Of a stretch of 64,000 nucleotides of DNA, positions 1 through 64,000 are shown in pieces (the stretch's first letter is position 1; each line of letters opens with the position of its first letter). The notes below the pieces were generated by a model. That model did no database searches. It saw only the letters and a list, made by a program, of their open reading frames with translations, and was not told where the DNA came from. Both the position numbers and the translations under genes were made by a program. This DNA is from Isurus oxyrinchus (lineage: Eukaryota): assembly GCA_026770705.1 (NCBI GenBank), contig JANJGN010000026.1:34472001-34536000 (forward strand), in the 5' to 3' direction.

Positions 1-539
1 AAATACCTTTCATATCGTCAACGAGGGCAAAGGGGCAAACCGATGCTGATGTCTTTTTTCCACTGACATGCCCTCTGGAGCCAGGTTTCTCATTTTCCCT
101 TTTTACGAAAAGACGCAACTGTCTCCCAAACCCCAGGAACTGAGGTTTATACTTTTATACAAGGATGGACATCTATTGTGCCTGATAGGGACTGATCAAA
201 TCAATTCTTTTGATGCTGCGATTTCTGCTGAATTTAATTCGAGCCCAGAAAATGAGTCGAGACCACATTTGGTGTTGAAAACGAAGACTTTGATATAAAA
301 TGGAGAGTTTTTGAGGCCTGTTGTTGTGGCGAGGAATGTACATGGCTTGTGTTGTTGCTGCGCCCTATTGAGTAATCTCCTCTTCTACAACAGTAACAGG
401 CTTCTAATCCTGAAGACTCCCCAGGGAATGGAATGCAAAAGCAACACTTAGATATTTTCAATTATTCAAATAATTACGATGGAATAGAGCGCCGCCTGGG
501 CGGACAAATACTTGTTCTTCAAACGTGCCTGTTAAGTGA

Positions 540-1620
540 CAGGCAGAGGAAGAATCACATTGAGAGACAGAGAGAAAGAAAATGAGGGAGAGACAATTGC
601 AGAAACAAAGATGGAGAAAAAGTGAGAAAGGCTGAGTGAGAGGCAGAGAGATGAAGGCAGATAGAGATTTATAGAGAAAAACGGAAGGAAAGGCAACGTT
701 TGAAATGAAGGAGAGAGATGGAGGTAAACAGAGAGAGATAACAAAGGGAGAGGCATTACGAGAAATGAGAGAGAGAAGTAGGGAGAGATTTAGCGGGAGG
801 CAATAGCCTAGTGACCTTGCCACTGGACGAGTAATCCAGAGGCCCAGGGTTTTCCCCCGGTCACGCTCTGGGGATGCGAGTTTGAGTCTGGCCATGGCAG
901 ATGGTAGAGTTTGAATTCAATTCAAAAAATCTTGAATTAAACGCCTAATGATGATTATGAAACCATGTCCGATTGTCATAAAAACTCACCTGGTTCACTA
1001 TGTTCCTTTAGGGAAGGAAATCTGTTGTCCTTACCTGGCCTGGCCTACATGTAACTCCAGATCCGCAGCAATGTGGTTGACCCTTAAACGTCCTTTGAAC
1101 AAGGGCAATTAGGGTTGAGCAATGAATGCTGGCCAAGCTAGGGACATTCACATCCCATGAATGAATAAAAAAAGATGAAGATACAGTGAAGGAAAGAGAT
1201 GCAGCAATATGAAAACATACAAACTGAGAAATGAAGAGAAAAAATTAAAAAGACAGTGAGTAAATCAGAGGCAGAGACTGTGACAGAAATAGAGACAGAG
1301 AGGGTAAAACATATGGAGATACAGGGAGGTAAACAGGAGGGAAGGGAATGATAGAAATCAGGGAGATAAACAGTGGGCAGACAGTGAGAGAAATTAGGGA
1401 GGGGCGGAGACAAGGAGGGAAACAGATGAAGACACATTGAAGGGAACAGAAATATAGAGACAATATAGACTGAACAACGAAGAGAGACAAACCAAGAGAA
1501 ACCGGCATAGACAGTGAGGGAAACAAAGGGACATAGTGAGGAGAACAATGCTCGAAAGGGAGGCAGGAATTCCAGGAAGAGAAAGAAAGATAACATAACA
1601 TAGGACGCGATATGGAAAAG
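540..1620 (+). repeat. GA-rich low-complexity tract (interrupted by a SINE)
   Basis: Strong purine strand bias. Confidence 0.8.
795..1175 (+). mobile_element. tRNA-derived SINE with a LINE-like 3' tail
   Basis: A/B-box-like head; tail aagggcaattaggg..catcccatgaatgaataaaa; further copies on - at 10380, 18900 and 29080. Confidence 0.75.
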
Positions 1621-2533
1621 ATGATTTCCGATAGGCACTTGGCCTCCTGGATTACTAAAGCAGCCTCATAACCACCATGTTATCGTACCCGTACCCGCTG
1701 CAGTAAACACACGGGCGATCAGGGAGCTCCAATTACTGGAGCAAGATACTGTTGCACGATTATGTCACATTTCTCGAGTTCTTCTTCTTATTATTATAAT
1801 GTATTTTAGTGCAGGTGAACTTATACTCGCGGGTTAATTCAAACTTTACTCTAAATCCGTGTGGCACCCTTGTTTATTTTAATATTTTGGCCATTAAAGG
1901 TTAAAAGAAGCTTGCTTTAATGAAATGAAACAACCGAGATCCATGTGGGACGCCGAGCCTTAAATATCAACATAGACATAGGATGTAAATAGGACACCTG
2001 CAAAGTTTGGGATTTGAATATAACTGTTCCCATTTTAATGCCACCTCTGAGCTGCGGTTAAATAATGTATGTTTTGTCGCTGCTCCTATTAATTGAGCAC
2101 TCTTCTGAGCGCATTGAAATGGGAGACTGGGATAAATTGGGTTTTCTGCAGTCTGAACTTAGGGAAAGCGGGAGAAAGAAAAAGAGGCAGAGAAAGCGTG
2201 TGCAACGGAGGGTCAGAAAGGGGAGATAGAGCCACAGAGACCGAAAGTCAAAGCGAGACTGAGACATCCCGAGACCAAGAAAGATCCAGAGAAACCGAGA
2301 AAGGCAGGTTGGAAGAGGAAGTCAGAAGAAATAATCGGTCCAGAGCTAACACTGATGGGTGCCCAACTGTCATCTGTTCTGAGACACCAGCCAATCCTGC
2401 AGCTGGGGAACGCCCCTCCGTTTCTCAGTAAGTGAAGCCTGCCCTTGATCTGAATTTCCTGTTTAATATAAGAACAGAAGTGTCAACATATCTCAAATCT
2501 TATTTATTTCTTCAGATCTGTAATCCTGTTATC

Positions 2534-2968
2534 ATGTGCTCCTCATGTTCCTTACTGCTAATAATGGTCTTGCTGTCCGGTGAGTCAATGTTTAAATGGT
2601 CAATGTCTGTTCCTTGTGTTACCTTCACTCCCAGATATTTGATACATTCTGTGTTTTGTTGCAGAAACAAATGGTAAAGATTCAGTGTCCCAGGATCCCC
2701 CTGAATTAACGGTTCTGGACGGACAGAGCATAAAACTGGATTGTAATTACGCTACAGCTGCCGTTCCAACTCTGTTCTGGTACATCCAATACCCCGGAGA
2801 AGGTCCGAGATATTTGATGAGGATATATAGCTCGGGGGGTGCAGAGAAGTCTCCAGAATTCGCAGACAGGTTCTCTGTTGTTTCACACAAAGGAAACAAA
2901 ACGGTTCTTTTAAATATCGCCGGGGCCCTTCTCTCCGACAGCGCCGTGTATTTCTGTGCCATGAGGCC
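2534..2968 (+). CDS. TRAV/TRDV: TCR alpha/delta V segment, family A, intact (leader 2534-2579, V exon 2665-2968)
   Basis: Leader MCSSCSLLLIMVLLS with GT donor at 2580 and AG acceptor at 2663-4; DSVSQDP..LDC..FWYIQYPG..DSAVYFCAMRP has C23/W41/C104; RSS follows. Confidence 0.9.
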
Positions 2969-3008
2969 CACAGTGCTACGGAGACATAGCGGATGTCGTA
3001 CAAAAACC
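2969..3008 (+). other. RSS, 24-bp spacer
   Basis: CACAGTG (2969-75), 24 nt, ACAAAAACC (3000-08). Confidence 0.9.
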
Positions 3009-3765
3009 CCACTGGGATTTCCAGTTAGTGCTCAGAAGAGGGCGCTCTCACACCGACAAACAGAAACAATAACTCGGCCTGTGAGAGCCACAGAGCCTTT
3101 AATAAAATATCAAAACAAAGACAACGCCGAAGAAGGGCGGGTGAGCAGCAACTGAGGGATTACATTAGTTGACTTTAACTTGCAAATATACTAAAAATGA
3201 ATTCCACAAATAAATTTGTATTGCGCTAACTCACATTTAGTCTTTTGATGATATTTCCTTGCTTCTCTGAACTCTTGAGCAGCCTTTTCCCCATCTCCAC
3301 TCTCTCCTTCTAGTTCCCTTTGTCAAAGCCTGTACGTAGTGTCCCTTTGAACAGAGTATTTTGCTGCTTCAGAAACAGTGTGTAGAAAATAAAGACATTT
3401 CACCAACTTGTGTTTGCACTCTTTAAAACAAGCCCCGAGCATAGGTTTCGAGTGTCCGTTAAAAGTTTTCTGATACCATTAACAAACCAGTGTTTCTGCC
3501 TTGTAACAACGAGACCAGGGGATCCAGTCCCATCCTTGCCCCTAACTACAGAACCATCCCTGTTATAAGAACACTGGCCGTAGCCCAGCTCACGTTGATT
3601 CCATTCGCTGACAGCCGACTCCTACCTACAGGTCTTAAAGCATCATTGGGGACAGAAAGAAGTGAGGTTAGAGGATCCTGAGACTCATCAGAAGATACTT
3701 GATGATACAAATTAAAACGAGTTTCTCCTAATCACACTTTCTATTTTACAAAACGGACATCAGCA

Positions 3766-4105
3766 ATGCAGCCACCCAGCATCTGGGTTCAAATGGGGAG
3801 GGGGGGGGGGGTGGGGTTGGTGGTGGGTGGTGATGGGTGGTTGGGGGTGGCCAGGAGCGAGGCATTTCGGATAGGTAGTTAAGAAACAAACACATTTCGT
3901 CTCTTTCCTGAATCAAGGTTTCAATCTGAATTCTAAAGAACCTCCAATCAGGCAATTTCCTGTTTGCGCATGATTTCAGATCTGAGCCCTGGAGATTTTG
4001 TCACTCAGCTACAGTCCTCAAATGATTAGACTGAAGAGAAGTGGCTGCTTTAAGTATCATCTGTGATATTTCTTGTGGAGAACTGTGTTTTATTCTGGTA
4101 CTGGC
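3766..4105 (+). pseudogene. V pseudogene relic, family C
   Basis: Leader broken by a G-rich tract; ttcag|ATCTGAGCCCTGGAGATTTTGTCACTCAG start is homologous to 12348; stops; 3' half missing. Confidence 0.7.
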
Positions 4106-4591
4106 TGGTATTTGCACGGAAAGTCTTACTCATGTTTTCAGGCAATCAGAGAGACAAACCAAATTAGCAACAGCACAATTCAGGCGGCCAGATCTCTCTC
4201 TGAGCGGAGAAAGTGGACTCTAAAGAGCTGATCAGAAGCAGGACTCACAGCTGAAAGATGTTTCTGATCCTCCATCCAGACCGACTGGCGTCACACTGAC
4301 TGCAGGGTGACGTCACAAAGGTTACAAGGCGATGTCATGGACACCGCAAAATAATGTCTCATGGACGGATGCTCTGAAGTATGCGCACCCCACTCCCTCA
4401 CATCCCATCAATGCTGAAGCCCCCTCGCAGCTTCACTTTGTGATCACAAGTCCCAGAGCCCCGTGTCTGGCGGACACAGTGTAACTGGTGTTGGGCTCAG
4501 TTTGATGCACAACAGCGATGACTTCAGCAGGTGACTCTCTTGGTTTCAGACTTCCTACAGTTATTTTATTCAAGTCGATAGCATCCGACAC

Positions 4592-4650
4592 ATGAATCTG
4601 AGAATCACTTTAGTGACCATATTCCTGGATATTTTACTCTTTCCTGCGTG
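4592..4650 (+). pseudogene. Orphan family E leader exon (V exon lost at the LINE insertion)
   Basis: MNLRITLVTIFLDILLFPA, homologous to the leaders at 59231 and 39300. Confidence 0.6.
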
Positions 4651-4769
4651 TGTGTGATCACTATTTCTGACACAATATTTCACACATCAGACCCGTTATC
4701 TGCTGCTAGATGTACTTTGCTTTATTATATTTCCTTGTATGATGCTAAATTGTAATCTTTGTTCATTTT

Positions 4770-5905
4770 GCAGGATGTTGGCTAGGTCAAAATTTATTGC
4801 CCATCCCTAATTGCCCTTGAGAAGGTGGTGGCGAGCTGCCTTCTGAACCGTTGCAGCCTGTGGTGTAGGTAGACCCATGGTGCTGTTAGGCAAGGAGTTC
4901 CAGGGCTTTGGTCCAGCGACAGTGAAGGAACGGCAATACATTTTCAAGTTAGGATGGTGAGTGCCTTGGAGGGGGACTTCCAGGTGGTGGCGTTCCCATG
5001 TATCTACTACCCTTGTCCTTCTAGCTGGTAGTGGTCGTGGGTTTGGAAGGCGCTGCCTAAGGAGCCTTGGAGACTTCCTGCAGTGCATCTTGTAGATGGT
5101 ACACATGCCTGCAATTGTTCGTCCATGGTGGAGGGGATGAACGTTTGTGGATGGGGTGCTAATAAAGCGGGCTGCTTTGTCCTGGATGGGGTCAAGCTTC
5201 TTGAGTGTTGTGGGAGCTGCACGCATCAGGCAAGAGGTGAGCATTGCATCACACTCTTGACATGTGTCTTGTGGACAGGCTTTGGAGAACCAGGAGGTGA
5301 GTTACTTGCCGCAGGATTCCTAGCCCCTGACTTGTTCTTTTAACCATTGTGTTTATATGGTTACCCAGTTCGGTTTCTGGTCAATGGTGGCCCCCAGGAT
5401 GTTTATAGTGGGGGATTCAGTGACCGTAATTCCATTAAACATCAAGGGGCAATGGTTGGATTCTCGCTTGCTGGAGATGGTCGTTGCCTGGCACTTGTGT
5501 GGCGCGAATGTTACTTGGCACTTGTCAGCTCAAGCCTGGATATTATCCAAATCTTGCTGTATTTACATATGGACTGCTTCAGTATCTGAGGATTCGCGAA
5601 TGGTGCTGAACATTGTGCAATCATCAGTGAACATCCCCACGCCTGACCTTATGATGGAAGGAAGGACATTGATGAAGCACCTGAAGATGGTTGGGACAAG
5701 GACTCTGCCGTGAGGAACTCCTGCAGTGATGTTTTGGAGCTGTGGTGATTGACCTCCAACTATCACAGTCATCTTCATTTCTGCTCGAGATGACTCCAGC
5801 CAGCAGAGAGTTTTCTCCCTGATTCCTATTGACGCCAGTTTTGCTAGTGCTCCTTGATGACACACTCAGTAAAATGCTGCCCTGATGTCAGCGGCAGTCA
5901 GAATC
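4770..5905 (-). mobile_element. 5'-truncated CR1-group LINE
   Basis: RT remnants GVPHGRVLVP..MFTDDCT; C-terminal IQDKAARFI; tail shared with the SINE at 795. Confidence 0.8.
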
Positions 5906-5973
5906 TCCTCACCCTTTCACCTCAACATCCTTTTAAAATCAGTTACCTTCTGTCGAAGTCTATATCAGACACT

Positions 5974-6350
5974 ATGTGCCCTCTATGGTCCTTTCTGATA
6001 ATGGTCATACTCTTGGTGATTCAATATTTAAAGGTTCATTGTCTATTCTATGTGTTAAATTCAAATCCAGATTTTGACACATTCTTTGTTTTGTTACAGT
6101 AATGAGTGTTGCTGACGAAGTGTCCTTGGATCCCTCTGAGTTAACTGCGTGGAAGAACAGGGCATAATGATCAACTATAGTTATTCCATATCTTTGAGTT
6201 TTCTACAACTCTGTTGGTACACTGATATTCCAGGCAAGCTCCGAGATCTTTACTGAAGCGCTTTAACGCGGGCCATGGAGCCAAGCCTCAAGATTTACCA
6301 GACCGGGTCCTTGCTGATTTGGACAAGGCTGAAGTCAGCAATACAAATGT
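5974..6350 (+). pseudogene. V pseudogene, family A, 3'-truncated
   Basis: Leader MCPLWSFLIMVILL; degenerate VSLDPSEL..WY..PDR; no C104 or RSS. Confidence 0.75.
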
Positions 6351-6470
6351 TTCATAATAAACCTGTCAGTTTTTGTTCACCCTCAGCCGCGGAACAAAAT
6401 AAAGCAGCAGATAGGCATCCAAAACACTTAACTGGGCAGTAAATACTCGCTGAGGTTTTATCTGACTCTG

Positions 6471-6969
6471 GGCCTCACAGCAATGTAAGAGACCGCACCT
6501 TCCTCCACACTCAGGCCGCTTATATTGAGGAAACCAGACTGTTCAGAATTGTCAGCTGCACTAGTTATCCTCCTGAGGTTTTATCTTTTTGTCACTTTGC
6601 TAGTGATCCAACTGAGAGGTTGTGTCGGTTTCTGCCGATACCATTGCATACTGTACGTATCCTGGTCTATATATTCACAATCTAACTGCACCAAACCCCC
6701 TTCTGACACAGTTAATGTCACCGCTGACTGAGTTACTGGATGTGCATAGTCCGCCTGTGGAAGTAGATGAAGAAAGGAGCAGAAATTTAAAGAGGATCGA
6801 TCTAAACGTGTATACTTCTGTATGAGTGTGTGTAAATTCGCATTTCCCAAACTGTCGTTAATTACATTAATTCCTAGTATAAGCTCTTTGCAACAATCTG
6901 CTAACCTGTCTTGATAAACAAAGTCCAATACGTACTGTCCAACAGCGCGGCCAGTATTATCAGAAACAT
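6471..6969 (-). pseudogene. V pseudogene, family D
   Basis: Leader MFLIILAALLD (6936-6969); PVTQSAVTLTVSEGGLVQLDC..QWYRQ; in-frame stop at 6581; C104 lost; degenerate heptamer. Confidence 0.85.
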
Positions 6970-7094
6970 GTCTGACTGAATCTCTCTCAGTTGAATGTGA
7001 ATGGAATGAGCCAGGGATTAAGAAGAAGAGAGGGACCCCGGGCTCTGTTCAGCTCATTGTTACACCCACACAGCTCCAGGTCCCAGGCCCTTTG

Positions 7095-7380
7095 TGACCA
7101 TAAGGCCACAAGAGCAGAAGTAGGCCATTCGGCCTATCGAGTCTGCTCCATCATTCAATGAGATCATGATTGATGTGGCATTCCGCAAATCCACATTTCT
7201 GCCTTTACCCAATAACCCTTGATTCCTTTACTGATTAAACATGTGTCCATCGCAGCCTTGGGTATACTTAAGGACCCAGCCTCTACAGCCCTCTGCGGTA
7301 AAGAATTCCACAGGTTGACTGGCCTCTGAGAGAAGAAATTCCTCCTCTGTCTTAAATGGGCGACCCCTTACTCTGAGAGA
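7095..7380 (-). mobile_element. CR1 3' fragment
   Basis: Reverse complement of the gaatggcctacttctgctc tail. Confidence 0.7.
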
Positions 7381-7454
7381 CCTCACTCGGGATACCATCC
7401 CTTTTGGTTTTGACGTTGGTGACGCGTGACTTTCTAATGAGCATGCTTGGGTTT

Positions 7455-7472
7455 AGCGCCCTCTGCTGGTCG
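7455..7472 (-). promoter_or_regulatory. CTCF motif between the divergent D and B promoters
   Basis: GACCAGCAGAGGGCGCT; paralogs at about 37330(+) and 61180(-). Confidence 0.7.
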
Positions 7473-8417
7473 ATTCTGTTCATTCCGGCTTAGAATCGGG
7501 GCCATCGAGTGGGTTTCGGGTTTCTTGATTTACATATCAAAACACTAATGCCATGAATGTATTCCCAGAAATTTATATTGGATCTATTCAGACTTAGTCC
7601 TTATTTGTTAATGTTTATGGCAGAAAGTAATGATAATCATTTATAAATCACTGTTTAGCCACCAATGATCTACCATTTACATGAATGTCAAAATATTGGA
7701 GAAAGTAAACTGGAATGGCACCAGGGCTGACGACCTTCAACGTGAGCAGGCTAGAGAAACTGTTATTAGTCTTCTTCTGTCAAATGATTAAAGGAGACAT
7801 TTAATTAAAATACTGAAAATGATAAGAAATTTGATGTAATAGATTGCGTATAATTGTTTCGATTAGCAGAAAATTCGAAAATCCAAGCGCACCAATTTGA
7901 GAGCAAAAATATAGGGAAAGATTATATTAAACTATTACATTGCCATTTCTTCAGAGCTGGAACCACTGCTAGGAGGAAAATGCGGGACGAAATGTGAATT
8001 TGATCACTCTTTCAATGAGGCATAGACACATGATAGGCCGAATGGCCTCTGTCCTTGCTTTAAGATTCCAAACCATTCCTGTCCCTCCCATTTTGTTTGT
8101 CATCAGTCAGTTGAACAGTGAACAGGAGCAGAATGGTCAGAGACTCCTGCAGATTCAACCGTCGCTCTATCCGCTCCACCAATTCGGGGTGTATCTGAGA
8201 GTCACCGCACAGTTCACACAATATTGAGTCTGCGGTATCCCCGCCCACAGCTTCCGTTTGCTGCTGTCGCTCTGACCCGATTGTGTTATTGGAGAGATTG
8301 CTGCCGCTGGTCCATTCCTGTCATTGGTTGGGTCAGCAGCGCAGTGGGCCGGGAACCTGTATTTCTGCTCAGACAGAGGATTTCTCGCACTGCGGAGTTA
8401 CAGACTTAGGAAGTATC

Positions 8418-8901
8418 ATGGGGAAAGTCTCTCTCCGCTCCTCATCATTATCTCAATTCCGTCCCAGTGAAACACCATTCTCCCCTTGACTGCTCTAACC
8501 CGGATGCTACCGTCGGTAAAAAAAATGGTGATGGTGATGACGATTATGTTTATTAATATGAGGCTGACGCTGATTGTTGTTATTGCTATTGTTTTATGTT
8601 GGAATGGAGCCACCAAGACACAATGGAACAACCGGTTGCTGAAATAACTGCGAAGACGAAATGTCACACGAACTTGCACCTTGGAAACAAGCGATTCTAA
8701 CCTTAAGATGCACTGGTACAGTCAGCGCCCCAAGCAGCCTCCACAGTGCATGTCTTATATTCTGGGAGTGAAACTATACAGACGCACCGACATCACATGT
8801 TGCTTTTCAGCTTCGTTATATAATACAGCCAAGAGTACCGAGCTATTGATCTGCAGTACCCTGATCTCTAACAGCGCGGTATATTTCTGTGCCATGATGC
8901 C
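8418..8901 (+). pseudogene. V pseudogene, family B
   Basis: Donor deleted, acceptor mutated, FR1 frameshift; WYSQRPKQPP..SAVYFCAMMP; RSS CACGCTG-24-ACAGAAATC. Confidence 0.85.
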
Positions 8902-9724
8902 CACGCTGCTGCAGAGATACAGCGAGTCCCGTACAGAAATCCCACACTGAGTTCCAGTTAGTGTTCCTGCAGAGGGCGCTCTCGCACCGATAAATAGGAC
9001 CAAAAACCCCGACTCCGCAGTGTGAGCCACAAGCACCGTCGTAAAATTGGAACAGAACACAAACCCTTCAAGAGCAGATAATGACCACTTCAGCGCTAAT
9101 ATTAATGTGCGATTTCAACTGGCGTATCAATGGTGCCTTAACTCACCATTTTTTTCTTTGGATGATTTTCCCTGCAGATTGATTTTTTTCACCCGCTGTC
9201 TCCACCCGTTACTCAAAAATTCAGACATTCCTCCTGCCATTTACTCCAGACCATCGATACTTCTTTGTACACTAACTCAGGACGACTTTAACCCTACTGT
9301 CCATAGATTCAGCCTCAGTATTATCCGAGGTTGTTAATGAAGGTTTCGTTTACTATTGTTTGAGTTACTAATCCTGACATATCTGTGTTCACCCTGCACT
9401 CCGTCAATATGGAATAAATACGAAAGTACCGCAGCTCATATACAGAGACATGGTTATATCATTTTCAAAGGGAACATTATTATTGACGTCAGCTCCTTAC
9501 AATTGATTCGATGTGTGACGGCACCTCCTGCTGCGGCCCTGCTCACAGCTCCCGTTTGCTGCCGTCGCTCTGACCGGCTTTGCCTGCCCTGTGTTTTTGG
9601 AAAGATTGCTGCTGCTGTTCTCTGTTTGGCATTGTTTGGATCAGCAATAAAGTGGGGCAGAGCTCGGCATTTCTGCTCTGACAGACAATTTCCCGGACCG
9701 CAGCATTGTAGAAAGAAGGACCAT

Positions 9725-10189
9725 CCTGCGGAACCATATCACTCCGCCCCTCAACATTCTATCACTTCTCAAAAAGTATTTCCTTCCCAGTGAAACTCCA
9801 TTCACCCCATGACTGCTGTAACCCAGATGCAAACATTGATATGCTGATGATGTTGCTGCTGATCATGAAATTATGACTCTTATTAATATTTACGTCATAA
9901 TGGAGCCACTAAGACATGTTGGAACAGTCGACAGCTGAAATCACGGTTGAAGAGGAACGTAACATCAGCCTAAACTATGCCTTCAAATCAAGGTGTTCTC
10001 ACGGTCACGTGTTCTGGTAAAGTAACACGCCTGGCACCCTCCACAGTACGTGTTTGATCTCTATGGAGGAAGAACAAACTGGAACCCCAAGGTTTTCATT
10101 CCGGTTTAGTAAAACTACGAAATCACCAAGTAAATGATCAGAAAAGCCCTGCTCTCTGACACCGCCGTGCATTTCTGTGCCGAGGTCCC
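9725..10189 (+). pseudogene. V pseudogene, family B'
   Basis: tggagccactaagac start is homologous to 32280(-); several stops; DTAVHFCA end; degenerate RSS with 24 spacer. Confidence 0.75.
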
Positions 10190-10379
10190 GACACGGCTGC
10201 AGAAACATAGAAGACCCTGGACAAAGTCCTACACCAATTATTTCTCAGCAGAGGGCGCTCTCACACTGCAATAATTCACCCTTAAGTGTGGTTCAGAGGG
10301 GTCTTTCCAAAGCTGCAATAAAACACAAAATGCAATATTCTGAAGTTCATGTTTACAATTATATTAGCTTTTGATCTCA

Positions 10380-10762
10380 ACTTTTTTATCCTTTCATTGG
10401 ATGTGGGCATCGGTAGCAAGGCCAGCATTGCCGTCCATCCGGAATTGCCCTTGAACTGAGTGACTTGTTATTCCATTTCTGAGGGCTGTTATGAGTCAAC
10501 CACATTGTTGCGTGTCTAGAGTCACATGTAAACCAAACTAGGTAAGGATGGCAGATTTCCTGGACATTAATGAACCAGATGAGTTTTTAGAACAATTCAT
10601 GATAGGTTCATGGTCACTAACACTGAGATTTGTATTCCAGACTCATTAGCTGAGTTCAAAATCGGCTGCTATGTTGGGATTTGAGCGCATGTCCCCAGGT
10701 CGTTAGCCTGGGTCTCTAGATAACTAGTCCAGTGACACTGCCACTACGCCACCGTCTCCCCA
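10380..10762 (-). mobile_element. SINE (same family as 795)
   Basis: Reverse-complement homology to 795-1175. Confidence 0.75.
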
Positions 10763-12187
10763 CAGAGATTGCAATGACCTCGAAATTGCAATAAAATAAA
10801 CTTTACAAATGCAGTTGTGGAGCCTTGACTGATTCTAGGTATTTATGTATCTTTTCCCAGTCAATCTCTTCTCTCCCCTGGTTTCCACTCATCATTCAAA
10901 AACGTTTAATTTTCGTTGCCCCAGTCTTTAGACTGACGATAGCAAATATTTGTTTCTGCTTGGCATAATAACTCAGAACTGCAGCAACCCGGCTTCCCAC
11001 AAACAGGAACTGTCAGGTCAGGCCATTGAATAACAAAAAGATCTGTCAAACTCTGTCTACTGACATCTGAGCACGTCTCAGATTATCTACGAGATGGCGA
11101 CCGATCACAATATCCCTCTTGTGGATCACAGCAAAGCATTAAGCTTAGTCCTCTGTTTCTCGAAAAAGCATAGTGTATTTGCCATAAATCGAATTCAAAG
11201 TGTTGATATCTTGCACAAAATTTGCTGAGAAAGTGCACTAATCATCACAAAAACACATTCACATGTCGAAGGATTGGAACCTGATATTAGACAGAGCGTA
11301 GAGTAAGTGAATAGCAAGTGTGGATGCTGGGGAAAGAATGTGAAAATGTGACTGAAAGACGCTGAAGCCTTTCACTGTAACGGCTTCGGCGTCATATCCG
11401 TTAATACGATGAGTGAAAGCTACAGGGAAAGGCTTTTCTGGTGGCTGGTTTTGAGTTCCAATTAATGTCCCTTAGGCTTGTGAACCTGCTCTTTGAGCTT
11501 TGGCCCTATAAATTTGAGTAAATGGGCGTAAAATCGCTCTAAAGCGCCGATGTGGCGTTTGGGCCAATCTCTCTTATAGAAAATCCAAAGTCAGAGGGTT
11601 CTGGTTGATTAAATAAACGATTACAGACACAAAAAAAGGACTCTAATTAACCAGATAGAATTTAATCATTTTAAGCAGAAGGTGATGGTGAGCGAGTACC
11701 TGCCTACATCGGGGAGGAGTTTGATCTTTAAATCTGTTCATTTGTCTGTTCAGTAACAACATTTATCGCTGTTCTAATATGACAGATTTATAAACCACTC
11801 TGACAAAATCTATAATCATAATTAGCTTACTGGTTAAGTGGTTCATGAGTAAAATCTCACTGGAGCCAGGGTCCTCTGCATACTGCTGGTAAGATTACCA
11901 TCAGTGTTGAGATCAGATTGTGCGGAGTAAACTAGATCCACGAATAATCCTGTTGTGGACAGTTAGAATGACCAGACATGGACATAATAGTCACCATTCC
12001 CTCTGTAAAACGGAAACATACCCCGTATAAAGTCACTGACTGTAGTCCAGCTCATGGTGTTTCCATTAATTGACAAATGGAAGTGAGGTTAGAACATCCT
12101 GAGACATGACAGCAGATTATTGAGGGTGGGGTTTAGAATGGGTCTCTTCAAATATCCAGCTTCTCTTTTACAAAGCGGACAGCGACA

Positions 12188-12652
12188 ATGCGGTTACTCA
12201 GCATCTGCGTTGTGTGGGGAGCATTTCTGACAGGTAATTGTGGACCACACACATTTCAGCTTTTCACACATTTTTCAAACATGGTTTAAAACTGAATTTT
12301 AAATAATTGTGTGTCTGATCTGCTTTGGCATTGAACATGTTTTTCAGATCTGAGTCATGGAGATTCTGTCACTCAGCCTTTGTCCTCAAATGTTAAATCA
12401 GAAGGAAAAGATGTGACTTTAAGCTGTACCTATGATACCACATGGAACGACTATTATTTATCCTGGTACTTGCAACACCCAGACGCAAAACCTGAGTTTA
12501 TATCGTGGAAATACTCGAACGGTGGTGAAGATAAAGCAAATTTTGCTAAAAGCCGTTTCTCTGCAGAGCTTGAGTGCGACCAAACTCACCAGCTTAAACA
12601 TCTTGTGTCTGCAGCTGACTGACTTTGCCATGTATTACTGCACTATCACATT
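12188..12652 (+). pseudogene. V segment, family C (delta-like), single FR3 frameshift
   Basis: Leader MRLLSICVVWGAFLT 12188-12233; exon from 12348 GDSVTQ..LSC..SWYLQ..KANFAKSRFS; frameshift near 12572, then LQLTDFAMYYC; RSS CACAGCG-23-ACAAAAACT. Confidence 0.85.
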
Positions 12653-13129
12653 CACAGCGATGGAACACAGTCTCACACCTGTACAAAAACTGTCTTTACT
12701 CTGTGTGTGGGAGCTCCTCTCTGATGGGGTTTATACAGAATCTCTGGCAGATGTAGCCACAATGTTCAGCGGCGCTGTCAGCCGCTCAAACACAAACCAA
12801 GGGGAAATCACATTCACCTCGGATCAAACGTCAACAACTGTTTGCAGGAGCAGCCAAGAGAAGAAACTGCAGAATCCGATCGGACCGACGATCATCACAG
12901 AATCAGATTTGAAATGCCCCCTCTCAATAACTTGTTGCTATGTCTCAGGATGCTCTCACCTCACTTCCTGGTGTCTTCATTGGTCTGTGAGATCCGTCGG
13001 TGGTGAACTGACTGACACCCCGAACTGGATTACAGTCATGTAGGGTAATGGCTGGACTTTTAGACCCGGGTCTGAGGGGAATCAAATCCTGGTCCGTTCA
13101 TTATCACCAGAAAACTCGGGATTGTTAAA

Positions 13130-13280
13130 TTGGGATTGGGATGAAAGGTTATCCGAGTTAGATGGGAATGTGGAAATCGAAACACAAGAGGATCAGCCAT
13201 GATCTTATTGAATGGTGGAGCAGGCTCGAGGAACCGAATGGTCTACTCCTGTTCCTAGTTCTTACGTTCTTATGTTCTTA
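13130..13280 (+). mobile_element. CR1 3' tail
   Basis: gatcagccatgatcttattgaatggtggagcaggctcg..ttcttatg. Confidence 0.7.
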
Positions 13281-13725
13281 ATCGTGATAGAAAACATTCC
13301 AGCATTAAGGGAACATTCTGAAGCTCAATGGTCAGTGGGAGAACTCTGAACCTGGGGCTTGTTATAGAGATCATAGTCACAACATGGTGAACGCCGCTCA
13401 TTGTGTATAAACTGTCTCTGATTCATCAACACACTCTGATCAAATGAAATCCGTGAACAGGCCGCGGTCAAAGACTCCAGAAAACTGATAGGGGAGATGG
13501 GGAAGGGTTGTTCAATATGACAGACAGGCACAAAGCTACACCAAAAGGTAATAAGAAAATGAAAGTATGAAAATCGATTATGGTACAAATGCAAGTTGAA
13601 TTCAGCTAATATAATTCCACAAGTGTTCCTCAGCTCTTCTTGTTTGTTGTTTGCTTTGGATGTTTTCGGAAGGTCCCTGTGACCCTCACTGTGGAGGCTG
13701 CTTTATTCTCCTGCTTATCGGTGCG

Positions 13726-13744
13726 AGAGCGCCCTCTAGTGGAC
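13726..13744 (-). promoter_or_regulatory. RSS-proximal CTCF motif
   Basis: GTCCACTAGAGGGCGCTCT, 22 bp after the nonamer. Confidence 0.75.
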
Positions 13745-13804
13745 GCCAGATGGAACTACCAATGGGGTTTTTTGTACGGGATCCGCTATCTCTGCAGCAG
13801 TGTG

Positions 13805-14242
13805 GGCTTCATGGCACAGAAATACACGCCGCTGTCGGACAGAAAAACCCCGGCGATACTTAAAGTAACCGTTTTGTTGCCTTTGTTCATATCAGCAGAG
13901 AACCTGGCTGGTAATTTTGGAGACCTTTCTTCATTCCCCGAGCTATATATTTTTAGCAAATATTTCGGAGCTTCCCCGCGATACTGGACGTACCAGAACA
14001 GAGTTGGGAAACTGTAGGTTGTCAAGTAACTGCAGTTCAGCGTTATGCTCTGTCCTTCCAGAATCATTAATTCAGAGGGATCCTGGGACACTAAATCCGC
14101 GCTATTCGTTCCTGTAACACAAATGCAAAATGTTTCAAAAGTGAGGGAGTAAATATAACCCCTGTAAATACACTGACTATGTAGACATATACTCACCAGG
14201 CAGCAAGGCCATTATTATCAGTAACGTACATGGTGAGCACAT
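13805..14242 (-). CDS. TRAV/TRDV: TCR alpha/delta V segment, family A, intact (leader 14197-14242, V exon 13805-14111)
   Basis: Leader MCSPCTLLIIMALLP, GT/AG intron; VSQDP..LNC..FWYVQY..DSGVYFCAMKP; RSS CACACTG-22-ACAAAAAAC (13767-13804). Confidence 0.9.
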
Positions 14243-15384
14243 GGCGTCTTGTATTGAGTTCGACAGAAAATCATAGATTATTCTAAATATGTTGATCCTC
14301 TAGTCTGATATTAAAGCGTAAGCCGGAACAGGATCAGGCTTCACTTATTGAGAAGCAGAGGGGCGTTTACCCGAGAGGGGATTGGCTGGTCTGTCAGCGC
14401 TGATGACAGTTCCTCACCAATCAATGAGAGCCGTGAGCAGTTGCTTTACCTCTCTCTCTCTCCCTCTTTCCTGACATGTTTAGCTTGTCTGCCTCTCTGC
14501 TGTGTCAAACTCTCCTTAAAATAAATATTCCCTCCTCAGTAAAACGCATAGAAATGACAAGTAAACAGGGGGTGAATACAGAATACAACAAATTTGGCAA
14601 GCATGAGGTTATGCGTGAAGACCTCCAGGCGGCGTGCCCGTCAGTCTGGAGTTTTCGCATTGAAATTGGACTCAAAGTTAATCAATAGGTGCCGTTTCTG
14701 ATTGTCTCATTCAGTGAAGCCATATTGACCACAGGGTATAGGGGCGGTGCGGTAAATATAAACTGCACAGGTACGGAAAGGAAATATGAAACAAATGTGC
14801 ATTTAAAGGTGAACGAGTGAAATAACTTAGGGTATCCAAGGCAGACAATAACGAACCAGCAAATAGAGCTGTTAAATACAAACATTCTAAGCCAGTGATA
14901 ACCATTGGAGTTAGAAATATCCCAGAGATCAAATAATCCTGAAAAAATAACCTATTCGCATGCAGGGAAAGAGAAATTTATTCGCAGTGATGGGTCAAGA
15001 GGTCTTTGCATTGGGACAGTCAATCACGGGGTGAGCAACTGAATGACGTCTGAGGGCAACATCAAATAATATGCCAATTGGTGAGGATGTCACTCATCAG
15101 TCATTCATTATATGAGGAAAATTTGAAGTTCTCCTCTCTCCCCCTGCTCTCCACCATTGAGGGTCCTGAACTCGGCAGCAAGCCCCAATCTGGAAATCAG
15201 TCCCTGATTGATCTGCCTTTTGTCCATCTTCATCGTCCTGAACAGAAACCCCCACAAGTTCCTGTTTCTAGTTGGAGCCCTGTTGCTGTTTATATTGTGT
15301 GAGTTTGCTTATCTAATCAGATGCATTATCTTACCAAACTCTTAAGAACCTGTCGTGGTTTGAGTAATTTTTCCTTTGTTCACA

Positions 15385-15666
15385 GCCATTCAACGTGAGG
15401 ATCAGAGCTCCCACCCTGAGTAGGTGGTGTCTCGGGAAGGGGTACGGGTTGAACTGGACTGTCGGCTCTCTGTTGGTATTGGTTATTCTGTATCCTGATA
15501 CAGACAAACACTGACAAGGGCTCCGATCTTTATCGCCTCCATATACCAGGAGAATGTGACCACAGGACGCTACACACTGTCCTTTGACCGAGCAAAGAAG
15601 TCCAACACATCTCTATAGACAGCACAGCTGTCCAGGTCGCCGGAATGTATCACTGCATGAAGCAGA
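15385..15666 (+). pseudogene. V pseudogene, family F
   Basis: EDQSSHPE*VVSREGVRVELDC..S*YRQ; frameshift; RSS CACAGTG(15667)-23-ACAATATCT. Confidence 0.85.
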
Positions 15667-15849
15667 CACAGTGAGTCAAAGAGCGGATCCGGCTGTACAA
15701 TATCTTCTTCACTGCCGTGTCTCCACTGAGCCTTTAACCTTTCCTCAAACGAAACCTTGAAAATGCCAACGATGTTCAGAAACGTTACTTTCCCTTTTTC
15801 AAACCTCCGTCTGGATAAAATTATAAAATCCCAAATCTGTTACTGTAGT

Positions 15850-16003
15850 TACTGTATCCAGAAACATATTCCGTCCCCACACTAGGAGATGAAAGTGTTG
15901 GGGGAAGGTATGAACTATCCCGGAACCGTGAGGAAAGCTCAACCACTCTCATGCTTAACACGGTTCAACTGTTAGATGCTGCGATGTATTACAGTGCCGT
16001 GAA
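15850..16003 (+). pseudogene. V 3' relic, family G
   Basis: NREESSTTLMLNTVQLLDAAMYYSAVK; paralogous to 27989-28262(-). Confidence 0.6.
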
Positions 16004-17168
16004 ACAAAGAGGCGAGGATCTTGTACATGGACTCTTTTGACATGGGGACTGAGGAGGCAACCAGCTCATGGGCTTTCGAAGTGCATGAGATACAAGTAGA
16101 ACGGTAAATTTCGTCATCAGAGCAATTTAATGGAACAAAATAATATTTAGTTATCGGTACGACAGGAATTGACCTGTAAAAATATAAGTTAATGTAATAT
16201 ATGTGTAAACAATGAAACGCTAAAGCAATCAGAACAATGAAAGAAGCACTGCTTGTTATTGGTACAGTTCCTGTACCTACATATTTACAGCCAGAATGAC
16301 GAATACTAGATGCATCCTCACAGTTCATAGGTTAATAAGCAAACAGGAAACAGCTGGCATTAGATGAACACGAATCGGGTGAACACATTGAGCAGCTGGA
16401 TAACCAAAGAAATCAATTTAAAGTCACGTGGATTTCTGCTCTTGGATTGGTTGGAACTCTTTGCTGTTCACACGATGTCAGAAGCAGTTTGTTGATCTGC
16501 TGCTCCCTACCCCAGCGACTCATATCAGAACATATCAGTTGTCTGAAGACCAGCAAGTTCTTCTCCTCCATATGGAGAGAACGGAAAGAATCCTGTCGCT
16601 CTCTGATAGTGCCTCTGGAAAGGAACATATCAGGCGCTGGGTGTTCAGATCCAGTAAAATAATTTACTAATAGAATGAATGGAGCCTGGAGAAATTTACC
16701 CCACATTGAAATCAACATCTTGAGGCAAATCCCAGCGGTCTTTTATTCAGATGCCTGTTCCAGACAATTAAAATATCTCCAAAGGGAGAAGGGAATTCAA
16801 AAAGAAATGCAGTTTTTCTCATTTTTGCAACTTTCTTTTAAGGCTTTCTTTTACCGTTGGTTTTCAAACTCGTTATTTGTACTTTCTTTTATTTATTTTT
16901 CTTATTTCATTAATATGCTCTCTTGACATGAATTAGCAAAGTTTTCTACCTGTTCCCTCACTCATTTTTCTCTTCTGTTGTCCGTGTATGTGTTTCCAAT
17001 TCTCTTTATTTCGCACTTTTTGAACCCTGTCTCTTCTCCATTTTCTAATTTAAGCTCATTCACTGTAGCTTTCCATTATTATTACCGGATACCCCAAACC
17101 GCAGCAGAGCAGATCCCCCGCTGGGTCCAAGTTTCTGTACGGACTCTCCGTCTGTTAGTTACGCTTTG

Positions 17169-17445
17169 GCCTCACGGCGCAGAGACCGGCGGCGCTGTCT
17201 GTCACTCGGGGGGCCCTCACTGTCATGGTGCTGAATTTAGTGCCTCCCCGGTTTGAAGCAGTGACACTTCCTTCTTAAATGTCTCATTTGTGGCCATCAC
17301 CAGATGCTGGAGGGGCTGATTCGGGCGATGTCTGCTCCAGCAGTCAACGGAGCGGTAGCCGAGCAGTTCAGAGATGCGATTCCCGCTTTACGGAGAACTA
17401 TCCGCCCAGGGAGCTGCCCCACCTCATCCTCACTTGTCACAGCCG
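17169..17445 (-). pseudogene. V pseudogene, family I
   Basis: EDEVGQLPGRIVLRKAGIASLNC; frameshifts; VTDSAAGLCAVRP; RSS CAAAGCG-23-ACAGAAACT. Confidence 0.8.
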
Positions 17446-18429
17446 TGTGGAGAAGTATGTAAACCAGTACGAAAACTCGGTAAATCCGGAACATTATTGG
17501 ACCGGATGAAATGCTGAGAGAATGAATTGTTCACGGAGTTCGGGTTAGAACTAGGATACGGATATCATGTTATATTATATTATATTATATTACATCGAGG
17601 AAAATTAACAACCAGCTAAACACCCACTTCAGGTCCAACTCAGAAGTTTCTTCGAGTAAAAAAAACTAAAAAGCCTGTGCTCGGGGTGTGCTTACTCCCG
17701 GAATTCCCATATTCGGTGCTTCTCACGAACTGCAGCCTACGCTGTCTCTCAACTCACACGCGGTACCACACACTCCGTCTTTCTGCAGGATACCAGCTCA
17801 CATTCTAACTTCAGACCGGGCCGCCCACACTCAGTGTTTCACACTGCCCTCTTGTGGCGTGTACTACTGATTGCGATGTGCTTTTATTGCTGCTGAATTC
17901 GACAAATTGTATTTCGTAGGAGAGTTGTAAATGGGAACAGATTTTCCCTCCTTCTTGGTGTTGTTCGTTTAGCCGGAGAAATCTTAATTCCCGCCTTTCT
18001 TTGCAGACCCCAACATTTAGTGTGTTTCTCTCCTCCAGTCTTATTTGATTATTCCTATCATAAAATATGTTTTTATTTATTGAACCTTTGCCTTACCCAG
18101 GTGTGTGCACAATGACACCTTCTTCCTGCTGTTTCAATATATCAACAGTAGTAATAACATTGGTAAATGATAATCAAAGAGCGAAATAAACTCTTTCATT
18201 CATTTAACATTTTTCACTATTACTGAAGCCTCGAAGGGCTTATAGTCATTGAAGCACTGATTGAAGTATGGTCATTGTTTAATGTAGGAAATGTAATGTT
18301 TAATTTCCGTTTGCCAACTCTCACATACGACAATGTGACAATGACCATATAACTTGTTTTTGTGATGTTGATTGAGGGATAAACATTGTTAATTCCAAAG
18401 CTCTTCTTCGATGCAGTATCATGAGACAT

Positions 18430-18630
18430 TTTACATTCACCTCAGCAGAGAGTTTCAGACTCGGGTTAATGTCTCATCGAAAAGACGTCACCTCCGGCGA
18501 TGCAGTTTACCTTCAATGATGCACCTGAGCGTCAGCCATGATTTTTGCGCTCAAGCCCTGGAGTGAGATTGAACCCAGAATCTTGTGATTCAGTTTGGGA
18601 GTCTGGTACCGACTGAACGAGGGCTGACAA
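18430..18630 (-). mobile_element. DeuSINE-like fragment
   Basis: gtcagccatgatttttgcgctcaagccctggagtgagattgaaccc resembles the reversed Deu-domain SINE; related to 25830. Confidence 0.55.
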
Positions 18631-18899
18631 TATGTCCGAAAATATAAAAGGATATGTACCAATTTCAAAGCAATGGTGCTATTTTTCAAAGTTCTTTGCA
18701 GCCTTCTAGACTCAAGACTGAGTCCAATAATCATAGATCATGATCTTTGCCTCCATCTTATTCATTTTTTTTTTTGCTGGTTCATCCTTGTCCCGTTTCT
18801 TTCTTTATTCCTTCAGATGGCTGTTACGGAACCATACATCTCATTTGGAGAAGTTATTAGTTTGTTTAGAATATTCATTGCCATTTTTTTGGCTTTTTA

Positions 18900-19270
18900 A
18901 AAATTATTTGATGTGATGTTGGCGTCGCTGACAGGACCCATTTGTTGCCCATCCATAATTGCCCTTGAACCGAGAGGTTCCTGAGGCTATTTCGGAGGGC
19001 CGTTAAAATCCAACCATATTGCTGTGGGTGTGGAGTCTCATGTAGACCATACCAGGTAAAGATGGAAGATTCCCGTCCCTAAAGGATATTGTTGAACCAA
19101 TAAATGTTGCTTTCATGGTCACAATCACAAAAGTAGCTTTCGTTTCCAGTTTTTGTGATTTAAATTTAAAATTCACCACCTGCTGTGTGGAGGGTTTTAA
19201 ACCCGTGCACGACACCCCGAGTCGTTCAATTACCAATGCAACAACATAACCACTAGGCTACTGTCTCCCT
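18900..19270 (-). mobile_element. SINE (same family as 795)
   Basis: Homology to 10380-10762. Confidence 0.7.
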
Positions 19271-20051
19271 ATTAAATATACCCACTACCACAAAGCAGGC
19301 AATGAGGGTCAAAATGAATAAAATCAAATGGAACCTGTGGGCGGGTCTGCCTGTGCAGGGTTACTGCTGGTTGTCTCTATAATGCCCAAGAGTTAATAGG
19401 GAGGAACTGCGCCCTCTATCGGCATCTCTTAGAATTTTGCGCAACCAGAACAAAGAGAAAAATGAAAATGTATCCGTGGCAGAATTCAATAACCAGCTTC
19501 CGGCAACATTTTCAGAATATCCAACTGTGCAACTATGAAGGATATATGAGTGATGTTAAAGAAAAGGGAATTCTACTTTGTTTGGGATCCTTTTCATTCA
19601 TAACTTAATCCAACCTTTTAAACTCTGTTCATGACCCTCGTTTTTTGTCCCATTTTCTTTCATTTATTTTTCCATCCTTGTCGCTTTTTCTGAATTTTGC
19701 ACTTGCGATTGCTGCACCGATTCGCTTTGCTTTTGTCGCTCACTCATTCTGGCTTGCGTGTTTTCTTCCTTTCCCTGCGTCTCAGTTTCCACCTCTCTTC
19801 ATTTATGAACCCCTTTAAATCTTCATATATTTCCTTGCATTTGCGCTCAACGCCACTCAACCCCACACCCCCAACCCGCCCTGACCCACCACTCCAACAC
19901 CGCCGCCCCCCCCCCCCCCCCCCCACCCCCCAAACCCATATACGGCCCTCGTATTTTTATCACCGCGCCACCCGCAACGCCGATCGTGGAAACACGGTAG
20001 AACGGAGTTCCCACTCTGTGTACGAGCTCTCAGTTTGCTTGTTACACTGTG

Positions 20052-20330
20052 GCTGACGGCGCAGAGATAAGTGGCCGTGTCTGTAACCCCAGCGCCTCTC
20101 ACAGTCAGGATACTGAGTTTGATGTCTCCCGATTGAAGCAGTGATGCTCCCGTGTTGATTAGTTCCTCTTGTGGTCATCTCTAGATGTTAGGGTGGTTGA
20201 TTGGGGAGCTGCCTGTACCAACTCACCGTGTTCACTCCACTGGTGATGATGTAGTTCATGGATACGATTCCCGCTTCATTAACAACCATCCGCACTGGGA
20301 GCTGCGTCACCTCGTCTTCGTATGTCACTT
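20052..20330 (-). pseudogene. V pseudogene, family I
   Basis: EDEVTQLP..SWYRQLPNQPP*; VTDTATYLCAVS; RSS CACAGTG-23-ACACAGAGT. Confidence 0.85.
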
Positions 20331-21872
20331 CAGTTTAGATCAAAACGGATAAGAAGGAATAGAATCTGCAAATCCGGAGCATTATCACGTCACATGGAAT
20401 ACCGGCTGAAGCAATTGTCCACGGAGATCAGGTTCGAGCCAGGAAATGGATATTATGTTCAGAAGATTCAACAAGGAGACAAACACCCGCTTCAGGTCAA
20501 ACTCAGAGACGTCTTTGTCGAATTAACGAAAGAAGCCGAGCCTTGATGTTTACCGCTTCAGGATTCACACTAACACCGGTTCACACTGTCTCTGAGCTCA
20601 TAGTTGGCCAACTACAATGACTACTTCACAGCGATATCGGCTCACACTGTCTCTGCACTAACACGGGGCCGCTCACATTCAACGTTTCTCACTGCGCTCT
20701 GGTGGTGTGTACCGGTAATTGCATGCTGCAGTTGTTCATTGGAATTCCAGCCAAGCTGCAGTTTAAATGATAGTTGTAAATGAAAGCAGCTAATCCCGCC
20801 TCTCTGTTATACGTCTCTTAACCGTGGACGATCTACCCCGCCATATCATCTGAAACGTCCAACGCTTCCATTGCATTTTTCTGCTGCATTCAGGCTGAAG
20901 CTTCATTCTACACTGATCATTCACAGTGTGACAAGAGGAATGTCCTAATATTGATCTAAAATCTCATTTTATGGTTTGAACCAGCATGTTTGCCCATATG
21001 GATACAGGGCGAGCTTTTCCATCGAATATTTATACCCTACCACTGACAACTCATAATAATAAATTATGTCGGACAAGCCAAAATGCCTGCGCATGTTAAA
21101 ATTATTCGTTGCTCCCACGTTCGTTTCTTAATCACCTTTTCTTCAATGAAGCTACTGAACACGTTTGAGACTCTGGAATTCGCCCCAACACTGAGCACAT
21201 ATCTCAGTGCTCTCTTCTGGCGGTGACGTGGTACTGCAAGGCATAGCTGTTCAGTAGTTTTTAGCTTTCCGAATTCCAGATACCTTTCGACAGTCTCCCA
21301 CCCTAACCTAAGCGCACTATTTTCTTTTCCTTTTTTATGCTTTATCTTTGCATTTTTGCTGTTAACGTTTGCTGATGAATCCGATTTCCTAATTACACCT
21401 TCGCCAGGATTATCATTTGTATATTTGTTTGTACCATTCCCACAGCTCTTCTCTTGGGACACCGTCCCCCTTGACATTTAACCTCTCCTGCCTTGCACCT
21501 TATTGCAGGCTTTGCTACTTGTATACTTCCGCCTTAGCCTGCATTTGTACTTGCCTAAAATCCGTTCTATTTGTACCTATATTTTCCGGCTCTGATAAAC
21601 CTAACCGAATAAAACTTAGACGGTTTCTCTCTCCAAAGCTGCTGTAGGCCCTGCTGAGCGTCTGCAGAATTTTGCATTTACATTTCGGACACTATAAAGT
21701 TTCTATCGCAATGAGGGAGGCCATGCCGCCAATTCTGTCTCAATAATTCGGCAATGCATCAATTCCCTCCCCCAATGTGCCCCCAAACATTTGCTTAAAT
21801 TAGTTAGGTGACTAGTCAGCTTCAACTCCAGCTAGGATTTTATTTCACACATTCTTCACTTTCTGTGTGTAG

Positions 21873-23457
21873 ATCTGAGTCATGGAGATTCTGTCACCTG
21901 GCCACTGTTAAAACAGAAAGAGAAGCGGTGATCATCTTCCGAGATTCTATAGACTCTGGAACAGTTCCTACAGATTGGAGGGTAGCTAATGTAACCCCAA
22001 TATTTAAAAAGGGAGGCAGAAAGAAAAAAGGGAATTATAGACCAGACAGCCTGACGTCGGTAGAGAGGAAAATTCTAGAGGCCATCATAAAAGATTTAGT
22101 AGCTGAGCACATTGAAAACAGAGGAAGGATCGGGAAGAGTCAGCATGGATTTATTAAAGGGAAATTATGCTTGACAAATCTACTGGAATTTTTCGAGGAT
22201 ATAACTAGTAAAGTTGATGAGGAGGAGCCAGTAGATGTGGTTTATTTGGGCTTTCAGAAGGCTTTCAACAAAGTCCCACATAAGAGATTGGCATGTAAAA
22301 TTAAAGTGCATGGGATGAGGGGTAGTGTATTGAGGTGGGTAGAAAACTGGTTGGCAAACAGGAAACAAGGAGCAGGAATAAACGGGTCTTTCTCCGAATT
22401 GCAGGCAGTGACTAACTGGGTACTGCAGGGATCGTTGCGGGGACCCCAGATAATCACAATATCTATTAATGATTTAGATGAGGGAATTAAATGTAATATC
22501 TCCAAATTCGCAGATGACACAAAGCTGGGTGGGAGGGTAAGCTGTGAGGGGGATGCAGAGATTCTTCCGTGTGACTTGGACAAGCTGAGTGAGTGGGCAA
22601 ATGCTTGGCAGATGCAGTATAAAGTGGATAAATGTGAGGTTATCCATTTTGGTAACAAAAACAGGAAGGAAGATTATTATATGAATGGCTATAAATTGAG
22701 ACAGGGGAATCTGCAACGAGACCTGGGTGTCCTTGTACACCAGTCGCTGAAGGTACGCATGCAGGTGCAGCAGGCAGTAAAGAAGGCAAATGGTATGTTG
22801 GCCTTCATAGCGAGAGGATTCGAGTACAGGAACAGGGATGCCTTGGTGCAATTGTACAGGGCCTTGGTGAGACCACTCCTGGATTATTGTGTGCAGTTTT
22901 GGTCTCCTTATCTGAGGAAGGATATACTTGCTATGGAGGGAGTGCAGCGAAAGTTTACCCGACGAATTCCTGGGATGACAGGACTGACATATGAATAAAA
23001 ATTGAATCGATTACGATTATGTTCGTTGAAGTTCATAAGAATGAGGGGGGATCTCATAGAAACCTGTAAAATTCTAACAGGACTAGACAGGATAGATGCA
23101 GGAAGAATGTTCCCAATGGTGCGGGAGTCCAGAACCAGGGGTCACAGTCTGAGAATATGGGGTAGACTATTTAGGACTGAGATGAGGAGAAATTTATTCA
23201 CCCAGAGAGTGGTGAGCCTGTGAAATTCGTTACCACAGGAAGTAGTTGAGACCAAAACATTGTATGTTTTCAAGAAAGAGTTAGATATAGTTCCTGGGGC
23301 GAAAGTGATCAAATCGTATGGGGAGAAAGCAGAAGCAGGCTATCGATTTGGATGATCAGCCATAATCATAATGAATGGTGGAGCAGGCTCAAAGGGCCGA
23401 ATGGCCTACTCCTGCTCCTAGTTTCTATGTTCTATGTTGTTACTGCTCCTTGGGACT
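21873..23457 (+). pseudogene. Family C V segment with its core replaced by a CR1 LINE
   Basis: FR1 at 21873-21930; YCSLGL at 23441-23457; RSS CAAAGTG-22-ACAGAAACT at 23458-23495. Confidence 0.75.
21931..23438 (+). mobile_element. 5'-truncated CR1 LINE, RT domain plus 3' UTR
   Basis: DWRVANVTPIFKKG, NYRP, SQHGF, YLGFQKAF, KFADDTKL; stop at 22998; (TTCTATG)n tail. Confidence 0.92.
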
Positions 23458-23789
23458 CAAAGTGAGTATAACGGCTCAATCCTCGCACAGAAACTCCCGC
23501 CATTACGTACGACAGTGGTTGTTCTTGCCAACGCCGGTTCTAATGCGGATCAATTGTGAAGACCAGGACAAAATGATTATTTCAAAATTCTGCCATTTGT
23601 TTCTGGTAAATTACAATATCAGCAATAACTGTCTTTAATTGGCGCACATTAGACTGATTCCCCGACTTTCTCTGAATTCGTTTCATAACGTTTACAAGCG
23701 CTCGCTACCAGATGGCAGGAGGAAGATGTTCAGCTGCTGGTTTGATGGTCGGGACGGATTACACACTGAGTTTTTATTATTATTTATTT

Positions 23790-24085
23790 ATTTATGGGTC
23801 AGCATTCATTGCCCATCCCTAGTTGCCCTTGAGACGATGTTGGTGAGCTGCCTTCTTGAACCGCTGCACTCCATGTGGTTTAGGTACACCCACTGTGCTG
23901 TTAGGAAGGGAGTTCCAGGATTTTGACTTAGTGAAAGCGAAGGAACGGGGATATGTTTCCAAGACAGAATGGTGAATGGCTTGGAGAAGAACTTCCAGGT
24001 TGTGGTGTTCCCATCTATCAGCTGACCTTGTCCTTCAAGACGGGAGAGATTACGGGTATAGAAGGTGCTGTCAAAAGAGGCTTGA
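23790..24085 (-). mobile_element. LINE 3' fragment (same family as 4770)
   Basis: Homologous to 4790-5070. Confidence 0.7.
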
Positions 24086-24781
24086 TGTGTTTATTTAATT
24101 ACTTCATTTTCAATTCAGAAATCAATATCCCATGAATGTCGGTGGTTCAGTTGATTCGCTAATAAATTGCTGTGAACACCATTATTTTTAATATAAGCAT
24201 GCTTTGAATATTTCTAATGATCAACTCATCCAACGTTGCTGAGCAGATACGTTGTCCGCAAACTCCCATCCTGCTAAAATCAATCAAATAGCCAAACCCC
24301 TCCCTTTCACCATTTAATTAATTTCAAATGAGGCGTTTCTCTATTGACCGCATTGTTGTATTAAAATTCCTCAGGGCCCACTGGCCGTCTGTATCTCACA
24401 CTCAGAGAGCAGTTCCTCTAACTGGCTTCCCGAACAGAACAATTTTAACAGTTTTCCATCTCTGTCCCTGCCTCACAAATTGAACCTGATAAAGGACGAA
24501 CACTAGGTTTAACCATCGTCCAGTGCCCAGATGTGAGATGAGCAAATTCACTTTGTCCGTTTCTCTCCGCGCCGAAGGATTTGAGATCCCAGAGGTTGTA
24601 AGATCATAGGTTTAATTGAAGACAAAGGAGTTTTAAGCTGATTGGATGTCAGCGGATGATGCTGCCAGGAAAAAACCAATGAGCAGAACGGCGAATGTTA
24701 CTCAATCCCTTGCGAATTCTTGACTAAAACAATTTCAGATTCAGCCCCTCCTGCTCAAATCTGCCCGAGCTCTCTGCAAAC

Positions 24782-25524
24782 ATGTCTCCTGTTACTTTGT
24801 ATTTATCCCTCACAGCTGCAGCTCTTTTAACCGGTAGGTTCACAAGTTGCACAACTCTGCGTTTCGCATCTTTACCAAACATTATGTTTACTGGGGCAAT
24901 TCTCTCAACACATAGATAACAGTGGATTGATCCCGGGTGAGGAAATCTTCCGTATCCACTTTGCCCCAACACGGGCTTTGACAAACACTCGAGTTTTTAA
25001 CCCATAGACGGTTTTCCGTTTGCCCGCCAATTTACAGGAAACGCGTCGAAATGTCCGTTTATTTAATCGGTCCAAACAGCTTCCAGTTACAGCCCCTGAG
25101 CTGCGGGAAATCTACATCTGTTTAGCCGCCCTGATTCATTTCTCAGGTTAACGGGCCGATTCTGGCGGGGACGTAGTGAAGTGACATTGTATAATTGAAT
25201 ATCTCTCTGGGCTCTTACAGGACATTGTGGAGGAGATTCCGTTTCACAGACACCGGCCGCAGTCACAGTGAGTGAAGGAAATAATGTTCAGTTGCTCTGT
25301 AATTTTACAGCTACAACCAGCAACCCTGACCTTTTGTGGTACCGTCAGTATCCCAGCGGATCCATGGAGTATCTGCTGCAGAGGAATAAATTTAGCGAGG
25401 ACACAGGAAGATTACCGGGAGACCGTTTTTCAGCGGCGTTTGATGATATGAATCGCACGGTCCCGCTGAAAGTGTCTAAAACTGAACTGAGCGACTCCGC
25501 GGTCTATTACTGCGCAGTGAGACC
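24782..25524 (+). CDS. TRAV/TRDV: TCR alpha/delta V segment, family J, intact (leader 24782-24833, V exon 25221-25524)
   Basis: Leader MSPVTLYLSLTAAALLT; GDSVSQTP..LLC..LWYRQYP..DSAVYYCAVRP; RSS CACAGAG-23-ACAAAAACT (25525-25563). Confidence 0.9.
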
Positions 25525-25829
25525 CACAGAGACACAGAGCTAGGCTGAACCTGTACAAAAACTGCCAGACTGTCTCTCAACGTAACCGTGCAGTAGGCAA
25601 ACAATATGATCAGGGGTGAGTCTGACCTGATTCATGTATTTCCGATGTCTCGTACTTTTAACTCTATTATATAGTTCATTCGTAATATGTATATTATTAA
25701 AGTGCAGTCAGTTTCTTGAGATCCCAAAGTATCTCACCGTCACTGTTATAAAGCAACTCAGAAAGCTCAGCACCAGTTGGACCCAGCATGATCCTACATA
25801 CAGTAATGTTTCAATGGCTTACCCGTTCC

Positions 25830-26070
25830 GGTGACGGTGATTGATGGATAGGTATTGTCCAGGACAATTTCCTTCTCCTTCTTCCAAAGTGGAGCCGGAG
25901 GCATCCTGCACAGCCGATTTAAAAGCTGGCCCCTCTGACGGTGCACCATTCCCTAAGGGCTGCATTGGGGTATCAGCATTGATCCTGGGCCTCAAGTCTC
26001 TGAAAGGGGATTGGAAGCTTGAAGCTCCTGATTCAGAGGCGATAGGGCTAATACCGGAGCCTCATCTGAT
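25830..26070 (-). mobile_element. DeuSINE-like fragment
   Basis: ctctgacggtgcaccattccc..ctcaagtctctg..attcagaggc. Confidence 0.55.
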
Positions 26071-27401
26071 AAACAATGGTTTCAAATTAGCCCTTATGCT
26101 GTTAATTCTAAGACACCTGTATTTTTATGATAGGTAATATATAATGCATATGTGCACATGCAGGTAGGTGAGTGCAAAGTTTTATAGAGGTGATCAGTCT
26201 GATGATTCATTGGCAGATTGGCATTGGCCTCTCGGTGTTTCTACCACCTCCTCTCCCTGAACAGGATGTCAGTTTCGATCAGGTTCTCCCCAGTAAATGC
26301 CCGGACTGTAGTTCCCGACAAACTGCCGATATCCTGTTGTGCGGAAAATATCTCTGAACAGACTGGAGACCAAATCCGGGAAACCCCAGGATGTGGTGAC
26401 CGCTCATCTATACAATCCAGGAAGAAGGACAGGTTGAAATAAAGAAAAACAACTAAATCATACATTACTGGTCTACGTGGAAATAAGCAGACAATAAATT
26501 TAACCCCTGGATTGAAACATTACTCGACAAGACAAAGAAAGTCTTTTCCTGATGTCGTGCTTTTCCTGACTCAGGGCGTTCGGAAGCCTTTCCAACTTCA
26601 GCAAGTACGTTTCCAGTGAAGTCACTGTTGTGATGTTAGAAGAATTATTTCCACAGTGGGCAGCGGAGATGTTTACTTCTCTGTTAGAATGGGTTGTCAC
26701 TCTGACCCTGGATTAAAGGAATTTGTGGTTCCAGGTATTTTCCGGATACTTTGAACTTGTGGCAAATGGCAACCAGAAGATTTGGTAACAACATGTCTTT
26801 CTCTCACTGTGTTTTTGCCTCATTGAGGAATATTGATCAAAAAATTATGCTGCCCTCCTTATACGGGCTACCTCGTGATAACGGACCACGAAATACAATG
26901 GCTTAGCGAGTTCACTCTCTTGATCTCCTGTGTCATTCTCCTCCACATATCATGTAGTAAGATGGCATTGGCAACCAAAAACTTGCGTTGAATTTGTCCA
27001 TGATTATGCGTGGTAAAGTACTGTGGTGGTTTAATGTTGCCTTCTGCAGTATGGGTAATCTGGAAACTCTCCTGTTCTTACTGCCTGCCATGAGGCGTAT
27101 TGAAAGGATTTACAAGCTGATAATTAACCTGCTTGTCCGCGTTATGAACGCACACTCGGTGGCGAACAAGTCTTGAAATGGGAATTGAACCGGGCACTTC
27201 TGACCAAGAGGACAGGGACACTGCCTTTGCTCCGGCGCACCTCGTTCTGTGCTATGACAGCAGTAATCCACATAAAGGCTCTTGCCCTAAACGCGCAATC
27301 GTTTGCGGTGAACTGTCACGACGCCAAGCTATTTCCGCAGCTGTCACCTGTGACAGTGGAGAACTGACAGCTTTGTGAGTTTTGCCAAAGATAACGTCTT
27401 T

Positions 27402-27419
27402 CAGCGCCATCTAGTGGAG
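27402..27419 (-). promoter_or_regulatory. CTCF motif
   Basis: CTCCACTAGATGGCGCTG. Confidence 0.7.
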
Positions 27420-27988
27420 TCCTGTCTGTGTAACAGCGATTCTCAATCTATTCTCCAATATTGCTGCATGACATTGCTGGATAATTATTGTCAGATTATT
27501 AAGGTTCCTTCGATTTCATTATTGCCATCACTGCTGTATTTTTCATTGTTTTGCTTTTCCTACCTTTACTAGTGAAAACTAATTCCGAGGTTATTTGTCT
27601 TAGTTTTCTGACAAGCCTCCGTCATTAAGATGGTAAGCGCTAATTTGCACAGATAGATGAAATTCACTTTCATAAATTCATAAATCCAAAACTGATAAAG
27701 TTGGATTGTTCCTTTGTAATAACGGAAGGGTTGATACGGCTCTAATAATCAAATAAGGATATTGAATGATGTATATATTTCAATTGAACATTAATCTTTA
27801 TGTTCTATAATTATAAATATTAAAGTGCTGTGTTATTATGTTAAATTTCACGGATAAAGCGATTTACACTTCCCTTTACCGATTTTAGCTGTGTTGCTTT
27901 CATCCTGGAGCCCATGGGCGTGTTGTCTTCTCAGTCCCCATGTCGATTCAGTTACAGAACAGACTCCACGCATTTTTGCTTTACCGTG

Positions 27989-28262
27989 TTTCACTGCACT
28001 GTTATACACGGCAGCTTCAGCCAGCCGAAACAGTGAGAGTGGAGGATCCTTTCTCACCGTTCACAGATGCTGCAAACCTTACCCGAACACTGTCATTTCT
28101 GAGAGTGGAGACGAGATACTCGTGAGCTTGATTGGAGAATTGCCTGTACCAGAAAACAAAGTCATTTGCAGCGAAATTGGCAACGTGGTGAAGCGAAATG
28201 GTTTGAGCTGCAGTCCTTGGGTAAAATAATACCTGCAATGCCTCCGAGTGACAAGAAATGGC
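27989..28262 (-). pseudogene. V pseudogene, family G
   Basis: FVFWYRQFSNQAHEYLV..RFAASVNGEKGSSTLTVS; deletion and stops; RSS CACGGTA-23 with degenerate nonamer. Confidence 0.8.
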
Positions 28263-28703
28263 TGCCAAAGCAAACAAAAAAAATTTACATGGCTGTTTAT
28301 AAAAGGAGAATCAAATAAAATGCTTGTGGATATAGGAATAATAAACTTATCGATCTCTATCTATCTCTTTATCTATCTATCTCTCTCCGTGCTTATTTTT
28401 CTTTCTTTCGCATATGGATCTTTCTAGGTACATGAGAATCAGAACTCTTTTTCTGCCCATCCCTTTATTTGATGTGTTGTAGAACCAAACAGAGAACATT
28501 TTATTTAAAATATTTCGATATTCTATGTCTGCAGTAACAGCGAGAGGATGTTGCAACTTCATCCAGACCGAAGCTTCAAAAAGGAAAGAGTACAATTTCT
28601 GAATATCAGCGGAGTTTCAAAAGTTCCTGGTTTGAGGAAAGGGGGTGAAACACGACAACAAACAAGGTATTGTACAGCCGGATCCGCTCTATGTCTCATT
28701 GTG

Positions 28704-28982
28704 TCCCCATCGCATAATAATGCAATCCGGTGTCCTGGGCCGCGGTGCCATCTATAGAAATGGTATTGGAATTCTTTGCTCGGTCAACGGACAGTGTGTA
28801 GCGTCCTCTGTTCATATTCCTCTGGTATATGGATCCGATAAAGGCAGGAGCCCCTGTTAGTGCTTGGCTTAACCAGGCTACGGGTACGGCTTGTACGGAA
28901 AGCCGACAGTCCAGTTCAACCCGTTCCCGGTCCCGAGACATCATCTGCTCGGGGTGGGAGCTCTGATCCTCACACTGAGCGG
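28704..28982 (-). pseudogene. V exon, family F, open but lacking C104; leader displaced by a SINE
   Basis: EDQSSHPE..ELDC..AWLSQ..DTGLHYYAMG; RSS CACAATG-23-ACAATACCT. Confidence 0.8.
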
Positions 28983-29079
28983 CTGCGAAAAAAAGAAAAA
29001 TCATTCACAGACTGCACGGTATTAAGAGTTTGGTGAAACAAGGCGTCTGATCAGATACCTAAACTCACGCTGGTTCCGA

Positions 29080-29290
29080 TTTCCTTCTCAAAAAGGGCAT
29101 TAGCGTTTGCTTAGACAGCAATCGACAATGGCTTCATGATCATCATTAGACTTTCAATGGCAGATTTTTTATTAAATTAAAATTCTACCATCTGCTATGG
29201 TGGGATTGTGAACCCAGGTTTCGAGCGAACTACTCTCGATCGCTGGAGTACTAGTCCAGGGGAAGTGCCACTACGTCATCGCCACCCCTC
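29080..29290 (-). mobile_element. SINE 5' part (same family as 795)
   Basis: Homology to 795-980. Confidence 0.65.
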
Positions 29291-30035
29291 ACACATTGCC
29301 TTTTGATGCTGTTTCGGTGCCAGTATGTAATATTGACCAACGCCTCCCCATCTCTCCCGACCGTTCCCGGCAGCCTTTGACCGCGGCCTGTTCACAGGGT
29401 TTATTTTGATCAGAGTGTGTTGCTGGGTCAGAGAATGTTTATGCACAATGAGCAACTTTCACAAGGTAGTGACTGTGATCTTTAACACAAACCCAAAGTA
29501 CAGAGTTCCCCCACTGACCATTGAGCTTCAGAATGTTTCTTTATTGCTGGAATGTCTTCTGTTCCCATTAACAATCCCGAGATTGCAGGTTATAATTACT
29601 AGGCCAGGATTTCATCCCCCTCACCCCCGTCTCTAAAAGTGCAGTCATTCCTCTATCAGGACACTGACTGGACGGCAGCTCCGGGTGTTTGTATTCAATG
29701 TCAGACAGCTCACCGCCGACGGATCTCACAGGCTAATGGAGGCACAAGGAAGTGAGGTGAGAACATCCTGAGACATGGCAGCAAATTATTGAGAGTGGGG
29801 ATTAGAACGGGTGTGTTCATGCCTGTTTCTGTGATGGATCTGTTGGTTCGGTCGGATTCTACAGTTTAAAGCAAACTGGAAACCGTTTCGTGACAGTTTC
29901 ATTCGAGGTTCATTTGGTTTCCTAGCTGGTTGTGTTTGAGCGACTGACAGTCGTATCTGCATCTGCGTAGATGCCATATAACCTGCAACTGGCAGCAGCT
30001 GGAATCTATAGTTGAAATAAATTTTTGTAGAGTGA

Positions 30036-30489
30036 GTGAGAGAGCGCAGTAATACACGGCAGCGTCAGACAGCTGCAGAACCGATGGTTAAACTGGTGAA
30101 TTTATTCGAGTTCTGGAGCTTTACAAAGAATAGGCTTTAAAGAAAATCTGATTTATCTTCACCACCACCCTAGTATTTCGCCAATATTAACTCAGGCTGT
30201 GAGTCTGGGTGTCGCCGGTACCAGAACAAATAGTAGATGCTCATTGTGGTATCATAGTTACAGCTTAAAGTTACCGCTTCTCCTTCTGTCTTAACATCTG
30301 AGCGACAGCGGCTAATTGACAGAATCTCCATGACTCAGATCTGAAAAGCATGTGGAAACAGAAAAAAGTCAGACTGACGGCTGTTTAAAATTAACGTTTC
30401 AACCATGTTGTTAAAATCAGAGAAAATATGAAACGTGTCTAGTCTGTCAGAAATGCTCCCCACATAACCCAGATGCTGAGTTGCCGCAT
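30036..30489 (-). pseudogene. V pseudogene, family C
   Basis: Leader MRQLSIWVMWGAFLT with a dead donor; early stops; DAAVYYCALS; RSS spacer collapsed. Confidence 0.85.
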
Positions 30490-31249
30490 TGTCGCTGTCC
30501 GCTCTGTAAAAGGAGAGTTGGATATTTGAAGATATCTGTTCTAAATGCCACCTTCAAAAATCTGCTGTCGTGATTCAGGATGTTCTCACCTCACTTTTGT
30601 ATGTCCCCAGTGGTGTTGTGAGACCGGTAGATGATGAGTTTACGGTCAGTGAACGGAAACATCCCGGGCCGAGAGACAGTCAGTGTTCTTACAGGGTGAA
30701 ATGGTTTCGCAGTTAGTCACGTCGGACAGGAGACTGAAACCTTTGGTTAGTTGTTGTGATCGGAAACATGGGATTGCAAATTGGGTTCTTTATTCTGGCG
30801 TCAATTCTTCAGTTCGAGTTCCAGTAGCCTTACCATCAGGGCACAGGTAACTGTGATTCCGCTGAGATTTCCATCCTCAATCAGTGAAGTAGTGAACTAA
30901 CAATGATTCCGCATTTTTCCAGAGTGGTTTTTGCGTCCGCCATATTAAAGGGGTGTTACCTGCTTTTGCTAAACATGAAACGAGGTAAACATAAATAATA
31001 AACTCGTGCTGCAATTTAATCAGCGTTACCATAACTGTCCTTTTCTATGGCCTACATTTAAAGTTCTGTTTAAATTAGCTTTGCTCAATTGTGACATTCT
31101 TTATGTTCGTGATGATTAATCTAAACATCCATAATAGACAGTTTGGATTTGCGATGAAAGAGAATTTGGAGTGCGGCACACCATTTTTCTTTTAGCAATT
31201 TGCCTCTCATGGGTTTGAAGTGGCAGGGAACAGAGCGCGGGTTGAATGT

Positions 31250-31500
31250 AAAATACTGCGGATGCTGGAAATCTGAAATAAAACAGAAAATGCTGGCAAA
31301 TCTCAGCATCTGGGTGGTGGGGGGGGGGGGGGGGGGGGGTGGTGGGGGGGGGGGGGGAACAATTTAACATTTCGAGTCCGTATGACTCTTTATCAGGGCT
31401 ATGTTTCCCTCTCCACAGAAGCTGCCAGACCTGCTGAGTTTTTCCAGGTATTTTTGTTTTTGTTTTGCATTTCCAGCATCCGCAGTTTTTTGCTTTTCTC
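31250..31500. mobile_element. Minimal Penelope-like inverted terminal fragment
   Basis: ctgcggatgctggaaat...atttccagcatccgcag inverted ends. Confidence 0.7.
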
Positions 31501-31980
31501 TGAGACATGTTCAGGCGCCTCTGATCAGGTTGTAAGAGGTTAAGCGTTTAATCACCGACAGTTCTTATTTCTAGGATGTGCAGTTTGAGCTGTCCTGGCT
31601 TAATATTCAGAACAGAAGCAAAGGTTTTATATCATTCAACTACAGACTATAACAAGGAAGGTGAAAGGATTATGGATGAAAAATTGAGGCAGGCAACGAG
31701 ACGGAATGAACAGGGAAAATATATCGAAAGGCAGGAAGTCAGTTAACCTTCCACAGGTGCATCTGTAAAGTTTATTTTCATTATAAATGTGAGCTGTTGA
31801 TACAATTTTACAAGTGGACCTCACCTGTTCTTGTTGGGTGTTGTGTTTCATTGCAGTTTATATAAACCCTGTTAATCTTACGGTGACGGCTGAATTATTC
31901 TTCTGTTTTAATACTACCTCTAACTGGAACACTCGGCTTGAGTTTTTGTACAGTATCCGCTATATCACTGCAGCATTGTG

Positions 31981-32445
31981 GCTTCATGGTACAGAAATAC
32001 ACGGCGGTGTCGGAGAACAGGACTTTGATAATCATTAACTCAGTAATTTCGGCAGCTTTCCTAAACGTCGAAGAGAATCTCTCTGTAAAGTCTGGGTTCG
32101 CTTTGCTATCGCTCCATAGGGATAAAACACAAACTGTGGAGGCTGCCCGGGCTGCTGACTGTACCAGAAGAGATAAGGGCTGGGGCCGCTGGTTTTCAAC
32201 GTGCACTTTATGGTGACATTTCCTTCCTGTTCAACCGTCATTTCAGGTACTGACTGCTCCACTGAATCTTTATGACTCCATTCTGACACAGATGATGACA
32301 ATATTTATCGTACATTATCATAACAAGCGCTTTGCTATTAACGATGTTTGAGATACGGCAGCCAGGGGCAGAATGGATTTTTACTGGGAAGCATATACTT
32401 ACTGAGAGGCGATATAATGAGTGGCGTGAGATAGTTCCACGAGAT
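31981..32445 (-). pseudogene. V pseudogene, family B' (frameshift near CDR2)
   Basis: KDSVEQ..IKC..FWYSQQPG, then shifted DTAVYFCTMKP; no clear ATG; RSS CACAATG-24-ACAAAAACT (31941-31980). Confidence 0.85.
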
Positions 32446-32809
32446 GTTCTCTGGGCCTGTAACTTTGCAGTCTGTGAAATCCTATGTCAGGGTAGAAAAA
32501 GAGATCGCTCTCCCACTGTCCATCCAACCAATGTCAAACTGGAAAAAGCGGCAACAATGTCTACTTTAAACAGGGCAGGCAAGGCAAGTCAGAGCGAGAA
32601 CAGCAAAAGGAAGCTGCGGGCGGGGCTACTGCAGGCAGCTTTGTCACACATAAGATTTATCTACTGAATCACACCTCCGAAAATTATATAACTTTCACTC
32701 TCTGTAAGAACGGTAGTTTCATCCTTATTCCATATTGCCGACCAGCAGGCTTGCAAAAGCAGTGTCCGAGTTAGCAAATTATTCAATAGTAAGCAAAAGC
32801 TTCACCAAT

Positions 32810-35425
32810 GACAAAAAGTACCTGGAAACACTTAGTGGGTCTGGTAGCATCTGCGGAGAGCAACACAGTTAACGTTTCAAGTCCGTATGACTCTTCAACA
32901 GATCTAAGTAAAAATAGAAAAGAGGTGAAATATAAGCTGGTTTAAGGTGGGGCGGGGGGTGGGGGTTGGAGTGCAGGAGGTGTGGTGGGGGGGGGGGGGG
33001 GAACAGGTTGAGCTGGATAAGGGCCAGTGATAGGTGGAGACAGGCAAAAGATGTCATGGACAAAAGGACAAAGAGGGGTTGAAGGCGGTGATATTATCTA
33101 AGGAATGTTCATATTAAGAGTAGTAAGCAGGACAAGCAAGCACAGATAGCCCTAGTGGGGGTGGAGTGGGGTGAAGGGAAGAGATCGAAATAGGCTAAAA
33201 GGTAGAGATAAAACAATGGATGGAAATTCATTTAAAAATAATGAAAATAGGTGGGAAAAGAAAAATCTACATAGATTATTGGAAAAAAGGGGCTATCGGA
33301 AAGGGGGTGGGAATGGAGGACAGAGTTCATGATCTAAAATTGTTCAACTCAATATTCAGTCTGGAAGGCTGTGAAGTGCCTATTTGGAAGATGACGTGCT
33401 GTTCCTCCAGTTTGCGTTGGGAAGGGACTGACAAAGGGAGAGAGAATCCAATCCCTTCCCACCTACATCCATGATTCCTCTGACACTCTCCATCATATCA
33501 ACAATTTCCAGTTCTCTGGCCCCAACTGCCTCCTCTTCACTATGGACGTCCAATCCCTCTACACCTCCATCCTCCACTGGTATGGCCTGATGGCTCTCCA
33601 CTTCTTCCTCGGACAGAGGCCCGAACAATCGCCATCCACCACTACTCTCCTCTCTCTGGCTGAACTTGTTCTCTCACTGAACAATTTCTACTCAAACTCC
33701 TCTCACTTCCTCCACATAAAAGGTGTGACTGTGGGTACCCACATGGGCCCCAGTTATGCCTGTCTCATTATGGGGTATGTGGAACATTGTTTGTGCCAGT
33801 CCTATTCTGGCCCCCTCCTACAGCTTTTTCTCCAGTACATCGATGATTGCTTCAGTGCTGCTTTATGCTGTCTTCTGGACCTGGAAAAATGTATTAATTT
33901 TGCTTCCAATTTCCGCCCCTCCATCATTTTCACATGGTCCATCTCTGACACTTCCCTTCCCTTCCTTGACTTCTCTGTCTCAATCTCTGGTGATAGACTG
34001 TCCACCAATATTCATTACAAGCCTACCGAATCCCACAGCCACCTCGAATACAGCTCCTCACACCCCGCTTCCTGTAAGGACTCAATGCCATTCTCTCAGT
34101 TCCTTTGCCTCCATCACATCTGTTCTGATGATGCCTCTTTCAAAAACAGTTCCTCTGACATGTCTTCCTTCTTCCTTAACCGAGGTTTTCCACCCACGGA
34201 GGTTAACAGGGCCCTCAATCACGTCCGGCCCATCTCCCACACATCTGCCCTCACATCTTCTTCTCCATCCCAGAACAATGATAGGGCCTCCCTTGCCCTC
34301 ACTTGTCACCACACCAGCCTCCGCATTCAAAGGATCATACTCTGCCATTTCCGCCAACTCCAGCATGATGCCACCACCAAACACATCTTCCCTTCACCCC
34401 CTCCCCCTGGCGGCATTCCGCAGGGATCGTTCCCTCTGAGACACCCTGGTCCACTCCTCCATCACCCCCTACACCTCAATCCCTTCCCACAGCACCTTCC
34501 CATGCAACCGCTGAAGGTGCTACACCTGCCCATTTACCTCCCTTCTCCTCACCGTCCAAGGGCCCAAACACTCCTTTCAAGTGAAGTAGCATTTCACTTG
34601 CACTTCCCTCAATTTAGCCTACTGCATTCGTTGCTCCCAATGCGGTTTCCTCTACATTGGAGAGACCAAACGCAAACTGGGTGACAGCTTTGTGAATACC
34701 TTCGGTCTGTCCGCAAGCATGACCCAGACATCCCTGTCGCTTGCCATTTCAACACTCCACCCTGCTCTCATGCCCACATGTCCGTCCTTGAACTGCTGCA
34801 TTGTTCCAGTGAAGCTCAACACAAACTGGAGGAACAGCACCTCATCTTCCAACTAGGCACTTTACAGCCTTCCGGACTGAATATTGAGTACAACAATTTT
34901 AGATCATGAACTCTCTGATCCATCCCCATCCCCTTTCTGATCCCCCCTTTTTTTCCAATAATTTATGTAGATTTTTTTCCCACCTATTTTCGTTATTTTT
35001 AAATGTATTTCCATCTATTGTTTTATCTCTACCTGTTTTCGATCTCTTCCCTTCACCCCACTCCAGCCCAACTAGGGCTATCTGTACCTTGCTTGTCCTG
35101 CTTACTACCCTTAATTTGGACATCCTTAGATAACATCACCACCTTCAACACCTCTTTGTCCTTTTGTCTGTGACATCTTTTGGCTATCCCCACCTTTCAC
35201 TGGCCCTCTATCCAGCTCTAACTGTCCCACCACCAACCCCCCCACCCCCTTAAACCAGCTTATATTTCACTTCTTTTCTATTTTTAATTAGTTCTGTTGA
35301 AAAGTCATACGGACTCGAAACGTTAACTGTGTGCCTCCCCACAGATGCTGCCAGACCTGCTGAGTTTTTCCAGGTATTTTTATTTTTGTTTTGGATTTCC
35401 AGCATCTGCAGTTTTTTGCTTTTAT
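32810..35425 (+). mobile_element. Penelope-like retroelement (RT + GIY-YIG) with inverted terminal duplication
   Basis: MDVQSLYT, GTHMGPSYA, QYIDD; LAYCIRCSQCGFLYIGETKR; 32810-33420 is the reverse complement of about 34810-35420. Confidence 0.9.
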
Positions 35426-35878
35426 CTTCATTAGTGATGCAGACTGAAATCAGGACCGAATACATGAGCAACAGGATTTGGAGTGGATCTGTATGAACGA
35501 ACCAGGTAGTAGGAAAAGCTTTAAGTTGACATTAAAGGCGAGAAAAAGGAAATGTGCACAATTTTCAGAAAGACTGAAGACACGAGGGATAAGGAATAAC
35601 TGGGAAGGGAAACATGTCGAAAAGTAAAAAAGAAGAAATAAGGCATCACCAATCAATTTCTCAATCTCATATCTATTAAAAATACAAGGTGCAATTACAA
35701 ACCAATATGATTGTGCAAGTGGACCTCACTTGCTGCTGTTATTGAGTGCTGTGTTTTGGTGCAATTTTAAGAATCTCCCTGTCACTCTCACTGTGGAAAC
35801 TGAATTACCAGTGAGCACAGGATGAAACTGCCAGTGAGGGTTTTTGTACGTGTTCCGCTGTAGGTCTGTAGCAGTGTG

Positions 35879-36368
35879 GGCTGCATGGCACAGAAATACA
35901 CGGCGCCGTCAGGGATCATTGTGTTATTGATCGTTAGTTCTGTAATCCTGTTATTTTTATTAAACATCGAAGAAAATCGATCCGTGAGGTCGGTGTTCCT
36001 GTGCACATTCTCTCCAATAAGACGAAACATGTACATTGGAGGTTTCCCGGGGCGCTGACTATACCAGTACACATAAGGGTTAGGATTGCTTGTTTTCAAG
36101 ATGCAGGTTAGTGTGACATTTCTCTCCTCTACAACAGTTATTTCAGCAACCAGCTGTTCCACTGTATCTTGGTGGCTCCATTCTAATATAAACAATAGCA
36201 ATAACAACAAACAGTATCAAATTGACTAACATAAACATCATCACTGTTATTTTACTAACAATAACATCTGGGTCACAGCAGTCAGGAGGAGAATGGAATT
36301 TTACTGGAAAGGAAATACTTACTGAGAAGTGAGATAATGACGAGGAGCGGAGCGACTCTGTTCCCCAT
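35879..36368 (-). CDS. TRAV/TRDV: TCR alpha/delta V segment, family B, intact (leader 36323-36368, V exon 35879-36182)
   Basis: Leader MGNRVAPLLVIISLL with GTAAGT donor; QDTVEQ..LTC..YWYSQRPG..DGAVYFCAMQP; RSS CACACTG-24-ACAAAAACC (35839-35878). Confidence 0.9.
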
Positions 36369-37547
36369 GTTACTTCCTGAGTCTGTAACTCTGCAGTGCG
36401 AAGAAATCTTCTGTTGGAGCAGAAATGGAGATCCCAGTCCCGCTGCACTGTTGATACCACCAATGACAGGAATGAACCAGCGGCAGTAACCTCTCCAATA
36501 ACACAATCAGGCCAGAACGACAGCAGCAAATGGAAGCTATGGGCGGGGATACCGCAGTTTTAAAACTGAGCAAAGTGTGCGGAGACTCTCAGCTGCACTT
36601 TGAGCGGAAATAGTGACGGTTGAATCTCCAGCAGCCCGTGACAATCTGCACCTGCTCACTGTTCACGTGGCTGAGAAGAAATAGAGTGAAAGGGGCATAA
36701 AGAGACCACGAACATGAAGACATTGGAATCATAGAATATTATAGTAAGCAATGAGGGCACTCAGTCGATGATGCCAGAGCCTCTAGCTTGACTATCCATA
36801 AGATGAATGTAAAAATGAATGTTGCCACAGAGACTCGGGTTCCTACGTGGGATGTTTTGGACTGAGGTCAGAATGGCGTGAACAGCACGAGGCTAGATTC
36901 CCGACCCAGGCGCTGTGGATTTGTGACATTCTCCCTTGTCCTGCCGGTGTTAGAGGTCATAGCGTGGTGAATCAGACCTGCCCTTTGGCAGAGAACCGAA
37001 GAAGATACAAGGTGAACCATCTCAGTTTACCTTGCCTATTAGCATAGAAGTCTCTAATCTCTGGTGTATTGCCTCTGCACTTTCCCCGAAGTCATGACAT
37101 TCTCTCTAATTCACCTCGCTCAGAATTGGACACTGACTTCTAGTCGATCGCTAAACAGTGATTTATGAAGATTTGACATCACATTCTGGTTTAACATCCT
37201 AAGCACAGTGTATAATCAGTTTCAGTTTAGGTTTCTGGGAGACATTGTCTGATATTTGTCCTTTGATATGTAAACCAGTGAACACTGAATCCACTCAATG
37301 GCCCCATTCTTAATGGATTGAACAGAATCCATTTGCAGAGGGCGTTACGATAAAGCATGGGCCTCACTGAGTCACGTGGTGGAAACGCGAAAGCTAATAG
37401 GGAAGATTTCCTGAGTGAGGTCACAATGGGCCTGGCCCCCTGCAGTATGTGGGTGGAACAATGAGCTGAATGGAGCCCACGTTCCCTCTCTGCTTCTCAA
37501 TCCCTGGCTCATTCCATTCACATTCAATGAGAGAGATTCAGTCAGAG

Positions 37548-38051
37548 ATGTTTCTGATAATTCTGGCGGCTGTGTTTTACAGTAAGTACTGGATGATGTT
37601 CATCGAGACCGTTTAGAAGATTGATGCGAAGAGTTGTACTGGGATTTAATGTACTTAGCAGTCATATATGTTATGGACAGCTTGGTAGATGACTATTTTC
37701 ACACACAGCCAAATAAGTTTAGTTCGATTCTGTTTAACATCGTGCTTTTTTGTTCCTCTACATTCACTGGTGGGCTATTTGAAATTCAGTAACTCAATCT
37801 CCGATGACATCAATGGTGTCTGAAGGGGGCACGGTGCAGTTAGATTGCGAATTTACAGCCCAGGATTGTTAAAACTTGCGATGTTATCGGCAGAACCCAG
37901 CACACGCTCCAACTAGATTATTAGCAAAACAGTCAGCTTTAGGGGAAAGGAACTCTCCGTGCAATACCTGGCGACTGCTGACAAGTCTGGTTACCTCAAT
38001 GTAAACGGACTGATTGTGGAGGGCAGGTTCGTCTATTACTAGGCAGTGAAG
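37548..38051 (+). pseudogene. V pseudogene, family D
   Basis: Leader MFLIILAAVFY; SVTQSP..SEGGTVQLDC; stops; RSS CACTGTG-23-ACAAAAGAT. Confidence 0.85.
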
Positions 38052-38169
38052 CACTGTGTCAGAGAAAAGCCAAGACTCGGCACAAAAGATTAAGCAATTG
38101 CTTACAGCTCCGCTAGGTATTATTTGCTGCATTTATCTGCTGAGTTAGTTTGATTCCAGGCTCAGGGAG

Positions 38170-38546
38170 AACAAAGACTATCATTTTTTAATATTGTTGT
38201 CTTTATTTTGTCCCAATGAACAGGGAATCGGTTTGGGAAATCTTCAGACTTATTTCCATGCTCCGAGCTGTATTGCCTAAGTAAATATCTCAGAGCTTCC
38301 CTGGATCATGATGGAGCAACGCGTGTAGAGGAATCTGGAGCTGAACATGATGGAGTGCCCTTTCAAGGACACTAAGCCAGACGGATCCTGGGGCAACAGG
38401 TCTGTGTCACTCATTCCTGTAAAAACAAATGGAATGGGTTAAAAATCTAGGATTGAACATGATGCATGAGATATACAATTCCCCATTTAAACAGATTCAC
38501 CAAGAAGCACGACCACTATTATCAGGGAAGTACATTGCGAACACAT
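38170..38546 (-). pseudogene. V pseudogene, family A, 3'-truncated
   Basis: Leader atgtgttcgcaatgtac; ccaggatcc FR1 and gatttccc FR3 remnants; paralog of 5974. Confidence 0.7.
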
Positions 38547-38784
38547 GGTGCCTGCTTTAGAACTGGACAGACAATAACAGAATATTCAAAATATGTCGAC
38601 CCTTCTTGTCTGATATTCAAGAGCAAACCAAGATAGGGGCAGGATTCACTCATTGAAGATGGAGAGATGTTTTACAGTGAGTTGTAAAAAAAAACGGCAC
38701 TCTGGTAACGACACAGACTACAAACGTTCAGAATCAAATCCCACAGGTGTTTGTATGGTCCCTGTTGATCTTCGCTCCACTTTG

Positions 38785-39300
38785 TTTGTACTGCACAAAA
38801 ATAGGTGGCGGTGTCTTCCAGGCAAGTGTCATGAACATTCTGAGCACTGTGCTTCTCTGCAGCAATGAACCTAGCCATGACCGTGTCCTGATCACCTCTA
38901 CCTCTTGCTAGGTGCTGCATGGTTGGACCTGTGTATCGTCTGTAACATTGGAGGATCAGTCCTGCTACTGTGGTCCAATAGGTCCATGATAAAGTGTTTC
39001 CCTCGGTAACAACCACTGACTTAGGAAATTGCGATACCTCTTCATGGCCAGTTGCGTATGGAAGGAATATGCAGATGTTGAAATATATCATTAATAAATA
39101 ATATTATAAAATGCTATCATAATATAGTACAATAAAACACAACATTGTATAACACAATCAAGGAAAATCTAACCCAACATAACACAATGCACATAGTATC
39201 TGATGTGTAATATATTCCTGTCAGAGATAGTGGCCACACTCACATGTGGGCAGAGTAAGGAATTCAAGAGGATAAACACGAAAGTGAAGCTCAGACTCAT
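38785..39300 (-). pseudogene. V segment, family E, open exon lacking C23/W41, acceptor mutated
   Basis: Leader MSLSFTFVFILLNSLLCPH; EEVSQFPKSVVVTEG..DTATYFCAVQ; RSS CAAAGTG-23-ACAAACACC. Confidence 0.8.
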
Positions 39301-40029
39301 GCCTCCTATCGACTGTTGTAAAGTAGCTGTCGTCAGATCCAAGGCCCAGATAGTTTTCTGGGAAATGCAACGCTCTTGAGTATCAAACTGAGCCGAAGTG
39401 CAGTTTACACTGTAGCCGCCAGACACGGGTCTCTGAGACTTGTGATCAGAAAGTGAAGTTGTGAGGGAGGCTTCAGCATTGATGAAGCTTGAGGGGAGGA
39501 GGGGGGGTGCGCATGCGTCAGAACATGCACCTGTCTGACGTCAGACTGTACCCTCTGTGGCGTCAGTCTGTTGGATCTGTGACGTCAGAGCGAAGACTTC
39601 GAGACGCATGTCTGCAAACTCTGTGATATCAACATGTAATGATTACCTGACGTGCGTCTGTCTACAATGTACACTGATATTTTAAACAAATTAGTACCCC
39701 CCTGTTTGCCATGAGCTATCTTTGAAACAGCGGTAAAACAGCAGAACTCGTTCCAGTAAAGCGGCTGGAGTTTGTTTTGCCAATGAGAATGGTGAGCAGC
39801 CAGTTTTGCCTTCACATCGTGAATGTCAAAATCAGGCGGAATCAGTGGTTACAGGAAATGGTTTTAGATGATGTTTGTGTGGATTGTGCTCAGGGCCTGC
39901 GCTCAGAGGAATGGATTCACTTGTCAGTGTCTGACCCGCTGTGATAAACATCCCTCAGCAGACAGCAACTGTGACCCAGAAACCTGCGGCAGTTATAATA
40001 TGAGGGTTTCACTCGTTCCCAACGCTGTG

Positions 40030-40324
40030 AGACTCAGTGTACTAGACCGCGGTGTCAGACAGACGCAGCTCCGAGATGGTCAATCAGTACGACTTGTCTG
40101 ACTGATGGACTGTATCAGAAAACCCGCTCTGAGCGAAATCCGCCTTCAATTCCCAACTGCGGTCCGTGTATCTCTGCAATGCAAACTCGGGATGTTTGCC
40201 GGGGTATTGTCGGCACCAGAATAAGTAATAACCAGCGTCGGTATAGGTGCGGTTTAAAGTGACATCCTCTCCCTCTGTGTGAGCGAGGATTCCCCATGAG
40301 TAACAGAATCTCCATCGCTCAGAT
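40030..40324 (-). pseudogene. V pseudogene, family C
   Basis: ag|ATCTGAGCGATGGAGATTCTG start; frameshifts; ADFAQSGFS; RSS CACAGCG-23 with degenerate nonamer. Confidence 0.85.
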
Positions 40325-41679
40325 CTGGAACGGGTCAGAATAAATCGTAGTCAGTGTTCCATTGAATTAGGTAGCACTTGGAGCCTAGCATAAAACTTCA
40401 TTCGACACAATGGATTTCAATGTTTTACACCCCGACAGCATCCTCCACCTCTCTTCATCTCACTCTATGAGAATGCCCTTCCAACCCTTTCTACACAATC
40501 CTTTCATTTCGTTTCTCCCTAAGTCCATCGAGGTTATTCACCTCATCCCTCCTTGTGACATTGATTTCCACAGCACTGACACTCTCTGGGTAGTGCAGTT
40601 TGTCATCAGTCCCGCTTCTTAATATTTATCGTTTTTAAATCGTCCAGAGATGGAATAATTCCCTGAAAGACTAACATATGAAACAGCTTCAATATTGCTA
40701 AAGACCTCTATCAAGTTGTCCCTCTGTCCTCGCGGTGCGAGAGGGAAGATCCCCAGCTTGAACAATGATTTCTGATAGTTATTGAATTCTACTATCATCC
40801 TGGTAAATCGCTTTTTCCATTTACACCGTTGCCCTTATATCATTTTCCTAACACTCCAAGTCCGGTGTAACACTGCTCGGTACAAATTTACAAGGAAGTA
40901 TTTGTATTTGAGATTCATTCCTCTGAAAATCATTCATTTGAAAAAAAAAATGTATTAATCTTCTTATCGATGCTGAATGTTATCCAGGCCACAGCGAACA
41001 GGGGAAGCCGCATTGCTGTTGCTCCCGAACTCAAGAGAGAGATTTTGCATCTCAGGAACATGCAGAATGACCAACAAAAAGAGAGCGGATGTCACCACCT
41101 GCAAACTAGACTAGTTTGACGTCACTTCCTGCAGAAAATCGGAGCGGAAGGAGTTGGATCTTGTCTGATGTCACTCCATGCTCGATGTCATAGTGAGCTC
41201 CATGGACTGAGTCTGACTGCTCTGATCTTCCTTTGCAACAAGTGCGTTTTTATTTAAGGGAATGTGAAGATTAACACCGCAGGGAATCTTCTGTGGAAAG
41301 CAGGAATATAGATCACCGCCATACTGCACAGCACCTCACAACAGACCCAAAGGAGGCAGGTGTGCGGAAATGTCTACAATAAAACTGGGCAAGCGATGCA
41401 GGTCCGAAGGAGAGAAGCAATGGGGATGCTGCGGACTGAGTGTTCAATGGATGTTCAAGCTGTAAAGAACTGAATTCAGTAATAATATCTTAATTGACTA
41501 TTATATAAGTCCGCATGTTTGCGATGGTCACGTGACTTTGCCATTGCCTGCGTGTCGGGACAAGCAGGACAGCGACAGGAATTGAAGAATTATTATATGA
41601 CTAAACTGCATCAATGGATGTGCACAGCTTATTTACACAGGACTCACAGGTGTCACGATGCAAATTTGGGAGCGTATGA

Positions 41680-42790
41680 TATTCACAGGATCACAGAATT
41701 ACAGTGCAGAAGAGGCCCTTCGGCCCATCGAGTCTGCACCGACACGTGAGAAATACCTGACCTACCTACCTAATCCGATTTACCAGCACTTGGCCCATCA
41801 CCCTGAATGCTATGACGTGCCAAGTGCTCTTCCAGATAATATTAAAGGATGTGAAGCAACCCGCCTCCACCACCCTCCCAGGCAATGCATTCCAGACCAT
41901 CACCACTTTCTGGGTAAAAAAGGTTTTCTGCACATCCCCCCTAAAACCCCTGCCCCTCACATTGAACTTGTGTCCCCTCGTGACTGACCCTTCAACTAAA
42001 GGGAACGGCCGCTCCCTATCTACTTTGTGTATGCCCCTCATGATCTTGCACACCTCGATCAGGTCGCCCCTCAGTCTTCTCTGCTCCAACGAAAACAACC
42101 AAAGTCTATCCAACCACTCTTCATAAGTTAAATGTTTCATCTCAGGCAACATCCTGGTGAATGTCCTCTGCACCCTCCATTGCAATCACATACTTCTTAT
42201 AATGCAGCGACCAGAACTGCACACAGTATTCCAACTGTGGCCTCACCAAGATTCTAGACAAGTCCAACATGACCTCCCTATTTTTGTAATCTATGCCTCG
42301 GTTGATAAAGGCAAGTGTCCCTTATGCCTTTTTCACCGCCCCACTAACATGCCCCTCCGCCTTCAGAGGTCTCTGGACACACATGCTAAGGTCTCTTTGT
42401 TCCTCAGGACATCCTAGTTTCATGCCGTTCATTGAATACTTCCTTGTCAAATTGCTCCTACCAAATGGTACCACCTCACACTTTTCAGGGTTACATTCCA
42501 TCTGCCACTTATCTGCCCATTTGGCCATCCCATCTTTATCTTCCTGTAGCCCAAGACACTCAACCTCACTGTTAACCACCCGGCTAATCTTTGTGTCATC
42601 TGCAAACTTACCAATCCTACCCCCACATAGTCATCTATGTCGTTTATATAAATGAGAAATATTAGGGGACCCAGCACAGATTCCTGTGGTACGCCACTGG
42701 ACACTGGCTAAGGCATCCTTCTGCCTTCACCGTCTGTCTCCTACAACTAAACCAATTTTGAATCCATCTCATCAATTTACTCTGTATCCC
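41680..42790 (-). mobile_element. 5'-truncated CR1 LINE
   Basis: SGVPQESVLGP, WADKWQMECNPEKC, RRLRGDLIEV. Confidence 0.85.
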
Positions 42791-42908
42791 AGATGCATTA
42801 ATGGGGATAGAGATTAGTTCAAAGCAATTTTGCCATAATTGATATCGAGCAAGTTTCAGTCAATGTTGGTCGATGCGCGGTTTGCAAAAGTGGGAAACTG
42901 TGTTCTCT

Positions 42909-42927
42909 CACTGCCACCTGGTGGCCT
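42909..42927 (-). promoter_or_regulatory. CTCF motif
   Basis: GGCCACCAGGTGGCAGTG. Confidence 0.7.
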
Positions 42928-44039
42928 GTCTTAACATTCTTAGTCCGGGCTTAACAGAACACGGTTATCTCGAAGTAATTCTGTGCAAAACCTTCCCATA
43001 TCATATTACCTGTGAGTAGAGCCCATGTCCAGTGAGCTGCTCCATCAATGGGGATCTCTGGCACTGACAAGGGACTAAGGGTAAATGCTTTGCTTTGGTT
43101 TTCCCATGTCAAATACTGCCCCGGTCAATGCTGTAATCAGAAGGATTTCACTCGAACCCCTGCCCCCTGCACTGCCCCCATCAACTGGAGAGCAACTGGG
43201 CTCAGCGCTGAATGGATGGATGATGGTCAGTTGATTGGGTGACACCTGCTGCCTTGGTCCAGGCCGAACAAATGTGCAGAGGGGTCGCATGTCACCCATC
43301 ATCGCCCCACCTCTGGACAGGAAGCCATTTAAGTTCAACCCGCACAGAGAAATGAATCAGTGGAAACGTTGGAGTAAAAAGATAATGCATATCTTGACCC
43401 TGTGGGGCATGTGGACATAGATCATGATATCCGGGACCAGTTAAATGGAAAGAAAATTTAAGTTACTTTTATAAATGCAGGATAGCTGTATGTTTTGCAG
43501 TTCATTAATTCTCAAATTGGCGACCAGAGGCTCTGAATTTCCAATCGCCATTTCATCGGATTATTTTTATGTCCTGGGACCGTTGATATGAGGAATAACA
43601 TTCACAACCAGCATCTCCCTATAAAAAGGAATTTGAAAAGTCCCCGAAGATGCATTGATTGTGCATATAGGTACACTGTTTTCACCCTGTAAGCGATGTG
43701 CAATTTCACATCACCTCCACCGGAGGACGCTATCGTCACATTTTTCTCACTCCTCCCTCAGGAATCAAGCAAAGTTCTCAAAAGTTTGTGGAAAGCCAAA
43801 GATTTCTGAAACCTGTTTAGAATTCAAGCGGTGTTTGTCGGATTCGGAAATAAAGTGTTTTTGAACTCAGTCTATTTTTTCTGGAAGTCGTGGTGAAAAT
43901 ACACCGTACAACAGTGAATAATTATCTAACTATACCGAAGGTTTCAATGCAATTAAAAATGAATGCTTTAATAACATTTCAAAGACTCATTTCGAAACTA
44001 TAATCTTAAACATGACATCATGAATGAAGTCATATTCAT

Positions 44040-44424
44040 ACGAACATTTTGCCTGGGTTCTTGACTGTACCAGAACACGAAAAGGTTATGGAGACTTGTT
44101 TCCAAGATGCAGGTCAGTGTGATGTTGTTTTCCTCTTTGCCCATTGTATCAGCAGCAGACGCGGCCAATGTGCCTTGGTTGCCCCATTCTAAAATAAAGT
44201 TAAGGTGCTTCTAACATAAAGGGATAGATGTTTTTGTCATCGGGGTCATCATCATCACCACCAAGCAGCATAATAAGCAAGCAGTACCATTTTATAAATA
44301 ATAACATTTGGGTTACTGGGTTACTTATCAAGATGTCGGGGGATTGTGGATTTTTTTTTCTGGGAAGGAAATACTTACTGAGAAGTAACATAATAATAAG
44401 GAGAGGTGTGATGCAATTCCCCAA
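44040..44424 (-). pseudogene. V pseudogene, family B, 3'-truncated
   Basis: Leader with TTG start (LGNCITPLLIIMLLL); NITLTCILETS..FWYSQEP, then homology is lost. Confidence 0.75.
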
Positions 44425-44639
44425 GATGCTTCCTGACCTCTGCAATCCGCCCAGTTCTCTGTCAGGACTGGAATACAAATCCCGAACCCCTGTGCTGCTG
44501 ATGCAACCAACATCAAACAGGGGACAGAGGCAACCATCCCTCCAATAACACAGGAAAGACAAGGGAGGTCAGCGTCAGAGAAACAAAGAGAAGCTGTGGG
44601 TGAGGCTGGCGCTGAGGTCTTGTCACACGTAAAATCCAG

Positions 44640-46545
44640 CTGCACAAAAGTGAAAGGAAAAGAGCAAGTGAGTGATGTTCCTCTAGAGAGTGAGGCTGGG
44701 GAATTAATAATGGAAAATAAAGAAATGGTGGACGAATTGAACAGGTGTCTTGTGTCTGTCTTCACTGTAGAGAATACAAATAACATCCCGGAAATAACTG
44801 GCGATCAAGAGGTGAAAGGGAAGGAGGAGTTTTAAAAAGTACAACACCAGGGAAAGGGAACTGGGAAAAGTATTAGAACCGAAAGCTGACAAATCGCTGG
44901 CTCCTGGTGGACTTCATCTTAGACAGGGAAACGAAGATGCAGCTGGGATAGTAGATTCATTGATTTTAATTTTTCAAAATTCCTTAGATTCTGGAAAGCT
45001 CCCAGCAGATTGATAAATAGCAAATGTAACACCTCTATTCAGGAAAGAAGGGAGGCAGAAAAGAGGAAACTATTGGTCAATTAGCTTAACATCTGTTATA
45101 AGCAAATTGCTGGAATCTATTATTAAGGAGGTTATAGCGGGGCACTTAGAAAATCTCACTGCAATCCGGCAGAGTCAACATGGTTTTGTGAAAATGAATC
45201 TGTGTTTAACTAATCTATTAGAGTTTTTTGAGGAAGTAGCAAGCAACGTGGACAAAGAGAAACGGTGGATGTTGTGAACTTAGATTTCCAGAAGGTATTT
45301 TACAAGTTATTGATCTCCTAATAACACCAAAAGTTAGCACACGAAGCAAGAGTTCGTATTGTACAGGGTAAAATTTTGGCATGGATAGAGGATATTTAGG
45401 TAACAGGAAACAGAGAATAGACAATAATTGATCATTTATGTGTTGGCAAGACACAACAATAGGAGTTGACCTGCCACTGGTATCAGTGCAGGGGCTTCAA
45501 CTAGTTACAATCTATGTCAAGGACTTGGGCGATTGGACTGAATATTTTGTTGCTAAATTTGCTGATGACACAAATATAGGTAAGAAAGTAGTGAAGAGGA
45601 CATAAAAAGCCTGCAAAGGGACATAGATTGGTTAAGTGAATGAGCAAAAAAATGGGCAGATGTGATATAATGTGGGAGAATGTGGACAGCCCATTTTGGC
45701 AGGAAGAATAGAAAATCGTAATATTACCTAAACAGAGAGATATTGCAGGGCAGTGAGTTACAGAGGGATCTGGGTGTCCTGGTCCATGATCAAAAAAATA
45801 CGGTGCAAGTACAGCGAGTGGTAAGGAAGGCAAATACAATGTTGCATTTTATTGCAAGGTGGCTGGAATATACACATAGAGACGGCGTTTCACGCCAGAG
45901 GGGTTTTGTTGTCCCGCCGAACTCAATAGAGTTTAGAATGACTCCCGCATGTGACGGCCCCATACCTGCCATGATAGGGAAGTTTCGTTATTGCTGATAT
46001 TAGGGCATATAGGGTATTGCTGAGACCATATCCAGAGCACTTTGTACAGTTTTGGCCTCCTTATTTAAGAAAGGATATAACTGCATTGGAAACAGTTCAG
46101 AGAAACGTCACTCGACTGATCCTTGAGATGGGGGGGGTTATCTTATGACGAAATGTTGGACAGCTTGGGCGTAAGTGCACTGGAGTTTAGAAGAATGAAT
46201 GTAATCCCATTGAAACAAATAAGACCATGAGAGGACTTGACAGAGTGGATGAGACCTATGTTGGGCAGGCCAGAGCCAGGGGGTACAGTTGAAAATTATG
46301 GGGTCTCTCATTTACGACGGAGATGAGGAGATTGTTTTCTCTCAGAGTGGTGCAGGCGGGATCATTGAATATTTTTAAAGCAGAGGTGGATAAATTCTTG
46401 ACTAACAAGGTAGTCAAAAGGTAAATGGGGTAGGCAGGAAAGTGGCATTGAGGCCACAATCAGATCACCCATGACCTTATTGAATGCCCGAGGAGATTCG
46501 AGGGGCCGAATGATTTACACGTGCTCCTAATTAGTGTGTTCATAA
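44640..46545 (+). mobile_element. Degenerate CR1 LINE with a nested insertion at about 45875-46010
   Basis: ANVTPLF, SQHGF, KFADDT, LQRDLGV remnants; CR1 tail. Confidence 0.85.
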
Positions 46546-47053
46546 AGACCTGAATTCACAAATAACTCACTAATCAGAAATTCGTTAATTCTGTCTCTAT
46601 AAGAACTGCGTTACTTGCAATTTCATGCCAAATCTGAGACAAGCAGGCACGCAACAGGAATCAGGTAATTGTTGTTTGTCTCTATAGTTACCGATAACTT
46701 CACGGTTGAAATCAATTAAGGCAAGGGGCTGAATATGTCAGTGTGGAGCCAAACACATGGGCAACCCATCCAATGACCTGGAGCTGAACTGCTCATTAAC
46801 ACTGACCTAACCTGCTCAATTGTGGGTCTGTAAGCAACCGTCACATTGAAGAGCATAAATATGAGATCAAATACAATTTCTATGGAAGCAATATAAATAA
46901 ATTATCTGTCAGTGTTGGTTCTTGCAACTCAACAGACGGTGGGAATCCGCAGCCTGATTTGCCACCTGGTGGTCGGATTTAAGGAATCTCAATTCGACTG
47001 ATCTCACAGAACAAGGTATGGGCACGAGGTGACCAGAGGCCTTTTTCAAGGTG

Positions 47054-47297
47054 AACCTCAGCACACCGTAGGACACGGTGCTGTCAGCGATCTGCAGCCC
47101 AGTCAACGTGAAAGCAGCTATATTCTTGGGTGTTCCTAGAATGACTGAAAATAGACCTTTAACTTTGTTCCTTCCGAATTACGAAATGTGACCGAATTAC
47201 GAAAGTGGGAGCTATTTTCTGGTTCTGACAATAAAGCTCCATGCAATACCTCAGATCCTGAATTTGAACAGAGGCAATTTATACTCATCAGGCTTTC
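47054..47297 (-). pseudogene. V pseudogene relic
   Basis: FTLTGLQIADSTVSYGVLR; RSS-like CACCTTG-23-GCCCATACC. Confidence 0.7.
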
Positions 47298-47850
47298 TTA
47301 CAGACAGATAGATAGATAAATGTATCCATAGATAACTCCATCTTTTAAGAACACTTTGCTCCAGAGGCAAAGGACGGAGGGAAAGGTGAATTGATAGATT
47401 TTATGGTGATGAGTGAGATGGAGATATAATGACACAGACCAGGATAGATAGCTGGGCTGAGAGGCGAATAGAAATATAGATCGATGAATAGAGGAGAATT
47501 GTATCAAGGTTGGAATAAGCAAATAGAAATAAAATCAAAAATGAATAAAGCAACAAAATAACAAAGTTGGAAGAACCATACATCGAAAACCCCAAACCGC
47601 AGTACTTCAGCGCTGGGATCCCGCATTTAACCTGGTGCTTCATGTTATTTGGTGCCTTTGTGCCAAAGGGCGAGAATACCTCATCAGTTCCTGCATCAGA
47701 CAAGAGTCCGGTTTCAATGAGCCGCCTGTGGCTATTGGAGCTGCCAGCGTGAATCATCACTACATGTGGCCCGGGCAAGCAGTCTCTTGTGCAATTTTGC
47801 TTTATCCCTGATATCTGAGCCAAAGACCTCGACAATGAGGATTCCGTCTT

Positions 47851-48006
47851 NNNNNNNNNNNNNNNNNNNNNNNNNNNNNNNNNNNNNNNNNNNNNNNNNN
47901 NNNNNNNNNNNNNNNNNNNNNNNNNNNNNNNNNNNNNNNNNNNNNNNNNNNNNNNNNNNNNNNNNNNNNNNNNNNNNNNNNNNNNNNNNNNNNNNNNNNN
48001 NNNNNN
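47851..48006. other. Assembly gap (156 N)
   Basis: Run of N. Confidence 1.
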
Positions 48007-48825
48007 TGCAAAAGTAAATCCTTCAATTAAACTTTATTCCCCAAAAGGGTTCCTGTCTAACCATGTTTTGAAACTGTTGCTCATCATTAAGGAAACAACA
48101 ATTTCTGGGTGCTCTTGTTGCTAAAATTTTCGATTTCACAGCAATAGAAATCTAACAGACATTGCTACAGTGTCATAGCCTCAGGGTATTCTATTATAGA
48201 AAGTTTACTCTCGTACGCTTTTGTCGGTATCTCTAACTGTATTTAACTGCCTCTGTGTCTAATATTGTGTTTAGATGTTTGTCTTTCTCTCTTTCTGTGT
48301 TTGCCAGTTTGTGTGTATTTGTATGTGTTATTTGTCTGTGTGTAGCTGTCTGTATGTATATATTTACCTATATTAGTATCTATTTTTGTGTTGATCTCTT
48401 TGTATGCCCATGGCTGTCGATTCCTCTGTGTCGGTAGGGTGATTCTGTGCTAAGTATAAGAATATGGAAGGTGCCTCTGGTCACTCACTAAAGAACGTAC
48501 AACTCAACCGATGAGACTGCAATATTCTCCATCAGGATCCTGCCTTTATAACGGCGCATGTTAGATTTGATGGCTGTGTCAGTACATGTCTGTGCACCTG
48601 GTTCTGTGCCTGTTTCCAATACTGTCCACGGGAGGGCAATCTATGATCACTTGCTAAAGATCACGTTTCGCTTCTACAGAAAGTGACTTTGAAGATGTAA
48701 AACTAGGCGGGGAGAATAAATCCCAGACGATCACATACAGTCCCTGGTTCTGTTTAGTTTCTCCAATTTCAGGTCTGCTGCAGACAGAAAACATTTTCTC
48801 TGTTTCTGGAGGTCAGTCTGGAACC

Positions 48826-49300
48826 ATATGGCTGAAACGCTGTCTCAATCTGGTTATGTCCTGATCACAGGTCGGTCTGATTGAACATCCCTGCTACATT
48901 CACCAATTCTCATATTATTTCTCATTTTCGGTAGTTATTTTCCTTCTGTTAGTCCATCTAACCCGCTGTGTTTCCGCTGTTTATTTTCAGGGATGAGTCA
49001 TGGAGACTCAGTGTCCCAGTCAGAACAAGGCGTGGAAGCAGAAGAGGGTGAAGTTTCATCAATAACCTGCAGTTACTCAGCATCGAGTTCAGCTACAAGC
49101 TGTGGCCTGTTCTGGTGTCGGCAGTATCCAGAAGAAGCTCCACGGTATATGATCTGAGTTAATAATTATGGGTATAATGGGACTGCTCCCAGCTTTGAAC
49201 GCTTCAGCCGGAATTTCAACCCGACACAAAGCACTTTTCACTTGTCCATGAAAGATTTGAATATGACAGACAGCGCCGTGTATTACAACGCGTTGAGACC
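48826..49300 (+). pseudogene. V pseudogene, family M
   Basis: SHGDSVSQSE..ITC..FWCRQYPEEAPRYMI*; DSAVYYNALRP; RSS CAAAGTG-23-ACAAAAACT. Confidence 0.85.
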
Positions 49301-49539
49301 CAAAGTGAATGAGGGCCCTTCGGGTCTCATACAAAAACTGGTGCAACTGGATAAAAGCGCCGGTGCCCGGAAAACACAAGGGGTTGCATCCCGGACAATA
49401 TGTACAGACAGTGAATGTGACAATACAACCTGATACGAGCGTTTTCTCCCGTTCAGGCCAATGGTTGTTAGTGTTAGGAAATGTGGCATTTGGCGGCCAT
49501 CTTAATCCAGGATCGAATTAACAGGTTTCCCGATCCCAT

Positions 49540-49945
49540 TAACACAAGCCTTGGAAGAATGCGAAATGATCTTCATGAAACATATAAGATTATTAGAGGG
49601 GTTGATAAGCTAGCTGCTGGGAAAATTCATTTTTTCCTTTTAGGGGAGTCTAAAACTAAGGAGCGACAGTTTACAAATAAAGAGGATCCCATTTAAGGTG
49701 TAGGCGAAGGAGATTTCACCTCTCAGAGAGCCGTTAATCATTAGAATTCTCTTCCCAAGAGGCCGAGTCACTGAATATATTCGAGGATGAATTAGACATT
49801 TTTTTGATCTACGAGAGAATCAAGTGTTATGGACAGGAAAGTTACTCCAGCCATAACCCGGTCAGCCATCTTCTTATCGAATGCCAGATCAGGATCGAGA
49901 TGCAAAATCGCCGAGTCCTGTTGTTATTCCTTATAATCTTATGAA
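49540..49945 (+). mobile_element. CR1 3' fragment
   Basis: RMRNDLHETYKIIRG plus tail. Confidence 0.7.
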
Positions 49946-50580
49946 GATCTCCGGATCTACCTGTCCTTGTAAAAGTGATAGGTCTGGAGCCTATCTGTAG
50001 TCAACATTTTCCTAATCTCACAGGCTTTCTCAGAGGTGTCACAGATTAAAGTTTCTGGGGTAAAAGTAGTAACTGACTGAAATTTACTGGTGCTATCGGG
50101 TCTCGGTTTGGAGTTGGGTAGCTGCTTATCATTTTGGGTTTATTAATTGTACATATGGACTGGACGGCTTTGATTAAATCTAGGCAAAGACTAATTGTGA
50201 AGTACTTAACTTCTCATCCTAATTAGAAAGAAAGGTCTATCTATCTAAGTATATAGATATTGCGTTCGGAGTGAGGGAGTTAAAGTGAGCAAAAAGACAG
50301 TAATGTGAAACAGAGGAACGGAACGAGAAAGACAAACAGACAAACACAACCAGGGATAGAATGTGATTGGAGAGAGACAGTTGTTATATAACCCTGAACA
50401 AACAGTAACTGGTCCACAGCTGACGTCAGCTCAGGGAAACCAGCCAATCGCAGCACTGAGAAACGCCCCTCAATTTCCAGTAACTGAAACCTGCCGTTGA
50501 TCTGAGTTTTCTCTTTGATATAAGACTAGAAGCAGCAACATATTTTCAGCAGTGTGCTGTTTACTGTCGAGCCTGGAACC

Positions 50581-51018
50581 ATGTGTTCCCTGTATGCTTT
50601 ACTGATAACAATGGTCGTGCTACCCGGTGCGTCTGGACTAAAATCCTCAGTGTGTGTTTCATGGGTTATATTTACTCACAGATTGTTGACACATTCTATA
50701 TGTTGTTACAGGAACGAATGGCCAAGATTCAGTTTCCCAGGATCCGCTTGAATTAACGTTTCAGGAAGGACAGACCGTAATATTGAACTGCAGTTACACA
50801 GCAAAATACAGTTCAACAACTCTCTTCTGGTACATCCAGTATCCCGGGGAAGTTCCGAGATATTTACTGAAGAAATACAGCATGGGGAAGGGGGATAAGT
50901 CTCCAGATTTCCCTGACAGGTTTTCTGCTGATTTGGATCAGGACAAGAAAACCGTACCTTTAAATATCGACGGGGCTCGTGTGACTGACTCTGCCGTGTA
51001 TTTCTGTGCGTTGGTGCC
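50581..51018 (+). CDS. TRAV/TRDV: TCR alpha/delta V segment, family A, intact (leader 50581-50626, V exon 50712-51018)
   Basis: Leader MCSLYALLITMVVLP; QDSVSQDP..LNC..FWYIQYPG..DSAVYFCALVP; RSS CACAATG-23-ACAAAAACC (51019-51057). Confidence 0.9.
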
Positions 51019-51264
51019 CACAATGTAACAGAGGCGCAGTCAGTCTGTACAAAAACCGGCAAAGGCACTCTCCCCTCCTCTCAGTCACTCAGATATGTGA
51101 ACTGGATTGTGAACTGCAAATAAAACCAAAACCACATTATGAAGGCCAGCTTGCCCGAATGATCTCTTTCTCAAGTGCTGAATGTGTGCCGTTCTATGTA
51201 AAATCCCTCTTTCTACTCGTTTTCATGGTCTCCGAGCAGCTCTCTGAATCGGAGAACAAAAACA

Positions 51265-52983
51265 GAATTACCTGCAAAAACTCAGCAGGTCTGGTAGTAT
51301 CGACGGAGAAGAAAAGATTGACGTTTCGAGTCCTCATGAGTCTTCGACAGAACTTGAGTTCGAGTCCAAGAAAGAGTTGAAATATAAGCTGGTTTAAGGT
51401 GTGTGGTGGAGGGGAGAGAGAGAGAGAGAGAAGTGGAGGGGGTTGGTGTGGTTGTAGGGACAAACAAGCAATGATAGAAGCAGATCATCAAAAGATGTCA
51501 CAAACAACAGAACAAAACAACACATAGGTGTTAAAGTTGGTGACAATATCTACACGATGTGCTAATTAGAATGGATGGTAGGGCACTCAAGTTACAGCTC
51601 TAGTGGGGGTGAGGAGAGCATAAAAGATTTAAAAATATTTTAAAATAATGGAAATAGGTAGGAAAAGAAAAATCTATATAATTTATTGGAAAAAAACAAA
51701 AGGAACTGGGAAACAGAAAGGGGTGGGGATGGAGGAGGGAGTTCAAGACCTAAAGTTGTTGAATTCAATATTCAGTCCGGAAAGCTGTAAAGTGCCTAGT
51801 CGGAAGATGAGATGTTGTTCCTCCAGTTTGCGTTGGGCTTCACTGGAACAATGCAGCAAGCCAAGGACAGACATGGGGGCAAGAGAGCAGGGTGACAGGG
51901 CTCTCAACCGTGTCCGGCCCATCTCCCATGCATCCACCCTCACGCCTTCTCCTCCCTCCCAGAAACATGATAGGGTCCCCCTTGTCCTCACTTATCACCC
52001 CACCAGCCTTCGCATTCAAAGGATCATCCTCTGCCATTTCCGCCAACTCCAGCATGATGCCACCACCAAACATATCTTCCCTTCACCCCCCCTGTCGGCA
52101 TTCCATAGGGATCGCTCCCTCCGGGACACCCTGGTCCACTCCTCCATCACCCCCTACTCCTCAACCCCCTCCTATGGCACCACCCCATGCCCACGCAGAA
52201 GATGCAACACCTGCCCCTTCACTCCCTCTCTCCTCACCGTCCAAGGGCCCAAACACTCCTTTCAAGTGAAGCAGCATTTCACTTGCATTTCCTCCAACTT
52301 AGTCTACTGCATTCGTTGCTCCCAATGTGGTCTCCTCTACATTGGAGAGACCAAACGTAAACTGGGCGACTGCTTTGCAGAACACCTGCGGTCTGTCTGC
52401 AAGAATGACCCAAACCTCCCTGTCACTTGTCATTTTAACACTGCACCCTGCTCTCTTGCCCACATGTCTGTCCTTCGCTTGCTGCATTGTTCCAGTGAAG
52501 CTCAACGCAAACTGGAGGAACAACATCTCATCTTCCAATTAGGCACTTTATAGCCTTCCAGACTGAATATTGAATTCAACAACTTTAGGTCTTGAGCTCC
52601 CTCCTCCATCCCCACCCCCTTTCTGTTTCCCACTTCCTTTTGGTTTTTTCCAATAAATTATATAGATTTTTCTTTTCCTACCTATTTCCATTATTTTTAA
52701 ATATTTTTAAATCTTTTATGCTCTCCCCACCCCCACTAGAGCTATACCTTGAGTGCCCTATCATCCATTCTTAATTAGCACATTCGTTTAGATAAGATCA
52801 CCAACTTTAACACCTATGTGTTCTTTTGTTCTGTTGTTTGTGACATCTTTTGATGATCTGCTTCTATCACTGCTTGTTTATCCCTACAACCACACCAACC
52901 CTCTCCCCTTCTTTCTCTCTCTTTCTCTCTCTCCACACCACGGCCCCCCCAGCCCACCCCCACCCCCACCCCCCCCCCCCCAC

Positions 52984-53017
<34 letters not shown>

Positions 53018-53200
53018 CACCTTAAACCAGCTTATATTTCAACTCTTTCTTGGACTCGAACACAAGTTCTGTCGAAGGGTCATGAGGACTTAAAACATCA
53101 ACTCTTTTCTTCTCCGCCGATGCTGCCAGACCTGCTGAGTTTTTCCAGGTAATTCTGGTTTTGTTTTGGATTTCCAGCATCCGCAGTTTTTTTGTTTTTA
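51265..53200 (+). mobile_element. Penelope-like element (GIY-YIG part) with long inverted terminal duplication
   Basis: NLVYCIRCSQCGLLYIGETKRKL; about 51265-51895 is the reverse complement of about 52450-53165. Confidence 0.9.
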
Positions 53201-53349
53201 TCTCTGAATAGGAGATTATGGTTCTGTTATCAGAACAACATTAACTATTACACATCACTGTCCCTTCTCAAAGATTAACTCTGTTAAAGGACAAAAATTC
53301 GCTTGAATGCCTATTTTCTTATTATTCTCGAGTACACAGACGTAATTGT

Positions 53350-53525
53350 TCAGTAGCTGAGTATCTTCAAGGACGGTGCCGATAGATTTGTCAATATTAA
53401 GGAAAATAAGGGATTTGAGGATATTGCAGGAAGGTGGATATGAAGTAACTCCACCATGATCTTATTGAATGGCGGAGCAGGACCAAATGATCAACTTGAG
53501 CTTCTATTCTTATTCTCTTATATTC
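53350..53525 (+). mobile_element. CR1 3' tail
   Basis: catgatcttattgaatggcggagcagg. Confidence 0.65.
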
Positions 53526-53793
53526 TTCAATCCAGTTAGTTTGTTGTCAGAACAATTTCTAGTGATTCCATGCAGCTTACTCTGATGTCATGGATTGGAG
53601 CGCAAAGAAAGTGTGAGCTGATTGGATGAAATGTAGTACAAAGGAGCTTTGGGCTGATTGGGTGTCACCTGGCTCTGTCAGGAAAGAACCAATCAGTAGC
53701 GCGGCCGGATATTACTCAGCATCTTATCAACTCTCAATTAAAACAGTTCGTCTTTAACTCATTGTGTTCAAATCCATCAGCAGCTCTGTAAGC

Positions 53794-54321
53794 ATGTTGG
53801 GTGTTACCTTTTCCTCATTCTTTACAGCTGTAGCTCTCTTAAATGGTAAGTTCCCAAGTTGCACAAGTTTCACTTTGCTCGTGACACTGTCAAATTAATC
53901 TCCCCTTTAATTGTGTTTTCTCTCTACTTACAATCTATTTCTACAGTTACCTTGATATTATCGTTCATAATAAAGTAACAAAAAGCTTAAGTTCTGTATT
54001 TCTTTATTTTGCAGCTGTTAATGCTGCAGACACGATCTCACAGGAGCCGGTTACAGCTGCAAAGTTTGAAGCAGACTCGGTGACCATTAATTACAGCTAT
54101 TCAACCATTGCTGATTCATACTCTTTACAACTGTACCGTCAGGATCGGGGTGAAGCCCCTACAATCTTAATCTACATCCCTAAGTATGGAGATGTTTTCA
54201 GAGCAGAAGGCATGGGGACTCGACTTTCTGCCTCTCTTGACTCTTCGAAAAGTGAAGGGAATTTTACCATCCGTGACCTGCGGCTGTCTGACAGTGCCGT
54301 GTATTACTGCGGGCTGAGAGA
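53794..54321 (+). CDS. V segment, family N, open but C23Y and W41L (leader 53794-53845, exon 54015-54321)
   Basis: DTISQEP..TINYSY..LQLYRQ..DSAVYYCGLRD; RSS CACAGTG-23-ACAAGGACA. Confidence 0.75.
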
Positions 54322-55418
54322 CACAGTGGCAGGAACCGGAGGGAGCCCCGTACAAGGACACTGCCGCAATGTGGCAAGGTGAACGGAATAGGGGGGAGCG
54401 GGGGTCAGAGTGGGAAGAAACTGAAATGAAAGACCAGAATGTGCTAAATTCAAATAACATCAGATAAGCAACAAGCTGAAAGCATCAGGTGCAGGATCGG
54501 GGAAGGGTTCCTCTGTTCCATTAACGTTGAATATATTGTGAACATAATTCAAAAATGCGTTTACAGAATCCCTACCATTTTAAATTAAAGGTATTGCAAC
54601 AGAGAAGCTGACCCAAATATTTGACATTGTTTTTCATCCGTTAAAGTGCATACACACTACAAACAAATAGAGCAGGAAGTATATAACAATGCGGGTCACG
54701 CAGGTGAAAATATAAAGCCTTTGTATTTACATAAAGCTTTATCCAGTGTTCAGATTTCCTCAAAGCGCTTTCTTATACTGTTTTTAATCAGGTTTTTACA
54801 CTCAGTAGGTTTTCTGGTCATCTGTTGCTGTTCCTCGAACACACCAAGCCTGTGTTTACAGATTATTTACTTTATTAATCATTGTTCAGCATCGTCGAAT
54901 CATGTCCTGACAATCACCCCTAAGAGCCTGTTTAATTTGTGTGTTATTTGTTTAAACCTGTGTAAGTGAGAGGTGTTTCATCAGCTTATTATAATTATTA
55001 GAAGTTTCCTCTCCTGGCGGGATTTGGTTTACTTTATAGACTGATATTTCAAACAAAACATTATCTGTTCATTGGCCGTGAGTTCTTTCAGAAGTAGCGG
55101 CAGACGGATATGTCAAGTCCAGGCCAACTGCAGGGTGTTGTATTCTCAATGGGAACGGTGAGTTCCCAGGTTTCCCCAAATAAACAGCAGGATTCTGCGC
55201 CCACACAGTTAACGGAATAATCAGACTGAATCAATGTTCAATGTGATTGATTTTAGATGGTGTTTACGTGGATTGTGCTTGGGGTCTGCGCACATAGGAA
55301 TGAATTCAGGTGTCAGTGTCTTATCCGCTGTTAAAAACAGGCTTCAGCAGACAACAGCTGTGACCCAGAATGCGGCAGCAGTTATCGCACGAGGTTTCCA
55401 CTCGTTCCCATCACTGTG

Positions 55419-55718
55419 AGACTCTGTGCAGAGTAATAGACCGTGGTATCAGACAGCCGCAGCTCCGGGATAGTCAATCGATTCAAATTGTCTGACTGCT
55501 GGACTGTATCAGAAAACCGGCTCTGAGCGAAATCCGCCTTAAATTCAGAACCGCCGCCCGTCTGCCTCCGGCCTGCAAACTCCAGCTGTGTGCCTGGGTA
55601 TGGACGCCATAAGTATAAGTAATGACCATCGTCGGTATAGGTGCAGGTTAAAGTGACACCTTCTCCCTCTGTGTGAGTGAGGATTCCCGCTGAGTCACAG
55701 AATCTCCATCGCTCAGAT
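55419..55718 (-). pseudogene. V pseudogene, family C
   Basis: FR1 frameshift; LTCTY..KADFAQSRFS..DTTVYYSAQS; RSS CACAGTG-23-GCGATAACT. Confidence 0.85.
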
Positions 55719-56467
55719 CTGAAACACACAGTTAAAGAAAACAGGACTAGGACCGTTTTCAGTTTGGATCCTGTCATTCCCTTTATTTTTTATATCCCAC
55801 TCCTACCTGTTAAATTATGCTCACTTTAATCATTATGAAAACACAGAGATCCTCGTACAATTCGGTCTCTTACACGTCCACTCAAAGAAAGGATGTAAAT
55901 ATGACTCCTGATTCACACCTATATGATATACTGTGGGATTTAAATACAGTTGCTTCTATTTTAAACTTCCTTCAGATCTGAGGTTATTATATTTTGCCTA
56001 TTATAACTTTTCGCACTAATGGAAAACTTCATTTGAGGAACTCGTTGAAATGGGAGACTGGGAAGAATTGGATGTTCTACACTGTGCACTTTCCTGGACC
56101 AGGGTAGAATGAGAGAGAGACTCAGCGGTAGAAAGGGAGAGAGAGAGAGAGAGAGGGAGGAGAGATTGACTCACAGAGAGACCAGACGATTGAGGCAGAC
56201 ATCTGGACGATGGGGGAGCCATTGACATCGAGAAAAACAGACACGAAGAGACACAGAAACTGCCAGATAAAGCATTAGGGCTCCAACTAACACTTATTGG
56301 TGCCCAACTGCTGCCGGCTGTGAGAAATCCACCAATCATGTCCTTGGGAAATGTCCCTCAGGTTCCCAATAAATGAAGCCTCTCCATGATCTGTCTTTCA
56401 TCTTTCGTTGCAGGTCAGAAGTGCTGTTTAAATTATGTTATTTCCGTCGAATTCTAAACCACGAACC

Positions 56468-56833
56468 ATGTTCTCGCGCTGCTTGTTACTAATAATGTTG
56501 GTATTACTGACCGGTGAGTCAATGTCTAAATAGTTAGTGTCTGTCCATGGGTCATATTCATACCCAGACATTTGATACATACTGTTCTCTGTTGCAGGAG
56601 CCAATAGCAAAGGTGAAGTGTCCCAGGGTCCCTCTGATTAACGGTTCTGGAAGGGCAGGCCATAATACTGAACTGCAGTTACTCTGCAACTGCTGTTCGA
56701 ACTCTGTTCTGGTACATCAGGATTTCCCAGACAGGTTTTCTGCTGTTTTGCACGAAGGAAACAAAACAGTTCCTTTAAATATCGCCGGGACTCTTCTCTC
56801 CGACACCGTTGTCTATTTCTGTGCCATTGAGCC
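56468..56833 (+). pseudogene. V pseudogene, family A (internal deletion)
   Basis: Good leader and donor; FR2-CDR2 deleted; DTVVYFCAIEP; RSS AATAGCG-24-ACACAAACC. Confidence 0.85.
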
Positions 56834-57240
56834 AATAGCGGTGCAGAGAGAGCGCGGGTTCCGTACACAAACCCTCGATGAGAGTTTGTTATTGTACAGC
56901 AGAGGGCGCACACACGGCAATAAACAGAAGCAACAGCTCAGCCTGTGAGTGTCACAGAGTTATTAATAAAGTATCAAAACAAAACAAGACACTCAATAAG
57001 AACAGTTGAGGAGCAAGTGAGGAATTATATTGATTGATTTTAACTGGCAAGTATACTAAAAGATGCATTCACAAATTAATTTGTGGTGCGTTAACTCACA
57101 TTTTGCCAATAAATAATTTTTCCTTGCCTGTCAGAATTATTTTGCAGGCTTTCTACATCTCCAGTCTCCGTTCCTCGGTGCATTTCAAAGCTGACACATA
57201 TTGCCTATTTGATCAGAGTATATTCAGTCATGGCGCAGCT

Positions 57241-57322
57241 GGTAACGTGGCCGAGCGGTCTAAGTCGCTGGATTAAGGCTCCAGTCTCTTCGGGAGCGTG
57301 GGTTCGAATCCCATCGCTGTCA
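57241..57322 (+). tRNA. trnL-AAG: tRNA-Leu(AAG), possibly a pseudogene
   Basis: Close to vertebrate tRNA-Leu-AAG: A box TGGCCGAGCGG, anticodon loop TTAAGGC, long variable arm, GGTTCGAATCC; acceptor-stem mismatch; TTTT at 57335. Confidence 0.85.
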
Positions 57323-57345
57323 CTCACACTCAGCTTTTATTGCAA

Positions 57346-57625
57346 AGCCTCAGAGTAAAGGGAAGAACAGAGATGTGGAGAAATCTCTTCAGCCAGGTAG
57401 TGGTGAATCTGGAATTCATTGCCGCAGAAGTCTGTGGAGGCCAAGTCATTTAGTGTATTTAATACCGAGATAGATCGGTTCCTGATTGGTAAGGGGTTCA
57501 AAGATTGCGGGGAGAAGGCGGGAGAATCAGGTTGAGAAACTTATCAGACATGATTGAATGACGGAGCAGACTCAACGGGCGAAATGGCCTACTTTCTGCT
57601 ATGTCATATGGTCTTATGGTCTTAT
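57346..57625 (+). mobile_element. CR1 3' fragment fused to tRNA-Leu
   Basis: agcctcagagtaaaggg..ttcagccag..ggcctactttctgct..ggtcttatggtcttat. Confidence 0.8.
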
Positions 57626-58084
57626 ATTGCTGCTTCAGGGCGGTATATGGAAAATGAACACATTTCACAATGAATGCGCCCTTTAAAACAAGTCCCGAGC
57701 ACAGAGCTCCCTCAGTGCTCATTGTTGCTTTTCAGTAGCTGTTTAATCCTTTCTGTCACCATTCACAAATTAGTGTTTCTACTTTTCATACCAAGGCTGG
57801 GGGATGCGTTGCCCTCCCCCCACCCCACTCACCCACCCATCCACATCCACCCGCTCCTCCCCATCCCCCCAATCCCGTCCCAAACCTTGTAACCATCTCC
57901 GTTGTAAGGACATTGATTATAGCCCCGCCCGGGCTGTTTCAATTCACAGAGAGCCTACAGGTCTTAAAGCACCACAGTGCTTTAAGTGAGGTGGGAGGAC
58001 CCTGCGAATGAAGGGGAATTCTTGAGGGTGCAAATTAGAACGAAGTTGCTCTCATCTCAACTTCCCTTTTACAGAGCGGACAAC

Positions 58085-58380
58085 GGCAAAGCAGTCACCC
58101 AGCATCTCGGTTGTATGGGGCGGCGGCAGGACCAATTCTGACAGATTGAAATAAACACATTTCATCTCATTTACAGAACACGGTTTGAATCTGAAATTTT
58201 GAACACAGTCCTGCTTGATTATTTCCTGTGTGAATACATATTTCATTTCGGAGCCATGGAGAGTCTGTCACTTAGATATAGTCCTCGAATGTTAAGAAAA
58301 AAGGAGATGCAGCTGCTTTAATTTTCACCTACTGATAGTATATGGAAGGACTTCTTTTTTCTTGTATTGCCTTAACCAGA
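58085..58380 (+). pseudogene. V relic, family C
   Basis: Paralog of 3766-4105; gagccatggagagtctgtcac. Confidence 0.6.
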
Positions 58381-58891
58381 TCGGGCTGTATTCACAGAGG
58401 CGGTCTTGCTCCTATCTGCAGACAATCGGTGAGACAGAGAACAGCAAGGGTACGGTTCAGGCAGTCAACCCTCCCAGAGCGGAGAAAGTGGAGTCAAGGA
58501 GTTGATCAGAAGCAGGACTGAGAACCGGAGTTTATGATGGAAAGGATCTCCACTCCCGTACTTTAGGCTGTGCCTGGGAGCTCCTGTCTGTGGAGTTTGT
58601 ATCGAATCTCGGGCAGGTGCAGCCACAATGTTCAGCGGCGCTGTCAGCCGCTCAAACACACACCGAGAGGAAACCACATTCACTTCAGATCAAACTGTCA
58701 CTAATTGCTTCCAGCAGCGGCCGAGAAAACAAACCGCAGAATCTGATCCGACCCACAGATCCATCGCCAAATGAATCTACAAGGTAAACTGCCCTTCCTG
58801 TTTCTGATCAGCTGCTAATTCCCTTAAAGACAGGGCTCGATGTTCAGATCAGCTCCGGGAAGGATGTTTACGATTCTCGAACCTGACTGGC

Positions 58892-59010
58892 TGACGTCAA
58901 GTAGGCTGCGGACTGACGTCACACAAACTGTAGAGTGACGTCGCACAGACCGCCGACTGACGTCACTCAGACTCTCGACTGGCGTGATAGATGTCCGCAT
59001 TCTGACGTCA
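58892..59010. promoter_or_regulatory. 22-bp phased CRE array upstream of the family E V
   Basis: TGACGTCA-like motifs at 58892, 58914, 58936, 58958, 58980 and 59003. Confidence 0.75.
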
Positions 59011-59230
59011 CACAGACGGGTGCTCAGACGCATGCGCATTCCTGTCCACCAAACCACATCCTGTTGAAGCTCCCGAAAAGCTTCACTTTGTGATCACAAT
59101 TCCCAGACACCCCGGTCTGACCGACACTGTGTAGGACTCAGTTTGATCTCCAGCAGCACTGCCGGAGAAGGAGTATCTCTTGCCCTGAGGTCTGCTGACA
59201 GCTGTTTCCCAATAATCGATAGGACCCGAC

Positions 59231-59744
59231 GTGCCACTGAGCTTCACTTTAGTGATTTTCTCCCTGGGTTTCTTATATTTACCTCCGTGTGAGTATGATC
59301 GCTATTCCTGGCAGGATTATCTCACGATTCAGGTCCGTTAGGCTAAATTGCACTTTGTTTTATTGTATTCTCTTGTACTACGCATAAAGGTGTTCTTTAT
59401 TGTGCTGTATTATATTCCATTGCGCTATATGGTATTAATTTTATGAAATTGCGGTATATCCACACATTCTTCTCAGATGCAAGGGGCAGTGAAGAGGTAT
59501 CACGGCCTCCTGAGTTAGTAATTCTTACCGAGGGAGATACTGCATCCTTGACCTGTTCCACTACAATAGGAGGAGGATCCCTACACTTCTACAGGCAATA
59601 ACTGGACCGAACTGTGCAGCACCTGGCGAGTGGTACCGGTGATCAGGATAGGATCACGGCTCATTTCAGCAGAGAAAAGCAGCACTCTCAATGTTAGCGA
59701 CACTCAAGTGACAGGCACCGCCAACTATTTCTGTGCAATGGAAA
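59231..59744 (+). pseudogene. V pseudogene, family E
   Basis: GTG start; EEVSRPPE..LTC..FYRQ*; GTANYFCAME; RSS CAGAGTG-23-ACAAAACCC. Confidence 0.85.
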
Positions 59745-59993
59745 CAGAGTGTATTCAAGACCATTCAGGACCGTACAAAACCCGCCAGGGCGATCCGGAA
59801 AGTATGCAACCCGTGCAGTTATCAGGGAGCTGAGCGTTTTACACCACTCTCCCTTGGCCTTTTTACACCACTTTCCCTCGGCTACCGAATAAGTGAAACC
59901 TTTCTCTCATTTGGGTTTACTCTTTAATATCAGAGAAGGGTCAAATGCTTTTTAAAATTCCGTTAATTTCTGTGCAAGTCTGAATCAGACAAC

Positions 59994-60360
59994 ATGTTCT
60001 CCCCATGGTGCTTTCCGATAATACCCACGGTGCTGTTCGCTGTGTCTATATTTAAAGGACCGTTGTCTAGTTCATGTGTTAAATCCAATTCCAGACCTTG
60101 ACATGTTTTGCTGCAGGAACGAGTGACACACAGTGAATGTCCCAGGGTCCATCGGATTTGAAGTCCTTGGAAGAACAGTCAGTAATGTTAATCTACAATC
60201 ACCACACATACGATGCCTTTCTCTGCCTCTAGGCAGATCAGTATCCCGGGTAGGTTCTGAGATATTTACTGAGGAGACGTAGGCCGAGATATTGAGATAA
60301 TTCTCAAGATTTCCTGAACCAGCTCTCTGTTGATTTGATCAAGGACAAAGACAGCAATGC
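59994..60360 (+). pseudogene. V pseudogene, family A, 3'-truncated
   Basis: Paralog of 5974; QYPG..RYLL..DFLN remnants. Confidence 0.75.
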
Positions 60361-60514
60361 AAATGTTTGATAAAAAAAAACCTGACAAACTTTATTCTCT
60401 GTGCGCCTGGGATCAAACTAACCCCTCTGATAAAAGCACCTAAGAAGACTGCGTGCAAAAAACTCGAGGAGGTTTTTGTTTTCTACGGGGTCTTGGCTTT
60501 TATGCGACGGTGTG

Positions 60515-60987
60515 CCTCACTACACGGTAATAGACCGCCTCGTCCCCCACACTGAGGCTGCTTATTTTGAGGTAGCCATTCTTCTTAGACTGGTCAGCAG
60601 CCAACAGATGTTGTGCTGATATTTTGTCTTCGTTGAATGCTGCCACTTTGGTAATTATCCAGCTTGGAGGTTGTGCCTGTTTCTGCTGATTCCATTGCAC
60701 GTTGTCTATAACCTACTCTGTATATTCGCAATCGAACTGCACAGAGGCCCCTTCTAACACGGTTAATGCCACCGGTGACTGAGTTACTGGATCTGCAAAT
60801 AGTTCGCCTGTGAACGCAGAGGAACAAAAGAGCAGGAAGTTAAACAGGATCGATCAAAACCTGTGTCTATCTGTATGAATGTGCTTAAATTCCAAACTAC
60901 CAAGCTTGCATCAATCTACTAAACTGTCTTGATGAACCTAATTCTAGACTTACTGTCCAACAACGCGGCCAGTATTATCAGAAACAT
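60515..60987 (-). pseudogene. V pseudogene, family D
   Basis: Leader MFLIILAALLD; DPVTQSP..FDCEYTE*; DEAVYYRVVR; heptamer CACACCG. Confidence 0.85.
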
Positions 60988-62225
60988 GTCTGAGTGAATA
61001 TCTCTCAGTCAATGGGAAGGGAATGAGCCAGATATTGAGGAGAGAGGGGACCCGGGCTCTGTTCAGCTCATTGTTCCACCCACACACTGCAGGGGGCCAG
61101 GCCCATTGTGGCCTCACTCAGGATACGATTCCGAATAGTGCGTCTCATGCAACTTTCTAAAGAATGTGCTTGGTCTTGGCGTCCCCTGCTGGTGGATTCT
61201 GTTCAATCCGGTTTAGAATGGGGTCATCAGGTAGACTTAATATAGTCACATATGTGAATAGACTAGTTAAACTGGGGTTGTTCTTATTATATCTTTCTAT
61301 TGAATCCTCGACCTGGAGGCAGGTCCGATCCACTGCACCACCGCGGGTAGAACAAGGAGGTAGGCCCCAAATCCACCCCAGCTGGAACAGGAATTGAACA
61401 CCGTCCTGGCCTTCAAACTTGCTGAGCCAACAGTCCGCCCTCCTTCCAAGGATTCAGAAGAGGGTAAGATACCCATTGGCCACAAGACCGCCTTAAATCA
61501 AAGGAGGTAAGGGAGAGACTGAACTGAGGTTTTCAGATTTATGTGGGTTTGTTAGTGTAGATCGTGCATAACTGTTTCCAATTGCGGAACATTGGATATC
61601 ACAAGGGGCCCGATTTAGAGGGAAAAGCAGCTAGGGAAAGATTCGATTAATTTATCACACTGCGATTTGTTAAACTCTGGAAGGCAGAGCCCAATAGTAT
61701 GGTGGAAGAAGATTCAACACCATACTTAAGAAGGAAATTGTATATAACTAGAAAGGGAAAATGCCAGGCTCTGTAGAAAATGTGGGCATTGAAAGCCGAA
61801 CCGAAAAATCATTTGAAAGTGTCTCAGACATCACAGGCCGAGTGGCCTCATTCGGTGCTCTAAGATTCCATGTTTCTAGTGCCTCCCTGTCCCTCCCACT
61901 CTTCTTGTTCTCAATCATTTGAACAGTAAACAGGTGCAGGATGGTCAGAGAGTTCTGAAGCTTCGACCGTTGCTATTTCCACTCCATCAGTTCCCAGTGC
62001 GGCTGAGAGTAACTGCACACTTCACTCAATATTCAGTCTGCGGTATCCCCTCCCACAGCTTCCGTTTGCTGCTCTCGCTCTTAACCGATTGTGTTATTGG
62101 AGAGATTGCTGCAGCTGGTCCAATCCTGTCATTGGCTTGATCAGCAGTGCAGTGGGATGGGTATATGTATTTCTGCTCCGACAGAGGATTTCTCGCACTG
62201 CAGAGTTACAGACCAAGGAAATGCC

Positions 62226-62727
62226 ATGGGAAAACATCTCGCTCCACTCCTCATCATTATCTCACTTCTCAGTAAGTATTTCCATCCCAGTAAAACTCCG
62301 TTCTCCTTCTGACTTCTGCAATCCAGATGCTATTGTTGGTAAAATAATAGTGATGGCGGCGATGATGATTATGTTAATCAATAGGAAGCTGATGCTGATT
62401 GTCATCATTATTATTTGTGTTAGAATGGGGTCACCAAGATACAGTGGAACAGCCGATTCCTGGAATAACGTTTGAAGAGGAAAGCAATGTCACATTAACC
62501 TACTCCTTGAAAACAAGTGATTCTAACCTCTGTGTAAACTGGTACAGCCAGCGCACCGAGAAACCTCCAATGTACCTGTTTCGTCTTATTGTCGAGAATG
62601 TGCACAGGAATAACGGCATCAATGGTCGATTTTATTCTATGTCTAAAAAAAAAATCAAGATTACCAAGCTAACGATCAATAACACACTGATCCCCGACAG
62701 CGCCGTGTATTCCTGTGCCAGGGACTC
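62226..62727 (+). CDS. V segment, family B, open but C23Y (leader 62226-62271, exon 62424-62727)
   Basis: MGKHLAPLLIIISLL; QDTVEQ..LTYSL..NLCVNWYSQ..DSAVYSCARD; RSS CACACTG-24-ATTAAAACC. Confidence 0.75.
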
Positions 62728-63339
62728 CACACTGTCGCAAAGATATAGGGAATTCCACATTAAAACCAGTATTGGCAGTTCCAACCAATGCTCACCAGGG
62801 GGCGCGCACGCACCGGTAATTCAGTTTTCACGGTGAGGGCGACAGGGAGACTCTTAAAATTACAACAAAACACAACACTCAATAACAGGAACGGGCCAGG
62901 CCACTTTCACAGTCATCTTAGTTTATGATTGCACATGTCATTTATAATAGATTCACCAATTGTTCTGTGATGTCTTAACTCCTCTTCGCTTTCAACGCCT
63001 TTCCCTACCTATGTATTCATGACCACCCTTCTTTTTACTCATTTCTGAAAACTGTGCACATTTCCTTTTCCAGTCTTTAATTTAAACGTTTGCAGCTTTT
63101 TCTGCTCCCTTGTGCATTAATTCAGAAGAACTCCAACCCGGATGCTCATGTACTCAGGTTTGCATTCAATCCACATCACACTATTGGAAAATTTACTAAT
63201 TCTGACACTCCTGTTGTGAGCCTGCTGGCCTGCAATATTGGACGAAGGTTAAACTACCGCAGTTGTTACAGAGAGGCAAAGGTATATAATTTTCGAATTG
63301 TGATGATTATTAAGCTCAGTTTCTTGTAGATAAATCCTA

Positions 63340-64000
63340 CGTCTGACAATGTTGTCCGTGGCCGCCCCGCCAACAGCTTCCTTTTGCTGTTTTCGTTCTG
63401 ACCCACCTTGTCTGCCTTGTTTTGCTGAAGAGTTGTTGCTGCTTCTCCCTATTTGGCATTAGTTAGATCAGATGTCCAGTGGGGAGGTGATTTCTATTTC
63501 TACCCTGACAGAGCATTGCCACGGACAAGCACGGTTACAGACTCAGGGAACTTCATGTTGAATGTATCTAAGATCACTCCTCGTTATTATATCACTTCCC
63601 AATACGTATATGTTTCCCAGTAAAAATTCATTCGCCCCCTCGCTGCCGTATCCCAAACATTACTAATAACAAAATGCAATTAATGATGATATGACGATAA
63701 CTCCTTCAAAGAGTTTCGGGCACCATAGGCCGAGTGGCCTCTTTCGGTGCTCTAAGATTCTGTGGTTCTCGTCTCTTCATGCCACGCCCACTCTACTTGT
63801 TCTCAGTCACTTGAACAGTGAGCAGGTGCAAGGTGCTCACAGACTTCCGCAGATTCAACCGTCATTATTTCCGCTCCACCAGTTCCAGGTGCAGCTGACA
63901 GTCACCGCACCCTTCAGTCAGTATTGAGTCTGCGGTATCCCCGCTCACAGCTTCCTTTGCTGCTCTCGCTCTGACCCGATTGGGTTATTGGAGAGGATGC
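63340..64000 (+). promoter_or_regulatory. Orphan B' promoter/leader fused to the start of another family B promoter (its V lies beyond the window)
   Basis: 63340-63700 matches 32320-32660 reversed; 63720-64000 matches 61830-62105 and 8030-8295. Confidence 0.65.

Follow-up and report, generated by a model that had tools for sequence, protein, structure and literature searches.

The window, by which we mean the whole stretch of 64,000 nucleotides that was analysed, carries closely packed V segments on both of its strands. About 32–33 V segments or fragments were tabulated, with RSS spacers of 22–24 bp, and only five or six of them combine an open frame with a good RSS; RSSs with 24- or 22-bp spacers were seen at 2969, 35878, 31980 and 13804. 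The exons tested from neighbouring V segments contain a V-set domain in every case (4/4), the best single-domain PDB matches of the window's V exons are TCR alpha V domains, and the only homolog with a name comes from Chiloscyllium punctatum (61%). From these matches we infer a cartilaginous-fish TCR alpha/delta V cluster. Self-comparison of the window revealed that a multi-V cassette has been triplicated, once in inverted orientation (~3550-9030, 39550-35830 and 57890-62820). The subject of this report is an array of CRE octamers, F, which with its two paralogs, A and B, precedes the homologous leaders of one V family only (Table 1). The window further holds an RT-bearing LINE fragment (RVT_1) at 21808-22998(+), two related retroelement-like ORFs at 33395-34684(+) and 51633-52553(+), which belong to a repeat family with several copies and of which the one tested gave no Pfam match, and a 156-base N gap at 47851-48006.

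Table 1. Positions of the arrays, of the genes and elements linked to them, and of CTCF-consensus matches in the window.
Feature	Position	Strand	Remarks
Array A (paralog)	4286..4382	+	5 units, intervals 22,22,22,23
Leader exon behind A	4592..4649	+	open
Repeat-like insert replacing V exon of copy A	4785..5920		first 285 bp recur at 23797-24084, 77%
V gene behind B	38746..39300	-	leader 57 nt to donor (58 in A and F); heptamer CAAAGTG
Array B (paralog)	39513..39655	-	7 units, intervals 24,22,22,22,22,23
Array F (focal)	58892..59033	+	7 units of decayed 22-bp tandem repeat, intervals 22,22,22,22,23,23
NRF1-like element	59027..59038	+	overlaps last half-CRE
Array-to-leader stretch	59034..59230	+	homologous in three copies, 70-76% pairwise
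ETS/RUNX composite CAGGATGTGGT	59053..59063	-	exact 11-mer of human TCR-beta enhancer
Leader exon remnant behind F	59231..59288	+	GTG where paralogs have ATG; splice donor at 59289
TRAV-like V exon behind F, pseudogene	59477..59744	+	stop at 59599
RSS behind F	59745..59783	+	23-bp spacer, heptamer CAGAGTG
RSS-proximal CTCF-consensus matches	3032, 8966, 10245, 13729-13742(-), 56896, 62792		
Further strong CTCF-consensus matches	7456-7469(-), 17844-17857(-), 20692-20705(-), 61179-61192(-), 27404-27417(-), 42911-42924(-)		

The octamers of array F lie where the preliminary description had placed them, with TGACGTCA at 58892, 58914, 58958 and 59003, TGACGTCG at 58936 and TGGCGTGA at 58980; the intervals it gave between these six (22, 22, 22, 22 and 23) are confirmed, and the NRF1-like sequence that it saw at about 59030 is GCATGCGCA, starting at that base. 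The spacers, which it put at 14 bp throughout, have that length in the first four cases and measure 15 bp in the last two. The array itself was correctly recognised. What had been missed was a seventh unit, a half-site at 59026 (AGACGCAT, +23) that is fused to the NRF1-like element and reads TGACGCAT in paralog B, together with the pseudogene state of the V gene, its broken RSS and the two paralogous arrays.

The same description had held the spacers to be unique and the array therefore not to be a tandem repeat, and this is contradicted. TRF reports a period of 22 over 58891-59017 (5.7 copies, 64% matches), and the four 14-bp spacers of F share a pairwise identity of 58%, against 26% when shuffled (p=5e-5); the corresponding values in array B are 0.56 and 0.25. 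The units stand head-to-tail, their homology extends over the whole unit, and the bases just 5' of unit 1, judged by eye, resemble a truncated spacer in all three arrays. Copy number varies by whole units, with seven in F, seven in B and five in A, such that A is two units shorter than F and in register with it, between flanks that are homologous in F and A. The array is of tandem origin and, on the evidence of its sequence, a decayed minisatellite. No long terminal inverted repeats or other long repeats were found to bracket array F. Its density of sites exceeds chance: not one of 100 dinucleotide shuffles of the window produced even a single pair of perfect CREs 12-16 bp apart, and 10 perfect CREs occur in the window against 0.75 expected, seven of them inside the three arrays. 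A structured RNA at array F was considered and rejected, the only match in an Rfam scan of 57500-60500 (E=0.94) lying outside the array.

All three arrays are in promoter position. Array F sits 228-339 bp 5' of the leader position of a TRAV-like V gene, and the distance from the last full unit to the leader start is 228 bp in F, 243 bp in B and 240 bp in A. A unit-profile scan of both strands combined with nhmmer found no fourth array in the window, and there is none at the two nearest V relatives (17460 and 20325). A perfect CRE lies within 1.2 kb of the V gene at 50717, but of none of the other four V genes that are clearly intact. The state of preservation varies between the copies, with B nearly intact in its proximal four units (1 change in 32 bases) and decayed in its distal three (8 in 24), and with A the most decayed of the three.

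The V genes linked to the arrays are all dead, each being broken or missing (3/3), and at none of the three loci does an array stand before a functional, rearranging V gene of the kind that a TCR V promoter CRE serves. The F leader, which has lost its ATG, is preceded by an in-frame TAA six codons upstream, and its V exon carries a single frameshift near 59660-59680 in addition to the stop and has the conserved Trp replaced. The CAC triplet of the heptamer is required for RSS cleavage, and with the third base of this triplet changed the RSS of F is probably not cleavable. The V exon of B, from which the family was typed as TRAV-like by comparison with the PDB, is open, but neither the first Cys nor the conserved Trp is present in it. 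Behind the leader of A the family's V exon was not found, and in its place stands an insert that we take to be LINE-like and that has no Pfam match. No intact member of the family was found in the window, and a word search with the B exon for intact members elsewhere returned one candidate and no such member. A search of the full library gave 15 hits, one of them clearly closer than the rest (P0004, 48%, 95 aa, E=3e-11). Mismatches between the V exons of F and B number 22, 27 and 31 by codon position, a weak pattern that intact pairs also display, and we discarded this signal of past selection as uninformative.

The motifs of the array are better conserved than the spacers between them. In F, 45 of 48 motif bases match the majority base, against 60 of 84 in the spacers; neutral-decay simulations with the same overall conservation give P=0.0002-0.001 for the octamer columns and 0.02-0.03 when the best stretch of any 8 bases is taken, and column permutation gives p=0.004 for the octamer columns. 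Tests inside F alone are modest once corrected for ascertainment, the permutation for the best such stretch reaching p=0.055. When arrays A and B are compared with a consensus built from F only, 65/80 motif bases match as opposed to 73/140 spacer bases (p=1e-5), although the unit boundaries of A and B were placed by eye at octamers resembling the motif, a choice in the motif's favour, and the paralogs share ancestry with F and are not independent tests. In all three copies the best-kept stretch coincides exactly with the CRE palindrome. Measured against the outer flanks rather than the spacers, the motifs stand out for CpG only: the motif CpGs common to F and B are 6/7 compared with 10/94 in the flanks (p=4e-5), whereas F-B base identity in the motifs (44/56) does not exceed flank identity (p=0.17). 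For A, CpG sharing (2/5 against 14/70) is not above the flanks either.

The spacers themselves have moved apart. At the same position, spacers of F and B are 51% identical, which is below the flanks (64-72%, p=0.006 to 2e-5); unit turnover and faster spacer change are candidate causes, with an uncertain neutral baseline. Concerted evolution within each array found no support: neither the similarity of spacers within a locus (0.473 versus 0.450 across loci, p=0.16) nor that of spacers at the same position (0.505 versus 0.455, 90/720 permutations) gave a significant signal. According to the preliminary description, a decayed minisatellite in which the motifs are no better kept than the spacers would refute its reading; the spacers do align as a minisatellite, yet the motifs are better kept. 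Its placing of CRE consensus sites in promoter position before a TCR V leader is borne out by the octamers, by their location and by this excess over the spacers. That the excess is also present in A and B points, as far as sequence can indicate, to past selection on CREB/ATF sites. The pattern fits near-perfect CREs lying within already diverged spacers at the time of the cassette duplication, followed by decay to differing degrees.

The stretch between array and leader, presumably core promoter and 5' UTR, contains no TATA-like match. The NRF1-like element agrees with the NRF1 consensus at 10 of 12 bases in F and B and at 8 of 12 in A. The 11-mer CAGGATGTGGT, given in PMC2787013 as the ETS/RUNX composite of the human TCR-beta enhancer, lies 20 bp after array F, where 0.0003 exact matches would be expected in 400 bp; this match was found post hoc, by eye, among many possible motifs, and it is absent from the aligned position in A and B, so that one copy of three has it. 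Exact matches number two in the window against 0.05 expected, the second being at 26387-26397(+), ~860 bp beyond the RSS that belongs to the intact V gene at 25226 and with no evident cluster. As a separate observation, one and the same 11-mer is present in the presumed UTR at 59079-59089 and in the leader coding sequence at 59240-59250, and similarly in paralog B.

These features enable us to propose a model in which the array was, quite probably, the upstream promoter part of one TRAV-like V family that multimerised the TCR-V CRE by tandem duplication. A 22-bp segment with a full CRE was multiplied head-to-tail into 5-7 copies ahead of the triplication of the V cassette, as the homology of the repeats and the equal distance of the three paralogous arrays from their leaders show. 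In the model, while the gene worked, selection would have held the eight CRE bases and their CpG as the spacers drifted, with binding of CREB/ATF/CREM as the plausible cause. Known CRE biology suggests that such a homotypic cluster would allow several bZIP dimers on unmethylated sites to recruit CBP/p300 and CRTC, largely additively. The cluster might first have driven germline transcription and the opening of the V segment for RAG, then expression after rearrangement, and CpG methylation of the array would have provided an off switch. Copy A would subsequently have decayed at the background rate and B come to lack its distal sites, leaving F as the best-preserved relic. The “strong promoter” of the preliminary description applies to the ancestral gene, because the V gene is now a pseudogene with a broken RSS.

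It is conceivable, if unlikely, that the focal copy outlived its gene as an orphan intra-V enhancer, the other role suggested in the preliminary description, or as a germline promoter, which would open the chromatin of neighbouring V segments through its CRE cluster and ETS/RUNX composite, a combination also found in mammalian TCR enhancers. F shows 4 changes from the ideal CRE in 56 bases, at a branch rate of 0.155 (p=0.052), whereas B (9/56, p=0.50) and A (8/40, p=0.92) are both at the background branch rate. All seven motif CpGs of F are kept, against 5/11 in its flanks (p=0.025), though its V gene has neither start codon nor frame nor RSS heptamer; the same comparison gives 6/7 against 5/12 in B (p=0.08) and 2/5 against 5/7 in A. 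Nor is F simply a slow lineage, as the adjacent UTR, leader and intron have 61 lineage-specific changes in F, 48 in B and 35 in A over 340 columns, and the exact TCR-beta-enhancer 11-mer beside the array is found in F only. However, both preservation tests are marginal (p about 0.03-0.05) and post hoc, the ETS/RUNX match was spotted by eye and has its exact counterpart at 26387 without an evident cluster, and no CTCF-consensus site (≤2 mismatches) follows the focal RSS. Moreover, the V exon of F has only one stop and one frameshift, and recent gene death explains the preservation too, in a simpler manner. We regard it as similarly doubtful that F was co-opted after the death of its gene, having gained or kept the ETS/RUNX composite to become an intra-V enhancer shaping V usage, a miniature of mammalian TCR enhancer logic. 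Were this the case, unit number could tune the strength of F. Activity of F in the absence of its gene would mean that V pseudogenes could be retained for a regulatory role.

The constant period had been read as design, with CREB/ATF dimers phased on one face of the DNA, and this does not survive the arithmetic. A unit of 22 bp is 2.1 turns and puts neighbouring sites ~34 degrees apart, and at 10.5 bp/turn the sites of F fall at 0, 34, 69, 103, 137, 206 and 274 degrees, with sites 1 and 6 some 206 degrees from one another; the span of 0-274 degrees becomes 0-231 at 10.6 bp/turn and 0-318 at 10.4. Single-face phasing of the whole array is ruled out by these cumulative angles. We consider it quite unlikely, in addition, that the 22-bp period was selected for cooperative co-activator recruitment by neighbouring bZIP dimers on nearly the same face. 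The small angle between adjacent sites, the exact 22 bp of 11 of the 16 intervals in the three arrays (4/6 in F, 4/6 in B and 3/4 in A, the others being 23 in four cases and 24 in one) and the whole number of units by which F and A differ would all agree with such selection. On the other hand, tandem origin yields constant spacing without it, the cumulative angle is 206 degrees at site 6 and 274 at site 7, and the five intervals that are not 22 are all longer and thus further from the ideal of 21. Changes in array length between copies are as rare as the flank indel rate predicts (2 versus 3.3 expected, P=0.35; 1 versus 1.7, P=0.49), in a comparison that spans 90-134 bp and has low power. The length of the repeat unit, not a tuned helical phase, suffices to explain the period.

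The CpG content of the array invites a further explanation that involves no selection on function. Here, constitutive binding of CRE/NRF1-type factors in the germline would keep the patch unmethylated and its CpGs slow to mutate, so that the array would protect itself in the manner of a small CpG island. Of all 200-bp stretches in the 64 kb, 58851-59050 is indeed the richest in CpG, with 18 CpG and an o/e of 1.13 compared with 0.57 overall, and F keeps its 7/7 motif CpGs before a dead gene. We nevertheless judge this very unlikely as the whole explanation, given that the motifs exceed the spacers in conservation at their non-CpG bases too, in F (33/36 versus 60/84, p=0.011) as well as in A and B together (49/60 versus 80/140, p=6e-4), that spacer CpGs are not in excess (6 versus 3.8 expected, p=0.18), and that the o/e of the 200-bp flanks is 0.52-0.79. 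Germline CpG protection could still contribute to the preservation of F.

Finally, it is highly improbable that the array has no regulatory role and is a minisatellite in neutral decay, or a repeat derived from a transposon, with TGACGTCA in its unit by accident: the tandem structure seen by TRF, the three dead genes, the background-rate divergence of A and B and the permutation for the best 8-base stretch in F would suit it, but the best-kept stretch is the CRE palindrome in three copies, including its hypermutable CpG (6/6 kept, P=0.0016 at twice the CpG rate), the array is confined to a single fixed distance from the leader of one family, and it is not bracketed by long terminal inverted repeats.

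The multimerised promoter that we prefer for this family has neighbours of other kinds, as other V families in the window have conserved blocks of their own at a similar position. The family with three intact V genes has a common, compact promoter block at 50405-50480(+), ~2350-2430(+) and ~14420-14345(-), in which we recognise what we take to be a CRE-like site (perfect only at 50421), a CCAAT box and a GC-box-like motif. A second V family has a common block at ~36560-36420(-), 62050-62190(+) and 8230-8370(+), presumably made up of a Runx-like TGCGGT beside a GC box and an ATTGG (CCAAT-like) downstream. Matches to the CTCF consensus number 25 in the window against 12.3 expected, a count reached in 0/100 shuffles. 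At six of 25 RSS positions, several of which were set by eye, a CTCF site (0-2 mismatches) follows the start of the heptamer at a distance of 55-64 bp and in V orientation; one further site is at +78. The matches at 7456, 17844, 20692 and 61179 are 370-710 bp upstream of minus-strand V segments, that is, in promoter position. Mouse Igh proximal VH genes have RSS-proximal CTCF sites, and the post-RSS matches recall that arrangement, here in a shark TCR locus; they may prove more interesting than the array.

Cartilaginous fishes are the oldest group that has TCRs, and how their V genes are controlled in cis is little described. If our model of the array is true, V promoters driven by CREs are as old as chondrichthyans, and gain and loss of repeat units could change promoter strength in the course of evolution. 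The three arrays form a small natural decay series. That the parts are known and the linked genes dead limits the significance of the array. A literature search that covered little of the subscription literature found no paper that treats the TCR V promoters of cartilaginous fishes or describes a V gene with a CRE minisatellite. A TCR-like decamer is a feature of horned-shark VH promoters; the CRE unit of the glycoprotein hormone alpha promoter is 18 bp long, and the flanks of the 21-bp repeats of HTLV-1/BLV are read by Tax.

Several known systems resemble the arrays. The CRE is a known TRBV promoter element, with one TGAxxTCA site ~80-120 bp upstream in many bovine, human and mouse TRBV genes (PMC2685407). 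As in that CRE/decamer promoter, a CRE palindrome lies 5' of a TCR V leader in some V subgroups only; unlike the single TRBV site, the arrays described here have 5-7 sites in tandem, lie 228-355 bp upstream and belong to a cartilaginous-fish V family of alpha/delta type. The glycoprotein hormone alpha promoter is likewise a cellular promoter with tandem CREs, bound by CREB/ATF2, the deletion of which lowers induced activity (PMC11049346). It has two copies with demonstrated function, whereas the arrays have 5-7 copies with diverged spacers and are known from sequence. Of similar unit length are the imperfect 21-bp repeats of the HTLV-1/BLV LTR, which each contain a CRE core and act as a methylation-sensitive T/B-cell enhancer, methylation of the CRE CpGs blocking CREB/CREM/ATF binding (PMC12957037). 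Those repeats are viral, three in number and not head-to-tail, and the likeness implies no sequence relationship. The ETS/RUNX composite of the TCR alpha/beta enhancers (PMC2787013) is represented beside array F by the exact TCR-beta 11-mer; unlike in those enhancers, it lies inside the promoter of a V pseudogene and is not conserved in A and B. The components of the array are all known, and their arrangement appears to be a new variation on them.
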